Origin: a virus | Taxonomy: Duplodnaviria; Heunggongvirae; Uroviricota; Caudoviricetes | Length of the DNA stretch: 39,775 nucleotides | Direction: 5' to 3' (one strand) | Virus record (IMG/VR): IMGVR_UViG_2872158770_000006 | Shown: positions 1-39,775 of the stretch, piece after piece | Numbering within the stretch: the stretch's first letter is position 1 | Layout: each line of letters begins with the position of its first letter | Program-made: the position numbers and the translations under genes | The notes under the pieces: model-generated | What the model saw: only the letters and a program-made list of their open reading frames with translations | Databases searched by the model: none | Told to the model about the DNA's origin: nothing

Positions 1-981
1 CTAACGTCCTGCTTTTAACAATAACCAGATAAACACCGGCGCACCCAACGTTGCGGTGACCACGCCAATAGGCAGCTCTGCGGCAGCTAATGCCAGGCGC
101 GCTACAATATCGGCCAGCAGCACTGCGCTCGCCCCTGCCAGCGCGCAGCCGGGAAGTAATACGCGATGATCGGTTAAACCACACAACCGAAGAATATGTG
201 GGATCACCAGACCAATAAAGCCGATAGCACCCGCCAGCGCCACACTGACGCCAACCATCCAGCCGGTCGCTGCCACCAGCACATTGCGCCAGAACCACAG
301 GGGTAAACCCAGTTGCCGCGCCGAGATCTCGCCAAGTGCTAACATATTCATCGGCCTGGACTGACAACAGATCCACAACAACACGGGGATCAATGCCAGC
401 ATCAGCCAGCTTTGCCGCCAGTCTACGCCGCCAAAACCGCCCATCATCCAGTACATCAGCTGACGTAAATCAACAGAGGTGGAAAAGTAGATAGCCCACG
501 TCATTAGTGCGCTACAGATAATCCCTAATGCAACGCCAGCCAGCAATAACCGACTGGTCGAAAGATGACGACGGGCGAAACGTAAGAGTATTAAAGTGAT
601 GATAAGCGCGCCAGCAATCGCACACAGCCCTAGCGCCCAGTTGGGGAGTTGCCCTTGCCCAAGCAATACCGCGGCGATAAGCCCCACGCCTGCGCCGTTA
701 GAGACGCCAAGTAGTCCAGGTTCTGCCAGAGGATTTTCAAACAACGCCTGCATTACAGCGCCGGATATAGCCAGCGCCGCACCAACCAGCAATACAGCCA
801 GCGTACGTGGCAGGCGAATTTGCCAGACGAACAGTTCGCCACGAGGAGTAAACCAGTCACCTGGCGAAATCCATTGTTCACCGGCGCAAAGGCTTAAGAG
901 AAGCGCCAGCAGCATCAAAACTGACAGGCATAATAACCAGCGAATATTTTGTCGCTGTTGTTGGCGGGCAAGTGTCAGCAT
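1..981 (-). CDS. btuC: Vitamin B12 ABC transporter permease BtuC (FecCD family), complete, host gene
   Basis: 326-aa translation recognised as E. coli BtuC over its full length ([17 protein letters not shown]...); polytopic hydrophobic profile; stop codon at 1-3 on the minus strand. Confidence 0.9.
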
Positions 982-1040
982 GGTATCCGTTCTGCTGAAG
1001 TGTCATGGCGTTGATTTTACGGTGACTCTTCGACAGTGAA

Positions 1041-1064
1041 AAGAAAAAAGGCCGCAGAGCGGCC
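1041..1064 (-). terminator. Rho-independent terminator-like hairpin between the prophage int-side operon and btuC
   Basis: Minus-strand reading gives GGCCGCTCTGCGGCC (stem-loop, 1050-1064) followed by TTTTTTCTT (1041-1049). Confidence 0.5.
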
Positions 1065-1173
1065 ATAAACACAAACAAAAATCAATAAGTTAGGTAATTA
1101 TCAAAGACTTACAGACACACAAAAACACAGCCAACCACAACAAATAACAGAGATGTGGTCAATTTGTGGATCA

Positions 1174-1728
1174 TCAGCCAACAAATTTAGCAACAAATAC
1201 AGCAACCGCCGCTGTGAAAATGGTTGTGCACACTGGCACAATAATGCCACTCCAACGCCACTTCGTATTATCATCAACCTTGTCAAACCGCCGATTCATC
1301 TCATCCATAATCTTGTCAAAGCGTTTATCCATCGCTTCGGTAAGCTCACCCTTCAGGCTGTTAATGTCTGATTTGAGCTGCTCTTTCAGGTTAGCTGTAT
1401 CAGATTTAAGCTCACCTTTCAGATTCGCAATATCGCATTCAAGATCACCTTTCAGATGTGCTATGTCTGCTTTGAGTTCACCTTTCACCTCACCAACATC
1501 GGCTTTAGTTGAGAGGTTTGTAGTGCGTTCAGCAAGCGTCGCAAGGTCGTTTCTTGTTAGCGATAAATCACCTTCGAGCCGCTCAATTCGCCTTTCAAGT
1601 TTATCTGACATTCCGCCTCCACTACTGCCGCCATCGCCACCATGATAAAGCACATCACGCTCAGAATGCGACACACTACCTGCTGAATTACCGAAAAGAT
1701 TTCTTGCTACATTACCCATTATCACCAT
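1174..1728 (-). CDS. Tail-anchored coiled-coil membrane protein with five 11-residue repeats; function unknown, cargo gene
   Basis: ORF with Gly/Ser-rich N-terminus, about 100 aa of heptad/hendecad repeats (LKGDLECDIAN / LKGELKSDTAN / LKEQLKSDINS / LKGELTEAMDK) and a C-terminal TM helix (WSGIIVPVCTTIFTAAVAVFVAKFVG). Alternative starts at 1719 (ATG overlapping the upstream stop, ATGGGTAA) and 1611 (ATG with GGAGG 7 nt upstream). AT-rich codon usage. Confidence 0.55.
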   Translation of the reverse strand: MVIMGNVARNLFGNSAGSVSHSERDVLYHGGDGGSSGGGMSDKLERRIERLEGDLSLTRNDLATLAERTTNLSTKADVGEVKGELKADIAHLKGDLECDIANLKGELKSDTANLKEQLKSDINSLKGELTEAMDKRFDKIMDEMNRRFDKVDDNTKWRWSGIIVPVCTTIFTAAVAVFVAKFVG

Positions 1729-2212
1729 CCTGCGCTTTGTCTTTCTCCAACCACTTCAGCACCGCAGACGTACGATAAAGGCTCAGGTAACCACAATTCA
1801 GGCAATGCAGCGTGTAATAAGTTTTGCGCATATCAGGTATGCTCTTAACATCACCCAAAAAAGCATAAGATACATAATGCTTTATGTTCTCTTTAATTAA
1901 CTCACTCTGTTCCTCCAGGGGTAGATTGTTAAAATTTTCTGGTTTCTTATTTTTATCCCAGCAAAGATCCATACTTTCTGGAACAGATAATCGCGACGAT
2001 CCACATGAAGGGCAGACACTGGAGACCCCCTTCTCAGACAAGAAACGGAAGAAGATTTCTGGCGTAATCTCCATCAGCCGCTCTTTATGTTTTTTGACAC
2101 GACTCATCGACTTCTTATTGATTTCATCAGCTTCTTCTTTGCATTTATCTTCTATATATTTCGATAGTAAATAGTCATATAACTCTTTTTTTGTAGGTTT
2201 TTTTATTTCCAT
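1712..2212 (-). CDS. Zinc-ribbon protein (two CxxC pairs); function unknown, cargo gene, translationally coupled to int
   Basis: 166-aa ORF with CPSCG and CLNCG motifs; ATG at 2212 lies 2 nt after the int stop (2215-2217) with GGGAGG 8 nt upstream inside the int 3' end; very AT-rich. Confidence 0.6.
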   Translation of the reverse strand: MEIKKPTKKELYDYLLSKYIEDKCKEEADEINKKSMSRVKKHKERLMEITPEIFFRFLSEKGVSSVCPSCGSSRLSVPESMDLCWDKNKKPENFNNLPLEEQSELIKENIKHYVSYAFLGDVKSIPDMRKTYYTLHCLNCGYLSLYRTSAVLKWLEKDKAQDGDNG

Positions 2213-2214
2213 AG

Positions 2215-3192
2215 TTACATTCCTCCCAAGGGATTAAACCTCACCGCATCCTGCAAGTAATCCGGCGCAAGATGGGCATAAATCATCGTTGTCTGAATCT
2301 TTGCGTGCCCCAGAATTTTCTGGAGCGTCAGAATATTGCCGCCGTTCATCATGAAATGACTGGCGAAGGTGTGGCGCAGCGCATGAACAGCCTGGCCGTC
2401 AGGAACATCAGGTGCGACCGTTTTGATGACATCGCGAACCAATGAATAATCCAGCGTCGGAAACACCAGTTTCCCGCCCCGTTTTTTGATCTTTTCAAAC
2501 AGGCTTTCAGAAATAGGAACGGTACGGTTTTTGCTGTTCTTCGTTTTTGAAAAAGTGATTCGACAATGAAGAACACGGCGCTGCTCCAGTGCCGCTACCT
2601 CGCCCCATCGCGCCCCGGTCGACAGAAGGATTTCGACGGCCAGCCGTTCATCGGGATTTTCAGCCAGTGCATCCAGCAACTGAACACATTCAGACTTACT
2701 CAGATATCCCATTTCACGCTCGTTAACCTTCATTCCTTTAAGGCCTTGAACGGGGTTATCGTTAAGAAAATGGCCGGATGAGATGAGTGCGGTAAACATC
2801 GCGCTTAACGCCCCAATCTCTCGATTTATGGTGCTGGGCTGTATCCCCTGCTCTATCCTGGACACACGTAGCTCGGTGAGCATCGTTGTATTAAGTTTAT
2901 GCACGCACGGGTCATCCATTGCCTCACTCAAGCGCAGCAATTTAAGGCGCGTGTTATGCCCTGACTTCATTAGCTGGCCGTGGTATTTCCACCACAAGTC
3001 AATAAGCACTGACAGCGGACGGCGATCAATGGAGTTTCCTTTCCACTCATTGTTATGCTGTTGCGCCAGCACCCACCGCTCATATAAAACTGCATCCGAT
3101 TTCGTTTTAAATTTTTTGCGAATGCGTTTGCCTTTACGCCCCTCAGGACGCATGTCAAGAAGATACCCTCCCGGAATTGATTTTATGCTCAT
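2215..3192 (-). CDS. int: P2-type tyrosine integrase
   Basis: C-terminal catalytic region HALRHTFASHFMMNGGNILTLQKILGHAKIQTTMIYAHL (R-H-R-Y tyrosine recombinase signature); N-terminus MSIKSIPGGYLLDMRPEGRKGKRIRKKF aligns with the P2 Int N-terminus; the longer ORF to 3342 is probably a read-through artefact. Confidence 0.9.
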   Translation of the reverse strand: MSIKSIPGGYLLDMRPEGRKGKRIRKKFKTKSDAVLYERWVLAQQHNNEWKGNSIDRRPLSVLIDLWWKYHGQLMKSGHNTRLKLLRLSEAMDDPCVHKLNTTMLTELRVSRIEQGIQPSTINREIGALSAMFTALISSGHFLNDNPVQGLKGMKVNEREMGYLSKSECVQLLDALAENPDERLAVEILLSTGARWGEVAALEQRRVLHCRITFSKTKNSKNRTVPISESLFEKIKKRGGKLVFPTLDYSLVRDVIKTVAPDVPDGQAVHALRHTFASHFMMNGGNILTLQKILGHAKIQTTMIYAHLAPDYLQDAVRFNPLGGM

Positions 3193-3241
3193 TCGTGAAG
3201 CCCCAGCGTTACAAGACCACCATGCCCCCAGCGTTCCATGA

Positions 3242-3553
3242 TTAGCCGGGCTGTGTGCCAGTCTTGCGGGATTTTTGAGAAGACGATGTGTTTTCTGGCC
3301 CATCAGGGGAGAGAGAAGGACTGATCTGCCCAGCAGCCTCATTTGTTTCGTTACTCATCAACCACGTAGTGTATTTTTTAAATTCCGGGTGCATTGTGAT
3401 TTTCAGTAAAACCTCCGTTCCCACACCTCGAATACCAGTCTCGTATTGCTTAACCGTACCAACCGCAATACCTATTGAATCCGCGAACTTTGCCTGACTA
3501 AGCCCCTCAGATTCTCGAATTGCTTTTAGCTTCTTTGATATCTCTATTGACAT
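3242..3553 (-). CDS. C: P2 C-type immunity repressor (HTH)
   Basis: 103 aa from ATG at 3553; HTH segment LSQAKFADSIGIAVGTVKQYETG and C-terminal ...KYTTWLMSNE...GQISP...SQKSRKTG resemble P2 C; divergent from the cox-like gene. Confidence 0.8.
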   Translation of the reverse strand: MSIEISKKLKAIRESEGLSQAKFADSIGIAVGTVKQYETGIRGVGTEVLLKITMHPEFKKYTTWLMSNETNEAAGQISPSLSPDGPENTSSSQKSRKTGTQPG

Positions 3554-3648
3554 GGTGTGCACCTGAATACTATATTGGTTATCAGTTGAGTACCACTTGA
3601 CGCTACAAAGAGCCACAAATAGCACCAGATTGAATAGGTTATCACACC
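3554..3648. promoter_or_regulatory. Divergent C / early-operon control region (probable Pc/Pe promoters and operators)
   Basis: 95-bp intergenic region between divergent repressor and cox-like starts; repeated GGTTATCA motif (two copies) and AGCCACAAATAGCACC / ACCACTTGACGC repeats. Confidence 0.4.
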
Positions 3649-3927
3649 ATGGCAAAAGTCCTTAACACATACGAACAAGCGGATTTTGAGCGTTTGGCGG
3701 CGTTCTACCCATACCGTAATGAACATGGGCTACCGGTACTTGAAGAAAGCCTAGAGGATTATGCGAAACGCACAAATCAAAGCATTCTCGCTGTAAGAAG
3801 GCAGGCTGATAGATCGGTAATTCCCGTTACTCAAGAAGGAAGAAACACAAAACGCAAAGTAAATCTCTTCGCAATTTTCCTGAAAACCATCAGAAACGCA
3901 GAGAAATACGTGCAGATGACAAAATAA
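3649..3927 (+). CDS. cox: Cox/Apl-like excisionase / early regulator (putative)
   Basis: 92-aa ORF, first gene of the rightward early operon opposite the repressor, as in P2/186; no recognisable sequence identity claimed. Confidence 0.5.
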   Translation: MAKVLNTYEQADFERLAAFYPYRNEHGLPVLEESLEDYAKRTNQSILAVRRQADRSVIPVTQEGRNTKRKVNLFAIFLKTIRNAEKYVQMTK

Positions 3928-3941
3928 CGAGGTGTCATTTT

Positions 3942-4217
3942 ATGCTGAAGCAACGCCGTAATTTTTGTACCGGAACAGAACGCCACGCTAACCGTTTCAC
4001 TACCAGTGCATCACGCAGCAACATCCGCTACAGCCTGAGTGATACACACGCAACGCCGGATGGCTACCCAGTAAAACAAATCGGCGAGCACGCCTGGCTG
4101 ATTGAGAAAGCTGGAATCGTGATCCACAAATGCCCACGCAATCCGTTTACCGGAAACCGCATTTTTGCACTGAGCTGTGGCGACAATCAGTTCGGGCAGG
4201 ATTTCACATTGAGGTAG
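3942..4217 (+). pseudogene. Early-operon gene interrupted by the IS600-like insertion; 3' end resumes after the IS at about 5477-5551
   Basis: ORF with GAGGTG RBS runs into the IS left end; removing the IS and one copy of the 3-bp duplication restores an about 111-aa ORF ending ...FTLYEALRTVDRLLRGQSFIKQADL. Confidence 0.55.
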
Positions 4218-4273
4218 CCTGAGTTTAACGGACACTCCTTCCTGAAATAGAATGGCATCAGAAGGAGCTAATA

Positions 4274-4576
4274 ATGAGCAGAAAAACCCAACGTTACTCT
4301 AAAGAGTTCAAAGCCGAAGCTGTCAGAACGGTTCTTGAAAATCAACTTTCGATCAGTGAAGGCGCTTCCCGATTATCTCTTCCTGAAGGCACTTTAGGAC
4401 AATGGGTTACCGCCGCCAGAAAAGGGCTCGGTACTCCTGGTTCCCGCACGGTGGCTGAACTGGAATCTGAAATTCTGCAACTGCGTAAGGCGTTAAATGA
4501 AGCTCGCCTTGAGCGAGATATATTAAAAAAAGCAACAGCGTATTTTGCACAGGAGTCGCTGAAAAATACGCGTTAA
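4274..4576 (+). CDS. IS3-family transposase OrfA (HTH/leucine zipper)
   Basis: 100-aa MSRKTQRYSKEFKAEAVRTV... typical of IS3-family OrfA; A7G slippery run at 4525-4532. Confidence 0.85.
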   Translation: MSRKTQRYSKEFKAEAVRTVLENQLSISEGASRLSLPEGTLGQWVTAARKGLGTPGSRTVAELESEILQLRKALNEARLERDILKKATAYFAQESLKNTR

Positions 4577-4611
4577 TCGAACAATGGCGACAACAATTTC
4601 CCATTGAAGCG

Positions 4612-5430
4612 ATGTGTCAGGTATTTGGTGTATCCAGGAGCGGTTATTACAACTGGGTACAGCATGAACCCTCAGACAGAAAACAAAGTGATGAGCGGCT
4701 AAAACTGGAGATTAAGGTGGCACATATCCGCACTCGCGAAACATATGGAACCCGGCGGCTCCAGACGGAGCTGGCAGAGAATGGCATCATCGTTGGTCGT
4801 GACCGACTGGCACGTCTTCGTAAGGAGCTAAGGCTACGCTGTAAGCAGAAACGCAAGTTCAGAGCGACTACGAACTCGAACCACAATCTGCCAGTTGCGC
4901 CAAATCTGCTGAACCAGACGTTCGCTCCTACAGCACCAAATCAGGTCTGGGTGGCGGACCTGACGTATGTTGCCACACAGGAGGGATGGTTGTACCTCGC
5001 TGGCATCAAAGATGTTTATACGTGCGAAATTGTCGGCTACGCCATGGGAGAGCGCATGACAAAAGAGCTGACAGGTAAAGCCCTGTTTATGGCGCTCAGG
5101 AGCCAGCGCCCACCTGCCGGGCTAATCCACCACTCTGATCGAGGTTCACAGTACTGCGCATACGATTACCGGGTCATACAGGAGCAGTCTGGTCTGAAAA
5201 CATCAATGTCGCGTAAAGGTAACTGTTACGACAACGCTCCGATGGAAAGCTTCTGGGGAACGCTGAAAAATGAGAGCCTGAGCCACTATCGTTTTAATAA
5301 CCGGGATGAAGCCATCTCAGTAATACGGGAATACATTGAGATTTTCTACAATCGTCAGCGTCGTCACTCTCGTCTGGGGAATATCTCCCCGGCAGCCTTC
5401 AGGGAAAAATATCATCAGATGGCTGCTTAA
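4612..5430 (+). CDS. IS3-family transposase OrfB (DDE catalytic domain), -1 frame relative to OrfA
   Basis: 272-aa with DDE/rve integrase core motifs (…HSDRGSQY…, …YDNAPMESFWGTLK…); frame extends upstream of the first Met to the frameshift site. Confidence 0.85.
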   Translation: MCQVFGVSRSGYYNWVQHEPSDRKQSDERLKLEIKVAHIRTRETYGTRRLQTELAENGIIVGRDRLARLRKELRLRCKQKRKFRATTNSNHNLPVAPNLLNQTFAPTAPNQVWVADLTYVATQEGWLYLAGIKDVYTCEIVGYAMGERMTKELTGKALFMALRSQRPPAGLIHHSDRGSQYCAYDYRVIQEQSGLKTSMSRKGNCYDNAPMESFWGTLKNESLSHYRFNNRDEAISVIREYIEIFYNRQRRHSRLGNISPAAFREKYHQMAA

Positions 5431-5557
5431 AAAAAGAACAAATGGTAGTGTCCGCTATTGCCAGTACACCTCACATTATACGAAGCACTTCGCACGGTTG
5501 ATCGTCTGCTTCGCGGGCAAAGTTTTATTAAACAGGCTGATTTATAACAGGTGCTTT

Positions 5558-5845
5558 ATGACCAAAGACAATGCACAAGGTGTATTTATCCGTTTTATTG
5601 ATTTTCGCGGTGAACTGTTATTACGTGCATCCGCTATTGACGGAGTGACTCCGGCGGGTAAAAACGGAGCCGACGAAGCCACTTACGTTTATCTGAACGG
5701 CACGCGACTGCTTGTGGAACTTCCGTACCAGACCGTACGAGAAATCATCAGCGAAGATGAAAAGGCACGCCAGGTTAATGGCGATGAACCCTATATCGAA
5801 ATTATTTGTATGGATTCAGAAGCTGAAATACAGAAAGCAGATTAA
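5558..5845 (+). CDS. Hypothetical early protein
   Basis: 95-aa ORF from ATG at 5558 in the early operon; no recognisable motif. Confidence 0.45.
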   Translation: MTKDNAQGVFIRFIDFRGELLLRASAIDGVTPAGKNGADEATYVYLNGTRLLVELPYQTVREIISEDEKARQVNGDEPYIEIICMDSEAEIQKAD

Positions 5846-5856
5846 AGGGCGTTGTG

Positions 5857-6099
5857 ATGGGCAAAGAATATAAAACTCTCATTAACAAAGCACTTGAGCG
5901 TTTTTATTTTCGCTTAAGTGCATCAGGCGCTCATGCTGAACGTGCGGCCCGTGACTCATTGACCAGAGCAATCCGAAGTCTGTATGACGTGGCTTTTTAC
6001 GCTGATGATCTGGATGCACTTAACGAACTTTCCGAGCTGATCTGTGCCGCAGAATGCGGGGAACATATTGAACCGTATAAGCTGGGAAATATCGCATGA
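5857..6099 (+). CDS. Hypothetical early protein
   Basis: 80-aa ORF, tightly packed in the early operon. Confidence 0.45.
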   Translation: MGKEYKTLINKALERFYFRLSASGAHAERAARDSLTRAIRSLYDVAFYADDLDALNELSELICAAECGEHIEPYKLGNIA

Positions 6100-6209
6100 G
6101 TATATTTATTTCATGGCTTGTTCTGATTATTTCGGTGGTCTGCGCCATTGGGATTATGCGAATTATTAATTCAGTAAAAAAGATTGAACGCTTTTTCACT
6201 GAAGAATAA
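6096..6209 (+). CDS. Small single-TM peptide (37 aa), putative
   Basis: ATG overlaps the upstream stop (ATGA); MSIFISWLVLIISVVCAIGIMRIINSVKKIERFFTEE is one hydrophobic helix plus a charged tail. Confidence 0.3.
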   Translation: MSIFISWLVLIISVVCAIGIMRIINSVKKIERFFTEE

Positions 6210-6295
6210 CCGCGCAAATAAGACCCCAGGTTAAATAAGAAAATGTGAAAACAATCCGCATTCGCGGAGGTATTCGCACACGCCAAGGAGGCGTA

Positions 6296-6499
6296 ATGGC
6301 AATTAAGCATTTTCCTGTCGTTCGTTTCACCTCCAGAGGACGTGAATACGAAGTTGACGAACGCCTGATTACCACAATCGACAAACACCGTTCAGAAAAG
6401 GATGCACATCATATCTATCTCACTGACGGCACTTACTTCTGCGCCACCAACGTGGTGCAGGTGAATCTTATCAGACAGGTACAGGAGTCACGCAGATGA
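6296..6499 (+). CDS. Hypothetical early protein
   Basis: 67 aa from ATG with AAGGAGG RBS; stop overlaps the next start. Confidence 0.45.
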   Translation: MAIKHFPVVRFTSRGREYEVDERLITTIDKHRSEKDAHHIYLTDGTYFCATNVVQVNLIRQVQESRR

Positions 6500-6741
6500 C
6501 CATTCTGGACTACATCGCTGCCAATCCGGGTTGTAGCAGTGGAGAAATCGCCGCAGCACTGAATACACCAACCACAACCATTAATGCGGAGCTACGCCGT
6601 CTCTGGCGCAGCGGTTTAGTCACAAGAAAAGAGCGCAAAACAGGCGGTCGCTTTTCTTATCAGGTAAACCTGATGCCGTTTGGGTGTAGCAACCCACTAA
6701 CCCAGATGTTCAACCAGCTACTGAGGGAAATCAGAGCATGA
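6496..6741 (+). CDS. Small winged-helix DNA-binding protein (putative)
   Basis: 81 aa; GCSSGEIAAALNTPTTTINAELRRLWRSGLV resembles a wHTH recognition helix and wing. Confidence 0.45.
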   Translation: MTILDYIAANPGCSSGEIAAALNTPTTTINAELRRLWRSGLVTRKERKTGGRFSYQVNLMPFGCSNPLTQMFNQLLREIRA

Positions 6742-6882
6742 GCACCTCCAACTGCCGGAAACCACGTCGGGCTTCAGCAGCTCATCCGGCAGCAAAACAA
6801 ACTCCATTAATTCCTGTTCCGGGCCTTTCCTGCACCTTGCGGCGGGAGGCCTTCGCACATCTGTAACAAGAGGATTGCCGCA

Positions 6883-7248
6883 ATGATTCTCGCCAACGAC
6901 TTTCTTGAATACCTGCTCAACACAGAGCGTGATCTTGCCGCTCGCGTGCGTGATCGTTATGACATGTACCTGAAATCCCTGCCTGTACCGCAGCTCGCTG
7001 ACGGAAAGATTGTTATTGATGGTCGCTACATGATTGACAGCCACGAGGGAAATTACAGGCTTTACCGCATTGAAGGTGGCACCCCGTCCGTTATTGGCAT
7101 TTACCAGCGCCCATCCTCTGCAATCGTCGATGTGATTGCCGACAGCATCCGCATCACACATCGCCATGCCGACACAGAAGACACCGTGCTGGAAATTCAG
7201 CGGCTGGCTACAGTCTGCCGCGACACCCTGAATGGCATGACGAAGTAA
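6883..7248 (+). CDS. Hypothetical early protein immediately upstream of A
   Basis: 121-aa ORF in the operon position occupied by B-like genes in P2-family phages; no identity claimed. Confidence 0.4.
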   Translation: MILANDFLEYLLNTERDLAARVRDRYDMYLKSLPVPQLADGKIVIDGRYMIDSHEGNYRLYRIEGGTPSVIGIYQRPSSAIVDVIADSIRITHRHADTEDTVLEIQRLATVCRDTLNGMTK

Positions 7249-7254
7249 ATCACT

Positions 7255-10077
7255 ATGACGGCAGAGTACATCAGGGACTGGCAACAACCGCGCCACGCAG
7301 TGGGGCGTGAAGGAACGGGGATCCCCGCTCCTGAATCCGCGCTTTCCTCCTGGCTGGATGCCCACCGGGCAGAGAACGAGCGCCGCCAGGAAATGGCTGA
7401 TGCGGCGTTCTCCGCCACGCCACTGGGCAACCTGATTAATAAAAGCCTGGACGCACAGGAAAAACAGGACAAAACCATCACACTGGCAGGAGACGCCAGA
7501 AAACAGGCACGCGGCGCGGTGGATGAAGCCATGGCCTCGCTGCGCCTGCTGCCGTCCTATCTGCGCGATCCGCTTATTCGCCACCTCTCCTTCCTGCGCA
7601 AAAAACAGGAAGCCGATCGCCGGAAAGGCAAAAAGAGCTGGCAGGCGGAACGCTATGCACGCGGAACCCTGCGCAAAATATTCGAACGTCTGGATCGCAC
7701 TGACGGACACTGGCTGACACCGGGTTATCGCTCCCTTGCCGGACGTGAACGCCTGGACGATTTGCTTTACCTGCCGCAACTCAACAAACACCAGATACAG
7801 ACGCTGGCCACCATGACGGCGGCGATGTTCAGCAGCACCTTCGAAAAACTCTGCGATGGTTTTGGCGCGACTGATGGCGAGCTGACCATGGATGTAACGC
7901 TGAAGGCGTATCAGATGCTGGCCCGCATGGCGTTACACTTACACGCCATGCCTCCGCATTATGACGCACTGACAACAGACAAAGACCGGAGGCACGAACC
8001 GGACACAGAACTGCTGCCGGGCGCAATCCTTCGCCTGACCTGTGCGGAATGGTGGAAACGCAAACTGTGGCTGTTACGTTGCGAGTGGAGAGAAGAACAA
8101 CTTCGCGCCGCCTGTCTGGTTTCCAGAAAAACATCGCCCTATCTGAGCCAGGACGCGTTAAGCGAGTTTCGCGCACAGCGCGAGAAAACACGCGATTTCC
8201 TGAAAAGTTTCATGCTGGAAAATGAAGACGGGTTCACGATTGATCTCGAGACGGTGTATTACGCGGGAGTAAGTAACCCGGTTCACCGTAAGGCAGAAAT
8301 GATGGCCACCATGAAGGGGCTGGAACTTCTGGCCGAAGCCCGTGGCGACAAAGCGGTGTTTCTGACTGTCACCTGCCCGTCAAAATACCACGCCACAACG
8401 GAGAACGGTCATCCGAATCCCAAATGGAACGGGGCCACAATGCGCGACTCCAGCGATTACCTGGTTAACACGTTTTTTGCGACGGTCCGCAAAAAACTGA
8501 ACCGCGACGGCCTGCGCTGGTATGGCATCCGCACGGCGGAGCCTCACCATGACGGCACCGTGCACTGGCATATGATGGTCTTTGCTCATCCGGAAGAAAT
8601 CGACACCATTGTGTCCCACACCCGCGATATTGCCATTCAGGAAGATCGTCACGAGCTGGGCGATGACATAACTCCGCGCTTTAAGGCGGAGTATGTAGAC
8701 GGCTCAAAAGGCACGCCAACCAGCTACATCGCCACCTACATCGGGAAAAACCTGGACAGCCGCGCCGTGGATGGCATCGACCCGAAAACGGGCAAGCCAC
8801 GCGTTGACCACGAAACCGGAAAATCAATGGCCGAGAGCGTGGAACGCGCCATCGGCTGGGCGCGCCTTCACCGGGTCCGCCAGTTCCAGTTCTTTGGCAT
8901 CCCCTCCCGCCAGGTATGGCGTGAACTGCGCCGCCTTGCCAGCCAGATGGCACGCAACCCGGAAGGCCCGCAACGGCTGAAGGATGACGCAATGGATGCG
9001 GTTCTTGCCGCCGCTGATGCCGGATGTTTTGCCACCTACATAGAGAAACAGGGCGGCGTACTTGTTCCACGCAAAGACTACCTGATTCGCACCGCCTACG
9101 ACCTCGCCGATGAGCTGAACGATTACGGCGAACAGAGCGTACAGATTTACGGGATCTGGTCACCACTCATCGGGGAATCCTCCCGTGTGTGCACGCATCC
9201 GGATAACTGGAAGCTGGTAAGACGCAAACCGGAAGCGGAAGACAGCGCCCGCGAAAATGGTTTTGACCTTCAGGGCGGCCCTGCCGCCCCTTGGACTCGT
9301 GGCAATAACTGTCCCCGTGTACAGGAAACGGACAACAACGGGACAGAACAGCCGGAAGAACGGCCAGCACCGTGGCCGCAGCTCCCTGACGGCGTTGATG
9401 TGGATGAATGGATGCGCTCACTGAAACGGCACGAACGCCGGGCGCTGATGCGTTCGCTTCGTGACAAACAGGCAAAAAACAGCAGTGATGAAATGCAGAG
9501 CTGGACACAGAGCCGCAAACAGCAGCGGCCTTTGCCTGATAACCACGAATTACTCGCTAAAGAATGGCGGGAGTCTGCTGAATCTCTCGGCCTGCATATC
9601 GGTGAACAACAGATGCAGCACCTGTTACGGGGCGGCAGTCTGTACGTTGACGACAGCATCATTGCACCGCAGGGATTTGAAATTGTACGCAAACCGGATA
9701 CCCGCCCGGACAGCCGAATCACGCAGCTCTGGCAGCGCCTGAGCCGTAATCATGGCGTAAGCAGCACGGAGATCCGCCATAACCCGGTCGCCAGCTATCT
9801 GACACAGCTGGGGGCATCAGACCCTGAAGCCGCCGCACGCCTGGCATCCACACTTCAGCAGGACCAGAACACCATGAAAACACCCGTTACCGTGCTTTCT
9901 GACATGCTGCGCGCCATCCGCGACGCAGAGCACGCACAGAGAATCAGTGAAACCACTGAACGCGCCCGCCGCAAAGCAGACCTGCTGCGGGGTGGCCTGA
10001 CCAGTGGAAACAAAAAACAGACAGAAACGGGACTCACGAATCCCGTAAATGAGCAAAAAACGCGCAGCGATATATGA
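7255..10077 (+). CDS. A: Rolling-circle replication initiator, P2 gpA family, with a long C-terminal extension
   Basis: HUH motif TVHWHMMVF and paired active-site tyrosines SYIATYIGKN; 940 aa is longer than the roughly 760 aa remembered for P2 A. Confidence 0.85.
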   Translation: MTAEYIRDWQQPRHAVGREGTGIPAPESALSSWLDAHRAENERRQEMADAAFSATPLGNLINKSLDAQEKQDKTITLAGDARKQARGAVDEAMASLRLLPSYLRDPLIRHLSFLRKKQEADRRKGKKSWQAERYARGTLRKIFERLDRTDGHWLTPGYRSLAGRERLDDLLYLPQLNKHQIQTLATMTAAMFSSTFEKLCDGFGATDGELTMDVTLKAYQMLARMALHLHAMPPHYDALTTDKDRRHEPDTELLPGAILRLTCAEWWKRKLWLLRCEWREEQLRAACLVSRKTSPYLSQDALSEFRAQREKTRDFLKSFMLENEDGFTIDLETVYYAGVSNPVHRKAEMMATMKGLELLAEARGDKAVFLTVTCPSKYHATTENGHPNPKWNGATMRDSSDYLVNTFFATVRKKLNRDGLRWYGIRTAEPHHDGTVHWHMMVFAHPEEIDTIVSHTRDIAIQEDRHELGDDITPRFKAEYVDGSKGTPTSYIATYIGKNLDSRAVDGIDPKTGKPRVDHETGKSMAESVERAIGWARLHRVRQFQFFGIPSRQVWRELRRLASQMARNPEGPQRLKDDAMDAVLAAADAGCFATYIEKQGGVLVPRKDYLIRTAYDLADELNDYGEQSVQIYGIWSPLIGESSRVCTHPDNWKLVRRKPEAEDSARENGFDLQGGPAAPWTRGNNCPRVQETDNNGTEQPEERPAPWPQLPDGVDVDEWMRSLKRHERRALMRSLRDKQAKNSSDEMQSWTQSRKQQRPLPDNHELLAKEWRESAESLGLHIGEQQMQHLLRGGSLYVDDSIIAPQGFEIVRKPDTRPDSRITQLWQRLSRNHGVSSTEIRHNPVASYLTQLGASDPEAAARLASTLQQDQNTMKTPVTVLSDMLRAIRDAEHAQRISETTERARRKADLLRGGLTSGNKKQTETGLTNPVNEQKTRSDI

Positions 10078-10122
10078 AGCGCGCACAAAACAGGCAAAAA
10101 CGGGATTTCAGAATCCCGTAAA
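10025..10122. repeat. Two 25-bp near-identical palindromes (AAACGGGAnTnnnnAATCCCGTAAA) at the A 3' end and upstream of the parM-like gene
   Basis: Copies at 10025-10049 and 10098-10122; each is an inverted repeat (ACGGGA / TCCCGT). Candidate ParR-binding centromere/operator or stem-loops. Confidence 0.45.
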
Positions 10123-10153
10123 CGATTAATTAATCAACATAAGGAAAAGCGAC

Positions 10154-11113
10154 ATGAAAATTTGTATCGACGACGGCTCCACCAACATCAAGCTGGCATG
10201 GACTGAGAACGGCGAACGCCGCAACGCCATCAGCCCGAACAGCTTCAAGTCGGAATGGTCTGCGCCGTTCGGTGGCATGCAGCCCGCGAACTACATGCTT
10301 GATGGCGTGCGCTATGGTTTTGATCCGGTCAGCGATCGCTTTGTCCAGACAACCGACACGCAATACCAGTACAGCGATGTAAATGTCATTGCCATTCATC
10401 ACGCGCTGGTCAAATCAGGCATCACGCCACAGGAGGTGGATGTGGTTGTCACCCTGCCACTGAGCGAGTATTTCGACACAAACGCACAGCCGGACATGGC
10501 CAACATCAACCGCAAAAAAGCGAACGTTATGCGCCCGGTGGAGTACCAGAACGGCGAAGCATTCACTATCCGTAACGTGCGGGTTATGCCTGAATCCATT
10601 CCGGCTGGCTTTAAGGCACTGGCTGACATGAGTCCGTTTGAATCCCTGCTGATTGTGGATTTGGGCGGAACCACGCTGGATGTGGCAAAGGTTCAGGGGC
10701 AACTGGCAGGTATCAGCCAGGTGTTTTGCGATCCACACGTAGGCGTTTCTCTGATGGCCGATGCCGTACTGTCGGTGATGGCCACTAACGGTATGCGCAC
10801 CAGTCACCACATCGCCAATACCATTATCGAACATCGCCATGATGAAGCCTGGCTGCGCCAGCACATCCACAATGACGCGCATTACGCCAGCCTGATGGCG
10901 GTTATTCGTGAAAAGGAAGAAACACTGAAACAACGCGTGATCCGCGCGCTGGCGGGTTTTTCGGGTTACGGGCGGGTGATGGTTGTCGGTGGAGGGGCGG
11001 AGATTGTGGCACCCGCTATCCGCGAAGCCTGCGGAGTTAATGCGACTTTCATCGCGGACGGGGTGCCACAGTTTGCTCTGGTTAATGGGCTGTACGCAAT
11101 GGACAAGGAGTAA
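10154..11113 (+). CDS. parM: ParM/StbA-type actin-like ATPase
   Basis: 319-aa; N-terminal MKICIDDGSTNIKLAW, internal YSDVNVIAIHHAL, VMPESIPAGF, LIVDLGGTTLDV and C-terminal VMVVGGGAEI...ALVNGLYAM align along the whole length with plasmid R1 ParM as remembered. Confidence 0.8.
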   Translation: MKICIDDGSTNIKLAWTENGERRNAISPNSFKSEWSAPFGGMQPANYMLDGVRYGFDPVSDRFVQTTDTQYQYSDVNVIAIHHALVKSGITPQEVDVVVTLPLSEYFDTNAQPDMANINRKKANVMRPVEYQNGEAFTIRNVRVMPESIPAGFKALADMSPFESLLIVDLGGTTLDVAKVQGQLAGISQVFCDPHVGVSLMADAVLSVMATNGMRTSHHIANTIIEHRHDEAWLRQHIHNDAHYASLMAVIREKEETLKQRVIRALAGFSGYGRVMVVGGGAEIVAPAIREACGVNATFIADGVPQFALVNGLYAMDKE

Positions 11114-11117
11114 ACCA

Positions 11118-11429
11118 ATGACGACACCAACCAGACGGATAAGTTTCTATCTGAAGCCTGCGGCCGTCAAGAACGAAAGCGAAGCATGCGCCTGGCTGGG
11201 CAGCCTTACACCAGAAGCCCGCAAAAGCGGCCAACGCGTGGCTTTTCTGGCCGGGCTGGCACTTCTGAAAATGAATCCAGCAGAGGCTTACCGACTGGCT
11301 GCATGGGCTGACGATGAGGCGTTATCGGTGACACAAACCAGGACAGAACGCCCCGTGCCACAGCCAGTACCAACCGCACAGATAACCAGTCAGATAGCAG
11401 GGAATATCCGGGCATTATTTCCTGAATGA
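11118..11429 (+). CDS. ParR-like DNA-binding adaptor (putative)
   Basis: 103-aa ORF starting 5 nt after the parM stop with AGGAG RBS; N-terminal RRISFYLKP...AFLAGLAL is consistent with a ParR-like ribbon-helix-helix. Confidence 0.55.
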   Translation: MTTPTRRISFYLKPAAVKNESEACAWLGSLTPEARKSGQRVAFLAGLALLKMNPAEAYRLAAWADDEALSVTQTRTERPVPQPVPTAQITSQIAGNIRALFPE

Positions 11430-11489
11430 CGAATTTGACGGCTTTTAATTTTATCGGGGTGCACTGTCGCCCCGCACGAGGAAAACACG

Positions 11490-12014
11490 ATGAAAAAATA
11501 CGAATACATGCTAATGAAAGAAGCACTGCGGGCTGGTCTGGCTCCCTGTCCTGTATCCGTAGAAGCTGTTGTTGGGAACACGATTTTCCGAACGCTGCGA
11601 AATCGCGTATCCGTGAAGATGGTTCACCAACCACCCAAATCTACCAGCATGATCTATCTGCCGCTGCCCGAGGCTATCAAACTTATGCGTTCGCTGAAAT
11701 TTGCGATTTGGATGCAGACACAAATCAACAAAGCGGTGCAAAACACCTTCGTTAAGAGACTAATACCGGAGCTTGCTGCCAGATGTGCAAAATGTACCAG
11801 ACCCGCACTTCAATTTGATCTGTCATTGATTCAACAAGCTACGGAGGCAGAACTGTACCGCCTGTCACCTATCCGTGATGCTCACACGGAAGCATCAGAA
11901 ATGTTCCGGCTCATGTTTCAATTTAATTTTGCCGTTCGACGCACACGCGTTCAGGTCAATCGCATGATGCAGGAGCAGGAAGAGTTAACACAGTACAAAG
12001 GGGGCAGCCAGTGA
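11490..12014 (+). CDS. Hypothetical protein, 174 aa, accessory island
   Basis: ORF with GAGG RBS; stop overlaps the next start. Confidence 0.5.
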   Translation: MKKYEYMLMKEALRAGLAPCPVSVEAVVGNTIFRTLRNRVSVKMVHQPPKSTSMIYLPLPEAIKLMRSLKFAIWMQTQINKAVQNTFVKRLIPELAARCAKCTRPALQFDLSLIQQATEAELYRLSPIRDAHTEASEMFRLMFQFNFAVRRTRVQVNRMMQEQEELTQYKGGSQ

Positions 12015-12250
12015 GTAATTCAGCACGACTACAGCTTGGTTTTTCACCGCTATCAAAAACCATCGTATTGGCAAAAATGCGTGACTTAGGAGACGGAACA
12101 AAACGCCGCGTAGGAAATGATCGCGGTCGCGATGTAACCAACGAGGCCGCTCAACTCGTTTGGCATCTAGTCATGGCAGAAGGCGGTGAAATTAATTGGG
12201 AGCTGGATGATGGTTCTCGTATGATTTTGAGGGCCGAGAAGAGTAAATAG
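12011..12250 (+). CDS. Hypothetical protein, 79 aa, GTG start overlapping upstream stop
   Basis: Coupled by GTGA overlap; acidic C-terminus. Confidence 0.4.
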   Translation: MSNSARLQLGFSPLSKTIVLAKMRDLGDGTKRRVGNDRGRDVTNEAAQLVWHLVMAEGGEINWELDDGSRMILRAEKSK

Positions 12251-12264
12251 CTCAAGGGGGATTA

Positions 12265-12450
12265 ATGCTAAATGATGATGAAGAAGAGCTGCTTATGCAG
12301 GAATGGTCGCTCGGTGATTATGATAATGGTGAAAATGGGTGCCCGCATTGTGGCCGTTATCGTTTATGTATCTGCCAGAATGGAAAACACAGATGTGAAA
12401 AGTGCAATTGGTCTCCGGAACTTAATGACTACGTGCCGATCGAGTGGTAG
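12265..12450 (+). CDS. Small zinc-finger protein (61 aa, 8 Cys)
   Basis: CPHCG...C.C...C..C spacing; acidic N-terminus; AAGGGGGA RBS. Confidence 0.5.
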   Translation: MLNDDEEELLMQEWSLGDYDNGENGCPHCGRYRLCICQNGKHRCEKCNWSPELNDYVPIEW

Positions 12451-12940
12451 AGGTAAGTCACACTAGGTGTTTTTTAGTTGATTTTATAAATGCACAATAG
12501 TGCACAAATTTGCACAATTTTTTTGAACGACTTTTTGCCCTTCCGGCCCGCGTGGCGGCTGGATCCGTCAAGGATCCGTGCATGCACAAAAAAACGCGTT
12601 TTTTCTGCGCGCAGGTGACGGGGAACAGCCCGCGTTTCAGGGGGTAAATAGCATTCCCTGAACGATGTCGCAGAGATACAACAGAATGGCTGTATTTCTC
12701 ACGCTGAGCGTGAAAAAGACGTGAGGGCTTTTGATTTGATGGGGTGAAAGGTAAGGCCGTCAAAATCGCACTGAGACGGCGAGAATATGCAGTCAACGAG
12801 GTGGGATTGCGTAAGAGTCTGACTGTCGATGATGGCAATCAGCAGGAAAGCGTCGTGAAATTATCTGACTGATACAGGAGCTGGAGAGTCGGGGCATAAA
12901 TTTTTTATGCCCCGGCGAAGCAGCAGACAAGCGAAGCGCG
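12451..12940. other. Non-coding region upstream of the portal gene; expected location of cos and packaging signals
   Basis: 490 bp without a convincing ORF; three TGCACAA repeats (about 12490-12520), a GGATCCGT direct repeat, and a 10-bp-stem palindrome CGGGGCATAAA/TTTATGCCCCG (12888-12913). Confidence 0.35.
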
Positions 12941-13987
12941 TCAGGATGTGGGCTGGGTGTCTAACAGTGCGTAAGGGTTAAAGCGGATCACCTCTTCGCC
13001 AAGCCAGTCATTGATGTGCTTCATGGCCTCCATGACGGGCATCAGCTCGTTAATTGCGTAAACCCGCGCGGCCTTCTCCACATCACCAAACGCACTTTTT
13101 TCGCCCGGCATCGCCCCCATCAGTTGCGGCGGAACGCGGTGCGCAGCCAGCACATCATCACGGGATGCCGCCTTAACATTCATGAACTCATCCTTTGCGG
13201 TGATCTGCTGGAACGGCAAAATTTGCACCCCCTCTTTGCCCCCGTTGGGCGCATGAATGAGCACGTTTTTAAACGCACCACCACCACGTGCCCCCTGTAG
13301 CGTTTCTTTCAGGGAGTCCATGCTTTCGCGGTTTACCTGCGCTGCACCGATGTAGATGATGCACCCGGCGTGGGATCCGTTGTCGTAGTACAGTTTTCTG
13401 AACATGTCCGCCGAATGAGAAAGGCTGGCCGAGAGTAATGCGCCAAGATATTCCGGCATGCCGTAGATTTCCTGGTTAATATCCGGATTCATCAGGTGGC
13501 ACACTTTGCCAGGACGAAACTGAAACGCATCCTTGCCATCCTGCACATACCACCATGATTCAAGATCGCTTCCGCGTCGCATGTATTTCGCCAGGGCGTG
13601 CCGTAATTTAAGCGGTTCGCCGAGCATATTGCTCCGAAGCTCAAGGAATGCGTTACCGAACACAAACCAGTCCAGCGCCAGCGCCGAGAAATCCTGCCGG
13701 GAAAGCAGCGGGTGCGGAATATAGCAGCCGAGCAATACATTGCGCTTAAAGTAAAGCGCAGACTGATGCCAGGACGTTTGCCGGGCAGCTCTTGCCAGAC
13801 CGTACCAGTCCACCGGGGTTTCATACCACCGCCCGTTATCAGCACAGTACATATTGTCCAGCAGGTCATGCCCGGTCAGGCGGTAAGGACCATCAAATGT
13901 GAATGCACTGAGCGACGATTCTTTCCTGAGCGCATCAGCGAGATCAATGCGTGAACTCATGCGCACTTTTTTATTTTTTCTGCTCAT
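12941..13987 (-). CDS. Q: Portal protein, P2 gpQ family
   Basis: 348 aa, position and size match P2 Q; start overlaps the terminase stop (ATGA). Confidence 0.85.
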   Translation of the reverse strand: MSRKNKKVRMSSRIDLADALRKESSLSAFTFDGPYRLTGHDLLDNMYCADNGRWYETPVDWYGLARAARQTSWHQSALYFKRNVLLGCYIPHPLLSRQDFSALALDWFVFGNAFLELRSNMLGEPLKLRHALAKYMRRGSDLESWWYVQDGKDAFQFRPGKVCHLMNPDINQEIYGMPEYLGALLSASLSHSADMFRKLYYDNGSHAGCIIYIGAAQVNRESMDSLKETLQGARGGGAFKNVLIHAPNGGKEGVQILPFQQITAKDEFMNVKAASRDDVLAAHRVPPQLMGAMPGEKSAFGDVEKAARVYAINELMPVMEAMKHINDWLGEEVIRFNPYALLDTQPTS

Positions 13988-15738
13988 CAGAACTCCATAA
14001 CCGTGAAACGCTCGTTTTCTCCTTCGCCGCCAATCGGTTCGTTAATGACAGCAAGCATGGTTGCCCACGCAAGGTCGCCGTGGCTGATCCCCCTCGCGCG
14101 GTCCGTTTCGTAAGTGATAAAACCGCCCGGTGTTTTCACCTTACGCACGGCGTTAAAGGCCGCAACCAGCTCGCGTTCGGCGCGATCGTATTCCCACCGC
14201 CCGGCACGCATTATTTGCAGCATTTTCAGTACCAGCGACCGTTTTGATGACAGCGTGAAGGTGTAAGGGATGGCGGCGGGAAAAAACCGTTTCACTATCT
14301 GATAGACGGCATCCCCGTGCCCGCCCGTCGCATCAATGCCGATGTGTTCCACGTTGTAGCGATACGTGAACTCTTCAATAACTCTGGCCTGCTCTTCAAA
14401 TTCCAGCCCCTGAACGCGTCGCGTCTCCACCGTTCTGAAACGACCACCAGGAACAGCCGGAGGAACCACCACGGACACAGCGCCGCTGTCGCCGTTACCA
14501 CTGCTGCCGTTTGCGTCATACCCAATCCATACCGGACGATTCCCCATCGGGCGGGGGGCAAAGGGTTTCCAGTCTTTCCAGTCGTCGTATCCGTCAACAC
14601 CGCAGCCAATCAGGATATTCAGGTTAAATGCCGATTCCCCTTCGCGGACAAACTCACACATATAGAGATTGCGGAACTCGTCTTCGGTGTTTTCATCACG
14701 AATTTCATCAATATCGGTGTGTTTCCAGCCGTGATTAACCACATCTTCCAGCGTGACAATTTGCCGCCACGTCCGGTCAGGGCAGATAAGCCCGTTATGC
14801 AGCGTTTTCCAGTCCACAGAAAAACGCTGGCGTTTATGCGCGGCCTTTTTCTCGTTCCAGCGGTCGCCGTTCCAGTAGGCGTATGCCTCGTGCGTTTCGG
14901 TGGATGGCGTGGAGAAGCAGGTGCGCCGCAGTCCGCTGAGGGTTGCCATAGCGCCAGCCACCTTGCGCAGTTCAGCAAAGCGACTGACCCAGAAAAATTC
15001 ATCAAAATAAAAATTGCCCGTGTAAGATTGCGCCGTCGCAGCAGAAGTGCCGAGAAAATGCATCTCTGCGCCGTTGGAGAGGATGATTTTATCGCCCCCT
15101 TTCAGCTCCACATCGACTTCAGCCGCGGCCTTCTGAATAATGCTTTTAAACTGGAACGCCTGACGACGCGACGCAGACAAAAAAATCTGGTTACGCTGGT
15201 AAGGTTGTGCCACATCGTCACGCAGCGCCATCAGCAGTGCTTCCTGTGCAAAATACCAGGTCGCCCCAATCTGTCGGGATTTCAGGATCATCCTGTTACG
15301 TATCCCGGCTTCCCTGCAAAGCGTCAGGGAGTCAAACCAGCCCCGCTGATGCCACTCCAGCCTGCTGATGATTTTTTCCCGCAGTGCGGCAATCTGTTCC
15401 GGCGTGAAATGATTTTTGAGTTTTTTCGCCCGGCCTTTCTTTCCTGTGGCCGTCGCATCCGGCTGGCCATCATGCAGTTTTTTAAGCTGCCGGGTCAGCA
15501 GGTCTATTTCCTTAAAGTCACCACCTGTTTTATTCTGTTTTTCAGTAAGCTGGATGAGGCGCGCATCGATGGACTGCGTGACACGCTGCACGGGTGGCGT
15601 TTCATCCCACTGGTCGCGTTTTTTCCACGCATAAATCGTGTTCGGGTTTATTCCCATCAGACGTGATATTTCTGCGGGCGGATAACCCTGCCAGTAAAGT
15701 TGCCGCGCACGCTGGCGCACAAAAGCGTCCTGAATCAT
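13987..15738 (-). CDS. P: Terminase large (ATPase) subunit, P2 gpP family
   Basis: 583 aa; co-oriented upstream of Q as in P2; divergent from O. Confidence 0.85.
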   Translation of the reverse strand: MIQDAFVRQRARQLYWQGYPPAEISRLMGINPNTIYAWKKRDQWDETPPVQRVTQSIDARLIQLTEKQNKTGGDFKEIDLLTRQLKKLHDGQPDATATGKKGRAKKLKNHFTPEQIAALREKIISRLEWHQRGWFDSLTLCREAGIRNRMILKSRQIGATWYFAQEALLMALRDDVAQPYQRNQIFLSASRRQAFQFKSIIQKAAAEVDVELKGGDKIILSNGAEMHFLGTSAATAQSYTGNFYFDEFFWVSRFAELRKVAGAMATLSGLRRTCFSTPSTETHEAYAYWNGDRWNEKKAAHKRQRFSVDWKTLHNGLICPDRTWRQIVTLEDVVNHGWKHTDIDEIRDENTEDEFRNLYMCEFVREGESAFNLNILIGCGVDGYDDWKDWKPFAPRPMGNRPVWIGYDANGSSGNGDSGAVSVVVPPAVPGGRFRTVETRRVQGLEFEEQARVIEEFTYRYNVEHIGIDATGGHGDAVYQIVKRFFPAAIPYTFTLSSKRSLVLKMLQIMRAGRWEYDRAERELVAAFNAVRKVKTPGGFITYETDRARGISHGDLAWATMLAVINEPIGGEGENERFTVMEF

Positions 15739-15892
15739 TGCTCCCCCTGAGTAATTACAGGAAGATTACCCGCGCGCGAAACCGTTCTCCTTAACCCCCT
15801 GTTCTGGCCGTTTTCTTACAACAAAAGCCCTTTGTATCAGCCTGTTACGCTTTGCCATCATGACTGAAGAACCAGTCAGAGGGGCAAAAACT

Positions 15893-16729
15893 ATGGCTAA
15901 TGAAAAAAAGACATCCCGCAAAAAGTTTCGCGTGGCTGTCTCCGGATCAACTGTTGATGGCCGTGAAATCAGTCCGGTGCATCTGCGTGAAGCCGCCGAG
16001 AACTTCAACCCGGATGTTTACGCTGCCCGCGTGAACGTTGAGCACTATCTCTCGCCATGCCCGTCAAGCGAATTTTCCGCAATGGGCGATGTCACCGCAC
16101 TGAGTACGGAAGACATTACGGAAGGTCCGCTGGCCGGACGTACTGCGCTGTATGCAGAAATCGAACCGACCGAGCGCATGAAGCAGCTTGTCGCGGACGG
16201 CAAGAAAATCTATTCCAGTATCGAACTGCACCCGCAGTTCTCCGTTAACGGGCGCGCCTATCTGGTCGGGCTGGCGATGACCGACACCCCGGCAAGCCTG
16301 GGCACTGAGCGCCTGAAATTCACGGCACAGCAACGTCAGGCGGTGATGACGTTCAACAGTATCCAGGGTGAAGCACCGCTTATCTCCGAAGCCATCGAGT
16401 CTGAAATCATCGAAATGGCAGAACAACGCCAGGAAGAAGGCACCCAGTGGTTTAACCGCGTAATGGGGATTATTGGTCGTGGCCGCAAAGCGGATGACGC
16501 CAGTTTCTCCCGTATTCAGGAAGCGGTGGAAAGCGTCGCAACGTCACAGGCCGACATTATCGACCGTTTTAATGCGCTGGAAACACGCCATCAGCAGGAC
16601 AGCCAGAAAATCACTTTACTGACCACGGAGCTGACAGCACTGAAGGAAAAACTGCGCACGCAGGACGGCGATCCGCAGAACCGGTTCACCGCAACGGGCG
16701 CAGCCTCCGACCAGCTGGCTGACTTCTGA
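15893..16729 (+). CDS. O: Capsid scaffold protein, P2 gpO family
   Basis: MANEKKTSRKKFRVAVSGSTVDGREI... and internal YLVGLAMTDTPASLGTE align with remembered P2 gpO. Confidence 0.85.
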   Translation: MANEKKTSRKKFRVAVSGSTVDGREISPVHLREAAENFNPDVYAARVNVEHYLSPCPSSEFSAMGDVTALSTEDITEGPLAGRTALYAEIEPTERMKQLVADGKKIYSSIELHPQFSVNGRAYLVGLAMTDTPASLGTERLKFTAQQRQAVMTFNSIQGEAPLISEAIESEIIEMAEQRQEEGTQWFNRVMGIIGRGRKADDASFSRIQEAVESVATSQADIIDRFNALETRHQQDSQKITLLTTELTALKEKLRTQDGDPQNRFTATGAASDQLADF

Positions 16730-16752
16730 TAAGACAAAGGAGCAAATTTTTT

Positions 16753-17805
16753 ATGAATCTGGTGATGTCAGATATTACCCGCAACAAGCTGGGTTGCTAT
16801 ATGGCGCAGCAGGCGTCGCTTAACAATATCCCGGTTTCTGCACTGGTATCGCGATTTACCGTGGAACCTGCGGTGCAGCAACGTTTTGAAAACGCCTCAA
16901 AGGATAGCACCGAACTTACAAAAAAAATTAACGTGATCGGCGTGACCGACCAGAAAGGCGAAAAAATCCTCCTGGACACCACAGGACCGATTGCACGCAC
17001 AAATACCAGTTATGACGGAACAAAACGCCGTAACCCGAATAACGTGGTTGATCTGAAAAACCGCAAATACCAGTGCGAACAGGTGAACTACGACACGTTT
17101 ATTTCGTATCCGCAGCTTGATGCCTGGTCGGCACACAGCGATTTTCAGTCCCGCATCAGCGCACAGATTGCCCGACAGGTGGCACTTGACCGCATCATGA
17201 TCGGTTTCAACGGCACATCTCACGCGGATGAGTCCAACTTCAGCACCAACAAGCTGCTTCAGGACGTTAACGTGGGGTGGCTGGAGCACATCAGAACCAA
17301 TGCCAGCGAGCGCGTAATGAATGACGTGACGCTGACTTCCCGCAACATGGACAACACCGTGGCGCACGCGGGTAAATACGCGAACCCTGATGCACTGGTA
17401 CAGGACGCGCGCTCATCTCTGCTGGATGAATGGCACAAGGAAGCTGACGACCTCGTGGTGATTATGGGGCGCAACCTGTTTAACTCGCTGCGTCTGCCAG
17501 TGCTGAACAGCATCAGCGGCCAGAATCCCAATGCGGAATTACTTGCCGGGCAGCTCATCCTGTCATCGCGCACCATTGGCGGGCTGGGTGTGTTCCTTGC
17601 ACCGTTCTTCCCGGATGCAACGATGCTGATCACCTCATTCAACAACCTGTCGATTTACTGGCAGAAAGGTTCAATGCGTCGTCTGATGAAAGACGAACCG
17701 GAATACAACCGCATCGCCACCTACCAGTCCATCAATGACGCTTATGTCGTTGAAGACTATGGCAAGTGCGCGATGGTCACTGGCCTGAAGTTCGCCGACA
17801 GCTAA
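16753..17805 (+). CDS. N: Major capsid protein, P2 gpN family
   Basis: 350 aa; FTVEP, KYQCEQVNYDTFISY, MIGFNG, LQDVNVGWL, LSIYW and YVVEDYG segments align with P2 gpN. Confidence 0.9.
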   Translation: MNLVMSDITRNKLGCYMAQQASLNNIPVSALVSRFTVEPAVQQRFENASKDSTELTKKINVIGVTDQKGEKILLDTTGPIARTNTSYDGTKRRNPNNVVDLKNRKYQCEQVNYDTFISYPQLDAWSAHSDFQSRISAQIARQVALDRIMIGFNGTSHADESNFSTNKLLQDVNVGWLEHIRTNASERVMNDVTLTSRNMDNTVAHAGKYANPDALVQDARSSLLDEWHKEADDLVVIMGRNLFNSLRLPVLNSISGQNPNAELLAGQLILSSRTIGGLGVFLAPFFPDATMLITSFNNLSIYWQKGSMRRLMKDEPEYNRIATYQSINDAYVVEDYGKCAMVTGLKFADS

Positions 17806-17850
17806 TCAACTCACGGCGGGCATCATGCCCGCCTGTAACGGAGAGAAAAA

Positions 17851-18651
17851 ATGATTACTCCTGCACAGCAACACTGGCAGAACGTGATGGCACAGCGCGC
17901 AGGCCGGGCGAATGAAGGTGTGGACCACGCCGCGCGTACCGCGCATGAAGAGGTGCTGTATCGTCTGCGTCTGGCACAGGCCCGGCTTAAGGGCGTACAG
18001 GCCAGAAGCGCGAAAGCCGACATCAAAAAAGCGTTGTTGCCGGACTTTTCCGGCTGGATTGAGGGAACGCTGGAGGCTGACGGCGGGCAACAGGACGAAG
18101 TGATTGCCACGCTGATGGTGTGGGCGATTGACTGCGGCGATCTTCCGCTTGCGCTGCGTATTGGTGCGTATGCGGTCCGTCACAACCTCATCATGCCGGA
18201 TAACTTTGGCCGTACTGCTGCCACAGTGCTGACCGAAGAAATCTGCAATCCGGTACTGACGCAGGCCGGGACGGATGCCGACGCGGATTTGTCCGTCTTT
18301 ATCGAACCACTGGACACACTTTGGGAAATTGTCGCCAACCAGGATATGCCGGACGAAGTGCGCGCCAAATTATGCAAGGCGTGCGCCTTTGCCCGCCGTG
18401 GCCTGAGCGATGCGGACAGCATGGCCTCATCACTGAAGCTGCTGCGCGAAGCGATGCATCTGAACCAGAACGCAGGTGTGAAACGCGAGATTGCAACCCT
18501 TTCCCGCGCCCTGAAAAAAGCCGATTCCGCAGCCGCACCAGAAGACGCCAGCGCACAGCAGGCGCAGGACGAAAGCAGCGAAAGTAAAAAGACAACGCGG
18601 AAGCCTGCAACACGAAAAACCACCGCGACGCAGAAGGCGAAGCGCGGTTAA
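17851..18651 (+). CDS. M: Terminase small subunit, P2 gpM family
   Basis: 266 aa; ADMPDEVRAKL and AGVKREI segments match P2 gpM; basic C-terminal tail. Confidence 0.85.
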   Translation: MITPAQQHWQNVMAQRAGRANEGVDHAARTAHEEVLYRLRLAQARLKGVQARSAKADIKKALLPDFSGWIEGTLEADGGQQDEVIATLMVWAIDCGDLPLALRIGAYAVRHNLIMPDNFGRTAATVLTEEICNPVLTQAGTDADADLSVFIEPLDTLWEIVANQDMPDEVRAKLCKACAFARRGLSDADSMASSLKLLREAMHLNQNAGVKREIATLSRALKKADSAAAPEDASAQQAQDESSESKKTTRKPATRKTTATQKAKRG

Positions 18652-18752
18652 CGACTGACCCCGTCAGCGGGCGGCGTGCGCGGTGTTCCGGTTTGGCTCC
18701 GTGACCGTTTACACCGCGCACCCACCGCCCGATTTTTTCAGGAGTGAACCCC

Positions 18753-19247
18753 ATGAGTATGGTTGCCAGAACTGAACCCGGACCCGCAGAGGACGACATC
18801 ACCGACACCGAAGATGGCGATACCCGTATTTCAGCGGGTGCATTCTGGCCGGATATTGTGCTGCGCGAGCTGCGTCTGGCGGTACGACTGCCGGGCCGCG
18901 TGACCACCTCCCGCCTGCTGCATACCGCCACCGGGGCCGTGGCACACGTTACCCGCGAGCTGGAAGCATGGCAGCAGGAACAGCAGGCGGCTGGCCATCA
19001 GACGCTGGCCGATGTTCCGGCACCTGTAATTAACGGAGAAAGCGTCAATCTCTGGCACTGGCGCAATGCTGTTTATACCGCCACACGCGCCCTGATTCTG
19101 GAGCGTTACCGCGATGCGGACACAACGGACAAGGGCGACCGCCGGGCGGACGCACTGGATATACAGACATCGGATTTGTGGCGCGATGTGAGCTGGGCCA
19201 TCTCTGACATTCTGTGCCGCCCGCGAATCTTTGCGGAGTTGTGCTGA
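18753..19247 (+). CDS. L: Head completion protein, P2 gpL family
   Basis: Position and size; ATG at 18753 with AGGAG RBS; stop overlaps the X start. Confidence 0.75.
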   Translation: MSMVARTEPGPAEDDITDTEDGDTRISAGAFWPDIVLRELRLAVRLPGRVTTSRLLHTATGAVAHVTRELEAWQQEQQAAGHQTLADVPAPVINGESVNLWHWRNAVYTATRALILERYRDADTTDKGDRRADALDIQTSDLWRDVSWAISDILCRPRIFAELC

Positions 19248-19444
19248 TGAAAGTGAAGACACTGGAAGGCGACACCGTGGATTCGCTCTGTTTCCGGTAC
19301 TACGGCACGACGCAGGGCGTCACCGAAAAGGTGCTGGATGCCAACCCCGGACTCTGCCGACAGGTATTTCTGGAAGCCGGACAGGAGGTGGAAATGCCGG
19401 AGCCGGAGAAGAAAAAACAACGAGAGATGATACAGCTATGGTAA
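19247..19444 (+). CDS. X: Tail protein X (LysM-like), P2 gpX family
   Basis: MKVKTLEGDTVDSLCFRYYGTTQGVTEKVLDANPGL aligns with the P2 gpX N-terminus. Confidence 0.8.
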   Translation: MKVKTLEGDTVDSLCFRYYGTTQGVTEKVLDANPGLCRQVFLEAGQEVEMPEPEKKKQREMIQLW

Positions 19445-19740
19445 CAGGTTTTTTTCAGCGGGTGAGTGACTGGATCACCTTCTGGGCATCAGTCACAGCC
19501 ACCACAATAGGCGTGATGACCATCAGTGAAAAAATCGCCCTTGCCGGGTTGTTACTCGGTTCTCTGTCTGCATTACATGCCTGGCGACATCGCCGCCTGA
19601 TGGAAACCGCCATGCAGCGTCGCAATGAACTCATCGCCAGTATCCTGGCGCAGTCAGACGCACGGCCACTTCACGACAGTGAGCGTCAGGCTCTGAACAT
19701 TCTGCGGGATAACGATACACATGATAAAGCTGCCCGTTAA
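19438..19740 (+). CDS. Y: Holin (P2 gpY position), two predicted TM helices
   Basis: 100 aa with hydrophobic helices WITFWASVTATTIGVMTI and IALAGLLLGSLSALHAW, then a charged C-terminus. Confidence 0.7.
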   Translation: MVTGFFQRVSDWITFWASVTATTIGVMTISEKIALAGLLLGSLSALHAWRHRRLMETAMQRRNELIASILAQSDARPLHDSERQALNILRDNDTHDKAAR

Positions 19741-20269
19741 ACGTTACGCCGTAGCCGCCATTGTGGCGCTGGGGTTCTCCATTGCCCCTCACAAACTCCG
19801 GACCAGCCCGGAAGCGCAAATCCGCATTGCCACATGGGAGGACTGTCGCGCAACGCCTTACCGGGATATTGCCGGGGTAATGACCGTGGGGTGCGGCTCG
19901 ACCGGGCATGTGGAAAATCGTCTGTACACCGAAACGGAAGTCGCCGGGCGCTGGGTTAATGATATGCAACATGCAGAAAACTGCATAAATCAGAACTTCA
20001 GCGGCAACGCCATGCCACAGTCCGCGTTTGAGGCAATGACAGATGCCGCCTTTAATCTTGGATGCAGAAATCTTATGTGGTTCAGGGATAAGAACCGTAA
20101 CTACCACCGCACCACTATCTGGAAACATGCACAGGCGCACAACTGGCCTGACATGTGCAACAGACTGACTGACTTCGTGAACAGCGGCGGCGAACGCTCA
20201 CAGGGACTGGTTAACCGTCGTACTGATTTTCGTGCATGGTGCTTACGTGACACCGGAGGCCAGTCATGA
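19721..20269 (+). CDS. K: SAR-type endolysin (T4-lysozyme-like muramidase with N-terminal signal-anchor-release domain)
   Basis: N-terminal weakly hydrophobic YAVAAIVALGFSIAP followed by a WEDCRATPYRD...GV.TVGCG catalytic region typical of P1 Lyz / P21 R-type SAR endolysins. Confidence 0.75.
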   Translation: MIKLPVKRYAVAAIVALGFSIAPHKLRTSPEAQIRIATWEDCRATPYRDIAGVMTVGCGSTGHVENRLYTETEVAGRWVNDMQHAENCINQNFSGNAMPQSAFEAMTDAAFNLGCRNLMWFRDKNRNYHRTTIWKHAQAHNWPDMCNRLTDFVNSGGERSQGLVNRRTDFRAWCLRDTGGQS

Positions 20270-20739
20270 AAGTGCGTTACATCCTGATGATGGCACTGAC
20301 CGTCCTCACGCTGCTGACCATAACACTCTGGCAGACATTCAGACTGGGGCAGGAAGACGGACACAACCGTTATACACAGGCGCAACTGGACGATTACAGC
20401 CGGACCCTGAAAGAGGCCGGCACCATCATCAGCACCGCATCCGGTGTACTGCGTGACGTCATGACAGCGCGCCAGAACCGACAACAGGAAGGGGAAATCC
20501 GACGTGAACAGCTACGCAACGATATCACGACAGATGCATGTGCCCGCGCTGTTCCTGACGCTCGCTTTACTGAGCGGTTGCACCAGCACGCAGAACGCGT
20601 CCGCGCCGCCGCCGTCGTTCCGTTTCATCCCGGAAGGGCTGACCGCCCCCGTACTTCCCCCGCCGTTTCCGGTGACGCCATCATGGGGAAACATCGGGAT
20701 ATGGAGCGACAGCCTCATGGACGCACTGGAAACCTGTAA
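20266..20739 (+). CDS. lysB: LysB-like inner-membrane spanin component (Rz-like)
   Basis: N-terminal TM helix ILMMALTVLTLLTITLW followed by a predicted coiled coil; follows the endolysin. Confidence 0.6.
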   Translation: MKVRYILMMALTVLTLLTITLWQTFRLGQEDGHNRYTQAQLDDYSRTLKEAGTIISTASGVLRDVMTARQNRQQEGEIRREQLRNDITTDACARAVPDARFTERLHQHAERVRAAAVVPFHPGRADRPRTSPAVSGDAIMGKHRDMERQPHGRTGNL

Positions 20740-20824
20740 CGCCGATAAGCGGGCCATTGAATTACTGGAACAGCGCAGGCTGCAACGACTGAACAACGAG
20801 GACAACAACCATGCTGAAAACTGA
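20504..20824 (+). CDS. lysC: LysC-like outer-membrane lipoprotein spanin component (Rz1-like), embedded in and overlapping lysB
   Basis: Lipobox LLSGC after a hydrophobic segment; Pro-rich mature region; alternative reading frame overlapping the lysB 3' end. Confidence 0.5.
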   Translation: MNSYATISRQMHVPALFLTLALLSGCTSTQNASAPPPSFRFIPEGLTAPVLPPPFPVTPSWGNIGIWSDSLMDALETCNADKRAIELLEQRRLQRLNNEDNNHAEN

Positions 20825-21905
20825 TTCCCTGCGTGAAGCCATGACCCGTTCATGCCGGTGGTGTCATGCCAACCCGGAAAAATTCACCATTTTCGTGGAG
20901 AGCGGCAACATTGAAACGACCGGAGAAACCCCATCGTTTGTTTACCGCTATCAGATAGTGATGTTTGTCATGGATTACGCCGGAGAGCTGGACGACCTCA
21001 CGCTGCCGCTGCTGGCGTGGTTATCCGAAAATCAGCCACAGTTGTTGCTCAATCCGGAGCGTAATCAGGACATCAAATTTTCCGCCGTTATCAATGACGA
21101 TGACAGCGCCGATCTCCTGTTTACGCTCCCCCTGCGGGAACGCGTTCGCATCACGCGCAGCAGTCAGGGCACACCGCAGGCAGAACACCTGCCGGAGCCA
21201 AAACCCCGCCTGCCCTCTTCCGAAGGCGACTGGTCGCATGTATTCCAGGATGTGACGTGGGGGAAAGCGATGGATAAGGCATTCACCCGCGTGGATGAAA
21301 CCTTTGAGGCTATCCGCGACAGCCTGAATCAGCAGGCCATTAATAACATCGCCAGAAAGCTGGCACAGGATTTACGCCGCGCCCAGCAGGCGCGTATCCG
21401 GTCACAGAAAGCGCCGGACGGGACCGCATGGACACCACGCAGACGCCGCGTAACCCGGATACAGGAGCGCATTCGCTTTATCTGGAATAACGAAGCACGC
21501 ACGCTGAAAAACTGGCATCACGACACGGGGAAATACGGGCGAACCATCACCGGGTGGGATGAGGATAAAAACAATATCCGCACGTTTTACCGGGATGACA
21601 TCGACCGTTTTCTGGAAATACGCACCCGGCGCATCAACCAGGACAGCACCAGGCGCGTCTCCATGTTCGTAAAACTGCGCACCGCCCGCTACCTGAAAGC
21701 CCGTGCAGATGCTTCCGGTGTGACGGTGGGTTACAGCGGCGTGGCCGCACGTATTGCACGCGTTCATCAGTTCGGTGAGCGCGATCAGGTTGCGCCGGGC
21801 ATTTTCACCGATTACCCGGTACGTGAGCTGCTGGGTATCAGCCAGGCAGATGAGCGCCTGATTTATAACACGGTGCTGGGCCGGATTGCGGAGGCTGTAC
21901 GATGA
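20811..21905 (+). CDS. R: Tail completion proteins R and S encoded as one continuous 364-aa ORF
   Basis: N-terminal about 150 aa (MLKTDSLREAM...LPLLAWLSENQPQLL) resembles P2 gpR; the C-terminal half (…VHQFGERDQVAPG…YPVRELLGISQADERLIYNTVL…) resembles gpS / virion morphogenesis proteins; no intervening stop. Confidence 0.7.
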   Translation: MLKTDSLREAMTRSCRWCHANPEKFTIFVESGNIETTGETPSFVYRYQIVMFVMDYAGELDDLTLPLLAWLSENQPQLLLNPERNQDIKFSAVINDDDSADLLFTLPLRERVRITRSSQGTPQAEHLPEPKPRLPSSEGDWSHVFQDVTWGKAMDKAFTRVDETFEAIRDSLNQQAINNIARKLAQDLRRAQQARIRSQKAPDGTAWTPRRRRVTRIQERIRFIWNNEARTLKNWHHDTGKYGRTITGWDEDKNNIRTFYRDDIDRFLEIRTRRINQDSTRRVSMFVKLRTARYLKARADASGVTVGYSGVAARIARVHQFGERDQVAPGIFTDYPVRELLGISQADERLIYNTVLGRIAEAVR

Positions 21906-22483
21906 GCGCAGAACTCATGCGACTGCTGAGCAATATCATCCGCACCGGGATCATCTCTGAAGTTGATGAGGAATCCTGGTGCGTGCGCGTTCGCAGCGGC
22001 GAACTGGAAACAGGCTGGCTGCGCTGGAACACCACGCGCGCGGGAGACTTCAACGTGTGGTTTCCGCCATCACCAGGCGAACAGGTGGCAATTGCCTGCA
22101 TCGGCGGCAACCCGGAAACCGCCATGATAATCGGCAGCCTGTGGAGTGATGCCATTCCGGCACCCGGCAAAAGCCTGAAAGAAATCGTGGTCAGCGCGCC
22201 GGACGGCGCGGTGTTCCGCTACGACGCGGACGCAGGCGCACTGAGCGCAAGCGGCATGAAAACGGCCACTTTGCAGGCATCCATCAGCGTGACACTGAAC
22301 ACGCCTGTCGTGGAATGCACAGACCTTCTGAGAACAGCGACGCTTGACGTCACAAAAGGGGGAACGATGAGCGGCAATATCACGCACAGCGGCGGCGATT
22401 TCACCTCAAACGGCATCACAGTGCATACGCATAAGCACGGTGGCGTTAAAGGTGGCAGCGATTCGACAGGAGGCCCGCAGTGA
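21902..22483 (+). CDS. V: Baseplate spike/assembly protein, P2 gpV family
   Basis: 193 aa; position, size and a Gly-rich C-terminus. Confidence 0.8.
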   Translation: MSAELMRLLSNIIRTGIISEVDEESWCVRVRSGELETGWLRWNTTRAGDFNVWFPPSPGEQVAIACIGGNPETAMIIGSLWSDAIPAPGKSLKEIVVSAPDGAVFRYDADAGALSASGMKTATLQASISVTLNTPVVECTDLLRTATLDVTKGGTMSGNITHSGGDFTSNGITVHTHKHGGVKGGSDSTGGPQ

Positions 22484-22830
22484 CAACCCGCTACACAGGA
22501 ATGAACCCGGACGGGACGGGAAACCTGAACGATATGGCGCACCTGAAACAGTCAGTCAGGGACATCCTGACCACCCCGCTGGCAAGCCGGGTTATGCGAC
22601 GGGAATATGGCAGCCTTGTGCCTGATTTGATTGACGAACCCATGAATAACACCACGCGTCTGCAATGCATGAGTGCTACCGTGATTGCACTGACACGATG
22701 GGAACCACGCATTGCCCTGAACGCCATCGACGTTGTCTGGAAGGCAGGAGGCCACGCCGGGGTGACGCTGTCGGGCACTGTCATGCAGACCATGCAGAAT
22801 GTTGAATTAACCATCACGCTGAGGGAGTAA
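22480..22830 (+). CDS. W: Baseplate protein, P2 gpW family
   Basis: 116 aa, GTG start overlapping the V stop; size and position match. Confidence 0.8.
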   Translation: MTTRYTGMNPDGTGNLNDMAHLKQSVRDILTTPLASRVMRREYGSLVPDLIDEPMNNTTRLQCMSATVIALTRWEPRIALNAIDVVWKAGGHAGVTLSGTVMQTMQNVELTITLRE

Positions 22831-22833
22831 ATC

Positions 22834-23730
22834 ATGCCTGCCGTTGACCTTTCCCAGTTACCGGAACCCGCCATCATCGCGGAGCCTGACTTTGAGGCAA
22901 TTCTGGCTGACACAAAGGCCATGATGATTGCAGCTTATCCCGCCGAACAGCGTGAAGTCGTCTCCGCCGCACTGGAACTGGAATCGGAACCCCTGAACGT
23001 TATCGCTCAAACCATGTCGTTTCGTGAAATGCTGTTACGCCAGCGGGTCAATGAGGCCGCACGCGCCTGCATGTTGAGCCACAGCGCCGGAACAGACCTG
23101 GACAACCTCGCGGGCAATATGAACACAAAGCGCCTGGTTATCACTCCGGCAACGGATACCACCGACGTGGTGATGGAGAACGACACCTCGCTGAGACTGC
23201 GGGCGCAGCGGGCGTATGACGGCCTGAGTGTTGCAGGCCCGTCAGGCGCATACGAGTATTTTGCCCGCAGCGCCAGCGGTCTGGTGCGCGATGCGCGGGC
23301 CATCAGTCCGTCTCCGGCAAATGTGACGGTTTCCATCCTGTCCACTGAGGGCGACGGCACAGCAACGGAGGCGTTGCTTAATACCGTTCGCGCCGTTCTG
23401 AATGCAGAGGATACCCGCCCGGTGGCCGACCGCCTGACCGTACAGAGTGCCAGAATCGTGACATGGCGGCTGAATGCAAAACTGTACTTTTACCCCGGTC
23501 CGGAATCCGAACCTATTCTGGCTGCGGCTGAATCGTCGTTCAGGAAGTGGCTGGCTGAGCAGGGGCTTATCGGTCAGGACGTGGCGTTGTCCGCCATTGC
23601 TGCCGCACTGCATGTGCACGGTGTGCAACGCGTGGAGATAATCGAACCCACACAGAATATGGCCATCAGCGACATACAGGCGGCGCGCTGTGAGTCATTC
23701 ACCATCAGCGAAGGTGGGCGTAATGAGTAA
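22834..23730 (+). CDS. J: Baseplate protein, P2 gpJ family
   Basis: 298 aa; size and position. Confidence 0.8.
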   Translation: MPAVDLSQLPEPAIIAEPDFEAILADTKAMMIAAYPAEQREVVSAALELESEPLNVIAQTMSFREMLLRQRVNEAARACMLSHSAGTDLDNLAGNMNTKRLVITPATDTTDVVMENDTSLRLRAQRAYDGLSVAGPSGAYEYFARSASGLVRDARAISPSPANVTVSILSTEGDGTATEALLNTVRAVLNAEDTRPVADRLTVQSARIVTWRLNAKLYFYPGPESEPILAAAESSFRKWLAEQGLIGQDVALSAIAAALHVHGVQRVEIIEPTQNMAISDIQAARCESFTISEGGRNE

Positions 23731-24253
23731 TTCACTGTTACCACCATCAGCCAGCAATTTCATGCGTTGTGCCGAAGCCGTCGGAACACGCATTACAGAC
23801 ATTCCGGCAGACCTCAACACGCTGTGGTCGCCGGACACCTGCCCGGTGCATCTGCTGCCTTATCTCGCCTGGGCGTTTTCCGTTGACCGCTGGGATCGCA
23901 ACTGGCCGGAAGAGACAAAGCGACAGGTGATTCGTGATGCATGGCTGATACACCGACACAAAGGAACCATCAGCGCCCTGCGACGGGCCATTGAGCCGCT
24001 GGGATACCTCATTCGCGTGTCTGAGTGGTGGGAGTTCAACGGCGAACCCGGAACATTCAAGATTGATGTTGGCACGCTGGACAGTGGCGTGACGGAGGAA
24101 ATGTATCTGGAAATGGAGCGGTTGATTGCTGATGCCCGCCCGGTCAGCCGCCACATGACAGGGCTGAATATCATTCAGGAGATTCAGGGAGATATTTTCG
24201 CGGCAGCAGCAACTTACGACGGTGAAGTCATTACCATTTATCCGGACGATTAA
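23723..24253 (+). CDS. I: Baseplate protein, P2 gpI family
   Basis: 176 aa from ATG overlapping the J stop. Confidence 0.8.
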   Translation: MSNSLLPPSASNFMRCAEAVGTRITDIPADLNTLWSPDTCPVHLLPYLAWAFSVDRWDRNWPEETKRQVIRDAWLIHRHKGTISALRRAIEPLGYLIRVSEWWEFNGEPGTFKIDVGTLDSGVTEEMYLEMERLIADARPVSRHMTGLNIIQEIQGDIFAAAATYDGEVITIYPDD

Positions 24254-24255
24254 GC

Positions 24256-26226
24256 ATGAGTACCACAACACGAAAATTTAAAACCATTATCACCGATACG
24301 GGTGCAAAAAAATTAGCGCAGGCAACCGCGCCAGATGGGAAACCTGTCCGCCTGACACATATGGCCGTGGGTGACGGCGGCGGTACTTTACCCACGCCAG
24401 ACAGTAAGCAGACCCGTCTTGTGCATGAGGTGTGGCGACATACCGTTAATCGCGTCACCCTGGACGCAACACATCAGAACCACATTATTGCGGAGCTGGT
24501 TATTCCTCCTGAAACGGGCGGATTCTGGATCCGGGAAATTGGTGTGTTTGATGAGCACGGCGATTTGATCGCGGTAGGCAATACTGCCGAAAGTTACAAG
24601 CCAACCGTTGCCGAAGGATCCGGACGTGCACAAACATTTCGCACCATTCTGACCGTATCCAGCACTGCCACTGTGGCGCTTACCGTGGATAACACCATGG
24701 TGATGGCCACAGTGAATTACGTGGATGACAAACTGAAAGAGCATGAACAGTCACGACGTCACCCGGACGCCTCGCTGACCGCAAAAGGCCTTGTCCAGCT
24801 CAGCAACACCACCAACAGCACGTCTGAAACGCTGGCAGCGACACCAAAAGCCGTTAAGGCAGTAATGGATGAAACGAACAAGAAAGCCCCATTAAACAGC
24901 CCGGCACTGACCGGAACGCCAACAACACCAACTGCGCGACAGGGAACGAATAATACCCAAATCGCAAGCACGGCTTTCGTTATGGCTGCGATTGCCGCAC
25001 TTGTAGACTCTTCGCCTGATGCACTGAACACACTGAACGAGCTGGCGGCGGCGCTGGGCAACGACCCGAATTTTGCGACCACCATGACTAACGCGCTTGC
25101 GGGTAAGCAACCGAAAGATGCCACTCTGACGGCGCTGGCGGGGCTTGCTACTGCGGCAGACAGGTTTCCGTATTTTACGGGGAATGATGTCGCCAGCCTG
25201 GCAACCCTGACAAAAGTCGGGCGGGATATTCTTGCGAAATCGACCGTTGCCGCCGTTATCGAATACCTCGGTTTACAGGAAACGGTAAATCAGGCTTCTG
25301 GCGCATTACAGAAAAACCAGAACGGCGCAGATATTCCGGGGAAAGATACCTTCACCAAAAATATTGGTGCCTGCCGCGCATATAGCTCATGGCTGAATAT
25401 TGGTGGCGATAGTCAGGTCTGGACAACCGCGCAATTTATTTCGTGGCTGGAGAGTCAGGGAGCATTTAACCATCCTTACTGGATGTGCAAAGGCTCATGG
25501 GCTTATGCAAATAATAAGGTCATTACAGATACAGGTTGCGGAAATATTTGTCTTGCAGGTGCTGTGGTGGAAGTTATTGGCACTCGCGGCGCAATGACCA
25601 TACGCGTTACCACGCCGAGCACGTCCAGCGGTGGCGGAATTACTAACGCTCAATTCACTTATATTAATCATGGTGATGCTTACGCTCCTGGCTGGCGACG
25701 AGACTACAACACGAAAAATCAACAACCTGCATTTGCTTTAGGGCAAACAGGAAGCACTGTCGGAAATGATAAAGCTGTTGGCTGGAACTGGAATAGCGGG
25801 GTCTATAACGCAAACATTGGTGGCGCATCGACATTAATCCTCCACTTCAATATGAATACGGGGAGCTGCCCTGCTGTACAGTTCCGCGTGAATTACAGGA
25901 ACGGCGGTATTTTTTATCGTTCAGCGCGTGATGGTTATGGCTTTGAAGCTGACTGGTCAGAGTTTTACACCACAACCCGCAAACCCTCTGCGGGAGATGT
26001 TGGTGCATATACGCAGGCAGAATGTAACTCAAGGTTTATTACAGGTATTCGCCTTGGTGGTCTGTTATCTGTTCAGACATGGAATGGTCCCGGATGGTCT
26101 GACAGGTCAGGTTATGTTGTTACCGGTTCCGTTAACTCAAACAGAGATGAACTAATTGATACAACTCAGGCAAGGCCAATTCAGTATTGCATTAATGGGA
26201 CGTGGTATAACGCGGGGAGTATTTAA
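24256..26226 (+). CDS. H: Tail fibre protein (P2 gpH family): constant N-terminal part joined to a variable C-terminal part inside the invertible segment
   Basis: 656 aa; the crossover site lies in-frame at 25256-25281; C-terminus ...IQYCINGTWYNAGSI is shared with the alternative exon. Confidence 0.85.
   Translation: MSTTTRKFKTIITDTGAKKLAQATAPDGKPVRLTHMAVGDGGGTLPTPDSKQTRLVHEVWRHTVNRVTLDATHQNHIIAELVIPPETGGFWIREIGVFDEHGDLIAVGNTAESYKPTVAEGSGRAQTFRTILTVSSTATVALTVDNTMVMATVNYVDDKLKEHEQSRRHPDASLTAKGLVQLSNTTNSTSETLAATPKAVKAVMDETNKKAPLNSPALTGTPTTPTARQGTNNTQIASTAFVMAAIAALVDSSPDALNTLNELAAALGNDPNFATTMTNALAGKQPKDATLTALAGLATAADRFPYFTGNDVASLATLTKVGRDILAKSTVAAVIEYLGLQETVNQASGALQKNQNGADIPGKDTFTKNIGACRAYSSWLNIGGDSQVWTTAQFISWLESQGAFNHPYWMCKGSWAYANNKVITDTGCGNICLAGAVVEVIGTRGAMTIRVTTPSTSSGGGITNAQFTYINHGDAYAPGWRRDYNTKNQQPAFALGQTGSTVGNDKAVGWNWNSGVYNANIGGASTLILHFNMNTGSCPAVQFRVNYRNGGIFYRSARDGYGFEADWSEFYTTTRKPSAGDVGAYTQAECNSRFITGIRLGGLLSVQTWNGPGWSDRSGYVVTGSVNSNRDELIDTTQARPIQYCINGTWYNAGSI
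25256..25281. repeat. Left recombination site (gix/hix-like) for the serine invertase, inside the fibre gene
   Basis: TTATCGAATACCTCGGTTTACAGGAA; inverted repeat of the site at 28331-28356; matches the remembered gix/hix consensus TTATC.AAACC.CGGTTTACAGGAA. Confidence 0.75.
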
Positions 26227-26228
26227 CG

Positions 26229-26762
26229 ATGATGCACTTAAAAAACATTTCTGCTGGTAATCCTGAAACAAAAGAGCAATACCAGCTAACGAAACAATTT
26301 AACATCAAATGGCTTTATACAGAGGATGGGAAAAACTGGTATGAGGAACAAAAGAACTTTCAGCCTGATACGTTGAAAATGGTCTATGACCACAACGGCG
26401 TTATTATTTGTATTGAAAAGGATGTTTCAGCAATTAATCCGGAAGGCGCAAGCGTCGTTGAGGTTCCTGATATTACAGCAAATCGCCGGGCTGATATTTC
26501 AGGTAAATGGATGTTCAAAGATGGCGTAGTGATAAAGCGAACTTATACCGGGGAAGAGCAGAGGCAACAAGCGGAAAATGAAAAGCAAAGCCTGCTACAG
26601 CTCGTCAGGGATAAAACCCAGCTATGGGACTCACAGCTACGGCTGGGCATTATTTCCGACGAGAATAAACAAAAATTAACCGAGTGGATGCTCTATGCGC
26701 AGAAGGTCGAATCCACAGACACCTCCAGCCTGCCAGTAACGTTTCCCGAACAACCAGAATGA
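26229..26762 (+). CDS. G: Tail fibre assembly chaperone, P2 gpG family
   Basis: 177 aa, MMHLKNISAGNPETKEQYQL...; paralogous to the minus-strand copy at 26791-27318. Confidence 0.8.
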   Translation: MMHLKNISAGNPETKEQYQLTKQFNIKWLYTEDGKNWYEEQKNFQPDTLKMVYDHNGVIICIEKDVSAINPEGASVVEVPDITANRRADISGKWMFKDGVVIKRTYTGEEQRQQAENEKQSLLQLVRDKTQLWDSQLRLGIISDENKQKLTEWMLYAQKVESTDTSSLPVTFPEQPE

Positions 26763-26765
26763 AAC

Positions 26766-26790
26766 AAGGCCCGATATCGGGCCTTAATTT
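26766..26790. terminator. Bidirectional terminator between convergent G and G'
   Basis: Hairpin AAGGCCCGATATCGGGCCTT flanked by T-rich sequence on both strands. Confidence 0.6.
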
Positions 26791-27318
26791 TTACTCAGGC
26801 TTTTGTGGCCATTCTGGCTTTGCCGTATCCACACGGCTGACCAGAACACTGTAGCGTTCCCATGCTTCCAGTCGTGTGCGTTCCTCGTCCGTCGCCATAT
26901 TCAGCCTGACAGCGCGTTCCAGCGGCTGGATGACTGATTCAGCTTCGGAAAGCAATGCGGCCTTTTGTGATTCGGCCTGTTGTTGCTGTTCGTCAGCCGT
27001 ATAAATCCGTTTAACCACAGCTCCGTCCTTAAACATCCACTTACCGGAATCATCAGCACGACGATTAGCTGTAATATCAGGAACCTCAACGACGCTATAA
27101 CCTTCAGGGTTAAGCGTGGAGGCATCTTTGGTGATGGCGACAATAATATTATTTGCATCGTAAACAATCTTTATTGTGTCTGGCTGAAAGTTCTTCACTT
27201 CCTCATACCAGTTTTTTCCGTCCTCAGAGTAAAGCCAGATGACTCCGTGCTTCTTTGTTAACTCATACTGCTCCACTGTTTTAGCATTACCTGCTTTTAT
27301 GTTCTTTAAGTGCATCAT
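26791..27318 (-). CDS. Alternative tail fibre assembly chaperone (G'), expressed after inversion
   Basis: [20 protein letters not shown]... closely parallels G; lies inside the invertible segment on the opposite strand. Confidence 0.75.
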
Positions 27319-27319
27319 A

Positions 27320-28330
27320 TTAAATACTCGCCACATTATACCAAGTGCCATTTATATACTTTTGCACTGGCCTGTAATGAACGCCTGCAATATTATCGGC
27401 AGAGTTTTTTCCGGTATCCTGTACGTTAATCCCCGTCAGTACATAGCCTGACGGGCACTGAAAATTCCATGTTTGCCAGTTGTTCACTCCATAATATTGC
27501 TGTGAACCAAGTCGAACATCTTTCACATATCTGGAATCAAAATTGCCATAGTTGCCGGGAATAACTTGCGAGCCGCAAAGCCAGTTCCCGTTATTATCCA
27601 TGTACGCCTGACCATCGGTGCCATTGGCTGTCCTTGAGTTATTAATCATGTAGATGCCAAATTGCTTATTTCCCAGACCGCCAATCATAAATTTGCGGTC
27701 GGCATGGTCCTGACGGAGCAAAGCCTGAGCACCATCAGTGGATACCGCATTACGTCCCAAAATAACATTCTGGTCACGCATATGAATCCACATGCCGGTA
27801 CTACTGTTAATTGCAAAACGGTTTGCAAATATATCCCCTGTAACATCAAGACCATGCCCCATGCTTATCCGGCCAGTTCTGAGATTAAGCGTAAAGGGGC
27901 GTAGTGGCCCTATATTACCATTTTCCCCTTCATTCTCTCGTGTAGGGATGATATGCAGGCATTCTTCAGAACGACGAAAAATGGCACCAAAAGATGAATT
28001 AAATATCCTCAGTGCATTGACTGTCGATATTTTCACTTCACTGCTGAAAAGGGCTTCAACAAGAACAGACAAAGCATTCCATTTAAGATTCATCAGGTCT
28101 TTAGGCCGGGTGCCAATGATGCGGTGTCTCCATTTGAAATATTCATTGCCGTTGTTGCCTGTTTCAAACCACATGTAGGAATCGGTGTCTGCATCCGAAT
28201 TATTTTTAAACCCAATCTTTGCCCAGTCAGTATTTCGAATCCAGGCAAGGATTGAGTCGTTTTCAAAAGTAAGTCCACCGGACAACGTATCGCCATTTTT
28301 TTGCACGGCGTTACCAGCCTTGTTTACCGT
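27320..28330 (-). CDS. Promoterless alternative tail-fibre C-terminal segment (Hv'); becomes fused in-frame to the constant part after inversion
   Basis: Open frame runs from the right crossover site without its own start context; reading frame through the site matches the fibre gene frame (…[22 protein letters not shown]…); C-terminus …[12 protein letters not shown] parallels the resident variable end. Confidence 0.7.
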
Positions 28331-28356
28331 TTCCTGTAAACCGAGGTTTTAGATAA
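28331..28356. repeat. Right recombination site (gix/hix-like)
   Basis: TTCCTGTAAACCGAGGTTTTAGATAA, a near-exact match to the remembered gix/hix consensus, 55 bp upstream of the invertase start. Confidence 0.8.
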
Positions 28357-28410
28357 TGGCCGTTTCCGGCCTGCATGGCATGATTTGCGCTTTTGGACGG
28401 GAGATTCAGC

Positions 28411-28998
28411 GTGCTGATTGGCTATGTAAGGGTATCAACAAATGACCAGAATACAGACCTGCAACGAAACGCTCTTGTTTGTGCAGGATGTGAACAAATA
28501 TTTGAAGATAAATTAAGCGGGACAAAGACAGACCGACCGGGATTAAAACGCGCTTTAAAGCGCCTTCAAAAAGGTGACACGCTGGTTGTCTGGAAACTGG
28601 ATCGCCTCGGGCGAAGCATGAAACATCTGATTTCTCTCGTCGGGGAACTACGGGAGCGAGGAATTAATTTTCGCAGTCTGACCGACAGCATAGATACATC
28701 TTCTCCAATGGGGCGTTTTTTCTTCCACGTGATGGGTGCCCTGGCTGAAATGGAACGTGAATTAATTGTTGAACGTACACTGGCCGGACTGGCGGCAGCA
28801 CGCGCACGGGGGCGCACAGGCGGACGTCGACCGAAGCTGACAAAAGAACAGCATGAGCAAATAGCAAGGCTGATCAAAAACGGGCACGACAGAAAACAAC
28901 TGGCAATAATTTACGGCATTGGTATATCGACGATTTATCGTTACCACCCCGCAGGAGAATCAATCGGAACAATAGAGAAGAGTCAGGAAACAAAATAA
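28411..28998 (+). CDS. Serine DNA invertase of the Gin/Hin/Cin/Pin family
   Basis: GTG start; MLIGYVRVSTNDQNTDLQRNAL... with catalytic Ser in YVRVST; near-identical to remembered Mu Gin over the first roughly 140 aa; C-terminal HTH. Confidence 0.9.
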   Translation: MLIGYVRVSTNDQNTDLQRNALVCAGCEQIFEDKLSGTKTDRPGLKRALKRLQKGDTLVVWKLDRLGRSMKHLISLVGELRERGINFRSLTDSIDTSSPMGRFFFHVMGALAEMERELIVERTLAGLAAARARGRTGGRRPKLTKEQHEQIARLIKNGHDRKQLAIIYGIGISTIYRYHPAGESIGTIEKSQETK

Positions 28999-29030
28999 CC
29001 GCTAATCTGACCATTAGCGGTTTTTGTGTT
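28999..29030. terminator. Bidirectional rho-independent terminator between the invertase (+) and U (-)
   Basis: Stem CCGCTAAT/ATTAGCGG with loop CTGACC, followed by TTTTTGTGTT on the plus strand and TTATTTTGTTT on the minus strand. Confidence 0.6.
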
Positions 29031-29033
29031 AAA

Positions 29034-29528
29034 TCAGAACAACCCTTTAACTGAACTGGCCGCGCTGTTAAGGGATGATGTTACCTTATCTTTGAAGCCG
29101 GACAGCATATCGCTGAACGATGAGGATTGCAGGCGCTCCCGCAAATCCTCATCACAGCGTTCAAGAGTCAGTGAAAATTCTATCTTTTTCGCCTTACCGT
29201 AGCGATCAAACTCGGAGCGGGTCGTATTCGTTTCGGTCAGGACATACATGCCGTAAATCTGCCCGACGCCATCAATCAGAGGCCAGGGTCGTCCTGTATA
29301 CGCCTGCGTGGTCAGCAGCGACAGCGACACTTCGCCACCTGTAATTTCAGGATAAAGCACACCAGAAAGAACGATGCGCTCATCACCTGCACCGATATAC
29401 TGCCAGCTTGCCGAACGGTTAACGCGTTCATTTTTCACATGCCGCCAGCTTTTGTTTTGCTGTAACTGCTGATGCGGCAATGTACGCAGCTCAAAAACAA
29501 ACATGCCGTAGATCATCATCATGGCCAT
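29034..29528 (-). CDS. U: Tail protein, P2 gpU family
   Basis: 164 aa; SWRH, TGG, LIDG and SEF segments align with remembered P2 gpU. Confidence 0.8.
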   Translation of the reverse strand: MAMMMIYGMFVFELRTLPHQQLQQNKSWRHVKNERVNRSASWQYIGAGDERIVLSGVLYPEITGGEVSLSLLTTQAYTGRPWPLIDGVGQIYGMYVLTETNTTRSEFDRYGKAKKIEFSLTLERCDEDLRERLQSSSFSDMLSGFKDKVTSSLNSAASSVKGLF

Positions 29529-29534
29529 GACTCC

Positions 29535-32378
29535 TCAATCTTTATCGTAAAAACTGCCACGCCCGGCACGGGCGCGCCGTTCCATTTCTGCCCTGACCAT
29601 TTCACCGACCAGTTTCGCCAGTTCGCGGGGATTCTGCGTAACAACGTTATGCAGATGAACATGAATTTCACCACCAAATCCGGAGGCAACAGGCTCCCGG
29701 TTACGGGAAGTTACAGGAACTGATGCCACTGGAGAGCGTATGGCCTCCGCCACCGGGCGGGAGCTGGCCGCAACAACAGGGACCAGCGCCGGAGGCAGCG
29801 GAGCCGGGACCACGGGTGTGATATTAATTGCGGGGGCAGGCTTACTGACCTGCGCAATCTTCCGCTCCTGCCACTCCCCACGAACAGCAAGTGCGCGGGG
29901 CAGGTTCTTAAAGACAATATCGCCGGGGCCAATGCGTTTTTTCGTCTCATCAACCAGCTTACCTGTGTTATCAGCAATTTTGCTGAGTCTGCGTAGCGTC
30001 CCGGTATTGCTGTCTGTGAGCGGTTTGTTGTCTTTGGGTTTATCACCTCCGGTGCCATTGCCATTTTCCACAGGCTTCGGCGGATTGATTTTCGCCAGGT
30101 CCCCCTGAAGCAAGGCAACCTTGTCCTGAAGAATGGCCGCACGCTGTGCGTCTTCGATTTTCTTGCGCGCCCTTTCCGCTTCATCCGGAAGGACGCCAAG
30201 TTTTTCAAGTATCCACGCCAGCGTATCCAGTAGCATTTTTGCAGGTGTCAGAACAAGTTGTAACGCACCGCCAAGAACGTTACCGAATATCTCGCCAGCA
30301 CTGGCACATTTATCCAGCGTTTCCTTGCTGGACTCCATCGGTGACAGCAGCGATTTAAACCAGTTAAAGACCTGAATAATCCCATCGCGCACGACATCAA
30401 AAACAGGGCCAAACCGTTCAAAGGTTTCGCGCAACGGGGTCAGCCTTTCCATAATCCCGCTGAACACCCCGGCAAAAAATGCCCTGATGGGATCCCAGTA
30501 TTTCCAGATAAGAACGGCAGCTCCGGCAAGCGCAGCCACGATAAGACTAACCGGACTGAACAGCGCCCCGATAGCGCCACCAAGTAAAGAAACGGAACCC
30601 GTCACCATTCCCCATAATGCAGGCAGAACCCTGACAACATTCATTGATTCGGTCAGGAGAGAAAAACCGAGACGCAACGTAGCCAGCTTCCCGTGAAGCA
30701 CCCCAATAACCAGAGACAACGAACCAACCGTTGCTGTTGTCGCCAGCAGTGCGCCTCCCGCTATCAGTAACTGGCGCGTCAGTGCCGGGTGGGCCTGCGC
30801 CAGCGCCGTCACCTTTGAGACAACCCGCGTGAGCCACTGCGTGACAGAACGCAGCGGACCGTCAACCAGATCACTGATGCGAATACGCAGACCTTCCCAT
30901 GCACTGCCGAGTGATTTCAGGTTGCCATCAAGGTTATTGGCCATAACCTTTGCCGTGCGTTCTGCCTCACCGCGCGCGCCTTCAAGTTCTTTTCTCAGTT
31001 TGGCTAAGAAGCCGTCACCTGCCGCATCAACGAGGCCCATAAATGATGTGAAAGCCTCTTCTCCGGCAATGTCCTTAAAGAACGATACCCGGTCAACCTC
31101 CCCGTATTTGCGGGTGGCTTTATAGAGATCGGCCAGCACATTCTCCATCGGGCGCATTTTGCCTTTGGCGTCAGCAACTGACACCCCCAGCTCTTTCAGT
31201 GCTTCTGCCGCTGCCTTTGGCGGTGATGACAGATTGGCCAGGCTTTTACGCAACGCTGTACCTGCATCACTCCCCCTGATACCCATCTTCGCCAGCACGC
31301 CCGCCATCGCTGCGGCCTGCTCCAGCGATATTCCCAGCTTACCCGCCACCGGACCTGCATATTTCATGGTTTCGCCCAGTGCGCGAAGGTCAGTGTTGGT
31401 ACGGGTAAACGCTGCGGTAAGTGTGTCACCGACCCGGTCCATCTGGTCAGCAGAGAGGCCGAACTGCGTCAGGATATTGGAACCAATATCCGCCGTCTCG
31501 CCGAGGTCCATACCGCCAGCCGTTGCCATGCTCAGCACGCCGGGAAGCGCAGCCTGAATGGCCTGCGGTGTGAAACCAGCCATTGCAAGAAATGCCTGTC
31601 CACTGGCGGCATCGCCTGCGGTGAACTGCGTTTCAGAGCCAAGTTTTAACGCCTGCTCACGCAGCGCCTTAAACTGCGGGCTGTTTTTATCGATTCGCGT
31701 CAGTGCCTGAACACGGGACATCTCTTTCCCGAACCCGATAGCGGGCTGCAAAAAACGCCCGGCAGCATAGCCGCCCGCTGCCGCCGCACCTGTTGCCAGC
31801 GCACCACCTGTTTTCAGTTTTCCCGCTGTTTCCTGCGCGCGTGAATACCGCTCACGCGCCTGCGTTACACGCGCAAGCGCCCGCCGTTCGCGTTCAAGCT
31901 GGTTGTTGTATTGTCCGGTGCGTCTGATGGCCTGCTGGATGGTGTTATCGCTGCCTGTCAGGGAAATGCCGTGGCGTTTCAGCTCTCCGCCAAGTTCCCG
32001 CATTTTCTGAATTTCCCGTGTGCGCGATTCATTCAGGCGTTCAAGCCGGGTGCTTAACTGCTGCATCAGCTTTTGTTGTTTTTCGCTGAGCACTGTACCC
32101 GTGCGTTGTAACTGATTAAGGGCGTTAAGCTGGCGTCGTGCTTTCACGATGCCCGCATCCGCTTTACTGACAGCGTCACGGGCGCGCTCAAATGAACGCG
32201 CCTGACGCTCGAGATTTTTGATCGCCCCCTGCGTTCGCTGGATGGAGTCACCAAACTGCCCCATCAGGCGGCGGGCGTTTTCGGCAGGCCGGGTCAGCCT
32301 GTCAACGGCGCTGAAAGCGACCCGGATATCAAGAGTCTTCATTGTCTGCATTCCCGCTGCGAAGTGCCGCCCGCTCAC
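29535..32378 (-). CDS. T: Tail tape measure protein, P2 gpT family
   Basis: 947 aa, N-terminal coiled coil, central Ala/Gly-rich hydrophobic stretches; typical tape-measure composition and position. Confidence 0.85.
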   Translation of the reverse strand: MSGRHFAAGMQTMKTLDIRVAFSAVDRLTRPAENARRLMGQFGDSIQRTQGAIKNLERQARSFERARDAVSKADAGIVKARRQLNALNQLQRTGTVLSEKQQKLMQQLSTRLERLNESRTREIQKMRELGGELKRHGISLTGSDNTIQQAIRRTGQYNNQLERERRALARVTQARERYSRAQETAGKLKTGGALATGAAAAGGYAAGRFLQPAIGFGKEMSRVQALTRIDKNSPQFKALREQALKLGSETQFTAGDAASGQAFLAMAGFTPQAIQAALPGVLSMATAGGMDLGETADIGSNILTQFGLSADQMDRVGDTLTAAFTRTNTDLRALGETMKYAGPVAGKLGISLEQAAAMAGVLAKMGIRGSDAGTALRKSLANLSSPPKAAAEALKELGVSVADAKGKMRPMENVLADLYKATRKYGEVDRVSFFKDIAGEEAFTSFMGLVDAAGDGFLAKLRKELEGARGEAERTAKVMANNLDGNLKSLGSAWEGLRIRISDLVDGPLRSVTQWLTRVVSKVTALAQAHPALTRQLLIAGGALLATTATVGSLSLVIGVLHGKLATLRLGFSLLTESMNVVRVLPALWGMVTGSVSLLGGAIGALFSPVSLIVAALAGAAVLIWKYWDPIRAFFAGVFSGIMERLTPLRETFERFGPVFDVVRDGIIQVFNWFKSLLSPMESSKETLDKCASAGEIFGNVLGGALQLVLTPAKMLLDTLAWILEKLGVLPDEAERARKKIEDAQRAAILQDKVALLQGDLAKINPPKPVENGNGTGGDKPKDNKPLTDSNTGTLRRLSKIADNTGKLVDETKKRIGPGDIVFKNLPRALAVRGEWQERKIAQVSKPAPAINITPVVPAPLPPALVPVVAASSRPVAEAIRSPVASVPVTSRNREPVASGFGGEIHVHLHNVVTQNPRELAKLVGEMVRAEMERRARAGRGSFYDKD

Positions 32379-32858
32379 GCCAGCTAACCACTTCGCCGGG
32401 CGTCATCATGAAGATTTCGGCGGGCGACCAGTTAAAAATGGCGGCAATATCCGCCACAAAGTCTTCTATGTGCTCAAAGCACACAACCGTGATCAGGCTT
32501 CCGTCGCCTGTTCGTTCTTCTCGCCAGAGTCCGCACCGCTCAAAAAATTTACGGCAACCACACATAACTGAATAAAGTCACGGGATGCCATTTTTTTGAT
32601 CGTCACTTCATCCAGTCGCGGTGATGTCACGCGTGACAGCAGCGTAAACATGGATTCCGCTTTCAAATTCAGCACATCAGACAGCGACAAATCTCGCAGA
32701 GATCCAGCCTGCTCAATAGCCCCGGTGATCTCCACATACGTGATTTTTTCGCCGCCTCGCTCAATTGGTTGGGTAAGTTTTACGCCACGCTCACTGGTTT
32801 CTTTCACAGTGTCAGCAACGACCGTGTTTTCGGTATCGATGTTTTTCGTCTCTTTCAT
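32329..32858 (-). CDS. E: Tail assembly chaperones E and E+E' (programmed -1 frameshift); E alone is 32493-32858
   Basis: Slippery heptamer T_TTT_TTG (minus strand, complement of 32541-32547) 16 codons before the E stop; the -1 frame continues as ...FFERCGLWREERTGDG... to 32329, overlapping the T start. Confidence 0.75.
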
Positions 32859-32912
32859 CAGGAAACTCCTTTCAGTCAGAGGCGACGCACTGCGCCGCCT
32901 GCATATTACTTA

Positions 32913-33425
32913 TCAGCCAAGCCCGAGCGCGGAACGGATGCGATCGGGCACAATGTCCCTGCCGTCCTTCCGGTAAATGAAGTTCAGCAGGTCAATCTCC
33001 CACAACGGGCGATCGTTAACACTCAGCTTGTAGTAGGTGTTTTTAATGGCGTAAGTGTGTGATGTGGCTTCGCCCTGTTTGGCTTCCCCCATATCAATTT
33101 CCGTCACACGTCCGCGCATTTCGACTTCATACAGGTCGCTTTCAGCGTCGGTGTAGTATTCACCCGCAAAACGCAGCAGCGTACCGTCAATCGTGCCGCC
33201 ATACTTAAGGAACAGCTCACGAACTGCGCCCCCCATGACAAAGCTCGCATCAAGCGCGGAGTCATCCAGGCCGAGATCAATACTTACCGCTCCCATCATG
33301 CCACCACCCCGGTAGCTGTCGGTTTTGCGCGTCAGCTTAGGCAGAGTGACGGACGTCACCTTACCCACTTCGTTTTCACCATCCACAAACAGCGTAAAAA
33401 AGCGAAGATGTTTTGGTACAGCCAT
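32913..33425 (-). CDS. FII: Tail tube protein, P2 gpFII family
   Basis: 170 aa; size and position immediately downstream of the sheath gene. Confidence 0.85.
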   Translation of the reverse strand: MAVPKHLRFFTLFVDGENEVGKVTSVTLPKLTRKTDSYRGGGMMGAVSIDLGLDDSALDASFVMGGAVRELFLKYGGTIDGTLLRFAGEYYTDAESDLYEVEMRGRVTEIDMGEAKQGEATSHTYAIKNTYYKLSVNDRPLWEIDLLNFIYRKDGRDIVPDRIRSALGLG

Positions 33426-34609
33426 CAGGCACCTCCCAGCACCGCAAATGCGGGACCAAAGAATTCATCAGTAAACGACTGGTAAAGCTCCATGTCTTCC
33501 AGCGGGGGAACAGGCGTATATTTGTAGCGAATACGCACGCGCCCCTGACGTAAATTCGTGGTGCCGTTATCCACCACGTCATACCAGCACGACGCCCCAA
33601 TCAGTTTCCCGGCAGTAACCAGTGAATCCAGTTTTGCCCTGATGGCACCGATAACATCCTTCACGTTCGCAGGCGTCAGTGGACTGTCGATGGTTTCAAA
33701 CTGCGCTTCCGCAATTGAATCAGCCAGCACCTGTGCGGTTCGGGTATACACCTCAAAGATGTAGGCGTTCGTTTCCGGTGTGCGGTTGCCCCAGAAGCGG
33801 AACCCGTTGCGACGAATAATGGTCGTGATTTCTTTGTTGTTGAGGCTGTTGGCATCACTGTCTTCGGCCTGCAACGACCAGAACACATGCCTGGACATCC
33901 CCAGCACATTTTTAACCGGAACGTTGGACAGCGATTTGTGCCAGCCCTGCTCATGGTCAATGTACGCACGAAGGCCGCACGCATAGGCAGGCGCGGGGAA
34001 CGTTTCGTTTTTGCCACTTTTCGGGTTGTAGGCGATGAAGTCCGGCCATAAGAGCATCACCTCACGTTCGTTGAATTTCTGGCGGTAGGTAATTGCCTCA
34101 GCCATCGTGTTACAGTCATGACATGAGGCATACACAAACGCGCGCAGTTTACCCGCAATCACGCACAGGGATTTTGTCACCGCCTCCGTGTCCAGCTCCG
34201 GCGCGGCCAGAATACGCGGACGGTATCCGATGCTTTCATCCTGCTCTGCAACAAGCAGCGCATACATCCCCGTATAGCTGCCGTCAGATTCAGAACCACC
34301 GATAACCAGTTGATCCTGCGTTTTTCCGTCTTCTTCTTTGTGTTCAGCCACGCGAACGACGATCACCTTTGTGCTCACCTGGTCTGCGATGGCCTTAAGC
34401 GCACGATAAAGCGTCCCCGTTGTTCCGCATTTTCCCAGCACGTCATTGACGCGGGGCAGCAGTGTGGGCTTGTTCAGCGGGAACAGCTCCGCGTCCGCAT
34501 CATCCGCCGTTGCCACGATACCGATAACGCTGGAATCAACATCGTTAATCGCTGTTACCAGGTCGGTATTTTCCGTAACACGGGCACCATGAAAACGAGT
34601 TTCACTCAT
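33425..34609 (-). CDS. FI: Contractile tail sheath protein, P2 gpFI family
   Basis: 394 aa; size and position; start overlaps FII. Confidence 0.9.
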   Translation of the reverse strand: MSETRFHGARVTENTDLVTAINDVDSSVIGIVATADDADAELFPLNKPTLLPRVNDVLGKCGTTGTLYRALKAIADQVSTKVIVVRVAEHKEEDGKTQDQLVIGGSESDGSYTGMYALLVAEQDESIGYRPRILAAPELDTEAVTKSLCVIAGKLRAFVYASCHDCNTMAEAITYRQKFNEREVMLLWPDFIAYNPKSGKNETFPAPAYACGLRAYIDHEQGWHKSLSNVPVKNVLGMSRHVFWSLQAEDSDANSLNNKEITTIIRRNGFRFWGNRTPETNAYIFEVYTRTAQVLADSIAEAQFETIDSPLTPANVKDVIGAIRAKLDSLVTAGKLIGASCWYDVVDNGTTNLRQGRVRIRYKYTPVPPLEDMELYQSFTDEFFGPAFAVLGGA

Positions 34610-34766
34610 AGCTTCAACCCCTTGTATCCGTTAAATGATTCGGCAACAATCATCACCCACCACGCGCGTAATCTCACCCCTGCGCCATTCTCCCGCCACG
34701 GCGACAACAAAAAGCAGTAACCCCCTCCGCACGCACATGCGACCATGCCACACAGGGAGGGAGCAG

Positions 34767-35876
34767 ATGACCGACACCACCATGCAATTGCTCAGTCAGG
34801 GCACAGACCCCGTGAAAATGCCGGATTTTGATATTCTCGCGGAGGGTAAAACGCTGTCAGGCGTGGCAGAGCGCCTGATGAGCCTGTCACTGACCGACAA
34901 CCGGGGATTTGAGGCGGACCAGCTCACCATCACGCTGGATGATGCGGATGGTCAGTTGCAGCTACCGCCACGGGGCGCGCGCCTGACGGTTCTCATTGGC
35001 TGGAAGGGAGAACCGCTGACAGAAAAAGGCACTTACATTGTTGATGAAATCGCTCACGAAGGACCGCCGGACAGGCTGACTGTTTCAGCCAGAAGCGCAG
35101 ATTTTCGGGCTGAATTTAACGTTAAACGTGAGGTGTCCTGGCATGATGTGACCGTTGAGCGTGTGGTATCCGCCATCGCTCATCGGTATGGTCTGAAACC
35201 GCAAATCAGCGAAATGCTGATGGATATCGAAATCGACCACGCCGACCAGACCGAAGAAAGCGACATGTCCTTCCTTACGCGCATGGCGGAAATGCTGGGC
35301 GCAATCACCACGGTAAAAAGCGGTAATCTGTTATTCATCATGCCCGGTGGTGGCGTGAACGCACAGGGCCAGCCGTTGCCCTCGTTCGCCATCACACGCA
35401 GCAGCGGCGATCGCCATCAGTTCCGCATTGCTGACCGCGAAGCGTATACGGGGGTACGCGCTTACTGGCTTGATCTTAATTACGGGAAAAAGAAAAAAGT
35501 CAGCGTGAAACGCCGCAAACCGTCAAAACCAAAAAAGGAGAAAAGCAGCAGCCGGGAAGGCGACTATATGGAAGGTGCGGAAGGCAACGTGTTTGTGTTA
35601 CGCAAAACTTATCAGAACGAGCAGGCAGCAAGACGTGCAGCGGCGGCAAAGTGGCAGCAGCTACAACGCGGAGCCGCATCATTCTCCATCACACTGGCGC
35701 ATGGACGTGCAGAACTCTACCCCGAAATGCATGGCACGGTAACAGGATTTAAAAGCGAGATTGATAATCAGGACTGGATTATTGCAAAAGCCGAGCACAC
35801 CATTGATAACAGCGGCTTTACCACGCAGCTTGAGCTTGAGGCAAAAATCCCGGAATGGATAGCAGAAACAGAGTGA
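34767..35876 (+). CDS. D: Late control/tail protein D (Phage_GPD family)
   Basis: ATG at 34767 with GGGAGG RBS; LSLTDNRGFEADQLTITLDDADGQLQLPPRGARLTVLIGWKG matches the conserved GPD N-terminal region. Confidence 0.8.
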   Translation: MTDTTMQLLSQGTDPVKMPDFDILAEGKTLSGVAERLMSLSLTDNRGFEADQLTITLDDADGQLQLPPRGARLTVLIGWKGEPLTEKGTYIVDEIAHEGPPDRLTVSARSADFRAEFNVKREVSWHDVTVERVVSAIAHRYGLKPQISEMLMDIEIDHADQTEESDMSFLTRMAEMLGAITTVKSGNLLFIMPGGGVNAQGQPLPSFAITRSSGDRHQFRIADREAYTGVRAYWLDLNYGKKKKVSVKRRKPSKPKKEKSSSREGDYMEGAEGNVFVLRKTYQNEQAARRAAAAKWQQLQRGAASFSITLAHGRAELYPEMHGTVTGFKSEIDNQDWIIAKAEHTIDNSGFTTQLELEAKIPEWIAETE

Positions 35877-36116
35877 GCAACTTAAATGTATTAACTCAGA
35901 ACGGATCAACACACTCACAACATAGAGTCAATATAGCTGCTCGCTTTGTTCCAGCAAGGATGCCTATTTCTAAGGAAAAACAGAGCAGAAACATATGGTG
36001 TTTTCCTACCTGACATCAGGGGTGGTAGACTGGCCCCCTGAATCTCCAGACAACCAGTATCACTTAAATAAGTGATAGTCTTAATACTAGTTTTTAGACT
36101 AGTCATTGGAGTACAG

Positions 36117-36482
36117 ATGATTGATGTCTTAGGGCCGGAGAAACGCAGACGGCGTACCACACAGGAAAAGATCGCAATTGTTCAGCAGAGCTTTGAACCG
36201 GGGATGACGGTCTCCCTCGTTGCCCGGCAACATGGTGTAGCAGCCAGCCAGTTATTTCTCTGGCGTAAGCAATACCAGGAAGGAAGTCTTACTGCTGTGG
36301 CCGCCGGAGAACAGGTTGTTCCTGCCTCTGAACTTGCTGCCGCCATGAAGCAGATTAAAGAACTCCAGCGCCTGCTCGGCAAGAAAACGATGGAAAATGA
36401 ACTCCTCAAAGAAGCCGTTGAATATGGACGGGCAAAAAAGTGGATAGCGCACGCGCCCTTATTGCCCGGGGATGGGGAGTAA
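36117..36482 (+). CDS. insC: IS2 OrfA (InsC)
   Basis: [41 protein letters not shown]... matches the remembered IS2 InsC. Confidence 0.9.
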
Positions 36483-37345
36483 GCTTAGTCAGCCGTTGTC
36501 TCCGGGTGTCGCGTGCGCAGTTGCACGTCATTCTCAGACGAACCGATGACTGGATGGATGGCCGCCGCAGTCGTCACACTGATGATACGGATGTGCTTCT
36601 CCGTATACACCATGTTATCGGAGAGCTGCCCACGTATGGTTATCGTCGGGTATGGGCGTTGCTTCGCAGACAGGCAGAACTTGATGGTATGCCTGCGATC
36701 AATGCCAAACGTGTTTACCGGATCATGCGCCAGAATGCGCTGTTGCTTGAGCGAAAACCTGCTGTACCGCCATCGAAACGGGCACATACAGGCAGAGTGG
36801 CCGTGAAAGAAAGCAATCAGCGATGGTGCTCTGACGGGTTCGAGTTCTGCTGTGATAACGGAGAGAGACTGCGTGTCACGTTCGCGCTGGACTGCTGTGA
36901 TCGTGAGGCACTGCACTGGGCGGTGACTACCGGCGGCTTCAACAGTGAAACAGTACAGGACGTCATGCTGGGAGCGGTGGAACGCCGCTTCGGCAACGAT
37001 CTTCCGTCGTCTCCAGTGGAGTGGCTGACGGATAATGGTTCATGCTACCGGGCTAATGAAACACGCCAGTTCGCCCGGATGTTGGGACTTGAACCGAAGA
37101 ACACGGCGGTGCGGAGTCCGGAGAGTAACGGAATAGCAGAGAGCTTCGTGAAAACGATAAAGCGTGACTACATCAGTATCATGCCCAAACCAGACGGGTT
37201 AACGGCAGCAAAGAACCTTGCAGAGGCGTTCGAGCATTATAACGAATGGCATCCGCATAGTGCGCTGGGTTATCGCTCGCCACGGGAATATCTGCGGCAG
37301 CGGGCTTGTAATGGGTTAAGTGATAACAGATGTCTGGAAATATAG
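36440..37345 (+). CDS. insD: IS2 transposase OrfB (InsD), DDE domain
   Basis: 301-aa ORF matching the remembered IS2 InsD; overlaps insC in the -1 frame. Confidence 0.9.
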
Positions 37346-37437
37346 GGGCAAATCCAGGTGGTAAGAATCATGCTTTGATAACCAATTGATAACTATTATT
37401 ATATTAATCTAACACCATTGACATAGTTGAGGTTTGA

Positions 37438-38940
37438 ATGAACAAAAAGCTGTATTTATTCCCAGACTCAAACATTTTTCTACAATGCAAGGACTTGACG
37501 CAGGTAAATTTTTCCGAGATTACTGCTTGTGATGAAGTATGTATCATTATTACAAGGCCCATTCAGCAAGAGATTGACCGCCAGAAAGGGCAAGGTAATT
37601 CCCGCCTATCCAAAAAAGCAAGGAAGGCTGCTAGCCTATTTAATCAAGTAGTTGATTCAACTGACATGACTCTTGTTATTCGTGAACGCTCGCCGCGAGT
37701 TTTTCTTACCATGGATCTAAGCCTGAAACCATGTGAACAGTTATCTGAACAATTGGATTATCAGGAGGCCGACGATCGTTTTGTTGGTATTGCGGCAGGG
37801 TATTGCGCTGACGATCCAGATTCGGAGGTGGCAATCATTACCAATGATAGCGGTCCACGTTTTTCAGCAATAAAACATAATATAATCTGCTATAAAGTGC
37901 CTTCTTCATGGTTGCTTCCTGCTGAGCCAGATGAAAAGGATAAACAAATTAAATTGCTGGAAGCTAAGCTGAAGCAATTCACTCAGTCTATGCCCGATTT
38001 CAGCATTAAAGTAGCCGATGACGAGCAATTAAATATTGTACTTCCTTATTATACAGCTTTATCTGAATATGAAGTTGATAATTTGCTTTGTCAACTAACG
38101 GATGCATTCCCATTGGTTACAAACTTTGACAATGAACAAACTACCCCACAATCACTAGAAAAAATCATCAAGTCATTTAGTCAACAGGAGTATTTCCCTG
38201 TATCAGCAGATGATATTTCTCTTTATAAAGAAAAACATTATCCACTTTGGAAAAAGCAGTGTGAAGAAATACTGAAAAACTGTCATACTCATATTAATCC
38301 GAAGGCAATAAATTACCCGCTGTCGTTTTTATTACAAAACACAGGTTATACTATCGCTGAACGTGCTGTGGTAACATTTACAGCAAAAGGAGATTTTCGT
38401 CTGTGTGGATTTAATTGGGAGATAATGGAAGAGCTGACTGAAAGCAAAAGGATTGACCTACCTTCAGCCCCTACCGCCCCCAAAGGAAAATGGCGTAGTG
38501 TATGTGGCGTAACAGAAAGAATGCCTTACGCTGGGGGAGCTTTGGAAACACCGCTATCCAGTATAATTTCAAAAGAAATTGGTCCTTTGTTATCTCTTAC
38601 TCCAACAGAAAGGGATAAAAACGATTTTTATTATAAAGAAAAGAGAAATGAGCCAGTTCAAGTTGTATCGCTGGAATGCGAAGAGTGGCGTCATCAAGTC
38701 AAAGAAGAAATATTCCCGTTGTTCGTATATACAGCCAACAAACCAAAGAAAGTGAATGGTGCAATTGAGGTGAGAGTTGATGCAAATAACCTTACCAATC
38801 CGGTCATTAAAACATTTAAATTAAAAATAACTATAGAAGAACATAGTGCATTTTCAACCATAACAGAAATGGTGCAGACATACATTCAAGAGCAGAAGAA
38901 AAGACAGAAAAGTTCTATTAGCGCACAAATCAAAACATGA
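37438..38940 (+). CDS. AT-rich 500-aa cargo protein with predicted N-terminal PIN-like nuclease domain and uncharacterised C-terminal region
   Basis: ATG with GAGG RBS; N-terminus LYLFPDSNIFL…(V)CIIITRPIQQEIDRQ…DDRFVGIAAGY…AIITNDSG gives the spacing of four acidic residues (D10, E45, D112/113, D137) typical of PIN-fold nucleases; markedly lower GC than flanking tail genes by eye. Confidence 0.6.
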   Translation: MNKKLYLFPDSNIFLQCKDLTQVNFSEITACDEVCIIITRPIQQEIDRQKGQGNSRLSKKARKAASLFNQVVDSTDMTLVIRERSPRVFLTMDLSLKPCEQLSEQLDYQEADDRFVGIAAGYCADDPDSEVAIITNDSGPRFSAIKHNIICYKVPSSWLLPAEPDEKDKQIKLLEAKLKQFTQSMPDFSIKVADDEQLNIVLPYYTALSEYEVDNLLCQLTDAFPLVTNFDNEQTTPQSLEKIIKSFSQQEYFPVSADDISLYKEKHYPLWKKQCEEILKNCHTHINPKAINYPLSFLLQNTGYTIAERAVVTFTAKGDFRLCGFNWEIMEELTESKRIDLPSAPTAPKGKWRSVCGVTERMPYAGGALETPLSSIISKEIGPLLSLTPTERDKNDFYYKEKRNEPVQVVSLECEEWRHQVKEEIFPLFVYTANKPKKVNGAIEVRVDANNLTNPVIKTFKLKITIEEHSAFSTITEMVQTYIQEQKKRQKSSISAQIKT

Positions 38941-39183
38941 GGGTGTACTCAAATAATACAATGCTATAGTAAATCTATAAGTGCATAACTATTTCCTGAT
39001 CTTTTCCCAAAATAGATGACAGGATAAAAAACATTCCAATCTTTTACAGGCTTTGGATAAATCGTATCAAAGCCTATTTCTTCAAGAGTTAAATCACCGC
39101 TTTTCGCTCGAAACGGACTGGCTGTTGGAGTATGAGCCAGAACAACTTAGAATAGCCCCTGCACTACGTTAAGGGAGGTCGCT

Positions 39184-39444
39184 ATGTTCCGTTGTCCGCT
39201 TTGTGGCGCATCTGCCCGTATCCGCACCAGTCGTCCGGAAAATGATTCAAACACCGTGCGGCAAAAGTATTACCAGTGTAACAATCTGGAATGCGGCGTA
39301 TGCTTCTCAACACTGGAAGCTTTCCATAAATTCACATCAAAACACGCCTCCGGCGTTCACTCTTCAGAAGATATCCCGTGGCATGATCTGCCAGCTTCAC
39401 ACAGGGGAAACAATCAGATGAGCTTGCCTTTACCTCAGAATTAA
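39184..39444 (+). CDS. ogr: Ogr/Delta-family zinc-finger late transcription activator
   Basis: MFRCPLCGASARIRTSR...YYQCNNLECGVCFSTLEAF parallels P2 Ogr (MFHCPLC...RTSR...YHQCQNVNCSATFIT.E); GGGAGG RBS. Confidence 0.8.
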   Translation: MFRCPLCGASARIRTSRPENDSNTVRQKYYQCNNLECGVCFSTLEAFHKFTSKHASGVHSSEDIPWHDLPASHRGNNQMSLPLPQN

Positions 39445-39504
39445 CAGGCAGAATTGCCGGAGTAACAAAAAAGCGATAGATTACGCGCGGGTGCCTTTCG
39501 GCTG

Positions 39505-39717
39505 ATGGTCGGAGGGAATACCCGAAGGCCAGATGTGGAAAGGCCCCGGAAAACATCTCTGTTTAACCGAGGCCCTAACCGCATTACCTTGACAAGTGAA
39601 AGGTTAGCGCCTCTCCGGAAAAGGAGCAAGTGCTATGTCGCAAAAATCGCTTACGACCATCACGTTCTGCGTGACGGCAATCCTCATCATCTGGATGTTG
39701 CACGGTTCGCTGTGTGA
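39505..39717 (+). CDS. Mok-like overlapping leader ORF of the hok-like locus (putative)
   Basis: 70-aa ORF starting upstream of the hok-like gene and terminating inside it in another frame, the arrangement seen for mok/hok. Confidence 0.35.
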   Translation: MVGGNTRRPDVERPRKTSLFNRGPNRITLTSERLAPLRKRSKCYVAKIAYDHHVLRDGNPHHLDVARFAV

Positions 39718-39775
39718 AATACGGATGAGCTTCTGGGGAGCGGAGTTTGCGGCGTTCTTACAGTGTAAGCAGTAA
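39635..39775 (+). CDS. Hok/Gef-family type I toxin (46 aa, single TM)
   Basis: MSQKSLTTITFCVTAILIIWMLHGSLCEIRMSFWGAEFAAFLQCKQ has the Hok signature (TM helix, then SLCEI/L..., then E.AAF.A.); AAGGAG RBS; stop is the last codon in the window. Confidence 0.6.
   Translation: MSQKSLTTITFCVTAILIIWMLHGSLCEIRMSFWGAEFAAFLQCKQ

What the first reader, a model, noticed from the sequence alone, without database searches (positions are those of the whole stretch)
1174..2212. Two-gene AT-rich module translationally coupled to the integrase: zinc-ribbon protein plus repeat-rich tail-anchored coiled-coil protein
The 166-aa zinc-ribbon ORF starts 2 nt after the int stop, with its RBS inside int, and the following coiled-coil/TM protein overlaps it. 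The int-proximal end of P2-like prophages normally abuts the attachment site, so these are extra cargo expressed with int in the lysogen. The membrane protein carries five near-perfect 11-residue repeats and a C-terminal anchor, an architecture seen in XhlA-like membrane-disrupting or superinfection-exclusion proteins. The pairing with a small Zn-ribbon protein looks like an undescribed two-component module.
Basis: partly seen in the sequence, partly recalled or inferred. Interest (0 to 1): 0.7.

Follow-up and report, generated by a model that had tools for sequence, protein, structure and literature searches.

The report
Zinc-ribbon plus membrane-anchor prophage cassette
Two small, uncharacterised genes tucked between the integrase and the attachment site of a P2-like E. 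coli prophage form a mobile, fast-evolving cassette (a soluble zinc-binding protein plus a membrane-anchored coiled-coil protein) that sits in the lysogeny operons of several kinds of temperate phage and is most plausibly a new phage-exclusion device, though no function has been tested.

Summary
Window 1712-2212(-) encodes a 166-aa four-cysteine Zn-ribbon protein that starts 2 nt after the integrase stop. Window 1174-1719(-) encodes a 181-aa coiled-coil protein with a C-terminal membrane helix, and its start overlaps the Zn-ribbon stop by 8 nt.

Both genes lie inside a P2-like prophage inserted between btuC and ihfA. They sit between int and the Int arm-type binding repeats.

The pair is a conserved cassette. 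16 of 17 Zn-ribbon loci examined have a homologous coiled-coil/TM gene tightly coupled downstream. These loci are in P2-like, 186-like, lambdoid (directly after the cI-type repressor) and Mu-like phages.

Both genes are under purifying selection (pN/pS 0.08-0.24). Alleles are nevertheless swapped as blocks: the Zn-ribbon gene plus the first ~33 codons of the partner are replaced in an otherwise ~99% identical context. The stalk varies in 11-residue steps.

No match was found in PADLOC, PDB or the literature, and both proteins fall in PHROGs of unknown function. The XhlA link is not supported. A sub-threshold DUF1640/CCDC90 relationship, including its beta-layer motif, is supported.

Best guess: a lysogen-expressed two-component exclusion or abortive-infection module. 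This is inferred, not shown.

The parts
1040..1064 (.). attL junction: last host-identical bases, including the ihfA terminator hairpin (1050-1064) that also lies downstream of the cassette on the minus strand
   Evidence: Identity to K-12 ends at 1064. Terminator-like hairpin GGCCGCTCTGCGGCC followed by a T-run on the minus strand. A 25-nt duplication is reported for a P2-like prophage at btuC/ihfA in strain SE11 (PMC2608844). The exact core limits are inferred.
1065..1173 (.). Phage att arm (32% GC) with Int arm-type direct repeats ATGTGGTCAATTTGTGGATCA at 1152-1174
   Evidence: Nearly identical to the annotated P2 P-arm Int site ATGTGGTCAATGTGTGGAC. Window 1100-1174 is conserved in 303 of 5426 E. 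coli genomes whatever cargo follows.
1174..1719 (-). CC-TM gene, 181 aa: disordered N-terminal extension (res 1-26), Gly/Asp-rich linker (27-36), one long helix (38-147) and a C-terminal TM helix (~155-178). Alternative starts at 1728 and 1611.
   Evidence: phrog_9415 E=6.5e-15; Pfam CCDC90-like 24.1 bits against a cut-off of 33.5.
1612..1719 (-). N-terminal extension plus Gly-rich linker of CC (res 1-36). It is swapped together with the ZnR gene. An internal GGAGG-N5-ATG gives the possible second start at 1611.
   Evidence: The block that diverges from L008 ends at ~1621. AF2 pLDDT is below 50 for res 1-34. A G/D-rich run is present in 15 of 15 partners.
1498..1515 (-). Beta-layer-like motif LSTKAD (res 69-74)
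   Evidence: Matches the DUF1640 consensus [aliphatic]-A-T-K-[polar]-[DE] (PMC4786415). Present in 14 of 15 partners.
1333..1497 (-). Five hendecad (11-residue) repeats, res 75-129; copy number varies between alleles
   Evidence: TRF period 33 at 1383-1487. Homologue lengths are 192/181/170/159/148 aa. Hydrophobic residues fall at positions 1, 4 and 8.
1186..1257 (-). C-terminal transmembrane helix (tail anchor), preceded by KWRW
   Evidence: KD19 maximum of 2.43 starting at residue 159. AF2 helix 150-180.
1712..2212 (-). ZnR gene, 166 aa: N-terminal helix 8-46, then CxxC knuckles at C67/C70 (2003-2014) and C137/C140 (1793-1804)
   Evidence: Four Cys and W154 are invariant in 56 diverse members. 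phrog_4293 E=8e-23. AF2 pLDDT 82. 91 representatives at 50% identity among 1.84 billion proteins.
2213..2227 (-). 2-nt spacer and Shine-Dalgarno GGGAGGA (2221-2227) inside the last int codons
   Evidence: Read directly from the sequence. The same tight int-ZnR junction occurs in L003, L008, L012, L013 and L015.
2215..3192 (-). Tyrosine integrase (325 aa by the PGAP start)
   Evidence: Pfam Int_N and Phage_integrase; annotation of the identical region in RM8426.
3242..3553 (-). C-type immunity repressor (HTH), first gene of the leftward lysogeny operon
   Evidence: Pfam HTH_3; phrog_147.
1621..2250 (-). Allele-exchange block: 55-88% identity to L008, flanked by ~97-100% identity on both sides
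   Evidence: Sliding-window comparison. Protein identities to L008: Int 99, C 95, CC 92, ZnR 56%.

Best explanation
Shown. This is an autonomous two-gene accessory cassette carried by temperate phages. It encodes a soluble, mostly acidic Zn-ribbon protein with four invariant cysteines, translationally coupled to a tail-anchored inner-membrane protein. The membrane protein consists of a ~35-residue disordered N-terminal peptide, a Gly/Asp linker, a ~110-residue DUF1640-like coiled-coil stalk with a beta-layer motif and a variable number of hendecads, and a C-terminal TM helix.

In this prophage the cassette forms the last two genes of the leftward C-int unit. It lies between int and the Int arm-binding repeats, and the only terminator-like hairpin downstream is the ihfA terminator at the att core.

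Inferred. The cassette is transcribed from the lysogenic promoter in the lysogen. ZnR docks on the N-terminal peptide of its cognate CC partner and serves as the rapidly diversifying specificity or sensor subunit. The membrane-anchored stalk, probably a trimer, is the constant effector or anchor.

Together they would exclude other phages. Either the cassette responds to an incoming phage component by compromising the inner membrane (abortive infection, in the manner of RexA/RexB), or it blocks a membrane-proximal step of infection.
For: Pairing:
- A ZnR is followed by a homologous CC-TM gene, overlapping or abutting it, in 16 of 17 loci. These come from E. coli, Salmonella, Citrobacter, Klebsiella, Providencia, Photorhabdus-like organisms and metagenomes.

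Position in lysogeny operons or moron slots:
- After int in P2-like and 186-like phages.
- Directly after an S24 cI-type repressor in lambdoid phages, the slot where lambda carries rexAB (own knowledge).
- Between the tape-measure and DNA_circ_N genes in a Mu-like phage.

Modularity:
- The short CC-TM family (540 clusters) also pairs with an unrelated upstream partner (phrog_5881/5893), again directly after cI-type repressors.

Evolution:
- Purifying selection within allele classes, with block replacement between them. ZnR is 56% identical where Int is 99% and CC 92%.
- The exchange boundary falls at the Gly-rich linker.
- 11-aa length steps in the stalk.
- AT-rich relative to the phage.

ZnR allele does not track the C or Int allele, which argues against a role with the phage's own repressor or integrase.

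ZnR is acidic in 13 of 15 members, which favours protein binding over nucleic-acid binding.

No sigma-70-like promoter was found on the minus strand between C and the cassette.
Against: - No functional data of any kind exist. There are no PADLOC hits beyond coiled-coil noise and no homology to RexA/B or any validated system.
- Other genes found in the same slot also have no known defence domain, so the slot is not demonstrably a defence hotspot.
- Expression in the lysogen is inferred from gene order only.
- The ZnR-CC contact is inferred from coupling and co-inheritance, which physical linkage alone could produce.
- Fast evolution and an accessory position also fit anti-defence, addiction or host-directed roles.
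Confidence: 0.42

Rival explanations
1. Addiction or toxin-antitoxin-like stabiliser. The tail-anchored protein is a membrane toxin, held in check by the co-translated Zn-ribbon protein. Its role would be to retain the prophage rather than to defend against other phages.
For: The pair combines a small membrane protein with a tightly coupled soluble partner. The same prophage carries a Hok/Gef gene at its other end. The weak PHROG holin and hemolysin similarities (E 0.004-0.02) hint at membrane activity.
Against: The gene order (soluble partner first, membrane protein second, 8-nt overlap) and a long cytoplasmic stalk of variable length are not typical of small membrane toxins. No TA-family hit was found. 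Block exchange of the soluble partner together with only the N-terminal peptide suggests specificity switching rather than simple neutralisation.
Confidence: 0.17
2. A function in the phage's own life cycle, for example control of the lysis-lysogeny decision, induction, excision, or membrane tethering of phage DNA or replication. ZnR would act as a membrane-sequestered regulator.
For: The cassette is conserved next to int or the repressor in several phage types. Zn-ribbon regulators exist in P2-like phages, Ogr/Delta being an example (own knowledge; an Ogr_Delta gene is seen in L006).
Against: The ZnR allele is uncoupled from the C and Int alleles: C 95% and Int 99% with ZnR 56%, and conversely C 60% with ZnR 97%. 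About half of the prophages with the same int/att lineage carry an unrelated single gene instead, and P2 itself has nothing there, so the cassette is dispensable. ZnR proteins are mostly acidic. In a Mu-like phage the cassette sits inside the tail module.
Confidence: 0.15
3. Host-directed lysogenic conversion, such as envelope, stress or virulence modulation, or an anti-defence function. In either case the target would not be competing phages.
For: The position is accessory and AT-rich, and expression in the lysogen is likely. The cassette is present in STEC, EPEC and Salmonella prophages.
Against: No similarity to a virulence or stress family was found. Extreme allele turnover within a single host species is more typical of phage-phage conflict. 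An anti-defence gene would be expected in early lytic operons rather than after the repressor or integrase.
Confidence: 0.12
4. An XhlA-type lysis accessory (holin-associated) pair.
For: The architecture is similar: a short coiled coil plus a C-terminal TM helix. A few short family members are named 'Hemolysin XhlA' in UniRef. phrog_689 (holin) scores E=0.004 and phrog_1193 (hemolysin) E=0.023.
Against: Pfam XhlA (PF10779) gave no hit at E<=1 for the window protein and none at E<=0.1 for five further CC members. Of seven short members scanned at E<=1, one scored 13.7 bits against a cut-off of 34.7. The prophage has its own complete P2-type lysis cassette elsewhere: holin, M15 peptidase, LysB/LysC. 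The cassette lies in lysogeny operons, oriented with int or cI.
Confidence: 0.04

Closest known systems
DUF1640 / CCDC90-like family (PF07798; MCUR1, CCDC90B and prokaryotic homologues)
   Same: Both have a C-terminal TM anchor and a long coiled-coil stalk that opens with the beta-layer motif (LSTKAD here; consensus [aliphatic]-A-T-K-[polar]-[DE], PMC4786415). The hendecad region aligns with bona fide CCDC90-annotated bacterial proteins (P0057, P0060). NCBI names close homologues DUF1640 or CCDC90 family.
   Different: The Pfam score of the window protein is below the curated cut-off (24.1 against 33.5 bits). There is no folded N-terminal head domain, only a disordered peptide plus a Gly-rich linker. 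The protein is obligately paired with a small upstream partner and is carried by phages. The function of the prokaryotic family is itself unknown.
Lambda RexA/RexB, and by analogy other prophage two-component exclusion pairs such as mycobacteriophage Butters gp30/gp31 (own knowledge)
   Same: A soluble protein plus a membrane protein, encoded in the immunity (lysogenic) transcription unit. In lambdoid relatives the cassette sits directly downstream of the cI-type repressor.
   Different: There is no sequence or fold similarity. RexB is polytopic (own knowledge), whereas this protein has a single C-terminal helix and a ~165 A cytoplasmic stalk. No phenotype is known for this cassette.
XhlA (PF10779), PBSX lysis-associated membrane protein
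   Same: A small coiled-coil protein with a C-terminal TM segment.
   Different: There is no significant profile match. The cassette is not in a lysis cassette, and XhlA has no Zn-ribbon partner.
P2 lysogenic-conversion genes old, tin and Z/fun, and the P2/P4 defence hotspots (Rousset et al. 2022, PMC9122126)
   Same: Variable accessory cargo in P2-like prophages that is expected to be expressed in lysogens. Polymorphic content sits between conserved flanks.
   Different: The locus is different: int to att-arm here, not the old/tin hotspot. The paper's text mentions an integrase-adjacent P2-type hotspot only for Vibrio K139-like phages, between cI and int. The content here is not a mix of known systems but mostly one cassette type in very divergent alleles, plus one unrelated gene.
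Generic Zn-ribbon proteins (TFIIS-type, Lar-like 'restriction alleviation' proteins)
   Same: Two CxxC knuckles. BFVD Foldseek returns only such proteins, weakly (E>=7e-3).

Membership tests
DUF1640 / CCDC90-like (PF07798) | Pfam HMM score at or above the gathering threshold (33.5 bits) | tested here: not met
   24.1 bits, E=3.7e-5. Several close homologues carry precomputed PF07798 hits and NCBI DUF1640/CCDC90 names, so the relationship is likely real but marginal.
DUF1640 / CCDC90-like (PF07798) | Beta-layer motif [aliphatic]-A-T-K-[polar]-[DE] at the start of the C-terminal stalk | tested here: met
   LSTKAD at residues 69-74. A motif of this form is present in 14 of 15 paired partners.
DUF1640 / CCDC90-like (PF07798) | C-terminal transmembrane segment | tested here: met
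   The KD19 maximum of 2.0-2.7 falls at the extreme C-terminus in 14 of 15 partners. AF2 helix 150-180.
DUF1640 / CCDC90-like (PF07798) | Folded N-terminal head domain, as in MCUR1/CCDC90B (own knowledge) | tested here: not met
   Residues 1-34 have pLDDT below 50 and are followed by a Gly/Asp-rich linker.
DUF1640 / CCDC90-like (PF07798) | Trimeric coiled coil | not testable with these tools
   Only monomer prediction is available. A trimer is inferred from the beta-layer motif.
XhlA (PF10779) | Significant match to the XhlA profile | tested here: not met
   No hit at E<=1 for the window protein and none at E<=0.1 for five other CC members. One of seven short members scanned at E<=1 scored 13.7 bits against a cut-off of 34.7.
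XhlA (PF10779) | Encoded in a lysis cassette next to holin and endolysin genes | tested here: not met
   The cassette lies after int or cI. The prophage's holin, endolysin and spanin genes are about 17 kb away.
Zn-ribbon fold | Two CxxC knuckles conserved across the family | tested here: met
   C67, C70, C137 and C140 are invariant in 56 sequences sharing 20-58% identity. The AF2 model places short strands at both knuckles. Zinc binding itself was not tested.
Known anti-phage defence systems (PADLOC-DB v2.0.0) | Profile match to a component of a known or candidate system | tested here: not met
   Only low-scoring coiled-coil matches (LmuB, ZorA, 19-21 bits) for CC and nothing credible for ZnR. 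No hit for the short CC forms or the alternative partners.
RexAB-type lysogen-expressed exclusion pair (functional analogy only) | Encoded in the immunity operon, co-oriented with and directly downstream of the repressor or int | tested here: met
   C-int-ZnR-CC in P2-like phages and cI-ZnR-CC in lambdoid contigs. Transcription was not measured.
RexAB-type lysogen-expressed exclusion pair (functional analogy only) | Excludes superinfecting phages | not testable with these tools
   Requires phage-challenge experiments.

The most novel reading that the evidence does not exclude
The cassette would represent a widespread, undescribed class of prophage immunity device built on a membrane-tethered 'mast'. 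A trimeric, tail-anchored hendecad stalk of evolvable length carries, on a disordered N-terminal docking peptide, an exchangeable soluble sensor: the Zn-ribbon protein, or in other phages the phrog_5881/5893 protein. Recognition of an invading phage component would be transmitted to the membrane anchor to abort or block infection. Specificity would be re-programmed by swapping the sensor together with its docking peptide as one recombination unit.
Probability: 0.25. Interest if true: 0.75.

Novelty: new variant of a known kind. Interest (0 to 1): 0.55.

Why it matters
If it is functional in phage exclusion, this would add a compact (about 1 kb) two-gene system that current defence catalogues miss. 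It is common in enterobacterial P2-like and lambdoid prophages: about 2% of complete E. coli genomes carry it at the btuC site alone.

The architecture is unusually legible. There is a hypervariable soluble subunit, a docking peptide, a length-variable coiled-coil stalk and a tail anchor. That makes sensor-swap and stalk-length experiments straightforward.

It also defines the int-to-arm-site interval of this P2-like lineage as a polymorphic cargo slot. And it gives the first genomic-context clue to the function of bacterial DUF1640/CCDC90-like proteins.

Tried and rejected
Structure and profile searches that found nothing:
- Pfam, NCBIfam, PHROGs and PADLOC scans of both proteins and 20+ relatives gave only unknown-function PHROGs and sub-threshold hits.
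- PDB sequence searches found no relatives.
- tblastn of ZnR against 50,697 GenBank phage records gave no match.
- An Rfam scan of 900-4300 found nothing above threshold.

Jobs that could not be run:
- The afdb50 library was unavailable.

Literature searches for DUF1640 plus phage, the two WP accessions, P2-like int-adjacent exclusion genes, and zinc ribbon plus tail-anchored plus prophage returned nothing on this cassette.

Ideas considered and rejected:
- Host DNA outside the prophage.
- Spurious ORFs.
- A recombination-directionality or anti-repressor role, because ZnR does not co-vary with Int or C.
- An XhlA-type lysis role.
Full report
**Setting.** The window begins with btuC (1-981, minus strand). 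Bases 900-3400 are 100% identical to E. coli O26 RM8426 and three other genomes. Alignment with K-12 shows that host identity ends at window 1064, inside the ihfA terminator hairpin. Everything to the right of that point is a P2-like prophage. The identical region in RM8426 is annotated with integrase, C-type repressor, cox-like gene, gpA, portal, terminase, capsid, lysis and tail genes. A P2-like prophage between btuC and ihfA with a 25-nt duplication was already recorded in strain SE11 (PMC2608844).

**Checking the observation.**
- The int stop is at 2215-2217 and the 166-aa ORF starts at 2212, with GGGAGGA at 2221-2227 inside int.
- The second ORF overlaps the first by 17 nt from its first ATG (1728). 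The ATG at 1719 gives an 8-nt overlap (ATGGGTAA).
- Equivalent 8-nt overlaps, or TAAnATG and TAAGTG junctions, occur in every homologous locus I read, so 1719 is the likely start.
- PGAP calls a 145-aa product from 1611, behind an internal GGAGG. However, the 36 upstream codons stay open in 15 of 15 partners. They carry conserved elements (an RD-type motif and a Gly/Asp run), show mostly third-position variation, and have an in-frame GGD expansion in one allele. A dual start remains possible.
- TRF detects a 33-nt period. The five protein hendecads share only 3-8 of 11 residues, so 'near-perfect' is too strong.
- GC rises from 38.5% (ZnR) and 45.2% (CC) to 49.4% (int) and 53% (prophage).
- pN/pS against close alleles is 0.03-0.08 for int, 0.08-0.19 for ZnR and 0.11-0.24 for CC. 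Both are genuine genes under purifying selection.

**Where the cassette sits relative to att.** In P2 the attP core is ~80 bp from the int stop, and one Int arm site overlaps the end of int. Here the sequence ATGTGGTCAATTTGTGGATCA at 1152-1174, abutting the CC stop codon, almost duplicates the annotated P2 P-arm Int site ATGTGGTCAATGTGTGGAC. The two genes are therefore inserted between int and the arm-type sites. The only terminator-like hairpin downstream of them is the ihfA terminator at 1050-1064. No sigma-70-like promoter was found on the minus strand between C and the cassette. Co-transcription with C and int is an inference from these points.

**The slot is polymorphic.** 303 of 5426 complete E. 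coli genomes carry the att arm (window 1100-1174) next to btuC. Between the arm and int they hold:

| Content of the slot | Genomes |
|---|---|
| Window-type cassette | 23 |
| 132-aa short ZnR plus CC | 14 |
| Third, very divergent ZnR (120 aa) plus CC (145 aa) | 86 |
| Unrelated single 131-aa gene (phrog_14142) | 158 |

.

**The pair is a unit.**
- ZnR homologues are few and always small, standalone proteins. There are 18 clusters by word-indexed search and 91 representatives at 50% identity among 1.84 billion proteins.
- Four cysteines and one tryptophan are invariant across 56 diverse members.
- In 16 of 17 ZnR loci the next gene is a homologous CC-TM protein with the same layout: variable N-terminal peptide, Gly/Asp run, an LE-R-x-x-LE helix start, a beta-layer-like xATKxD motif, and a C-terminal TM helix.
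- The contexts differ. They include P2-like int-att junctions in five genera, a 186-like int-att junction, and a lambdoid (Rac-like) contig in which the cassette directly follows the S24 cI-type repressor. They also include a Mu-like tail module, between the tape-measure and DNA_circ_N genes.
- The one exception has a small two-TM protein downstream instead.
- Starting from the other side, the short CC-TM family is large (540 clusters). In seven of eight viral contigs it pairs with a different ~140-aa upstream protein (phrog_5881/5893), in six of them again directly after a cI-type or HTH repressor gene.
- The membrane protein is therefore the constant element and the soluble upstream partner is exchangeable.

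**Evolutionary pattern.** Against locus L008 the flanks are ~97-100% identical, but a block from the last ~35 nt of int to window ~1621 drops to 55-88%. That block contains the whole ZnR gene (56% protein identity) and the first ~33 codons of CC, and it ends exactly at the Gly-rich linker.

Other loci recombine the parts differently. Citrobacter L012 has ZnR at 97% identity, a different TM flavour and more hendecads. CC lengths fall in 11-residue steps: 192, 181, 170, 159 and 148 aa.

The ZnR allele does not track the C or Int allele. This argues against a role as anti-repressor or recombination-directionality factor.

**Structure.**
- AF2 models ZnR with pLDDT 82: helix 8-46, helix 51-60, short strands around both knuckles, and a C-terminal helix.
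- 13 of 15 ZnR proteins are acidic, which favours protein binding over nucleic-acid binding.
- AF2 models CC as disordered for residues 1-34, one helix 38-147, and a terminal helix 150-180.
- The hendecads place hydrophobic residues at positions 1, 4 and 8, which is the a/d/h pattern of hendecad coiled coils (established knowledge).
- LSTKAD at residues 69-74 fits the beta-layer motif described for DUF1640 membrane proteins (PMC4786415). This implies a trimer by analogy.

**What it is not.**
- It is not host DNA and it is not noise.
- It is not a known P2 gene pair.
- It is not XhlA by any profile test, and it is not in a lysis cassette.
- It is not any PADLOC system.
- The P2 and P4 hotspots of Rousset et al. 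are different loci (plus own knowledge that the P2 hotspot holds old/tin).
- I found no paper on the cassette.

**Most likely mechanism (inferred).** The evidence points to a lysogen-expressed two-component exclusion or abortive-infection device:
- The cassette sits in immunity operons, including the slot after cI where lambda carries rexAB.
- It combines a soluble subunit with a membrane subunit.
- The soluble subunit is exchangeable.
- Alleles are swapped as blocks while purifying selection acts within each allele class.

In this model ZnR docks on the disordered N-terminal peptide of its cognate stalk protein and supplies specificity. The tail-anchored stalk is the effector or anchor. I put this at about 0.4. 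The rivals are an addiction or TA-like module, a role in the phage's own life cycle, host-directed conversion or anti-defence, and an XhlA-type lysis role. Confidences for these are given in the rivals section.

**Verdict.** It extends well beyond this window. The XhlA analogy and 'near-perfect repeats' do not hold, and function remains untested. Interest is moderate to good: this is a well-delimited, experimentally tractable candidate, but it is one among many uncharacterised prophage morons.

Noticed in passing
L050, L052-L057 (viral contigs), e.g. L054 3489-4228: In lambdoid contigs the short CC-TM protein (phrog_6324) is paired with a different ~136-152-aa upstream protein (phrog_5881/5893, no Cys motif). 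In six of the seven contigs this pair directly follows a cI-type or HTH repressor gene. It looks like a sister cassette with an alternative soluble partner.
   Followed up: partly
L017 4072-4467 (E. coli O104:H4) and 158 E. coli genomes: The same int-to-att-arm slot holds an unrelated single 131-aa gene (phrog_14142, no Pfam or PADLOC hit) in about half of the btuC-site P2-like prophages.
   Followed up: partly
window 4274-5430 and ~36070-37345: Two IS elements lie inside the prophage: an IS3-family element after the cox-like gene, and an IS2-like element (InsC/InsD-type ORFs) next to gpD/ogr. RM8426, which is identical over 900-3400, has no annotated transposase in its early region. This prophage copy may therefore be defective.
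   Followed up: partly
window 37438-38940 (+) and downstream: A 500-aa PIN_4-domain protein, and according to matching genomes a Hok/Gef gene, lie beyond ogr at the other prophage end. This is further uncharacterised cargo with no PADLOC hit.
   Followed up: partly
window 982-1105 (-): A sub-threshold Rfam match to the enterobacterial sRNA STnc540 (22 bits against 38) spans the btuC-ihfA intergenic region and the attL junction. The prophage may therefore split an ihfA 3'-UTR/terminator-associated RNA element.
   Followed up: no
window 1611-1622 (-), and the equivalent position in all 15 partners: An internal GGAGG-like sequence a few nt before a conserved Met, encoded by the Gly-rich linker, could give a second, shorter isoform of the membrane protein. 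This is the form PGAP annotates.
   Followed up: partly
L001 27988-29263 (RM8426 prophage): ParM-like and partition/stability genes lie between the replication gene A and the portal gene, the region where P2 carries old/tin. I did not check whether they are present in the window copy.
   Followed up: no
literature (PMC13100340): A 2026 survey lists the BtuC permease as an auxiliary metabolic gene of P2-like viruses. Because this P2-like lineage integrates immediately next to btuC, that call may be a prophage-boundary artefact. This is inference only.
   Followed up: no
L044 5056-6840; L045 4886-6075: In 186-like prophages the ZnR-CC cassette is followed by additional variable cargo before the host gene: a 594-aa protein in one, and 160-aa plus 210-aa proteins in the other, with one weak PDC-S64 PADLOC hit. 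This suggests the int-att interval can stack several accessory modules.
   Followed up: partly

What the first reader, a model, noticed from the sequence alone, without database searches (positions are those of the whole stretch)
11490..12450. Three translationally coupled small ORFs ending in an eight-cysteine zinc-finger protein
The 174-aa, 79-aa and 61-aa ORFs are chained by overlapping or near-overlapping stops and starts directly downstream of the ParR-like gene, and none matches a P2 core gene I can name. The last has a CPHCG…C.C…C..C arrangement with a highly acidic N-terminus, resembling small zinc-ribbon regulators or toxin-neutralising partners. They may form a unit separate from ParMR.
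Basis: inference. Interest (0 to 1): 0.6.

Follow-up and report, generated by a model that had tools for sequence, protein, structure and literature searches.

The report
Mosaic cargo genes in P2 hotspot
Three small, real but uncharacterised phage genes, one of them a zinc-ribbon protein, fill the well-known variable cargo slot next to the DNA-packaging site of a P2-family prophage; recombination stitched them together from separate sources, so they are not a dedicated three-gene unit and the finding is largely ordinary.

Summary
The three ORFs exist as described: 11490-12014 (174 aa), 12011-12250 (79 aa, GTG start, 4-nt GTGA overlap) and 12265-12450 (61 aa). All three evolve under purifying selection. 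The last protein has six cysteines plus two histidines, not eight cysteines. It is a CxxC-14-CxxC zinc ribbon with an acidic N-terminal helix.

The ORFs exactly fill the variable slot (11430-12490) between ParR and the conserved cos flank of a P88-like (Xuanwuvirus) prophage. This is the published gpA-gpQ diversity and defence hotspot of P2-like phages, where P2 carries old and tin. Among 76 related loci the slot has 34 different contents, including AbiL, IetAS, PDC-M04A, RmrA-like, Doc and YafO.

Each of the three genes mostly occurs without the other two. ORF1 usually sits next to an Ead/Ea22-like gene. ORF2 (DUF7446) occurs in lambdoid early-left regions and on E. coli plasmids. ORF3 occurs in many P2-like and other proteobacterial phages. 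The ORF1/ORF2 overlap is a conserved 19-nt linker that joins many unrelated gene pairs.

The triad is therefore a recombinant mosaic, not a toxin-antitoxin or regulatory unit. No profile, fold or defence-database match gives a function. The most likely reading is that these are independent accessory genes carried at the 3' end of the early operon. Interest is low to moderate.

The parts
11430..12490 (.). Variable cargo slot of the P88-like prophage, equivalent to the P2 gpA-gpQ / old-tin hotspot. The three ORFs fill it completely.
   Evidence: Megablast to P88 relatives covers the query up to window ~11427 and again from 12491. 76 related loci give 34 slot architectures of 986-4166 nt. GC is 44.6-48.0% here against 55-58% in gpA/ParMR.
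11490..12014 (+). ORF1, 174 aa, basic (pI 10.0), from a lineage-restricted family with no known domain.
   Evidence: No Pfam, PHROG, NCBIfam, PADLOC or PDB hit. Only 8 clusters in 5.8 G proteins and 3 representatives in 1.84 G. dN/dS 0.23-0.38. Always found in the gpA/ParR-to-portal slot. AF2 pLDDT 50.
11997..12015 (+). 19-nt gene-boundary linker AAAGGGGGCAGCCAGTGAG. It encodes the ..KGGSQ* tail of ORF1, the SD and the GTG start of ORF2, and it is the recombination joint of the mosaic.
   Evidence: The same motif joins ORF1|Ea22, hyp75|DUF7446, DUF2737|DUF7446 and Ea22|Ea22. There are at least 120 stretches in IMG/VR; 126 linkers join at least 7 upstream families to at least 16 downstream families. 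It occurs once in the window against 0.02 expected.
12011..12250 (+). ORF2, 79 aa, DUF7446 family.
   Evidence: PF24233 E 9.7e-17, phrog_1578 E 2.1e-32. 372 clusters, and every source-named hit is Enterobacterales. dN/dS 0.08-0.12. Also present in a lambdoid early-left region and on plasmids.
12265..12450 (+). ORF3, 61 aa, acidic zinc-ribbon protein (C26-x2-C29 ... C44-x2-C47, plus C35 and C37).
   Evidence: phrog_24897 E 2.6e-46. In 29 homologues C29, C35, C44 and C47 are invariant and C26 and C37 are at least 90% conserved. AF2 pLDDT 86.9. Structural and sequence matches are only to generic zinc ribbons.
12491..12524 (+). Right border of the slot: three TGCACAA repeats at an exact 10-bp period, forming a GTGCA-N6-TGCAC hairpin followed by T7. 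This is the first intergenic terminator-like site downstream of gpA.
   Evidence: Terminator-like site at 12500-12515. Conserved in Salmonella L228 and Erwinia L014. Homology with all P88 relatives resumes here.
10154..11429 (+). Left flank: parM (10154-11113) and parR (11118-11429). These are conserved and not part of the variable cargo.
   Evidence: Pfam StbA_N/ParM_N and Plasmid_stab_B. 92-100% identity across 80 IMG/VR loci.
12941..13987 (-). Right flank: P2-type portal gene (gpQ homologue), convergent with the cargo.
   Evidence: ORF. Annotated as portal in relatives. Pfam Phage_portal in homologous loci.

Best explanation
The three ORFs are the current cargo of the cos-proximal hypervariable slot, the gpA-gpQ hotspot where phage P2 carries old and tin, in a P88-like P2-family prophage.

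Shown:
- They are three real, independently mobile protein-coding genes of foreign (low-GC) origin.
- The arrangement is a simple recombinant. The left part (ParR-ORF1) comes from a ParR-ORF1-Ea22 haplotype. The right part (ORF2-ORF3-cos flank) comes from a ClpX-ZnF-hyp75-DUF7446-ORF3 haplotype.
- The two parts are joined at a conserved 19-nt linker that serves as a universal plug between many unrelated accessory genes.
- ORF3 folds as a single zinc ribbon preceded by an acidic helix.

Inferred:
- The genes are transcribed as the 3' tail of the rightward early replication/partition operon. They share its strand, no promoter-like site precedes ORF1, and the first intergenic terminator-like hairpin comes right after ORF3.
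- Translation is helped by the GTGA overlap and by each gene's own SD.
- Each protein acts on its own as an ea/exo-xis-type accessory early protein. It would bind a host or competitor macromolecule, giving host modulation or counter-defence, rather than acting as a toxin-antitoxin pair, a regulator of the P2 late genes or a three-part machine.
For: - Slot borders fall at the ParR stop and at 12491.
- 34 architectures occur among 76 loci with 92-100% identical flanks.
- The locus is the published P2 hotspot (PMC9122126 section 10; PMC13586616). An ORF1 homologue, WP_000759755, is already listed there as 'hypothetical' next to Ead_Ea22.
- Identity to E. coli PEC41 and relatives ends at window 12015-12018. 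Identity to FDAARGOS_943 (99.6%) starts at 12008.
- The linker is shared by unrelated gene pairs.
- The genes are distributed independently.
- All three are under purifying selection and show a GC drop.
- DUF7446 sits inside the early-left ea/exo-xis-type gene string of a lambdoid prophage, among DUF2737, DUF4752, Ead/Ea22, DUF551 and ASCH genes, and in similar co-directional strings in other phages.
- There is no + strand promoter-like site before ORF1, and the first intergenic + strand terminator-like site is at 12500. The same hairpin follows ORF3 in Salmonella.
- The zinc ribbon rests on conserved CxxC pairs, AF2 pLDDT 86.9 and weak matches to eL43, TFIIS and Rpb9 ribbons.
Against: - There are no expression data. 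The promoter and terminator scans are crude consensus matches. One promoter-like site lies inside ORF2 (12196-12225) and could drive ORF3 alone.
- The hotspot is enriched for anti-phage systems. Sister slots carry AbiL, IetAS, PDC-M04A and RmrA-like genes, and tested unknown cargo often proved defensive (PMC13586616). A negative PADLOC result therefore does not exclude defence.
- parMR may have its own ParR-regulated promoter, so the cargo could be expressed in the lysogen.
- No function-bearing homologue was found for any of the three proteins, so the 'acts singly on a host target' step is inference only.
- The sampling of loci was query-driven, not unbiased.
Confidence: 0.6

Rival explanations
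1. The cargo, or one of its genes, is a new prophage-encoded anti-phage or superinfection-exclusion function expressed in the lysogen, like old and tin at the same position in P2.
For: The position matches the published defence hotspot. Related slots hold AbiLi/AbiLii, IetA/IetS, PDC-M04A, RmrA-like, Doc and YafO. Moura de Sousa et al. report that machine learning predicts 15-32% of unknown P2 hotspot proteins to be antiviral, and that 6 of 8 unknown P4 loci protected. ORF3 recurs in this hotspot in several P2-like lineages.
Against: There is no PADLOC hit even at E<=10. The proteins are very small and have no enzymatic or sensor domains. They are co-directional with and abut the early operon, with no promoter-like site upstream. 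DUF7446 normally lives in lambdoid early-left operons, not in defence islands. Of the recognised defence and toxin cargos in the sister slots, AbiL, PDC-M04A and Doc lie on the opposite strand and IetAS is a much larger two-gene system.
Confidence: 0.2
2. The three genes form a co-adapted functional unit, for example a toxin with a zinc-ribbon antitoxin or neutraliser, or a small regulatory cascade.
For: The starts and stops are tightly packed (4-nt overlap, 14-nt spacer). ORF2 and ORF3 are adjacent in three slot architectures (L013, L003, L028). ORF3 is acidic and ORF1 and ORF2 are basic, which is a common toxin/antitoxin charge pattern.
Against: Each gene mostly occurs without the others. 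The ORF2-ORF3 co-occurrences are a single 99.6%-identical DNA segment, so they are not independent evidence. The overlap is a generic linker used by at least 7 x 16 family combinations. No toxin or antitoxin family matched. Genuine TA modules in sister slots (Doc, YafO) are readily recognised.
Confidence: 0.05
3. ORF3 is functionally tied to cos and DNA packaging, or to conflict over cos with P4-like satellites or rival P2-like phages. This would explain why it is nearly always the gene closest to cos and the portal gene.
For: In 18 P2-like loci from several lineages (portal identity 42-100%) ORF3 always lies in the gpA-gpQ slot, usually 34-523 nt from the portal stop. In Erwinia it hugs the same conserved cos-flank element from the other side. 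In a P22-like contig it directly precedes terS and terL.
Against: Only 3 of 34 P88-like slot types carry it although all of them package, so it is dispensable. In 29 non-P2 loci the downstream neighbours are mixed: integrase in 4, TerL in 3, portal in 1, and others. Adjacency to the conserved flank is expected if the gene is moved by homologous recombination that uses that flank. There is no nuclease or terminase-like motif.
Confidence: 0.07
4. The ORFs are functionless hitchhikers or decaying remnants, kept only because they lie between two recombination-active borders.
For: ORF1 belongs to a tiny family. One relative (L028) carries an IS insertion inside ORF1. The partner Ea22 gene is frameshifted in PEC41.
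Against: dN/dS is well below 1 for all three genes. The reading frames are intact and have good SD sequences. The ORF2 and ORF3 families are broad and conserved, with invariant motifs.
Confidence: 0.05

Closest known systems
P2 gpA-gpQ (old/tin) cos-proximal diversity and defence hotspot (Rousset et al. 2022, PMC9122126; Moura de Sousa et al. 2026, PMC13586616)
   Same: The position is the same: between the replication endonuclease gene (here followed by parMR) and the portal gene, next to cos. Flanks are conserved while contents are hypervariable (34 architectures in 76 loci). Known defence systems occur in sister loci. About a quarter of P2-like phages are reported to carry the partition system here. 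An ORF1 homologue is already catalogued there as 'hypothetical'.
   Different: This particular cargo has no recognisable defence domain and no PADLOC hit. It is co-directional with and abuts the early operon, and it is drawn from the lambdoid small-accessory-gene pool rather than from defence islands. No anti-phage activity has been shown.
Lambda exo-xis / P22 ea-region accessory early genes (Ea22, Ea8.5, orf60a/61/63; PMC7093339, PMC3824215, PMC8614690)
   Same: Both are strings of small, co-directional, start/stop-overlapping, mosaic genes at the end of an early operon. DUF7446 is resident in such a region. ORF1's usual neighbour is an Ead/Ea22-like gene. Small zinc-binding proteins occur in that region as well; Ea8.5 has a zinc-finger fold (own knowledge).
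   Different: Here the genes sit in a P2-type phage downstream of gpA-parMR, not between exo and xis. No sequence or fold similarity of ORF1 or ORF3 to Ea22, Ea8.5 or orf63 was found. Effects on the lysis-lysogeny decision are untested.
Generic zinc ribbons (TFIIS/Rpb9/RpoM C-terminal ribbons, ribosomal eL43/L37Ae, TFIIB)
   Same: ORF3 has two CxxC knuckles 14 residues apart on beta hairpins. Its best sequence and structure matches are all of this class.
Ogr/Delta/B zinc-finger late-gene activators of P2, P4 and 186
   Same: They are small (about 70 aa) Cys4 zinc-binding proteins of P2-family elements.
   Different: There is no Pfam Ogr_Delta hit at E<=1. The spacing is C-x2-C-x14-C-x2-C against C-x2-C-x22-C-x4-C (own knowledge). 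ORF3 lies in the variable slot, is present in only 3 of 34 slot types and is acidic rather than basic.

Membership tests
Cargo of the P2-like gpA-gpQ hotspot | Lies between the replication endonuclease gene gpA and the portal gene gpQ, next to cos | tested here: met
   gpA 7255-10077 (Phage_GPA 6.5e-131), then parMR, ORF1-3, and the portal gene at 12941-13987 on the minus strand. The definition is in PMC9122126.
Cargo of the P2-like gpA-gpQ hotspot | Contents vary between close relatives while the flanks are conserved | tested here: met
   34 architectures among 76 loci, slot length 986-4166 nt, flanks 92-100% identical. Borders are at about 11427 and 12491.
Cargo of the P2-like gpA-gpQ hotspot | Confers anti-phage protection | not testable with these tools
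   No PADLOC hit at E<=10. Plaque assays are needed.
Pfam DUF7446 (ORF2) | Score above the Pfam gathering threshold over the full domain | tested here: met
   61 bits against 24.1, profile positions 2-67 of 70. RefSeq annotates the 97%-identical gene as a DUF7446 family protein.
Zinc ribbon (ORF3) | Two CxxC knuckles, conserved across the family, on beta hairpins | tested here: met
   C26-x2-C29 and C44-x2-C47. C29, C44 and C47 are invariant and C26 is at least 90% conserved in 29 sequences. The AF2 model (pLDDT 86.9) has short strands around the knuckles.
Zinc ribbon (ORF3) | Membership of a curated zinc-ribbon family (e.g. Zn_ribbon_IS1595) at the curated threshold | tested here: not met
   17.1 bits against a cut-off of 25.4. 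PDB and Foldseek matches are all insignificant.
Zinc ribbon (ORF3) | Binds zinc | not testable with these tools
   Needs metal analysis of purified protein and Cys-to-Ser mutants.
Ogr/Delta late transcription activators | Pfam Ogr_Delta match and C-x2-C-x22-C-x4-C spacing | tested here: not met
   No hit at E<=1. The spacing is C-x2-C-x14-C-x2-C.
Type II toxin-antitoxin module | Partners are co-inherited as a pair across different genomic contexts | tested here: not met
   ORF1 alone in 20 loci, ORF2 alone in 12, ORF3 alone in 13, and the triad only as one haplotype. 46 of 50 ORF3 loci lack ORF1 and ORF2. ORF2 is in 171 E. coli genomes and ORF3 in 1.
Type II toxin-antitoxin module | Homology to a known toxin or antitoxin family | tested here: not met
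   No Pfam, NCBIfam or PADLOC match, whereas Doc and YafO in sister slots are detected.
Lambdoid ea/exo-xis-type accessory early genes | Small, co-directional, overlapping genes with homologues resident in a lambdoid early-left accessory region | tested here: inconclusive
   Met for ORF2, and for ORF1's usual partner Ead/Ea22. ORF1 itself is seen only in P2-like slots. ORF3 is seen in nin-like, pre-terminase or integrase-proximal positions.
Lar-type restriction alleviation proteins | Pfam Lar_restr_allev match | tested here: not met
   No hit at E<=1. There is only an insignificant BFVD structural match to a protein named 'restriction alleviation protein' (E 1.8).

The most novel reading that the evidence does not exclude
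At least one of the three genes is a new, very small effector of phage-phage or phage-host conflict. It would be either a minimal defence or exclusion protein, or an inhibitor of a host defence or of a cos/terminase-hijacking satellite. The most plausible candidate is the acidic zinc-ribbon ORF3, which recurs as the cos-proximal gene of the gpA-gpQ hotspot in several diverged P2-like lineages.
Probability: 0.2. Interest if true: 0.55.

Novelty: new member of a known kind. Interest (0 to 1): 0.3.

Why it matters
The locus is one more example of uncharacterised cargo in a hotspot that has already yielded many antiviral systems, so ORF1-3 are reasonable but not outstanding candidates for functional screens. 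The more general point is mechanistic. A 19-nt linker that ends unrelated proteins with KGGNQ* and starts the next gene at GTG lets accessory genes be swapped between lambdoid and P2-like phages at exact gene boundaries. Tight start/stop overlap in such regions therefore should not be read as evidence of a functional operon unit.

Tried and rejected
- **Family and structure searches.** Pfam, PHROG, NCBIfam and PADLOC scans of all three proteins gave only DUF or unknown-function families. Single-sequence and profile searches of PDB sequences gave nothing significant.
- **ORF1.** An exhaustive HMM search with the ORF1 profile found only its own 3 representatives. The AF2 model of ORF1 had pLDDT 50 and was not used for fold search.
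- **Ogr/Delta or Lar identity for ORF3.** Rejected: no profile hit and different Cys spacing.
- **TGCACAA repeats as the ParR centromere.** Rejected: the repeats are conserved in the Erwinia prophage, which lacks ParMR.
- **General link of ORF3 to packaging genes.** Rejected outside P2-like phages.
- **DUF7446 in virulent phages as an argument against defence.** Not usable. SopranoGao carries an integrase and Bas82 a ParB-like gene.
- **RNA elements.** The Rfam scan of 11000-13100 gave only a sub-threshold gyrA-RNA match.
- **Literature.** A search for DUF7446 returned nothing. Silas et al. do not mention these families. The supplements of PMC13586616 are not held.
Full report
**Observation.**
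The window contains a complete P2-family prophage of the P88 (Xuanwuvirus) type. The replication endonuclease gene gpA (7255-10077) is followed by parM (10154-11113) and parR (11118-11429).
- ORF1 is 11490-12014 (174 aa).
- ORF2 is 12011-12250 (79 aa). Its GTG start overlaps ORF1's stop codon as GTGA.
- ORF3 is 12265-12450 (61 aa), after a 14-nt spacer that carries an AAGGGGG Shine-Dalgarno sequence.

After about 490 nt of non-coding DNA come the convergent portal gene (12941-13987, minus strand) and the large terminase gene.

One detail is wrong. ORF3 has six cysteines (26, 29, 35, 37, 44, 47) and two histidines, not eight cysteines. Its N-terminus is indeed acidic: 9 acidic and no basic residues in the first 24, with a whole-protein pI of 4.4.

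**Are they genes?**
Yes, all three.
- Against homologues of decreasing identity, ORF1 has dN/dS 0.38, 0.27 and 0.23.
- ORF2 has dN/dS 0.08-0.12.
- ORF3 has pN 0.08-0.26 while synonymous sites are saturated.
- ORF2 is Pfam DUF7446 (61 bits against a cut-off of 24.1) and phrog_1578. It has 372 clusters, and every source-named hit is Enterobacterales.
- ORF3 is phrog_24897 (E 2.6e-46). It has 36 clusters and a strongly conserved core, W-x-LGDY-x-NG-x2-GCPxCGRxRLCxCxNGKHRCEKCNW-x-PE.
- ORF1 belongs to a very small family. There are 8 clusters at 90% identity among 5.8 billion proteins. An exhaustive HMM search of 1.84 billion proteins found only 3 representatives at 50% identity. It has no tblastn match in 50,697 phage records.

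**Where they sit.**
Megablast against P88 and its relatives covers parMR up to about window 11427 and resumes at 12491. The interval in between is unmatched. I fetched 80 IMG/VR loci through ParR and added five annotated relatives.
- 76 loci have both flanks, at 92-100% protein identity.
- The interval between the flanks has 34 different architectures, 986-4166 nt long.
- Sister slots carry recognisable defence or toxin genes: AbiLi/AbiLii, IetA/IetS, PDC-M04A (DUF3800-like), RmrA-like, Doc/Fic and YafO.
- They also carry small plus-strand genes such as a ClpX-type zinc-finger protein, SSB and Ead/Ea22-like proteins.

This is the locus that Rousset et al. defined as the P2 hotspot. [quoted passage not shown] They found 1,650 arrangements in 18,150 E. 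coli loci, and about a quarter carry a partition system (PMC9122126). Moura de Sousa et al. confirmed the hotspot in 2026 (PMC13586616). Table S5A of the 2022 paper already lists [quoted passage not shown]. WP_000759755 is the 95%-identical ORF1 homologue of E. coli PEC41. ORF1-3 have 44.6-48.0% GC against 55-58% for gpA and parMR, as expected for acquired cargo.

**Unit or mosaic?**
The exact triad occurs in Shigella sonnei GCA_900160585.1 and in three IMG/VR genomes (L013, L025-L027). One further relative (L028) has an IS element inserted in ORF1. No complete E. coli genome has the triad. Elsewhere the genes separate.
- ORF1 occurs in 9 of the 34 slot types. It is usually followed, with the same 4-nt overlap, by an Ead/Ea22-like gene.
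- ORF2 and ORF3 follow a ClpX-ZnF gene and a 75-aa gene in E. coli FDAARGOS_943, at 99.6% DNA identity.
- ORF2 alone is present in 171 of 5,426 E. coli genomes. It lies in lambdoid early-left strings (DUF2737-DUF7446-DUF4752-...-Ead/Ea22-DUF551-ASCH-xis/int) and on plasmids of about 48 and 92 kb.
- ORF3 without ORF2 occurs in Salmonella, Erwinia, Pseudomonas and Craterilacuibacter P2-like prophages, and in unrelated phages of Xanthomonadales, Methylophaga and metagenomes.
- In all fetched loci ORF1 was alone in 20, ORF2 alone in 12, ORF3 alone in 13, ORF2+3 together in 1, and the triad in 5, all of one haplotype.
- 46 of 50 IMG/VR ORF3 loci lack ORF1 and ORF2.

The sampling was query-driven. 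It is nevertheless enough to show that none of the genes needs the others.

**The joint.**
Identity to the ORF1-Ea22 haplotype ends at window 12015-12018. Identity to the ORF2-ORF3 haplotype begins at 12008. The crossover therefore lies in the about 10 nt around the GTGA overlap.

That sequence, AAAGGRGGCARNCAGTGAG (11997-12015), encodes the tail ...KGG(S/N)Q* of the upstream protein, a Shine-Dalgarno sequence and the GTG start of the downstream gene. The same motif joins ORF1|Ea22, hyp75|DUF7446, DUF2737|DUF7446 and Ea22|Ea22.

In the loci fetched from that scan, 126 linkers connect at least 7 unrelated upstream families, all ending in KGGNQ*, to at least 16 downstream families. The motif occurs once in the window against 0.02 expected.

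This matches the boundary or linker sequences postulated in the modular theory of lambdoid phage evolution (own knowledge: Susskind and Botstein 1978; Juhala 2000; Clark 2001). It may well couple translation, but it says nothing about functional partnership.

**The proteins.**
*ORF3.*
- AlphaFold2 with 29 homologues gives pLDDT 86.9: a helix at residues 4-13 followed by short beta elements around the two CxxC knuckles.
- Foldseek against PDB finds nothing at E<=0.001. The best weak matches are eL43/L37Ae and RNA-polymerase zinc-ribbon subunits.
- BFVD returns only an uncharacterised Lactococcus phage homologue (E 9e-4).
- Sequence profiles against PDB give only insignificant ribbon matches.

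ORF3 is thus a zinc ribbon with no characterised relative. C35 is invariant and C37 nearly so. H28 is variable, so a second metal site is doubtful. It is not an Ogr/Delta-type activator, because there is no Pfam hit and the Cys spacing differs, and it is not a Lar-family protein.

*ORF1.* ORF1 is basic (pI 10.0). Its model has low confidence (pLDDT 50), showing an N-terminal beta region and long C-terminal helices. It has no profile match anywhere.

*ORF2.* ORF2 has no PDB relative and no literature.

**Expression (inferred).**
The three genes are on the strand of the early replication/partition operon. The consensus scan finds no promoter-like site between gpA and ORF1. The first intergenic plus-strand terminator-like site is at 12500-12515, a GTGCA-N6-TGCAC hairpin followed by T7, 50 nt after ORF3. 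The same hairpin follows ORF3 in a Salmonella P2-like prophage.

A single promoter-like match lies inside ORF2, but 2.9 such matches are expected by chance, so it carries no weight. This fits co-transcription with gpA and parMR. The scans are crude, however, and parMR could have its own promoter.

**Position of ORF3.**
In 18 P2-like loci spanning portal identities of 42-100%, ORF3 always lies in the gpA-gpQ slot. It is usually the gene nearest cos and the portal, 34-523 nt from the portal stop. In Erwinia psidii it lies on the other side of the conserved TGCACAA/cos-flank element. Outside P2-like phages its downstream neighbours are mixed: integrase in 4, TerL in 3, portal in 1, and others, among 51 neighbours. 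I read the cos-proximal position as a consequence of transfer by homologous recombination that uses the conserved flank. A functional link to cos is kept as a low-probability rival.

**Conclusion.**
The locus is separate from ParMR. It is not a co-adapted triad, toxin-antitoxin pair or known regulator. It is a recombinant set of three independently mobile accessory genes, occupying the known hypervariable hotspot of P2-like phages. Function remains unknown.

I favour independent ea/exo-xis-like early accessory proteins, of which ORF3 is a zinc-ribbon binder (about 0.6). Prophage-encoded defence is the main rival (about 0.2). The novelty class is a new member of a known kind, and interest is about 0.3.

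Noticed in passing
window 11997-12015; also L001 6568-6586, L003 7990-8008, L004 4989-5007, L009 6493-6511, L038 5958-5976 and L108 onward (loci from the scan): A conserved 19-nt linker, AAAGGRGGCARNCAGTGAG, gives unrelated upstream proteins the same C-terminal KGGNQ* tail and provides the SD and GTG start of the next gene. It joins at least 7 upstream to at least 16 downstream gene families in lambdoid and P2-like phages.
   Followed up: yes
window 12491-12524: Three TGCACAA repeats at an exact 10-bp period (12491, 12501, 12511) are followed by T7. They form a terminator-like hairpin and mark the right border of the variable slot. They are conserved in Salmonella and Erwinia P2-like prophages that lack ParMR, so they are not the ParR centromere. 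They could be a terminator and/or a terminase-binding (cosB-like) element.
   Followed up: partly
window ~12613-12630: AGGTGACGGGGAACAGCC resembles the P2 cohesive-end sequence GGCGAGGCGGGGAAAGCAC (recalled from memory, not tested). It is probably the cos site, which would place ORF3 about 165 nt from the right end of the packaged genome.
   Followed up: no
L073, L098, L029/L058, L032/L035, L053/L055, L037 (slot between ParR and portal): Sister P88-like prophages carry AbiLi/AbiLii, IetA/IetS, PDC-M04A, an RmrA-like HTH-peptidase, a Doc/Fic toxin and a YafO toxin in the same slot (PADLOC and Pfam hits).
   Followed up: yes
L035, L038, L040, L048, L055, L060, L088 (between the cos-flank element and the portal gene): A 187-194 aa family (F8) with no Pfam or PADLOC match occupies a second sub-slot on the portal side of cos in 7 slot types. 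In Erwinia, ORF3 occupies this sub-slot.
   Followed up: partly
L028 ~5300-6800: In one relative an IS element (transposase OrfA/OrfB-like ORFs of 100 and 300 aa) is inserted into ORF1, leaving only its C-terminal 120 codons upstream of intact ORF2 and ORF3.
   Followed up: partly
window 36072-37345: An IS3-family-like element (overlapping 136-aa and 301-aa transposase ORFs) lies directly after the gpD-like gene (34635-35876), near where the late-activator gene and attachment-site end of P2-type prophages are expected.
   Followed up: no
window 11426-11755: An alternative-frame ORF starts at an ATGA overlapping the ParR stop (MTNLTAFNFIG...). In one homologue (P0003, 195 aa) this leader is fused in frame to ORF1, so in some relatives ORF1 may be translationally coupled to parR. 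In the window the frames differ, and the SD-preceded ATG at 11490 is the likely start.
   Followed up: partly
window 12882-12935: A sub-threshold Rfam match to gyrA RNA (22.2 bits against a gathering score of 45, E 0.02) lies just upstream of the portal stop. It is probably chance.
   Followed up: no
window 12272-12466: A 64-aa alternative-frame ORF overlaps ORF3 and is slightly longer, so a naive longest-ORF picker selects it instead. Conservation and family matches show that the 61-aa frame is the real gene. RefSeq leaves ORF3 unannotated in E. coli FDAARGOS_943.
   Followed up: yes

Follow-up and report, generated by a model that had tools for sequence, protein, structure and literature searches.

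A Gin-type invertible segment with two alternative tail-fibre ends in a P88-like prophage of Escherichia coli and Shigella

The 39,775-nucleotide stretch of DNA that was analysed (the window) contains a tail region in which the genes V, W, J, I and H are followed by U, T, FII, FI and D, with matches to the Pfam families Tail_P2_I, Phage_P2_GpU, Phage_tube, Phage_sheath_1 and Phage_GPD. These neighbours bear out the P2-type tail module recognised by the first-pass annotation. The gene order is that of the Xuanwuvirus phage 520873, the reversal of the FI-U operon being typical of the genus. The fibre gene, in its present orientation, is a plus-strand open reading frame of 656 amino acids (24256-26226). 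Its codons 1-338 (24256-25269, plus strand) lie outside the invertible segment and encode the constant N-terminal part of a P2-type H protein, with matches to Phage_tail_fib (2.4e-54) and Phage_fiber_2; upstream of 25249, no similarity to Mu or SfMu could be found except for a fibre-repeat patch of 72% identity. The remainder of the gene (25270-26226, plus strand) is, by homology, a variable C-terminus of the Mu S' or G(-) type, sharing 96.9% amino acid identity with the variable part of Mu S' and matching the S/S' chimera in PDB entry 8ju3 (E = 2e-224). It is followed by the equivalent of P2 gene G, a 177 amino acid chaperone of the Mu U' type (26229-26762, plus strand; Caudo_TAP, 7e-37), which is 97.7% identical to U' at the amino acid level.

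An alternative set of genes is found on the opposite strand. A fibre C-terminus of the Mu/SfMu S type (27320-28343, minus strand) has a frame that stays open up to the crossover site, lacks a start codon of its own and shares 66.7% amino acid identity with residues 170-503 of Mu S (PDB 5yvq_A, 1e-139). Related RefSeq records label this end 'hypothetical protein' or 'tail fiber protein'. Its chaperone, of the Mu U type (26791-27318, minus strand), is 175 amino acids long when read from the start MMHLKN, the listed reading frame beginning farther upstream at 27351 (186 amino acids); it has a Caudo_TAP domain (2.5e-37), 90.3% amino acid identity to Mu U and a match to PDB 5yvq_B (5e-102). A separate chaperone follows each variable end; the two chaperones are 57.6% identical to each other, and the two sets are convergent, in agreement with the earlier description of a C-terminus and a chaperone on each strand. 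Between the chaperone genes, pattern matching identified a GC-rich hairpin (26765-26786) that has runs of T on each strand and is likely to be a bidirectional terminator that would stop late antisense transcription into the silent set.

The current state had been read as the plus-strand variant, and this fits the complete plus-strand fibre frame and the start-less minus-strand end. From the arrangement of the frames, the silent end would be expressed only once inversion fuses codons 1-338 of H to it. The crossover dinucleotide falls in codon Leu338 of H, and inversion of 25269-28343 in silico produces an uninterrupted fibre reading frame of 678 amino acids in place of the present 656, so the frame through the site is kept both ways, as had been claimed. 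The two fibre ends finish in QYCINGTWYNAGSI and in a second sequence of 13 residues, and the motif said to be shared by both was seen in both translations.

The segment is bounded by a gixL-type crossover site at 25256-25281 on the plus strand, TTATCGAATACCTCGGTTTACAGGAA (that is, TTATCGAATACC-TC-GGTTTACAGGAA), and a gixR-type site at 28331-28356, which reads TTATCTAAAACCTCGGTTTACAGGAA (TTATCTAAAACC-TC-GGTTTACAGGAA) on the minus strand. Two 26-bp inverted crossover sites had been proposed; both are present and inverted, but the copies are imperfect, with 24 of 26 positions equal, both mismatches within the outer half-site and the central dinucleotide TC in each. Compared with Mu gix, for which Mu's own sequence is TTATCCAAAACCTCGGTTTACAGGAA, the sites differ at one or two positions (two in the left site), and every difference falls in the outer half-site. 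SfMu has a right site with the same sequence as the one here, and the left site recurs unchanged in E. coli MSI001. An identical pair of sites is present in MSI001, and related prophages occur in both states within that genome. The two outer-half differences between the sites were counted against the switch for their possible effect on the rate of inversion; MSI001 has the same pair.

Matches to the site with no more than three mismatches number two in the whole window, against 0.00 expected by chance. This, the resemblance to gix at one or two differences and the occurrence of both orientations in nature refute the suggestion that the inverted repeat is a product of chance or an annotation artefact and that no switch exists, a suggestion for which no evidence was found, which is further contradicted by natural breakpoints inside the sites, and to which practically no probability can be attached. 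No third crossover site was found in the window at up to nine mismatches, and a search with the core motif only gave no credible extra site. A multi-site inversion system, such as Min of p15B, the three-repeat locus of EPEC or the R64 shufflon, was rejected on the grounds that the window contains two sites only.

Immediately outside the right site is a gene (28411-28998, plus strand) whose 195 amino acid product is a small serine recombinase, a DNA invertase of the Gin type. The open reading frame extends over 28393-28998, the likely start being the GTG at 28411 that follows GGGAG. The protein has the domains Resolvase (1.3e-50) and HTH_7 (1.6e-13), matches the Gin structures 4m6f (3.7e-101) and 3uj3 (2e-100), and is 85.6% identical in amino acids to Mu Gin over residues 1-181, with only 3 differences within residues 1-130. 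The DNA-binding domain (amino acids 131-195) diverges from Gin and is about equally close to Hin. Ser9 is retained, in the stretch VRVSTNDQ aligned to 4m6f, as is Met114, and the Gin-like invertase placed here by the first-pass annotation is accordingly confirmed. The role of S9 in Gin has been described, and the change M114V makes Gin independent of Fis (PMC3575834); by analogy with Gin, the wild-type Met114 of this invertase would go with Fis dependence. Residues K46, R47, K50, Q150, R153 and L154 correspond, with an offset of -1, to K47, R48, K51, Q151, R154 and L155 of Hin, where the first three are conserved in their basic nature, and the last three in residue identity, in a manner unique to DNA invertases (PMC3798978). 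These Hin residues contact Fis or the enhancer, and they set invertases apart from resolvases.

The first 110 nt of the invertase gene (28411-28520), which span the position of the enhancer, are 100% identical to Mu gin. The stretch equivalent to the recombinational enhancer, i.e. the Fis-binding sis element (28429-28496, plus strand), is likewise 100% identical to the gin genes of both Mu and SfMu, and the cin enhancer is annotated at nt 19-86 of cin in the P7 record. An enhancer is therefore predicted to act in cis from within the invertase gene, at its 5' end, and the domains, Ser9, the sites and the enhancer position would together place the enzyme in the Din family, alongside Gin, Cin, Pin and Hin. 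A simple scan found no sigma-70-like promoter for the invertase. A second hairpin with T-runs on both strands (28997-29022), situated where the invertase and gpU genes converge, is on the same kind of pattern match likely to be a terminator.

Comparison among the genomes of relatives indicates that the segment does invert. In a prophage of E. coli FDAARGOS_943, 25252-28360 is inverted relative to the window, the two sequences being 99.8% identical over 13.3 kb of the left flank and over the segment, and 97% identical over the right flank. As the outer half-sites of this prophage are in place and the inner arms are swapped, the exchange must have fallen within 25 identical nt around the core. 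Between the sister isolates GF8 and GF161, which share 99.97% identity over 21 kb, the sole structural difference is an inverted 3.1-kb segment, and among complete E. coli genomes the orientation of the window was found in 71 and the inverted orientation in 63. A ratio of orientations close to 1:1, and sister isolates found in opposite states, imply that switching is frequent, and inversion presumably occurs in the source strain as well. This argues against RecA-dependent homologous recombination between short inverted repeats, rather than site-specific recombination, as the origin of the two orientations. The inverted repeat does reach approximately 65 nt at 80% identity (25252-25316 and 28296-28360), and the comparative data alone narrow the exchange just to the 25-nt identical stretch; however, this stretch is also the longest identical run, approximately 25 nt of identity being about the minimum for RecA recombination, and a dedicated invertase, its active site and enhancer apparently intact, adjoins the segment. 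Recombination by RecA is consequently considered very improbable.

Inversion might also be driven in trans, alone or additionally, by another Din-family invertase in the chromosome, for example the Pin enzyme of e14 or a Gin encoded by a Mu-like prophage. Substitution among Gin, Cin, Pin and Hin is possible and has reportedly been documented, and the matching E. coli genomes match the query at a median of 2 places and at up to 12. Nevertheless, the resident invertase gene has no visible defect, and cross-complementation would supplement its activity without replacing the resident enzyme, making such an explanation improbable. An inactive invertase and an absence of inversion had been named as grounds for abandoning the switch: instead, the catalytic residues are intact and both orientations are found in near-identical prophages.

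The layout is like that of the Mu G segment and Gin, running from the constant fibre part through a gix site, a variable end and chaperone, a convergent chaperone and end, and a second gix site to the invertase; the orientation sequenced here corresponds to Mu G(-). Mu differs in being a transposable phage, rather than a P2-like prophage, and in having as its constant part Sc, of about 170 amino acids, as opposed to the 338 amino acid N-terminus of a P2-type H (Phage_tail_fib). The closest sequence match is the G segment of the Shigella phage SfMu, with 95.4% nucleotide identity over 25249-28766, a stretch that runs through the entire segment and the right site and 356 nt into the invertase gene; the genomes on either side are not related. 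SfMu proteins are 96, 97, 90 and 65% identical to those of Mu (PMC4406740), the same pattern as is seen between the window and Mu. The description of the switch as Mu-like was therefore of the right kind but understated, as the segment is, judged by its sequence, a homologue of the Mu/SfMu G segment (89-95% nucleotide identity), with the constant part supplied by a P2-type H. The left site of SfMu has a C-to-G change beside the core (ACGTCGG), where the window has the consensus ACCTCGG; the authors of the SfMu study suspected this change of impairing inversion, and saw no host-range difference between SfMu lysates (PMC4406740). This null result counts against a role as a host-range switch, and the core-adjacent mutation of SfMu is missing from the window.

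The nearest kin of the window as a whole are the P88-like elements (Xuanwuvirus), namely the Escherichia phages P88, 520873 and 503458 and the prophages of E. coli MSI001, GF8, GF161 and FDAARGOS_943. All have the order V W J I H tfa / tfa' H' / invertase / reversed U-T-E-FII-FI / D ogr, with the labels DNA invertase, tail fiber and tail fiber assembly protein already given to the genes, and the window differs from them in allelic variation, orientation and two IS insertions. Some P88-like relatives are without the cassette, the slot in UTAK-22 holding a gene for serine O-acetyltransferase. In the P2-like prophages of EPEC E2348/69, invertases homologous to Hin flip tail-fibre segments, and sequencing has demonstrated this phase variation, with both states coexisting in cultures (Goldberg et al. 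2014, PMC4272514); of the EPEC loci, one carries three repeats and four variants, in contrast to the two sites of the window. The C segments of P1 and P7 with Cin, and the P segment of e14 with Pin, are Din-family systems as in the window. The P1 and P7 C segments share 87-91% nucleotide identity with the window segment, and P7 Cin shares 74.6% amino acid identity with the window invertase, with its enhancer annotated at the same position. By contrast, the invertase gene of P1 and P7 is on the other side of the segment, its 3' end overlapping cixL, and their constant fibre parts differ from that of the window.

The similarity to SfMu, a Muvirus, sets in at the left crossover site and stops within the invertase gene; outside 25249-28766, the neighbouring DNA on both sides does not resemble SfMu. 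One rather doubtful interpretation is that the invertible cassette moves as a unit between unrelated phage lineages, in which case the left junction would arise by invertase-mediated recombination at gix between co-resident prophages, and homologous recombination within the conserved gene for the invertase would account for the right junction. Homologous recombination of the ordinary kind, acting on the conserved site sequence, fits the evidence equally well. If the cassette does transfer in this manner, such switches would additionally be portable docking points for the exchange of receptor-binding modules.

Taken as a whole, 25256-28356 is very probably a host-range switch of the Gin type, invertible between two states, carried by a P88-like (Xuanwuvirus, Peduoviridae) prophage of E. 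coli or Shigella. The Mu G-segment-like fibre switch originally proposed is supported, with sites, recombinase, frame and paired chaperones all present. In operation, the late tail operon would read through H codons 1-338 into the 3.1-kb segment, so that in the present orientation the S'-type receptor-binding end completes H and the U'-type chaperone follows. The displaced pair would be silent because it has no promoter, a fibre end without a start and a terminator hairpin at the centre of the segment. The invertase is inferred to act like Gin: dimers would bind the two sites, which would be synapsed on supercoiled DNA with the Fis-bound enhancer located within the enzyme's own gene, at its 5' end; Ser9 would cut at the central TC, one pair of subunits would rotate through 180 degrees, and religation would leave 25269-28343 inverted. 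The constant part of H would then be in frame with the S-type end, followed by the U-type chaperone, and a population of lysogens would presumably release particles of two receptor specificities.

This last step would depend on the state of the prophage. An IS3-family element (open reading frames of 100 and 272 amino acids) interrupts the early region at 4211-5470 and is missing from a relative with 99.9% identity over that side, and a second such element at 36028-37356 is missing from the relative L006. With two IS elements in the prophage, phage production may fail; the prophage may then be non-inducible, and flipping would have no consequence for host range. The segment would in that case be residual, flipping in a defective element with no present role in host range, comparable to the e14 P segment, for which flipping in a defective prophage is documented (PMC4272514). 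Against this, the tail and lysis region at 11990-25296 is collinear with the relative L003 at 99.84% identity, the tail reading frames examined (V, W, J, I, H, U, tape measure, tube, sheath and D) and ogr are uninterrupted, and the structural genes are free of both IS. A defective prophage therefore appears unlikely, though plausible enough to be given weight, and a host-range switch within an element that may still produce particles is preferred.

The switch is, to all appearances of its sequence, an intact example of a common phage device in which 3.1 kb of DNA provides two alternative tail-fibre tips. The system was known and had been annotated before, and the analysis confirms textbook biology without extending it, such that its importance beyond annotation is slight. 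For this genome, the locus is better annotated as a single phase-variable gene for the fibre, with a choice of two 3' ends, than as a fibre gene and an orphan 'hypothetical protein', and the assembled orientation is best taken as a snapshot of a mixed population. The division of complete genomes between the two orientations, together with sister isolates that differ by the flip only, shows cleanly, in natural material, that P2-like prophages undergo Gin-type inversion, and a mosaic in which a P2-type fibre shaft bears a Mu/SfMu receptor-binding cassette may serve those engineering the host range of phages or tailocins.

The cassette is bounded by two inverted 26 bp sites, as the first-pass annotation had proposed: the left lies at 25256-25281 on the plus strand and reads TTATCGAATACCTCGGTTTACAGGAA, and the right lies at 28331-28356 on the minus strand, where the reverse complement reads TTATCTAAAACCTCGGTTTACAGGAA. 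These copies match at 24 of the 26 positions, with both mismatches falling in the outer half-site, and the central dinucleotide is TC in each. The identical run between the two arms is ACCTCGGTTTACAGGAAACGGTAAA, and the inverted repeat extends inward to approximately 65 nt at 80%. The gix crossover sites of phage Mu itself differ from those in the window at one or two positions; in Shigella phage SfMu the right site is identical to that of the window, while the left carries a change adjoining the core that is absent here. That the inverted repeat arose by chance is excluded, as no matches other than the two sites are found across the 39.8 kb window at up to three mismatches, and 0.00 would be expected from shuffled sequences. 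Nor could a third crossover site be detected in the window, either at up to nine mismatches or through scanning for the core motif, and a multi-state shufflon similar to the three-repeat locus of EPEC was rejected.

The P2-type fibre gene H (24256-26226, plus strand) encodes 656 aa with the Pfam domains Phage_tail_fib and Phage_fiber_2, and is followed by the chaperone gene of the expressed end (26229-26762, plus strand; 177 aa, Caudo_TAP). A second Caudo_TAP chaperone gene is convergent with the first (26791-27318, minus strand; 175 aa from an MMHLKN start), accompanied by a fibre C-terminus (27320-28343, minus strand) that lacks its own start codon and whose frame is open up to the right site. 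In silico inversion of 25269-28343 produces an unbroken fibre of 678 aa, H', having residues 1-345 in common with H. The expectation that the frame is preserved in both orientations is therefore borne out, as is the pairing of a chaperone with each alternative end and the INGTWYN ending shared by the two, both of which terminate in INGTWYN(A/V)(G/A)SI. The anticipated invertase gene outside the right site is likewise present: a serine recombinase (28411-28998, plus strand; Resolvase and HTH_7) with a GTG start after GGGAG, the mechanical ORF call beginning at TTG, 28393. Two hairpins have T-runs on both strands, one (26765-26786) separating the convergent chaperone genes and the other (28997-29022) following the invertase gene. 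Scanning for sigma-70 promoters identified none on the plus strand upstream of the invertase gene; a weak GATAAT was seen by eye in the outer half of the right site.

Whether the segment flips was assessed by comparison between genomes. When 24200-29100 was used as a query against complete E. coli genomes, both as it stands and inverted, and at least 80% cover was required, the orientation of the window was matched in 71 genomes and the inverted version in 63. The top match to the inverted query was E. coli FDAARGOS_943, at 99.9% identity in a single piece. This genome is collinear with the window over 11990-25296 (99.84%) and 28316-34008 (97%), while 25252-28360 matches on the opposite strand (99.78%). 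At its junctions, the inner arms have been swapped, and the outer half-sites with their two diagnostic differences have been retained by the flanks; the crossover must therefore have occurred within 25 identical nucleotides containing the central TC. RecA-mediated inversion in place of site-specific recombination is unlikely, because the identical run extends for just 25 nt and the locus has a dedicated invertase that is intact.

Two further comparisons also show both orientations. The loci of GF8 and GF161, both from chicken meat in Switzerland with a common source, are 99.97% identical over 21 kb, and the inverted 3.1 kb segment is their sole structural difference. Between these two loci (L009 and L010, 9185-12290) there are six mismatches in the inverted segment against five in 18 kb of flanking sequence; this excess might be noise in the consensus, if the assembled population contained both orientations. 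In E. coli MSI001, two related cassette-bearing prophages (the locus L002 and NZ_CP076645.1, at approximately 1.573 Mb and 1.262 Mb) are found in opposite states within one genome, with sites identical to those of the window. Sequencing has also revealed coexistence of both orientations in the P2-like prophages of EPEC E2348/69 (PMC4272514). The description of P88 (PMC5285337) makes no mention of an invertase or an inversion, and so offers no experimental backing. The exact 656 aa fibre protein is encoded on 12 contigs, NCBI draft GCA_012216005.1 among them. The system is already known and annotated, the same architecture and identical sites occurring in many E. coli genomes and RefSeq phages. 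The observation of an invertible switch like the G segment of Mu is confirmed and its interpretation supported: the sites, frame, homologies and intact residues are all observed, and both orientations occur naturally among relatives.

The recombinase matches the Gin crystal-structure sequences with E = 4e-101, and shares 85.6% identity with Mu Gin across residues 1-181, with only three differences within residues 1-130. It retains both Ser9, the nucleophile of Gin, and Met114, the position at which M114V gives a Fis-independent Gin (PMC3575834). It also possesses equivalents of Hin K47/R48/K51 and Q151/R154/L155, which are reported in the study of Hin (PMC3798978) to be conserved in DNA invertases alone, the former in basic character and the latter in identity. 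Mu and SfMu gin share the opening 110 nt of the gene without a mismatch, a stretch that includes nt 19-86, where the enhancer is annotated in P7 cin. In its DNA-binding domain (aa 131-195) the enzyme departs from Gin, to which it is about as close as to Hin. Along the gene, identity to the gin of Mu or SfMu stands at 90-100% up to approximately 28766-28799, beyond which the similarity to Mu collapses (28766-28998, codons ~120-195); as the SfMu similarity stops at 28766, the gene is a mosaic. Other Din-family invertases acting in trans would add to the activity of this resident enzyme rather than replace it.

By homology with Gin, dimers of the invertase would most likely occupy the two sites, which would synapse with a Fis-bound enhancer on supercoiled DNA; cleavage at the central TC via Ser9 would then be followed by a 180-degree rotation and religation. 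The predicted outcome is that H codons 1-338 and the late promoter are connected in alternation to one variable end or the other, each with its chaperone. The dependence on Fis is presumed by analogy, and we infer, likewise, the inversion rate in the source strain, the receptors and the production of particles.

The window runs from host btuC and the integrase through to ogr and hok, a layout shared with Xuanwuvirus (P88-like) phages such as Escherichia phage 520873. That phage initially yielded one site at up to three mismatches, yet it is not an unusual single-site phage, as the right site is recovered with four. The neighbouring Tail_P2_I and Phage_P2_GpU genes, together with the P2-type H, corroborate the placement of the switch in a P2-type tail module. 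The U-T-E-FII-FI operon, encoding the sheath, tube, E, tape-measure and U proteins (29034-34609, minus strand), is opposite to the H-G operon and is followed by D and ogr on the plus strand; it is reversed relative to the P2 gene order. An old invertase-mediated inversion was rejected as the cause, as no gix-like sites remain at its borders and the arrangement is normal for P88-like Xuanwuvirus phages. Plasmid-type segregation genes (10154-11429, plus strand), encoding ParM and a partition protein, are found here and in relatives, and hint at a possible plasmid-like phase.

Two IS3-family elements interrupt this prophage. The first, of 1260 bp (4211-5470), encodes proteins of 100 aa (HTH_Tnp_1) and 272 aa (rve) and lies in the early region, where it disrupts a DUF4761-family gene. 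E. coli strain 12689 has a prophage without this element, at 99.9% identity to the left of the insertion and 99.2% to the right. The exact junction of IS and prophage (4180-4238) matched nothing in genome_contigs. The second (36028-37356), whose ORFs of 136 and 301 aa have IS2-like sizes, separates D from a PIN-domain gene; the relative in E. coli UTAK-22, with a right flank that is otherwise 99.96% identical, lacks it. The PIN-domain gene (37438-38940, plus strand; 500 aa, N-terminal PIN_4), between D and ogr, is also found in relatives and looks like prophage cargo; PADLOC gave nothing convincing for it or the three small flanking ORFs, with weak matches of E = 4e-5 to 5e-3. With the first IS insertion in place, early transcription may be blocked and the prophage thereby non-inducible. 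That the switch now flips inside a prophage crippled by IS insertion, with no host-range role, seems to us rather unlikely; this reading bears on what flipping leads to rather than on how it happens. The UTAK-22 prophage, which occupies the same btuC-ihfA site, has neither the invertible cassette nor the invertase: a single fibre gene and chaperone are followed by a serine O-acetyltransferase gene (L006, 777-1349; approximately window 26790-29000), which implies that variable cargo is carried at this position, between the chaperone and gpU.

Judged by its sequence, the invertible segment is homologous to the Mu G segment, and not just analogous to it. By megablast, SfMu matches 25249-28766 at 95.4%, and Mu, D108, P7 and P1 match the segment at 87-92%. 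At the protein level, the plus-strand fibre end and chaperone are 96.9% and 97.7% identical to Mu S' and U', and the minus-strand chaperone and fibre end 90.3% and 66.7% identical to Mu U and S, a pattern equivalent to that between SfMu and Mu (96/97/90/65%; PMC4406740). The Mu S-U structure 5yvq (E = 1e-139) and the S/S' chimera 8ju3 (E = 2e-224) are also matched. The present orientation, correctly described as the plus-strand variant, therefore corresponds to Mu G(-), with the S'/U' end expressed. The host ranges to be expected are those in the Mu literature: G(+) particles infect E. coli K-12, and G(-) particles E. coli C, Citrobacter, Enterobacter, Erwinia and Shigella sonnei; the receptor of SfMu is the S. 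flexneri O-antigen (all PMC4406740). Similarity to Mu or SfMu is limited, upstream of 25249, to a short fibre-repeat patch, and the constant part of the fibre is P2-type H. With boundaries of homology at the left site and inside the invertase gene, the cassette could conceivably have been exchanged between Mu-like and P2-like phages via the crossover site itself.

What the first reader, a model, noticed from the sequence alone, without database searches (positions are those of the whole stretch)
28999..34766. Tail block FI-FII-E/E'-T-U is inverted relative to D and to the baseplate/fibre genes
In P2 and 186 the F operon (FI FII E E' T U D) is co-directional with V-W-J-I-H-G and D is its last gene. 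Here FI to U is on the minus strand, convergent with the invertase across a bidirectional terminator, while D is on the plus strand and diverges from FI across a 157-bp spacer. This uncouples D from the F promoter and implies a roughly 5.6-kb inversion, possibly mediated by the resident serine invertase acting on a pseudo-site or by IS activity, or a lineage-specific rearrangement.
Basis: partly seen in the sequence, partly recalled or inferred. Interest (0 to 1): 0.55.

Follow-up and report, generated by a model that had tools for sequence, protein, structure and literature searches.

The report
Tail operon orientation normal for P88-like phages
The tail genes FI to U do run opposite to gene D, but this is the fixed, normal layout of P88-like (Xuanwuvirus) relatives of phage P2, found in about a quarter of complete E. 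coli genomes, and D probably keeps late expression by sharing the tail operon's activator site.

Summary
FI, FII, E/E', T and U lie on the minus strand (29034-34609). They converge on the invertase gene across a two-way hairpin terminator (28997-29022). They diverge from D (ATG 34767) across a 157-bp spacer.

The proposed causes are not supported. This is not a recent or ongoing inversion. All 101 related loci in which both genes could be placed (about 14 enterobacterial genera, many without an invertase) have the same layout. So do 1358 of 5426 complete E. coli genomes and the plaque-forming phage P88. P2, 186 and Fels-2, which has an invertase, keep the co-directional layout. There are no gix-like sites or IS ends at the junctions. 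A near-identical prophage has the real invertible fibre segment (25256-28356) flipped and the tail block unchanged.

The spacer carries one T(C/G)T-N12-ACA dyad, the Ogr-site type. A -10-like hexamer lies 34 nt (in two lineages 35) away on each side, in ten diverged lineages. This geometry matches the mapped P2 pP/pO two-way late promoter. D therefore probably has its own late promoter that shares the F activator site. That step is inferred, not shown. The finding is ordinary and of low interest.

The parts
25256..25281 (.). Left gix-like crossover site of the real invertible tail-fibre (G-type) segment. Context and positive control only.
   Evidence: This is the 26-bp inverted partner (24/26) of 28331-28356, within the 65-nt inverted repeat I3. 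The segment is flipped in the near-identical prophage L027.
28331..28356 (.). Right gix-like crossover site, TTCCTGTAAACCGAGGTTTTAGATAA.
28393..28998 (+). Serine DNA invertase of the Gin/Cin/Pin type. The probable start is GTG at 28411.
   Evidence: PHROG 125 'DNA invertase', E = 1e-96. It is 99% identical to the P88 invertase.
28997..29022 (.). Two-way intrinsic terminator hairpin shared by the converging invertase and U genes.
   Evidence: Detected on both strands. Folds at -15.7 and -16.1 kcal/mol, z = -4.1 and -3.7.
29034..29528 (-). gpU-like tail protein, the last gene of the inverted operon.
   Evidence: PHROG 76, E = 8e-75. 47% identical to P2 U.
29535..32378 (-). gpT tape measure protein. 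The probable ATG start is at 32342.
   Evidence: PHROG 28, E = 5e-212. The P88 homologue is 2808 bp.
32329..32858 (-). E and E' tail chaperone pair. E is 32493-32858. The slippery T_TTT_TTG site is at 32541-32547. The -1 frame E' is open to 32329.
   Evidence: PHROG 103. Sequence read. P88 annotates both ORFs.
32913..33425 (-). gpFII tail tube.
   Evidence: PHROG 55, E = 2e-59.
33425..34609 (-). gpFI tail sheath, the first gene of the inverted operon.
   Evidence: PHROG 23, E = 4e-124.
34649..34654 (-). Predicted -10 hexamer of the F promoter (GATGAT on the minus strand). Predicted start of transcription is near 34642.
   Evidence: It lies exactly 34 nt from the dyad. A -10-like hexamer sits at this offset in 10 of 10 diverged lineages. 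The same spacing rule reproduces the mapped P2 start sites.
34689..34706 (.). Single TCT-N12-ACA dyad, the predicted shared Ogr-type activator site, centred on 34697.5.
   Evidence: The dyad form is T(C/G)T-N12-ACA in 100 of 101 loci, with one CCT variant. It is a perfect TGT-N12-ACA in four lineages. TTGT-N12-AGAA also occurs at the P/O spacer of this window. The P2 consensus is cited from PMC3931495.
34741..34746 (+). Predicted -10 hexamer of a D promoter (GACCAT, preceded by TGc). Predicted start is near 34753, 14 nt before the ATG and just ahead of the SD at 34755-34763.
   Evidence: It lies 34 nt from the dyad. A -10-like hexamer is present at 34 nt in 8 of 10 lineages and at 35 nt in 2 of 10, and almost nowhere else. 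The spacing is kept in L025 despite a leader about 100 nt longer.
34767..35876 (+). gpD (baseplate hub, 'late control D'), transcribed away from FI.
   Evidence: PHROG 52, E = 1e-166. 99% identical to P88 D and 50% to P2 D.
39184..39444 (+). Ogr/Delta-type zinc-finger late activator. Here it is separated from D by an IS2 and a cargo gene.
   Evidence: Pfam PF04606, E = 5e-14.

Best explanation
**Shown.**
- The window holds a P88-like (Xuanwuvirus) prophage, a relative of P2.
- The opposite orientation of FI-FII-E/E'-T-U relative to D and to V-W-J-I-H is the inherited, fixed genome plan of a whole clade of Peduoviridae.
- That clade includes Xuanwuvirus, Novemvirus, Senquatrovirus and related Klebsiella, Serratia, Erwinia and Pantoea prophages.
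- It is not an event in this prophage and not a switch.

**Inferred: the ancestral event.**
- The inversion carried the F promoter and its activator site along with the operon.
- Its two ends fell just after the U stop and just beyond the distal (TGT/ACA) half of the activator site.

**Inferred: how D is now expressed.**
- The Ogr-type site is a dyad that works from about -55.
- A -10 element placed 34 nt on its other side turns it into a two-way late promoter.
- RNA polymerase would then start near 34642 leftward for FI...U and near 34753 rightward for D (and onward toward ogr), 111 bp apart.
- Both starts would depend on one bound activator, as at the mapped pP/pO pair of P2.
- D would therefore stay a late, Ogr-dependent gene, although it has lost translational coupling to U.

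**The invertase.** It acts only on the fibre segment 25256-28356.
For: **Layout is clade-wide.**
- tblastn of the window's tail proteins on 106 loci was used. All 101 in which both FI and D could be placed (D at 64% identity or more) show J+ I+ ... U- T- E- FII- FI- D+ ogr+. The other four D-bearing loci are fragments without FI.
- These comprise 80 IMG/VR contigs and 22 GTDB genomes from about 14 genera. Many have no invertase in the flank.
- P2, 186 and Fels-2 are co-directional.
- In phage records, every one checked with D at 62% or more and FI at 55% or more is divergent. Those at 53% or less are co-directional.
- The FI-D junction is intact in 1358 of 5426 complete E. coli genomes.

**Functional phages have it.** P88 has the same layout. 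It is inducible, forms plaques and has normal virions (PMC5285337).

**No switching.** L027 is the same prophage at 99.5% identity. Its G segment is flipped and its FI-U block is unchanged.

**Promoter architecture.**
- The spacer is 145-157 bp in all lineages apart from L025, where a longer D leader extends it.
- Ten lineages average 46% spacer identity. They keep one T(C/G)T-N12-ACA dyad with -10-like hexamers at offset 34 on both sides.
- On the F side this holds in 10 of 10. On the D side it holds in 8 of 10, plus 2 at offset 35. Other offsets score near zero.
- The P2 record annotates one shared activator site for pP and pO, with starts 111 bp apart.
- The rule 'site + 34 nt + hexamer + 7 nt' reproduces both P2 starts exactly, and pF within 1-3 nt.
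- The window's own P/O spacer has the same motif and spacing.
- An Ogr/Delta protein is encoded.
- The sigma-70 scan finds no promoter with a -35 in the spacer.
Against: - There are no transcript data. The D promoter and its dependence on Ogr rest on sequence geometry and analogy.
- In this window, and in most E. coli copies, the F-proximal half of the dyad is TCT rather than TGT.
- The exact TGT-N12-ACA search found nothing at any late promoter of this window.
- The predicted D leader is short, about 10-15 nt.
- The lineages compared share ancestry. Part of the positional conservation could therefore be inheritance without selection, although spacer identity is only about 46%.
- No paper in the held library describes this layout or promoter. 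The literature therefore cannot confirm the reading.
Confidence: 0.75

Rival explanations
1. The block was inverted recently, or is still invertible, in this prophage. The resident serine invertase would have acted on pseudo-gix sites at 28999-29033 and 34610-34766.
For: - An active-looking invertase gene abuts the block.
- The best gix-like match in the spacer scores 16/26, which only 0.04% of window positions reach.
- One IMG/VR contig, L102, has a different secondary inversion that starts next to its invertase gene.
Against: - The 16/26 match lies at the FI start codon, not at an inversion endpoint. About 0.15 such hits are expected in the roughly 400 positions searched, and it is not conserved in other lineages.
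- The left junction scores 14/26, which is background.
- The orientation is the same in all 101 loci and in 1358 genomes.
- Relatives without an invertase share the layout.
- Fels-2 has an invertase and keeps the P2 layout.
- L027 shows that the invertase flips only 25256-28356.
- The L102 junctions carry no gix-like sequence.
Confidence: 0.02
2. The inversion was made by IS elements in this prophage, by recombination between inverted IS copies or by transposition.
For: The window carries two IS copies: an IS3-like element at about 4211-5470 and an IS2 at about 36028-37356. Related phages carry IS100 in T.
Against: - Neither IS touches a junction.
- The left junction is only a 35-bp terminator. 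The right one is a promoter spacer whose architecture and length are conserved across genera.
- The IS2 is missing from L027, which has the same block orientation.
Confidence: 0.01
3. The layout is the fixed clade arrangement, but D is not driven from the shared Ogr site. It would use an independent promoter, either constitutive or controlled differently, or a start elsewhere. The symmetric geometry would then be coincidental.
For: - The D-side hexamers are weak (GACCAT, GATCCT).
- Most carry a TG two bases upstream, as in activator-independent 'extended -10' promoters.
- The half-site on the F side is degenerate (TCT).
Against: - The 34/35-nt offset from the dyad is kept in 10 of 10 lineages despite about 46% identity.
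- It is also kept in L025, where the leader is about 100 nt longer, so the hexamer tracks the dyad and not the ATG.
- The geometry is identical to the mapped P2 pP/pO pair.
- There is no -35 match.
Confidence: 0.2
4. The orientation is an assembly error in the source sequence.
For: None found.
Against: The same junctions occur in complete genomes and in independently sequenced phage genomes.
Confidence: 0.005

Closest known systems
Escherichia phage P88 and Xuanwuvirus P88_4B11 (Peduoviridae, genus Xuanwuvirus)
   Same: - The order and strands are identical: invertase(+), U T E' E FII FI(-), D(+), then ogr.
- Proteins of the tail block are 96-99% identical, and E is 76-97% identical.
- The spacer is also 157 bp.
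- Identity times coverage against P88 is about 80% over the prophage once the IS copies are excluded.
   Different: - The window copy has an IS3-like and an IS2 insertion.
- It carries a PIN-domain cargo gene between D and ogr.
- R and S are fused into one ORF.
- The fibre segment is a different variant.
P2 pP/pO divergent late promoter pair, with one shared Ogr activator site
   Same: - One dyad is centred 55.5 bp from each of two outward starts that lie 111 bp apart.
- The spacing from site to -10 is 34 nt on both sides.
- There is no -35 element.
- PMC3931495 reports the same site sharing for PP'/PO' of phage Smp131.
   Different: - Here the geometry lies between FI and D, a position where P2 has a one-way promoter. 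The P2 pF site has no -10-like hexamer on its other side.
- The starts in the window are predicted, not mapped.
F operon of P2 (FI FII E E' T U D) and J operon of 186
   Same: The gene set, the internal order, the E/E' frameshift and an upstream activator site about 90 bp before FI are all the same.
   Different: - D is not in the operon.
- The U stop no longer overlaps the D start.
- The block faces the other way.
- The first 12-18 residues of D do not align with P2 D or between lineages.
Invertible tail-fibre segments of Mu (G/Gin), P1 and P7 (C/Cin) and Fels-2
   Same: The window has such a segment at 25256-28356, with 26-bp inverted crossover sites and alternative fibre and chaperone genes. 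It is about 90% identical to Mu, P1 and P7.
   Different: The FI-U block is not part of it and has no such sites.
Stenotrophomonas phage Smp131, a P2-like phage with rearranged late operons
   Same: It is a precedent for P2-like lineages that have redistributed tail genes among late operons while keeping TGT-N12-ACA-type promoters (PMC3931495).
   Different: The rearrangement is a different one: V moved, and FI-U was not inverted.

Membership tests
Genus Xuanwuvirus (P88-like Peduoviridae) | Nucleotide similarity to P88 across the genome above the 70% used by ICTV to delimit genera (criterion from my own knowledge). | tested here: met
   blastn identity times coverage is 0.80 over 2215-39500 excluding the two IS copies, and 0.74 including them. 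This is a rough proxy for the VIRIDIC-type measure.
Genus Xuanwuvirus (P88-like Peduoviridae) | Same gene order and strands in the tail region. | tested here: met
P2-type Ogr/Delta-dependent late promoter | TGT-N12-ACA dyad centred near -55. | tested here: inconclusive
   The window has TCT-N12-ACA at 34689-34706, centred 55.5 bp from both predicted starts. Four of ten lineages have a perfect TGT-N12-ACA. The mapped P2 sites are themselves imperfect (TGT-N12-CCA). The exact consensus has no hit at late promoters of this window.
P2-type Ogr/Delta-dependent late promoter | A -10-like hexamer at fixed distance from the site, without a -35 match. | tested here: met
   The offset is 34 nt on both sides and is conserved. 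No sigma-70 site with a -35 lies in the spacer.
P2-type Ogr/Delta-dependent late promoter | A cognate Ogr/Delta zinc-finger activator is encoded by the phage. | tested here: met
   ORF 39184-39444 matches Pfam PF04606 at E = 5e-14. Its motif is CX2C...CX4C, with 24 rather than 22 residues between the cysteine pairs.
P2-type Ogr/Delta-dependent late promoter | Transcription starts at the predicted sites and requires the activator. | not testable with these tools
   This needs 5'-end mapping and reporter assays.
Gin/Cin/Pin/Hin-type invertible segment, considered for the FI-U block | Inverted 26-bp crossover sites at both ends of the segment. | tested here: not met
   The best scores at the junctions are 14/26 and 16/26, within background. 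The real sites match each other 24/26. No long inverted repeat brackets the block.
Gin/Cin/Pin/Hin-type invertible segment, considered for the FI-U block | Both orientations occur among closely related copies. | tested here: not met
   Only one orientation is seen in 101 loci and 1358 genomes. The G segment is seen in both orientations, which serves as the positive control.
IS-mediated inversion | IS copies, IS ends or target duplications at the junctions. | tested here: not met
   The junctions are a 35-bp terminator and a promoter spacer of conserved architecture. The IS copies lie at 4211-5470 and 36028-37356.
P2/186 F operon as a single unit ending in D | D is co-directional with U and immediately follows it. 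| tested here: not met
   D is on the opposite strand and next to FI. In P2, 186 and Fels-2, U overlaps D.

The most novel reading that the evidence does not exclude
The FI-D spacer is a second two-way Ogr-dependent late promoter, created when an ancestral inversion carried the F promoter's dyad activator site next to D. This would be a worked example of how a symmetric upstream activator site lets an operon be split and inverted without loss of temporal control. I found no description of it in the papers searched.
Probability: 0.6. Interest if true: 0.3.

Novelty: already known. Interest (0 to 1): 0.2.

Why it matters
**For annotation.** This layout should not be flagged as a rearrangement or a sign of prophage decay. 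It is the standard plan of a very common E. coli prophage group.

**For phage biology.** The modest point of interest is regulatory. The clade appears to have re-used the dyad activator site of the F promoter in both directions. This copies the pP/pO solution of P2, so D stays a late gene after being cut out of its operon.

If confirmed, the 157-bp spacer would be a compact natural two-way activator-dependent promoter. It would also be a useful marker for separating this clade from P2-, 186- and Fels-2-type phages.

Tried and rejected
1. **Exact consensus search.** An exact search for TGT-N12-ACA gave 4 hits against 10.6 expected. None lies at a late promoter. The site in this clade is degenerate on one half, and I found it by comparing the window's P/O and FI/D spacers.

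2. **A wrong recollection.** I recalled that Fels-2 and SopE-phi share the inverted block. The Fels-2 record shows the P2 layout.

3. **gix-like scan.** A scan of the whole window found nothing above background at the junctions.

4. **Sigma-70 scan.** It found no promoter in the spacer on the D strand. One weak minus-strand match inside D (34860-34833) was ignored because the region has fewer matches than its shuffles.

5. **Literature.** I searched for an explicit description of the inversion or of a two-way F/D promoter. Sources were the P88, SEN4/5, P2-diversity and P2 defence-hotspot papers, and the terms Xuanwuvirus and Ogr/bidirectional. None mentions it. Two searches failed on term length.

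6. **Contig L102.** I examined it as a possible invertase-made inversion. Its junctions inside T carry no gix-like sequence, so the cause remains unknown.

7. **tRNA/tmRNA scan.** It found none in the window.

8. **PADLOC scan of the PIN-domain cargo protein.** No match.
Full report
**What is in the window.**

The window holds a P2-like prophage lying beside a FecCD-family transporter gene (1-981).
- It starts with an integrase (2215-3342) and a repressor.
- An early region follows, with a gpA-type replication gene (7255-10077) and a ParM-like gene.
- Then come Q and P on the minus strand, followed by O N M L, lysis genes, R/S and V W J I H on the plus strand.
- Next are an invertible fibre segment, an invertase, the tail block in question, D, and an Ogr/Delta gene at 39184-39444.
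- By blastn it is about 80% similar (identity times coverage, IS copies excluded) to Escherichia phage P88, the type of genus Xuanwuvirus.

**Check of the observation.**

- FI (33425-34609), FII (32913-33425), E (32493-32858), T (29535-32342/32378) and U (29034-29528) are on the minus strand.
- E carries a T_TTT_TTG slippery site at 32541-32547, and the -1 frame E' is open to 32329.
- D starts at ATG 34767 behind the Shine-Dalgarno sequence (SD) GGGAGGGAG, which leaves a 157-bp spacer.
- The 35 bp between the invertase stop and the U stop hold a 10-bp-stem hairpin with T-runs on both strands. It folds at about -16 kcal/mol on either strand, z about -4.
- P2 and 186 have FI...U-D co-directional with V...G, with the U stop overlapping the D start.

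**Is it an event in this prophage, or the plan of a lineage?**

I collected 102 loci encoding D relatives, 22 from one-genome-per-species GTDB contigs and 80 from IMG/VR. I then placed the window's tail proteins on them with tblastn.
- All 101 loci in which both FI and D could be placed show J+ I+ ... U- T- E- FII- FI- D+ ogr+. The remaining four D-bearing loci are fragments without FI.
- They include prophages of Salmonella, Edwardsiella, Kluyvera, Erwinia, Enterobacter, Mixta, Pantoea, Kosakonia, Citrobacter, Izhakiella, Brenneria, Klebsiella, Rouxiella and Trabulsiella.
- Their D and FI proteins are only 59-82% identical to the window's.
- Many have no invertase gene between the fibre genes and U.

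Phage records give the same split.
- P88, P88_4B11, SEN4/5 (Senquatrovirus), phiT5282H (Novemvirus) and Klebsiella phages with D near 70% identity all have the divergent layout.
- The next-nearest phages (D at 53% or less, for example Yersinia vB_YenM_42.18 and Klebsiella ST437-OXA245phi4.1), together with P2, 186 and Fels-2, are co-directional.
- Fels-2 matters most here. It has the same kind of invertase in the same place and still keeps the P2 orientation.

Two further results bear on this.
- Among 5426 complete E. coli genomes, 1358 contain the FI-spacer-D junction intact.
- P88 is a working phage. It is induced by mitomycin C, forms plaques and gives normal virions in EM (PMC5285337).

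**Tests of the proposed mechanisms.**

*Invertase.*
- The real crossover sites are at 25256-25281 and 28331-28356. They match each other 24/26 and resemble gix.
- Scoring every 26-mer of the window against them gives 14/26 at the invertase-U junction. That score is reached by 0.4% of positions.
- In the spacer the best is 16/26, but at the FI start codon rather than at an endpoint. It lies in sequence that other lineages do not share, and about 0.15 such hits are expected in the roughly 400 positions examined.
- L027, an IMG/VR contig 99.5% identical in the flanks, has 25250-28360 in the opposite orientation and the FI-U block unchanged. This is a direct positive control for what the invertase does and does not flip.

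*IS activity.*
- The window's IS3-like element (about 4211-5470) and IS2 (about 36028-37356) are far from the junctions.
- The IS2 is absent from L027.
- The junctions leave no room for IS remnants.
- In E. coli genomes without this invertase cassette, similarity stops at about 29028, just outside the U stop. The left junction is therefore a boundary for exchange of fibre modules, whereas the right junction is constant.

**How D is expressed.**

The spacer length is almost constant, at 145-157 bp across all lineages apart from L025, where a longer D leader extends it.

I aligned ten lineages without gaps on a common ACAA motif. Mean pairwise identity was 46%. Three conserved features stand out:
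1. A dyad T(C/G)T-N12-ACA. In the window it is at 34689-34706, and in four lineages it is a perfect TGT-N12-ACA.
2. A -10-like hexamer exactly 34 nt to its left, read on the minus strand (GATGAT, GATTAT and similar).
3. A -10-like hexamer 34 nt to its right, read on the plus strand (GACCAT, GATCCT, AATCAT and similar). It is usually preceded by TG.

I also ran an unbiased profile over offsets 10-51, counting hexamers with A2, T6 and at least 3 of 6 matches to TATAAT.
- At offset 34 the count is 10 of 10 on the F side and 8 of 10 on the D side.
- The other two D-side hexamers are at offset 35.
- Counts at other offsets are near zero.
- In L025 the D leader is about 100 nt longer, yet the hexamer stays 34 nt from the dyad. 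It therefore tracks the dyad and not the start codon.

**Comparison with the mapped P2 promoters.**

TGT-N12-ACA is the published consensus of the Ogr-dependent late promoters of P2 (PMC3931495, citing Christie and Calendar 1985 and Julien and Calendar 1995).
- The P2 RefSeq record annotates a single 'activator binding site; pO, pP promoters' at 3057-3087. The pP start is at 3016 (minus) and the pO start at 3127 (plus), 111 bp apart.
- Applying 'site + 34 nt + hexamer + 7 nt' to the P2 sequence returns exactly those two starts. It returns the pF start within 1-3 nt.
- The far side of the one-way P2 pF site has no -10-like hexamer.
- The same rule in the window predicts starts at about 34642 for FI and about 34753 for D, again 111 bp apart.
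- The window's own P/O spacer has TCT-N12-ACA at 15803-15820, with TAATCT 34 nt to the left and CATCAT 35 nt to the right.
- That second hexamer overlaps the first ATG of the O ORF. The real O start is probably the ATG at 15893, which has an SD and aligns with the N-terminus of P2 gpO as I recall it.

**Reading.**

I read the FI-D spacer as a second pP/pO-type two-way late promoter.
- The polarity fits an inversion that carried pF along. In the FI direction the strong TGT half-site is distal, as at P2 pF.
- The first 12-18 residues of D do not align between lineages or with P2 D. This fits a rebuilt 5' end.
- All of this is inference from sequence. No transcript evidence was available.

**Comparison with known systems.**

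The layout itself is documented in public records of P88, P88_4B11, SEN4/5 and phiT5282H.
- I found no paper in the held library that comments on it or on a shared F/D promoter.
- It works like the P2 pP/pO pair.
- It is not a member of the invertible-segment class or of IS-made inversions. The defining features were tested and not met.
- Other P2-like lineages with redistributed late operons are known, for example Smp131 (PMC3931495).

**Verdict.**

- The feature is ordinary for a very common prophage group.
- The one modestly new point is the inferred shared activator site, which is testable with simple reporter and 5'-end experiments.
- Interest is 0.2.

Noticed in passing
window 36028-37356: An IS2 (InsC/InsD-type ORFs at 36072-36482 and 36440-37345) is inserted between D and the downstream cargo gene. 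It is absent from the otherwise identical IMG/VR contig L027.
   Followed up: yes
window about 4211-5470: An IS3-like element (ORFs 4274-4576 and 4612-5430, rve domains) interrupts the early-region gene that corresponds to P88 gp04 (DUF4761 family). The prophage may be impaired in its early functions.
   Followed up: partly
window 20811-21905: R and S (tail completion) form one 364-aa ORF here. In P88 they are two overlapping genes, and the difference is a frame change at the R/S overlap (...DVTWGKAMDKAF... against ...DVTWGESDG* plus MDKAF...). This could be a defect or a tolerated fusion.
   Followed up: partly
window 37438-38940: A low-GC (about 36%) 500-aa ORF with only an N-terminal PIN_4 domain (Pfam, E = 4.5e-8) lies between D and ogr, where relatives carry variable cargo. 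It has no PADLOC match, so it is possibly an uncharacterised defence or accessory gene.
   Followed up: partly
window 25256-28356, and L027 486-3596: This is a Gin/Cin-type invertible tail-fibre segment with alternative fibre tips and chaperones. It is seen in opposite orientations in near-identical prophages and is about 90% identical to the Mu G and P1/P7 C segments.
   Followed up: yes
L102 (IMGVR_UViG_2654587728_000014) 428-6247: In one related contig, the stretch from the invertase through U to the 3' part of T (window 28417-31018) is inverted relative to the rest of T, which splits the tape-measure gene. The junctions have no gix-like sequence, and the cause is unknown.
   Followed up: partly
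window 15860-15895: The first ATG of the O (scaffold) ORF at 15860 overlaps the predicted pO -10 element. The ATG at 15893, with an SD at about 15879-15885, gives MANEKK... and is the likelier start.
   Followed up: partly
window 34589-34720 (P88 33155-33286): P88 and PGAP annotate a small 'hypothetical protein' across the FI-D spacer. It overlaps the FI start and the predicted promoter and activator site, the spacer is only about 46% identical between lineages, and it is probably not a gene. In addition, the D reading frame is open upstream to an ATG at 34635, which is unlikely to be used.
   Followed up: no
window 10154-11113: A ParM-like actin-type segregation ATPase lies in the early region, as in P88. 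This hints at a plasmid-like partition function in this phage group.
   Followed up: no
window 1174-2212: Two minus-strand ORFs (184 and 166 aa) lie between the host FecCD-type gene and the integrase. The first is coiled-coil-like with only weak PADLOC and Pfam hits. They are possibly cargo next to the attachment site.
   Followed up: no

What the first reader, a model, noticed from the sequence alone, without database searches (positions are those of the whole stretch)
37357..38940. AT-rich 500-aa single-gene cargo with PIN-like N-terminus inserted between D and ogr
In P2 the ogr gene follows D directly. Here a 1.5-kb low-GC ORF sits between them. Its first roughly 150 residues carry the acidic-residue pattern of a PIN-fold nuclease (LFPDSNIF … QQEIDRQ … DDRFVG … ITNDSG) and the remaining roughly 340 residues are unrecognised. 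A putative sigma70 promoter (TTGATA, 17-bp spacer, ATTATA) lies just upstream, about 20 bp after the IS2 end. Composition and position fit a horizontally acquired moron, possibly a single-protein defence or abortive-infection nuclease.
Basis: partly seen in the sequence, partly recalled or inferred. Interest (0 to 1): 0.75.

Follow-up and report, generated by a model that had tools for sequence, protein, structure and literature searches.

The report
Prophage-borne PIN nuclease, candidate phage defence
A foreign, AT-rich gene sits in a swappable cargo slot of a P2-like prophage and encodes a 500-residue protein with a PIN nuclease head and a family-specific binding-type tail; it is most likely an uncharacterised single-protein anti-phage defence, but no experiment has shown this.

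Summary
ORF 37438..38940 (+, 500 aa) lies between tail gene D and ogr. Its GC is 0.38, against 0.53 for the prophage core. Residues 10-151 pass the Pfam PIN_4 gathering threshold, and D10, E45, D47, D112 and D137 are conserved across the family. The rest of the protein is a linker helix, a small alpha/beta unit, a long helix and an Ig/macroglobulin-like beta-sandwich carrying an invariant C-x-x-W-R-H motif. No Pfam, NCBIfam or PADLOC model matches it.

The D|ogr junction is a true cargo slot. Eleven related E. coli prophages showed nine states, including an empty site, a GmrSD-like gene, a PifA-like gene and a gene pair annotated GapS6. The PIN gene is in only 59 of 5,426 complete E. coli genomes.

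Relatives sit at three other junctions of P2/186-like prophages, in an integrative element with a type IV secretion system, beside Gabija, and inside type I R-M operons. The architecture is fixed (1,351 cluster representatives) and under purifying selection (dN/dS 0.23).

Best reading: a stand-alone PIN-nuclease defence or abortive-infection protein, auto-inhibited until its C-terminal module senses infection. Function is inferred from context only. It does not match DS-5 by sequence, and it differs in architecture from DS-3 and HEC-03. The IS2 upstream is a strain-specific later insertion.

The parts
34635..35876 (+). P2-type tail gene D; left flank of the cargo slot
   Evidence: Pfam Phage_GPD, E=5e-17. 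At least 90% identical in 1,137 E. coli genomes.
35877..35887 (.). Left copy of the short slot repeat (GCAACTTAAAT). Similarity to the empty site ends here.
   Evidence: BLAST against the empty-site prophage L009 stops at 35887. Junctions were read.
35888..36025 (+). Left part of the insert. The first ~30-45 bp are shared with other cargo-bearing variants but not with the empty site.
36026..37356 (+). IS2 (1,331 bp), with its transposase ORFs on the + strand. It is a strain-specific insertion 76 bp upstream of the PIN gene's ATG, with a GGTGG target duplication at 36021-36025 and 37357-37361.
   Evidence: Ends and duplication were read. Precise excision restores 99.96% identity to strain 11128. 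RefSeq annotates the matching sequence as an IS2-family transposase, and this junction occurs in 0 of 5,426 genomes.
37375..37402 (+). Sigma-70 promoter-like site (TTGATA, 16 nt, TATTAT)
   Evidence: 10 of 12 matches, but the count in the region is no higher than chance. The -10 element is conserved in the Rahnella cassette.
37386..39120 (+). Mobile cassette shared with a Rahnella P2-like prophage (78.9% nucleotide identity over 1,759 aligned positions). It comprises 52 bp of upstream sequence, the ORF and ~180 bp downstream.
37438..37902 (+). PIN_4 nuclease domain (aa 1-155), with conserved D10, E45, D47, D112/D113 and D137
   Evidence: Pfam. Alignment A1. Model and fold matches. dN/dS 0.13.
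37903..38304 (+). Linker helix, small alpha/beta unit, a disordered loop (aa 236-247) and a long helix (aa 257-286), together spanning aa 156-289
   Evidence: Models. No Pfam match. dN/dS 0.26.
38305..38937 (+). Ig/macroglobulin-like beta-sandwich (aa 290-470) with a disordered variable loop (aa 357-388), the invariant residues C414, W417, R418, H419, A449 and N451, and a C-terminal helix (aa 472-499)
38964..39146 (-). A 60-codon open frame with no start codon (…SPFRAKSGDLTLEEIGFDTIYPKPVKDWNVFYPVIYFGKRSGNSYALIDLL*). It is probably a decaying gene remnant that travels with the cassette.
   Evidence: the Rahnella copy shows 53% amino-acid identity at ~79% nucleotide identity and is interrupted by an upstream stop codon.
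39141..39155 (.). Right copy of the slot repeat (AACAACTTAGAATAG). Similarity to the empty site resumes at 39140.
39184..39444 (+). ogr late-gene activator; right flank of the slot
   Evidence: Pfam Ogr_Delta, E=5e-14.

Best explanation
The gene is horizontally acquired cargo in a variable slot of a P2-like prophage, between D and ogr. It encodes a member of a widespread, uncharacterised, fixed-architecture family. The N-terminus is an SMG6-type PIN (PIN_4) metal-dependent nuclease. The C-terminus is a ~345-residue family-specific module that ends in an Ig-like beta-sandwich.

The most likely role is a stand-alone anti-phage defence of the abortive-infection type, expressed from its own promoter in the lysogen. 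In this model the PIN nuclease is held inactive by the C-terminal module. When that module binds a signal of infection, such as a phage protein or nucleic acid, the nuclease is released and cuts RNA (tRNA, rRNA or mRNA), which stops phage production.

Shown here: the ORF, its foreign composition, PIN family membership, the conserved catalytic residues, the fold of the C-terminal module, the slot's variability, the cassette's mobility, purifying selection, and repeated association with defence loci.

Inferred, not shown: nuclease activity, RNA as the substrate, autoinhibition, sensing by the C-terminal module, and any protective phenotype.
For: PIN identity. Pfam PIN_4 scores above its gathering threshold. 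D10, E45, D47, D112 and D137 are invariant or nearly so in 37 homologues reaching down to 28% identity. The AlphaFold model has pLDDT 84 and matches SMG6, Nmd4, Dis3 and AF0591 PIN domains.

Cargo slot. Eleven sampled prophages with a related D gene showed nine states at D|ogr: empty, PIN, a GmrSD_N protein, a PifA-like KAP NTPase (PADLOC E=1e-64), a HetE-N protein annotated GapS6a plus a 930-aa protein, DUF3800, a SEC-C protein and two hypothetical proteins. The PIN gene is in 59 of 5,426 complete E. coli genomes, always at 99% identity or more.

Mobility. A 1.74-kb cassette is shared at 79% identity with a Rahnella prophage, where it lies between S and V. Other relatives are the cargo between gpA and Q, the classic P2 defence hotspot: in L004 beside a HEC-04-type ATPase-TOPRIM (E=4e-44), and in L032 as the sole cargo. 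Another relative lies beside int at a prophage edge, and another in an integrative element with a type IV secretion system. Nine distant relatives are on plasmids.

Defence association. One relative lies next to a complete Gabija pair (GajA E=2e-207, GajB E=7e-169). Two relatives are embedded in type I R-M loci directly after hsdS. Payne et al. validated such embedding as a signature of defence genes.

No conserved partner gene appears in the 12 relatives' loci examined, so the unit is a single gene.

Selection. dN/dS is 0.23 overall, 0.13 for the PIN domain and 0.28 for the C-terminus.

Family size and architecture. A profile of the C-terminus alone finds 1,351 representatives of 50%-identity clusters. 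Nearly all of the best 150 are ~500 aa with the module at ~186-500, and 9 of 10 longer outliers still carry PIN_4.

Precedent. Single-protein PIN defence without an antitoxin has been validated as DS-3 (PMC13092281). A third accessory-gene hotspot of P2-like phages, between a tail gene and the CI repressor, has been reported (10.1101/2024.10.15.618418).
Against: There is no experimental phenotype. No known defence-family model matches: PADLOC 2.0 gave no hit at E<=1 and NCBIfam gave none.

The argument for a defence role rests entirely on context.

Two of the 12 relatives' loci show no mobile-element or defence marks.

The C-terminal fold is a generic binding scaffold, so it supports a sensor role only weakly, and it could instead target the nuclease to a substrate.

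The C-terminal module is essentially never found with another effector, apart from one doubtful metagenomic protein. The effector-swapping argument often used for sensor domains therefore does not apply.

The promoter is not statistically supported. IS2 lies 76 bp upstream in this strain and could alter expression.

None of 50,697 sequenced phage genomes in the phage collection carries a relative.
Confidence: 0.6

Rival explanations
1. The nuclease benefits the phage or mobile element rather than the host. It might degrade host or competitor RNA during the lytic cycle, act as a counter-defence, or process the phage's own RNA.
For: The gene is carried by at least five P2/186-like prophages. Phage hotspots also hold anti-defence genes, as the general point notes. 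PIN nucleases such as SMG6 and Dis3 act in RNA turnover (fold matches).
Against: Relatives also occur outside phages: inside chromosomal type I R-M operons, next to Gabija, in an integrative element with a type IV secretion system, and on plasmids. A lytic-cycle function makes little sense in those places. The gene is absent from most related prophages and from all 50,697 sequenced phage genomes searched. The alternative cargos in the same slot are defence genes.
Confidence: 0.12
2. It is a solitary toxin or addiction-type or stress RNase, for example a fused or orphaned toxin-antitoxin element. In that case it stabilises the element that carries it, or arrests growth under stress, and has no specific role against phages.
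For: PIN domains are best known as VapC toxins. VapBC-type pairs sit right next to relatives in L019 and L020. The prophage also carries a Hok/Gef killer gene just downstream. The C-terminal module could be a covalently fused antitoxin.
Against: The architecture fails the VapBC definition: the protein is 500 aa, belongs to the PIN_4 rather than the VapC subtype, and has no conserved upstream antitoxin gene in any of the 12 relatives' loci. Sitting in slots that otherwise hold GmrSD-like, PifA-like and GapS6-type genes points to phage defence. In practice, many toxin-like single proteins found in such slots do turn out to be defence systems, so this rival overlaps the main reading.
Confidence: 0.13
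3. It is a nuclease that acts on DNA, either structure-specific or restriction-like, and degrades incoming phage or plasmid DNA directly rather than causing abortive infection through RNA cleavage.
Against: The nearest fold matches for the PIN domain are RNA endonucleases (SMG6, Nmd4, Dis3 PIN). The protein has no helicase, ATPase or modification-sensing domain. The DNA-binding Ig matches score no better than dozens of non-DNA-binding Ig domains.
Confidence: 0.1
4. It is functionless hitchhiking DNA: an ORF that is decaying or silenced, especially after the IS2 insertion.
For: IS2 sits 76 bp upstream of the ATG. The prophage carries a second IS, an rve-family transposase at 4612..5430. A decaying gene remnant lies just downstream of the PIN gene.
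Against: The ORF is intact at full length, and the gene region is at least 99% identical in 59 genomes. dN/dS is 0.13-0.28 in all three parts of the protein. The catalytic residues are intact. The promoter-like site and the ribosome-binding site lie downstream of IS2 and are untouched. The IS2 insertion is absent from all 5,426 complete genomes searched, so it is recent.
Confidence: 0.05

Closest known systems
DS-3 of DefensePredictor (WP_022645725.1; PMC13092281)
   Same: It is a single-protein E. coli defence whose PIN catalytic residues are required and which has no antitoxin. Its authors propose autoinhibition until infection. That is the same logic proposed here.
   Different: DS-3 is 340 aa, and its VapC-like PIN domain is split between the N- and C-termini. 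The window protein is 500 aa, with a contiguous PIN_4 domain at the N-terminus and a beta-sandwich module. I did not have the DS-3 sequence, so no direct comparison was made.
DS-5 (PIN_12 protein plus a DUF5830/AcrIF4-like partner) and HEC-03 (ABC ATPase plus a VapC-like PIN)
   Same: Both are validated anti-phage systems that use a PIN nuclease as the effector.
   Different: Both are two-gene systems. BLASTP between the DS-5 PIN protein and the window protein finds nothing (best E=1.9). The window family has no conserved partner. ATPase genes lie next to two relatives, but they belong to systems that are complete on their own, Gabija and HEC-04.
Eukaryotic SMG6, Nmd4 and Dis3 PIN domains; archaeal AF0591 (Pfam PIN_4, clan PIN)
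   Same: They share the same Pfam family and fold and the same set of acidic residues. SMG6 and Dis3 are metal-dependent RNA endonucleases.
   Different: There is no detectable sequence similarity to any solved structure (a profile search of the PDB found nothing below E=0.1). The accessory domains and the biology are entirely different.
VapC toxins of VapBC type II toxin-antitoxin systems
   Same: They belong to the PIN superfamily and cause growth arrest by cleaving tRNA or rRNA.
   Different: VapC toxins are ~130-150 aa, consist of the PIN domain only, and have an overlapping upstream antitoxin gene. None of these features applies here.
Cargo of P2-like prophage hotspots (old/tin and Z/fun loci; Rousset et al. 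2022, PMC9122126; third hotspot in 10.1101/2024.10.15.618418)
   Same: These are low-GC defence genes, one or two at a time, that swap in and out between conserved phage core genes. Relatives of this gene occupy the canonical gpA|Q hotspot.
   Different: The slot here is the D|ogr junction, which is less well described. This protein family is not among the systems reported in the papers read here: neither PIN nor ogr is mentioned in PMC9122126 or in 10.64898/2026.02.27.708500.

Membership tests
PIN-domain nuclease superfamily (Pfam PIN_4, PF13638) | A profile-HMM match above the curated gathering score | tested here: met
   E=4.5e-8, 33.9 bits against a cut-off of 21.9, aa 10-151. The precomputed annotation gives PF13638 for most homologues.
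PIN-domain nuclease superfamily (Pfam PIN_4, PF13638) | A three-layer alpha/beta/alpha fold with a central parallel sheet | tested here: met
   In the AlphaFold model, pLDDT is above 88 across aa 1-160, with alternating strands and helices. Foldseek matches SMG6 (2hww), Nmd4 (8rdd), Dis3 (6d6q_K) and AF0591 (1o4w).
PIN-domain nuclease superfamily (Pfam PIN_4, PF13638) | Three or four conserved acidic residues that form the metal site | tested here: met
   E45, D47, D112 and D137 are invariant. D10 and D113 are at least 90% conserved in 37 sequences.
PIN-domain nuclease superfamily (Pfam PIN_4, PF13638) | Mg2+/Mn2+-dependent nuclease activity | not testable with these tools
   This needs a biochemical assay.
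VapBC type II toxin-antitoxin system | A small PIN-only toxin (~130-150 aa) with a conserved adjacent antitoxin gene | tested here: not met
   The protein is 500 aa. No neighbouring gene is conserved across the 12 relatives' loci. The only ORF-like feature that travels with the cassette is a decaying remnant without a start codon.
Known or candidate anti-phage defence families (PADLOC-DB 2.0) | A match to a defence-family HMM | tested here: not met
   No families at E<=1. NCBIfam gave none. PHROGs gave only a weak match to an unknown-function family at aa 442-488.
Anti-phage defence gene (generic operational criteria) | An accessory gene in a variable hotspot of a mobile element, replaced by other defence genes in close relatives | tested here: met
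   Eleven prophages showed nine states at D|ogr, among them GmrSD_N, PifA-like and GapS6a-annotated cargos.
Anti-phage defence gene (generic operational criteria) | Recurrent co-location with, or embedding in, known defence systems across distant relatives | tested here: met
   Relatives lie next to Gabija, next to HEC-04 in the P2 gpA|Q hotspot, and directly after hsdS in two type I R-M loci. Two of the 12 loci were uninformative. No statistical enrichment was computed.
Anti-phage defence gene (generic operational criteria) | Protection against phage on expression, abolished by catalytic mutations | not testable with these tools
   This needs an experiment. No paper in the searchable library mentions WP_001035742.
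DS-5 PIN_12 system (DefensePredictor) | Sequence similarity to WP_021513009.1 and a DUF5830 partner gene | tested here: not met
   Best BLASTP E-value 1.9. No partner gene is present.
Core P2-like phage gene (structural or regulatory) | Present at a fixed position in related phages | tested here: not met
   The gene is in 59 genomes, whereas at least 1,137 carry a related D gene. An empty site exists. Relatives occupy four different junctions.

The most novel reading that the evidence does not exclude
This would be the founding E. coli example of a large, so far unnamed single-protein defence family: at least 1,351 clusters at 50% identity across Proteobacteria, on prophages, integrative elements, plasmids and R-M operons. 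In this reading an SMG6-type PIN RNase is gated by a dedicated Ig-like sensor module whose invariant C-x-x-W-R-H and R-D-P-N-x-F-Y patch recognises a conserved phage component. That would make it a pattern-recognition receptor fused to an RNase, with a sensor fold not yet described in bacterial immunity.
Probability: 0.3. Interest if true: 0.65.

Novelty: new variant of a known kind. Interest (0 to 1): 0.5.

Why it matters
If the prediction holds, it adds a compact (1.5 kb), self-contained RNase-based immune protein to the E. coli defence repertoire. It would also define a widespread family that current defence-annotation tools miss (PADLOC gave no hit).

It shows that the D|ogr junction of P2-like prophages is a working defence-cargo slot alongside the well-known gpA|Q and Z/fun loci. 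That gives a simple anchor (the D and ogr genes) for mining further candidates. Three of the nine states seen here have no annotation or defence-model match at all (two hypothetical proteins and the 930-aa partner of GapS6a), and the DUF3800 and SEC-C cargos have only a domain label.

The carriers appear to be Shiga-toxin-producing O111 strains, judging from the strain names among the 25 of 59 hits that were listed. A prophage-borne defence could therefore affect which other phages, including Stx phages or therapeutic phages, can infect this lineage.

The fixed pairing of a PIN_4 domain with a unique beta-sandwich module offers a tractable system for studying how a nuclease is kept silent without an antitoxin.

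Tried and rejected
1. Known defence families. PADLOC, NCBIfam and PHROGs gave no useful match.

2. Identity with published PIN defences. DS-5 was rejected by BLASTP. DS-3 and HEC-03 were rejected on length and architecture.

3. A second gene in the cassette. The ~180 bp downstream that is conserved with Rahnella contains a 60-codon minus-strand frame. It has no start codon, shows only 53% amino-acid identity at ~79% nucleotide identity, and is broken by a stop codon in Rahnella. I rejected it as a live partner gene.

4. Effector swapping of the C-terminal module. An exhaustive profile search found the module almost only behind PIN_4. The one exception, P0053, has a polytopic membrane N-terminus. 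It is a single metagenomic sequence with a junk-like tail and may be chimeric, so I did not rely on it.

6. Sequence relatives with solved structures. None below E=0.1.

7. Ogr-dependent late promoter. There is no TGT-N12-ACA dyad upstream of the gene. The exact pattern also misses this phage's own late promoters (4 hits against ~10.6 expected by chance), so the test is uninformative.

8. Intrinsic terminator after the ORF, and Rfam RNA families anywhere in the window. None were found.

9. Relatives in sequenced phage genomes. None. IMG/VR gave only 11 loci, nine of which are this same prophage.

10. The afdb50 structure library was unavailable.

11. Brenes & Laub 2025 (Cell Host Microbe 33:1004), which may have tested E. 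coli prophage PIN genes, is not held in the library.
Full report
OBSERVATION

It runs from 37438 to 38940 on the + strand, is 500 aa long and starts with ATG. A GAGG ribosome-binding site lies 5 nt upstream. All four quoted motifs are in the translation.

The composition is clearly foreign. The ORF has GC 0.383 and GC3 0.319. The rest of the prophage has GC 0.528, and core genes have GC3 of about 0.55-0.66. Codon adaptation to the core genes is also lower.

The flanking genes are D (34635..35876, Pfam Phage_GPD) and ogr (39184..39444, Ogr_Delta).

IS2 occupies 36026..37356 and is flanked by a 5-bp GGTGG target duplication. If IS2 and one copy of the duplication are removed in silico, the window aligns with E. 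coli O111:H- 11128 as a single segment at 99.96% identity. In that strain the gene is annotated WP_001035742.1, 'PIN domain-containing protein', and sits 225 bp after D. None of 5,426 complete E. coli genomes has the IS2-PIN junction. The IS2 is therefore a recent, strain-specific insertion into the cassette's upstream region.

The proposed promoter exists at 37375..37402 with 10 of 12 consensus matches. The region has no more promoter-like sites than shuffled sequence. Only the -10 element is well conserved in the Rahnella copy.

THE PROTEIN

Residues 10-151 match Pfam PIN_4 above the curated threshold (E=4.5e-8).

An alignment of 37 full-length homologues, 73% to 28% identical, shows E45, D47, D112 and D137 invariant and D10 and D113 at least 90% conserved. 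This is the classic PIN acidic set.

An AlphaFold model built from that alignment is confident (pLDDT 84). Its N-terminus matches the PIN domains of SMG6, Nmd4, Dis3 and AF0591.

The remaining ~345 residues match no Pfam, NCBIfam or PADLOC model. A model of this region alone (pLDDT 83, pTM 0.70) shows, in order:
- a small alpha/beta unit, which follows the linker helix (aa 166-183) seen in the full-length model;
- a long helix;
- a beta-sandwich with a disordered, length-variable loop (aa 357-388);
- a C-terminal helix.

The module carries invariant residues: C414, W417, R418, H419, A449, N451 and the R-D-P-N-x-F-Y-Y stretch.

No solved structure is detectably related by sequence.

THE FAMILY

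An exhaustive HMM search with the C-terminal module alone found 1,351 representatives of 50%-identity clusters, 698 of them at E<=1e-30. In nearly all of the best 150 the module lies at ~186-500 of a ~500-aa protein. Nine of ten longer outliers still carry PIN_4. The architecture is therefore fixed rather than modular.

The one exception, P0053, has a membrane N-terminus. It is a single metagenomic sequence that may be chimeric.

Against the Rahnella orthologue, dN/dS is 0.23 overall, 0.13 for the PIN domain, 0.26 for the middle region and 0.28 for the beta-sandwich region. That is purifying selection throughout, with the C-terminus evolving fastest.

THE SLOT

At least 1,137 E. coli genomes carry a D gene that is at least 90% identical. 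For most of them, similarity to the window stops ~11 bp after the D stop codon. Only 59 genomes carry the PIN gene, all at 99% identity or more. The listed strains are largely named O111.

I sampled eleven related prophages and found nine states between D and ogr:
- empty, with 40 bp between the genes;
- the PIN gene;
- a protein with the GmrSD N-terminal domain, in a prophage at the same ihfA site as the O111 one;
- a KAP NTPase matching PifA (PADLOC E=1e-64);
- a HetE-N protein that NCBI annotates as GapS6a, plus a 930-aa protein;
- a DUF3800 protein;
- a SEC-C-motif 'YecA family' protein;
- two different hypothetical proteins.

Relative to the empty site, the insert spans 35888..39140. It is bracketed by a short imperfect direct repeat (GCAACTTAnAAT). 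All cargo-bearing variants share short conserved ends that the empty site lacks.

[quoted passage not shown] That interval contains this junction.

MOBILITY AND CONTEXT OF RELATIVES

A 1.74-kb cassette (37386..39120) is 79% identical to DNA in a Rahnella P2-like prophage. It comprises 52 bp of upstream sequence, the ORF and ~180 bp of downstream sequence. In Rahnella it lies between tail genes S and V, which is a different junction.

The other relatives' loci are as follows:
- Enterobacter (L004): in the gpA|Q interval, the classic old/tin defence hotspot, beside a HEC-04-type ATPase-TOPRIM.
- An IMG/VR P2-like contig (L032): the sole cargo between gpA and Q.
- A 186-like prophage (L008): immediately beside int, at the prophage edge.
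- Pectobacterium (L003): in an integrative element with a type IV secretion system.
- Raoultella (L005): beside a phage remnant.
- L006: next to a complete Gabija pair, GajA E=2e-207 and GajB E=7e-169.
- L020 and L022: in type I R-M loci, directly after an hsdS-like gene (Methylase_S). In L020 the order is hsdM, a TA pair, hsdS, the PIN_4 gene, another TA pair, hsdR.
- Nine plasmids of alpha- and beta-proteobacteria carry distant relatives.
- Two loci (L019, L021) were uninformative.

No neighbouring gene is conserved across these loci, so the functional unit is a single gene. The conserved downstream stretch holds a minus-strand frame without a start codon. It behaves like a decaying remnant rather than a partner gene.

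MECHANISM

The evidence shows a PIN_4 nuclease domain with an intact catalytic set, permanently fused to a conserved binding-type module. The gene is carried as single-gene cargo that hops between defence hotspots and immune operons.

From established knowledge of PIN domains (VapC, SMG6 and Dis3 are metal-dependent RNA endonucleases), and from the precedent of DS-3, the most likely mechanism is as follows. DS-3 is a validated single-protein PIN defence with no antitoxin, and its authors propose autoinhibition (PMC13092281). Here the C-terminal module would keep the nuclease silent and release it on sensing infection. RNA cleavage would then abort phage production.

Every step after 'intact PIN domain' is inference. 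The rivals are a phage-benefit nuclease, a solitary toxin or addiction element, a DNA-directed nuclease, and silent DNA. They are weighed in the rival-explanations section. None fits the combination of contexts as well as the main reading.

COMPARISON WITH KNOWN SYSTEMS AND NOVELTY

The protein is a member of the PIN superfamily, with three of the four defining features met and activity untestable here. It fails the VapBC definition. It matches no PADLOC family.

It is not DS-5 (BLASTP E=1.9). It differs in length and architecture from DS-3 and HEC-03.

The searchable literature does not mention its accession. The P2 hotspot papers I could read do not mention PIN or ogr. I could not read Brenes & Laub 2025, which may have tested related prophage genes.

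I therefore rate it a new variant of a known kind: a single-protein nuclease defence carried in a prophage hotspot, with an undescribed regulatory module, in a less-described slot.

Interest is moderate. The prediction is well supported by context and easy to test. However, candidate defence genes in P2 hotspots are expected rather than surprising.

Noticed in passing
window 36026..37356 (duplication at 36021-36025 and 37357-37361): IS2 lies between D and the PIN gene with a GGTGG target duplication. Its transposase ORFs point towards the PIN gene. This exact junction is absent from all 5,426 complete E. coli genomes searched, so the insertion is recent and strain-specific. Read-through from IS2 could change expression of the PIN gene.
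   Followed up: yes
window 35877..35920 and 39099..39155; loci L009-L018: The D|ogr junction behaves like a defined cargo slot. Eleven prophages showed nine different contents. A short GCAACTTAnAAT repeat sits at both ends of the insert, and all cargo-bearing variants share conserved end sequences that the empty site lacks. The mechanism of exchange is unknown.
   Followed up: partly
window 38964..39146 (- strand): A 60-codon open frame without a start codon lies just downstream of the PIN gene, and the Rahnella prophage has it too, so it travels with the cassette. Amino-acid identity is low (53%) relative to nucleotide identity (~79%), which suggests a decaying remnant of a gene from the cassette's earlier home. 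What that gene was is unknown.
   Followed up: partly
window 39635..39775; L001, L009-L011, L013-L018: A Hok/Gef-family killer gene follows ogr in every sampled prophage whose locus reached that far, whatever the chromosomal integration site (ihfA, serS or tRNA-Leu). It is therefore prophage-borne. No Sok-type RNA reached Rfam's gathering score anywhere in the window.
   Followed up: partly
window 1174..2212 (- strand): Two low-GC ORFs (GC ~0.43) lie between the host gene btuC and the prophage integrase. One is a 183-aa coiled-coil protein and the other is 165 aa. This is the int|att position, which a 2026 preprint describes as a minor P2 defence hotspot. PADLOC gave only weak coiled-coil matches.
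   Followed up: partly
window 10154..12014: In this prophage the classic gpA|Q (old/tin) hotspot holds a ParM/StbA actin-like segregation gene plus a 174-aa ORF of unknown function, rather than a recognised defence system. In the Enterobacter prophage (L004), a ParM/StbB pair lies next to the PIN homologue in the same interval.
   Followed up: partly
window 4612..5430: A second insertion-sequence transposase (rve integrase core, IS3 family) lies in the early region of the prophage. With two IS elements, the prophage may be defective.
   Followed up: no
window 26791..28998: A serine invertase (Resolvase family, 28393..28998) lies next to minus-strand ORFs downstream of tail-fibre genes H and G. 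This suggests an invertible tail-fibre segment for switching host range.
   Followed up: no
L001 5003..5856 and the equivalent positions in L009, L010 and L013-L018: RefSeq annotates D inconsistently in these prophages. Some records have a full 'late control D' CDS of ~1.1 kb. Others have a shortened 801-bp 'VgrG/Pvc8 family' CDS plus an overlapping pseudo-fragment on the opposite strand. The underlying DNA is nearly identical, so this looks like an annotation artefact.
   Followed up: no
P0053 (metagenomic protein, 745 aa): This is the only sequence in which the family's C-terminal module follows a polytopic membrane region instead of a PIN domain. It could be a rare effector swap or an assembly or frameshift artefact, because its tail looks like read-through.
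   Followed up: partly

What the first reader, a model, noticed from the sequence alone, without database searches (positions are those of the whole stretch)
39505..39775. hok/mok-like type I toxin locus immediately downstream of ogr
A 46-aa ORF with a single TM helix and the Hok family signature (SLCEI…E.AAF…) is preceded by an overlapping upstream ORF in mok-like arrangement and by a long structured leader. At the distal end of a prophage this may act as an addiction/stabilisation module or an abortive-infection element. An antisense Sok-like RNA would be expected on the minus strand around 39500-39640.
Basis: partly seen in the sequence, partly recalled or inferred. Interest (0 to 1): 0.5.

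Follow-up and report, generated by a model that had tools for sequence, protein, structure and literature searches.

The report
Known Hok toxin locus in prophage
The flagged stretch is a real but already catalogued Hok-family membrane-toxin gene with its antisense-RNA control region, carried at the right end of a P88/P2-like prophage of E. coli; it is ordinary, except that the supposed "mok" leader reading frame is not conserved in its relatives.

Summary
The 46-aa ORF (39635-39775) is a genuine Hok/Gef toxin: Pfam PF01848 above threshold, and a full-length match to PHROG 251. RefSeq annotates it "Hok/Gef family protein" in identical E. coli chromosomes. A one-residue variant (72_1621) was cloned for a published overexpression toxicity assay and is not among the three non-toxic ids.

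The leader (from 39489) matches Rfam's hok-leader model RF01794 at E 1e-9, below gathering. It carries tac, ucb and a GAGG box. An invariant antisense promoter (-10 at 39606-39601) would drive a Sok-like hairpin RNA (~39597-39530).

The window cuts the locus at the hok stop. The 3' hairpin, the fbi element that pairs with the 5' end, and the terminator lie in the next ~125 nt.

The att core is 265 nt past the stop. The reconstructed empty btuC-ihfA site is contiguous in 5120 of 5426 E. coli genomes, so hok lies inside the prophage.

The 70-aa "mok-like" ORF exists in this allele. However, its ATG is not at the R1 mok position and has no SD. 16 of 37 distinct leaders, including phage P88, have no read-through leader ORF.

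Verdict: already known; low interest. The biological role in the prophage is untested.

The parts
39454..39482 (+). Predicted hok promoter: -35 TTGCCG (39454-39459), 17-nt spacer, -10 TAGATT (39477-39482); predicted +1 at 39489
   Evidence: Read from the sequence. Both hexamers are shared with the Stx-phage homologue L003 although the spacer differs. The site scores 8 of 12, so the consensus scan with a 9-of-12 threshold did not report it. The +1 is placed by homology with the first position of the Rfam model. No transcript data.
39489..39503 (+). 5' end of hok mRNA = tac element (GGGUGCCUUUCGGCU)
   Evidence: It pairs with fbi (mRNA nt 337-353, beyond the window) in the MFE of the full-length RNA. 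It pairs with ucb when the leader is folded alone. It is nearly invariant in 26 alleles, and helix 1 is 94.5% paired.
39534..39549 (+). ucb-like box (UGUGGAAAGGCCCCGG): pairs with tac in the leader-only fold and with the GAGG box in the full-length fold
   Evidence: Invariant or nearly invariant in A2.
39570..39573 (+). Conserved GAGG at the position of the R1 mok Shine-Dalgarno; no canonical start codon 5-10 nt downstream
   Evidence: Alignment A2, start-codon survey, R1-type controls.
39530..39597 (-). Predicted Sok-like antisense RNA (~65 nt): single-stranded 5' tail, long stem-loop, UUUCC tail; ends approximate
   Evidence: Fold z = -3.2. It has the same architecture as the R1-type Sok region folded in parallel. 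The position follows from the promoter below. No transcript data.
39601..39629 (-). Predicted Sok promoter: -35 TTGCTC (39629-39624), 17-nt spacer, -10 TAACCT (39606-39601); TSS about 39593-39597
   Evidence: AGGTTA is invariant in 26 alleles while the flanks vary. Geometry matches R1 (TTGCGC-17-TATCCT). The sokW primers in PMC8621323 read TTGCCT-17-TAACC, and the promoter-less mutant changes TAACC. Not reported by the consensus scan.
39622..39626 (+). hok Shine-Dalgarno AGGAG, 8 nt before the ATG; paired with 39607-39616 in the full-length fold
   Evidence: Helix 7 is 94.1% paired.
39635..39775 (+). hok toxin gene, 46 aa
   Evidence: Pfam, PHROG and NCBIfam matches. 70 homologues, those that carry a source name named Hok/Gef, one HokA. 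pN/pS 0.33 over 23 alleles. RefSeq WP_000078923.1. The one-residue variant 72_1621 was tested for toxicity.
39505..39717 (+). 70-aa 'mok-like' ORF: present in this allele, probably not a gene as drawn (a shorter version from TTG 39589 cannot be excluded)
   Evidence: No hit in Pfam, NCBIfam or PHROGs. Not conserved in relatives.

Best explanation
This is a hok/sok-type type I toxin-antitoxin cassette carried as a self-contained insert, with its own promoter and terminator, between ogr and the attachment site of a P88-like (Xuanwuvirus, Peduoviridae) prophage. The prophage is integrated at the ihfA terminator.

Proposed mechanism, by homology with R1 hok/sok:
1. A weak promoter (39454-39482) makes a stable mRNA of about 411 nt starting at 39489.
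2. In the full-length form the 5' end (tac) pairs with fbi about 340 nt downstream. The GAGG box is held by ucb and the hok SD by an upstream complement, so nothing is translated.
3. Slow 3' trimming removes fbi, tac switches to ucb, and the leader opens.
4. A short, unstable antisense RNA is made from the invariant TAACCT promoter on the minus strand. It pairs with 39530-39597 and leads to repression and cleavage of the mRNA.
5. When antisense synthesis stops, the 46-aa peptide is made, inserts into the inner membrane and collapses it. Antisense synthesis could stop through loss of the prophage, a general transcription shut-off, or prophage induction.

Shown here: the toxin family, the conserved RNA pairings, the conserved antisense promoter, and the position inside the prophage.
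Shown by others: overexpression toxicity of a one-residue variant.
Inferred: transcription of both RNAs, 3' processing, the RNase III step, and the trigger.

The biological role is not established. My ranking is killing of cells that lose the prophage, then help with lysis on induction (as for hokW-sokW), then exclusion of other phages.
For: Protein:
- Pfam HOK_GEF 29 bits against a cut-off of 22.
- PHROG 251 'MokW-like host killing' 80.8 bits, full length.
- Best NCBIfam match is HokA.
- 70 database homologues; those that carry a source name are called Hok/Gef family protein, one HokA.
- Purifying selection, pN/pS 0.33.
- The residues reported as conserved in more than 80% of 1264 Hok peptides have counterparts here (C12, T14, L26, C27, E28, E37); the correspondence is by my own reading, and only C27, E28, E37 and nearly L26 were seen conserved in A1.
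- Variant 72_1621 (T8A) is in the tested set. The three non-toxic ids are others.

RNA:
- RF01794 hit over model positions 1-157, E 1.2e-9. An R1-type control hits the same strand at 87 bits.
- The full-length MFE pairs nt 1-15 with nt 337-353, z = -7.4.
- The leader alone forms the tac/ucb stem, z = -4.3.
- On 26 alleles, 90.5% of cells are paired. 27 pairs carry double changes, against 16.4 in shuffles (0 of 500 reach it) and 8-21 in slid controls.
- The 3' hairpin (helix 17) is 99.6% paired with 4 covarying pairs.

Antisense:
- The -10 is invariant.
- The fold has Sok-like architecture.
- The sokW promoter has the same TAACC -10, and mutating it released toxicity.

Context:
- 25-bp att core at window 1040-1064 and again 265 nt after the hok stop.
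- The empty site is contiguous in 5120 of 5426 genomes.
- The locus is present in sequenced P88-like phage records, including P88, PhiR44_2 and Chuche.
- 80 of 95 retrieved copies have ogr about 194 nt upstream.
Against: - No transcript, processing or toxicity data exist for this exact allele.
- The Rfam score is below gathering.
- Neither promoter reaches the 9-of-12 consensus threshold of the scan.
- The mok leader ORF is mandatory for Hok translation in R1 (PMC9841398). Here it is not conserved, so the step 'Sok blocks mok' cannot be transferred as it stands.
- Chromosomal hokA, hokB and hokC loci were reported not to mediate post-segregational killing (cited).
- T4 exclusion by R1 hok/Sok was not reproduced (PMC13047441).
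- tac/fbi shows conservation and one-sided changes only, with no compensatory double changes (helix 1).
Confidence: 0.8

Rival explanations
1. The cassette is a translationally silent relic. The peptide could kill if expressed, but without a mok leader ORF the native mRNA is never translated. Its persistence would then reflect hitch-hiking with the prophage.
For: 16 of 37 distinct leaders (27 of 96 loci), including phage P88, have no ATG/GTG/TTG leader ORF that reaches the hok SD. In R1, mok translation up to the hok SD is mandatory. Chromosomal hok loci were judged inactive in post-segregational killing tests.
Against: The hok ORF is under purifying selection, pN/pS 0.33, with many synonymous-only alleles. 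The antisense -10, tac, ucb and fbi are invariant or nearly so. The 3' hairpin covaries. That pattern is unexpected for a dead locus. hok has its own strong SD, AGGAG, at 8-nt spacing.
Confidence: 0.15
2. Same molecular device, but its selected role is to help the phage. On induction the antisense RNA disappears, Hok is made and weakens the membrane, and this advances lysis and raises burst release. This is what was shown for hokW-sokW of Stx2 prophage Sp5.
For: hokW-sokW: Sok disappears after mitomycin C, HokW appears about 1 h before the endolysin, and phage release is halved in the deletion (PMC8621323). Close homologues of this very allele (84% nt identity) sit in Stx2a phages. The locus is a fixed feature of P88-like phage genomes. 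No plus-strand terminator separates ogr from hok, so ogr transcription could read into hok.
Against: HokW is a different Hok cluster (51 aa, MKQQKAM...). Nothing has been measured for a P2-like phage. The effect in Sp5 was modest, about two-fold.
Confidence: 0.3
3. Same molecular device, but its selected role is abortive infection. An incoming lytic phage shuts off host transcription, the unstable antisense RNA decays, and Hok kills the cell before the invader matures.
For: This is the classical report for R1 hok/sok and T4 (summarised). Prophages commonly carry defence genes, and hok is four-fold enriched in prophages.
Against: T4 protection by R1 hok/Sok could not be reproduced in two strains and two vectors (PMC13047441). 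hok is not enriched near defence systems (section heading; discussion). There is no PADLOC model hit.
Confidence: 0.12

Closest known systems
hok/mok/sok of plasmid R1 (the type I TA paradigm)
   Same: Toxin family. Predicted mRNA of about 400 nt, with 5' tac pairing to 3' fbi in the full-length form and to ucb in the leader alone. A GAGG box at the mok SD position. An antisense promoter of the same geometry, overlapping the hok SD region. An antisense RNA with a 5' tail plus one long hairpin. A stable hairpin just 3' of the hok stop codon.
   Different: Only 33% peptide identity. The peptide is 46 aa rather than 52 and ends ...LQCKQ rather than ...YESGK. The leader is about 28 nt shorter. There is no conserved mok frame: R1-type controls give a 70-aa mok with its ATG 7 nt after GAGG, and this subfamily does not. 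The Rfam score is 48 bits against 87. It sits on a prophage, not a plasmid.
Hok cluster 72 of Escalera-Maurer et al. (bioRxiv 10.1101/2025.08.07.668861), representatives 72_1621 and 72_1589
   Same: 72_1621 differs from the window peptide by one residue (T8A). 72_1589 is the Stx-phage/L003 peptide. Both were cloned for arabinose-induced toxicity tests and neither is among the three non-toxic ids.
   Different: That study tested the coding sequences alone with a constant SD. It explicitly did not analyse mok, Sok or the mRNA ends. It did not describe the ogr-attR position.
hokW-sokW of Stx2 prophage Sp5 (Takada et al. 2021, PMC8621323)
   Same: A prophage-borne hok/sok with an experimentally supported antisense antitoxin. 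From the primers I read a TTGCCT-17-TAACC promoter, close to TTGCTC-17-TAACCT here.
   Different: HokW is 51 aa and belongs to the HokD-like group. It sits in a lambdoid phage. Its demonstrated role (help with lysis on induction) has not been tested here.
Chromosomal HokA of E. coli
   Same: Best-scoring NCBIfam model (NF007290, E 2e-8). Diverged relatives in L093 and L095 start MPQK like HokA.
   Different: The score of 34 bits is far below the equivalog cut-off of 89. HokA falls in a different 60% cluster (93) in the preprint.

Membership tests
Hok/Gef toxin family (Pfam PF01848) | Profile match above the curated gathering score | tested here: met
   29 bits against a cut-off of 22, E 8.1e-7, profile positions 7-42 of 42. 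PHROG 251 at 80.8 bits.
Hok/Gef toxin family (Pfam PF01848) | Peptide of about 50 aa with one N-terminal transmembrane helix, plus the conserved Cys, Thr, Leu-Cys-Glu and Glu positions | tested here: met
   46 aa. Hydropathy 1.8-2.0 over residues 5-27. C27, E28 and E37 are invariant and L26 nearly so in A1. C12, T14, L26, C27, E28 and E37 are my reading of the counterparts of the >80% conserved logo positions.
Hok/Gef toxin family (Pfam PF01848) | Kills or arrests the cell when expressed | not testable with these tools
   Published test of the T8A variant 72_1621, which is not among the three non-toxic ids of 45 tested. The exact allele has not been tested.
hok/sok type I TA locus (R1 paradigm) | Long-range 5'-3' (tac/fbi) pairing in the full-length mRNA | tested here: met
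   MFE pairs nt 1-15 with nt 337-353, z = -7.4. Helix 1 is 94.5% paired in 26 alleles, by conservation and G-U changes only, with no double changes.
hok/sok type I TA locus (R1 paradigm) | Alternative tac/ucb stem, with the SD box sequestered by ucb in the closed form | tested here: met
   Leader-only fold: nt 1-14 pair with nt 46-59. In the full-length fold, GAGG 39570-39573 pairs with 39542-39549. These are predictions only.
hok/sok type I TA locus (R1 paradigm) | Cis-antisense Sok RNA with its own promoter inside the leader | tested here: inconclusive
   Conserved TTGCTC-17-TAACCT on the minus strand, with the -10 invariant in 26 alleles. Sok-like hairpin. The hexamers are weak by consensus and there are no transcript data.
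hok/sok type I TA locus (R1 paradigm) | mok leader ORF that starts just after its SD, overlaps hok and is needed for hok translation | tested here: not met
   There is no ATG/GTG/TTG 5-10 nt after GAGG. The only candidates are TTG at a 16-nt gap or the unrelated ATG 39505. 16 of 37 distinct leaders have no read-through ORF. Controls L097 and L098 recover the 70-aa mok.
hok/sok type I TA locus (R1 paradigm) | 3' processing to a truncated active mRNA, and RNase III cleavage of the duplex | not testable with these tools
   Only the covarying hairpin 3' of the stop codon (helix 17, 99.6% paired, 4 double changes) is consistent with a protected truncated 3' end.
Rfam RF01794 (sok / hok leader) | Covariance-model score at or above the gathering score of 59 bits | tested here: not met
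   48.4 bits, E 1.2e-9, full model length. Relatives score 42-50 bits and the R1-type control 87 bits.

The most novel reading that the evidence does not exclude
Hok cluster 72, the P88-like/Stx-phage 46-aa Hok, may be regulated without a mok leader peptide. On this reading the antisense RNA would act only through mRNA cleavage, or by flipping the leader so that 39607-39616 re-captures the hok SD. This would be a mok-independent variant of the hok/sok switch, fixed in a phage lineage present in about a fifth of complete E. coli genomes.
Probability: 0.3. Interest if true: 0.35.

Novelty: already known. Interest (0 to 1): 0.12.

Why it matters
It matters little as a discovery. The gene is named in RefSeq and in phage records, it belongs to a PHROG family, and a one-residue variant has been tested for toxicity.

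Three practical points are worth keeping:
- Gene-based trimming of prophage calls cuts this locus at the hok stop codon. That removes the 3' elements (hairpin, fbi, terminator) that control the toxin, so RNA-level searches on such windows will underscore it.
- Rfam's gathering score misses this whole phage-borne subfamily.
- The lack of a conserved mok frame in a clearly constrained hok locus is a cheap, testable exception to the R1 model. The most recent survey deliberately left mok unanalysed.

The role of hok in prophages is still described as open in the literature.

Tried and rejected
- The consensus promoter scan of the locus found no sigma-70 site at its 9-of-12 threshold. The promoters given here rest on homology and conservation, not on that scan.
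It was redone with alignment A1.
- The genome scan gave only 7 loci, three of them in assemblies labelled with non-enterobacterial names.
- The best 80 IMG/VR loci were all at least 98% identical in protein, so they added little diversity. Diversity came from plasmid and chromosome hits.
- Literature searches for hok together with P88, ogr or P2-like found nothing specific. One search failed on syntax.
- The mok-like product has no hit in Pfam, NCBIfam or PHROGs.
- PADLOC has no model hit for the peptide or for the neighbouring PIN-domain protein. There are only weak coiled-coil hits for a left-end ORF.
- My first R1-type control (L004) was unsuitable because its upstream ATG is in frame with hok. 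It was replaced by L097 and L098.
- Considered and rejected: that the locus lies outside the prophage as a chromosomal hok, and that the Rfam hit on the plus strand means Sok is on the plus strand. The model covers the hok leader strand and ends at the hok AUG.

Full report
**The observation.** The window ends with a 46-aa ORF at 39635-39775. It has a single hydrophobic stretch at about residues 5-27 and the motif SLCEIR...AEFAAF. It passes Pfam HOK_GEF at 29 bits against a cut-off of 22. It matches PHROG 251 'MokW-like host killing' over its full length at 80.8 bits, E 1e-22. Its best NCBIfam model is HokA, far below that model's cut-off. The gene upstream, 39184-39444, is an Ogr/Delta zinc-finger protein. 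The 146 nt before the ATG fold much better than shuffles, z = -4.3. They match Rfam RF01794 from the first to the last model position at 48.4 bits, E 1.2e-9, below the gathering score of 59. A control locus of the R1 type hits the same model on the same strand at 87 bits, ending at the hok AUG. The model therefore describes the hok leader strand.

**Where it comes from.**
- The last 676 bases of the window are 100% identical to many E. coli chromosomes, for example O111:H- 11128. There the ORF is annotated 'Hok/Gef family protein' (WP_000078923.1).
- 1553 of 5426 complete E. coli genomes have a match, and 1158 cover at least 80% of the ogr-hok query.
- In the phage collection, the arrangement is found in P88, PhiR44_2, Chuche, 500465-2, P884B11, 520873 and a Citrobacter phage. 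Most are labelled Xuanwuvirus, and the ORF is annotated 'MokW-like host killing'.
- An 84%-identical copy of the hok part alone sits in many Stx2a phages.
- 80 of 95 copies I retrieved have ogr about 194 nt upstream.

**Inside or outside the prophage.** The window starts at btuC. A 25-bp repeat, AAAGAAAAAAGGCCGCAGAGCGGCC, lies at window 1040-1064. It lies again 265 nt after the hok stop, at L001 4941-4965, just before ihfA. Joining the two outer flanks across one copy of the repeat gives a sequence that is contiguous in one place over at least 80% of its length in 5120 of 5426 genomes, at 100% identity in the listed hits. It is annotated ihfA | btuC. The prophage therefore ends at that repeat, which is the ihfA terminator, and hok is its last gene.

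**The locus is cut by the window.** I read on in L001, where window coordinate = L001 coordinate + 35099. The hok stop is followed by these elements:
- a GC-rich hairpin at L001 4685-4708;
- the sequence GGCCGGAUAAGGCACCC at 4726-4742, window-equivalent 39825-39841;
- an intrinsic terminator at 4764-4791 followed by a T run.

The 411-nt RNA from 39489 to the terminator folds with z = -7.4. Its nt 1-15 pair with nt 337-353. This is the tac/fbi fold-back that defines the inactive full-length hok mRNA (PMC9841398). In that fold the conserved GAGG (39570-39573) is held by 39542-39549, and the hok SD by 39607-39616. Folded alone, the leader instead pairs its 5' end with 39534-39547, which is the tac/ucb stem of the active form.

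**Conservation of the RNA.** I aligned 26 distinct alleles from phages, chromosomes and plasmids, 72-99% identical to the window.
- The full-length structure is 90.5% paired.
- It has 27 pairs with changes on both sides. Shuffles give 16.4 (0 of 500 reach 27), and slid controls give 8-21.
- The structure was derived from one of the sequences, which inflates the paired percentage. It does not inflate the double changes.
- The hairpin 3' of the stop codon is the best supported helix: 99.6% paired, with 4 covarying pairs. It corresponds in position to the terminal stem-loop whose disruption destabilises truncated R1 hok mRNA.
- tac/fbi is conserved rather than covarying.

**Antisense RNA.** On the minus strand, TTGCTC (39629-39624), 17 nt, then TAACCT (39606-39601) has the same geometry as R1's TTGCGC-17-TATCCT. 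The -10 complement AGGTTA is invariant in all 26 alleles while its left flank varies. In hokW-sokW the probe and mutagenic primers read TTGCCT-17-TAACC. Changing TAACC to GAGCC gave the promoter-less construct that released toxicity. That reading of the primers is my inference. Transcription from about 39594 leftwards gives an RNA with a free 5' tail and one long hairpin followed by UUUCC. This is the shape of the R1-type Sok region folded in parallel. No transcript evidence is available to me.

**The mok question.** The 70-aa ORF 39505-39717 is in the same frame relation to hok as R1 mok. Several points count against it as a gene:
- Its ATG is nt 17 of the mRNA, inside the tac stem, without an SD.
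- In R1-type controls the method recovers the 70-aa mok, with its ATG 7 nt after GAGG and 58 nt before hok. This agrees with PMC9841398.
- In the window the only in-frame canonical start near that place is TTG 39589, 16 nt after GAGG.
- In P88 itself, in the Stx-phage copy and in many others, the frame is closed by a stop at -46. No ATG/GTG/TTG ORF in any non-hok frame reaches the hok SD. This is true of 16 of 37 distinct leaders and 27 of 96 loci.
- The product has no family match.

The hok ORF, by contrast, is under purifying selection, pN/pS 0.33, with many alleles differing only synonymously. So mok is not a conserved part of this subfamily. The latest survey states that it did not attempt to call mok.

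**What is already known.**
- The preprint by Escalera-Maurer et al. catalogues 32,532 hok loci and reports a four-fold enrichment in prophages.
- Its Table S2 lists 72_1621, which is the window peptide with T8A, and 72_1589, which is the Stx-phage variant, among the constructs tested. 42 of 45 were toxic, and the three non-toxic ids are others.
- hokW-sokW, a different Hok cluster, speeds growth arrest and doubles phage release on induction.
- T4 exclusion by R1 hok/Sok was not reproduced.

**Verdict.** This is a correctly spotted but already annotated member of a well-known system. The most likely mechanism is the R1-type RNA switch with an antisense antitoxin. I put 0.8 on its being an active hok/sok-type cassette. 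The mok step is unsupported and the biological role is open. Novelty: already known. Interest: 0.12. The only mildly novel reading is mok-independent control in this cluster, with probability about 0.3.

Noticed in passing
window 35888-39143: Relative to phage P88, the window carries a 3.26-kb insert between gene D and ogr. It holds a 500-aa PIN-domain protein (37438-38940, Pfam PIN_4, no PADLOC hit). It also holds an IS3-family element (36028-37356; orfA 36072-36482, orfB 36440-37345) that is absent from the otherwise near-identical O111 11128 prophage. This looks like a variable cargo site.
   Followed up: partly
window 39775 (end); L012, L014, L020 and many other IMG/VR loci: The window ends exactly at the hok stop codon, as do dozens of IMG/VR prophage contigs (locus length 2641). 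The hok 3' UTR is cut off: hairpin, fbi and terminator, about 125 nt. So are the last 265 nt of the prophage. I take this to be boundary trimming.
   Followed up: yes
window 1040-1064 and L001 4941-4965: The att core is the ihfA transcription terminator, and integration duplicates it. Rfam STnc540 (43 bits, above its gathering score of 38) matches across the ihfA 3' end and the core at L001 4885-5041 on the minus strand.
   Followed up: partly
window 1174-2212 (- strand): Two ORFs lie between attL and the integrase (2215-3342): a 184-aa coiled-coil protein and a 166-aa protein with no Pfam family. PADLOC hits are weak only. They may be left-end cargo.
   Followed up: partly
L095 935-1075 and 1659-1799: In one STEC record, two diverged hok copies (MPQK... 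type, with SPCEF instead of SLCEI) lie in tandem: one right after ogr and a second about 580 nt downstream.
   Followed up: no
L004 544-759: An IncFII plasmid allele of R1-type hok has its mok-position ATG 57 nt (not 58) before the hok ATG, which puts it in frame with hok. This predicts a 71-aa extended ORF and no separate mok frame. RefSeq annotates only a 33-aa fragment there.
   Followed up: partly
L005, L007, L009: Near-identical E. coli-type hok loci occur in assemblies labelled Planococcaceae MAG, Vagococcus sp. and Xanthomonas pisi (74-96% protein identity). I suspect contaminating enterobacterial contigs.
   Followed up: no
L093 1092-1797: A diverged copy of this hok subfamily (74% nt identity) lies next to the L31 type B gene, in a record labelled as an EDL933 plasmid of 212 kb. 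I suspect it is chromosomal sequence.
   Followed up: no
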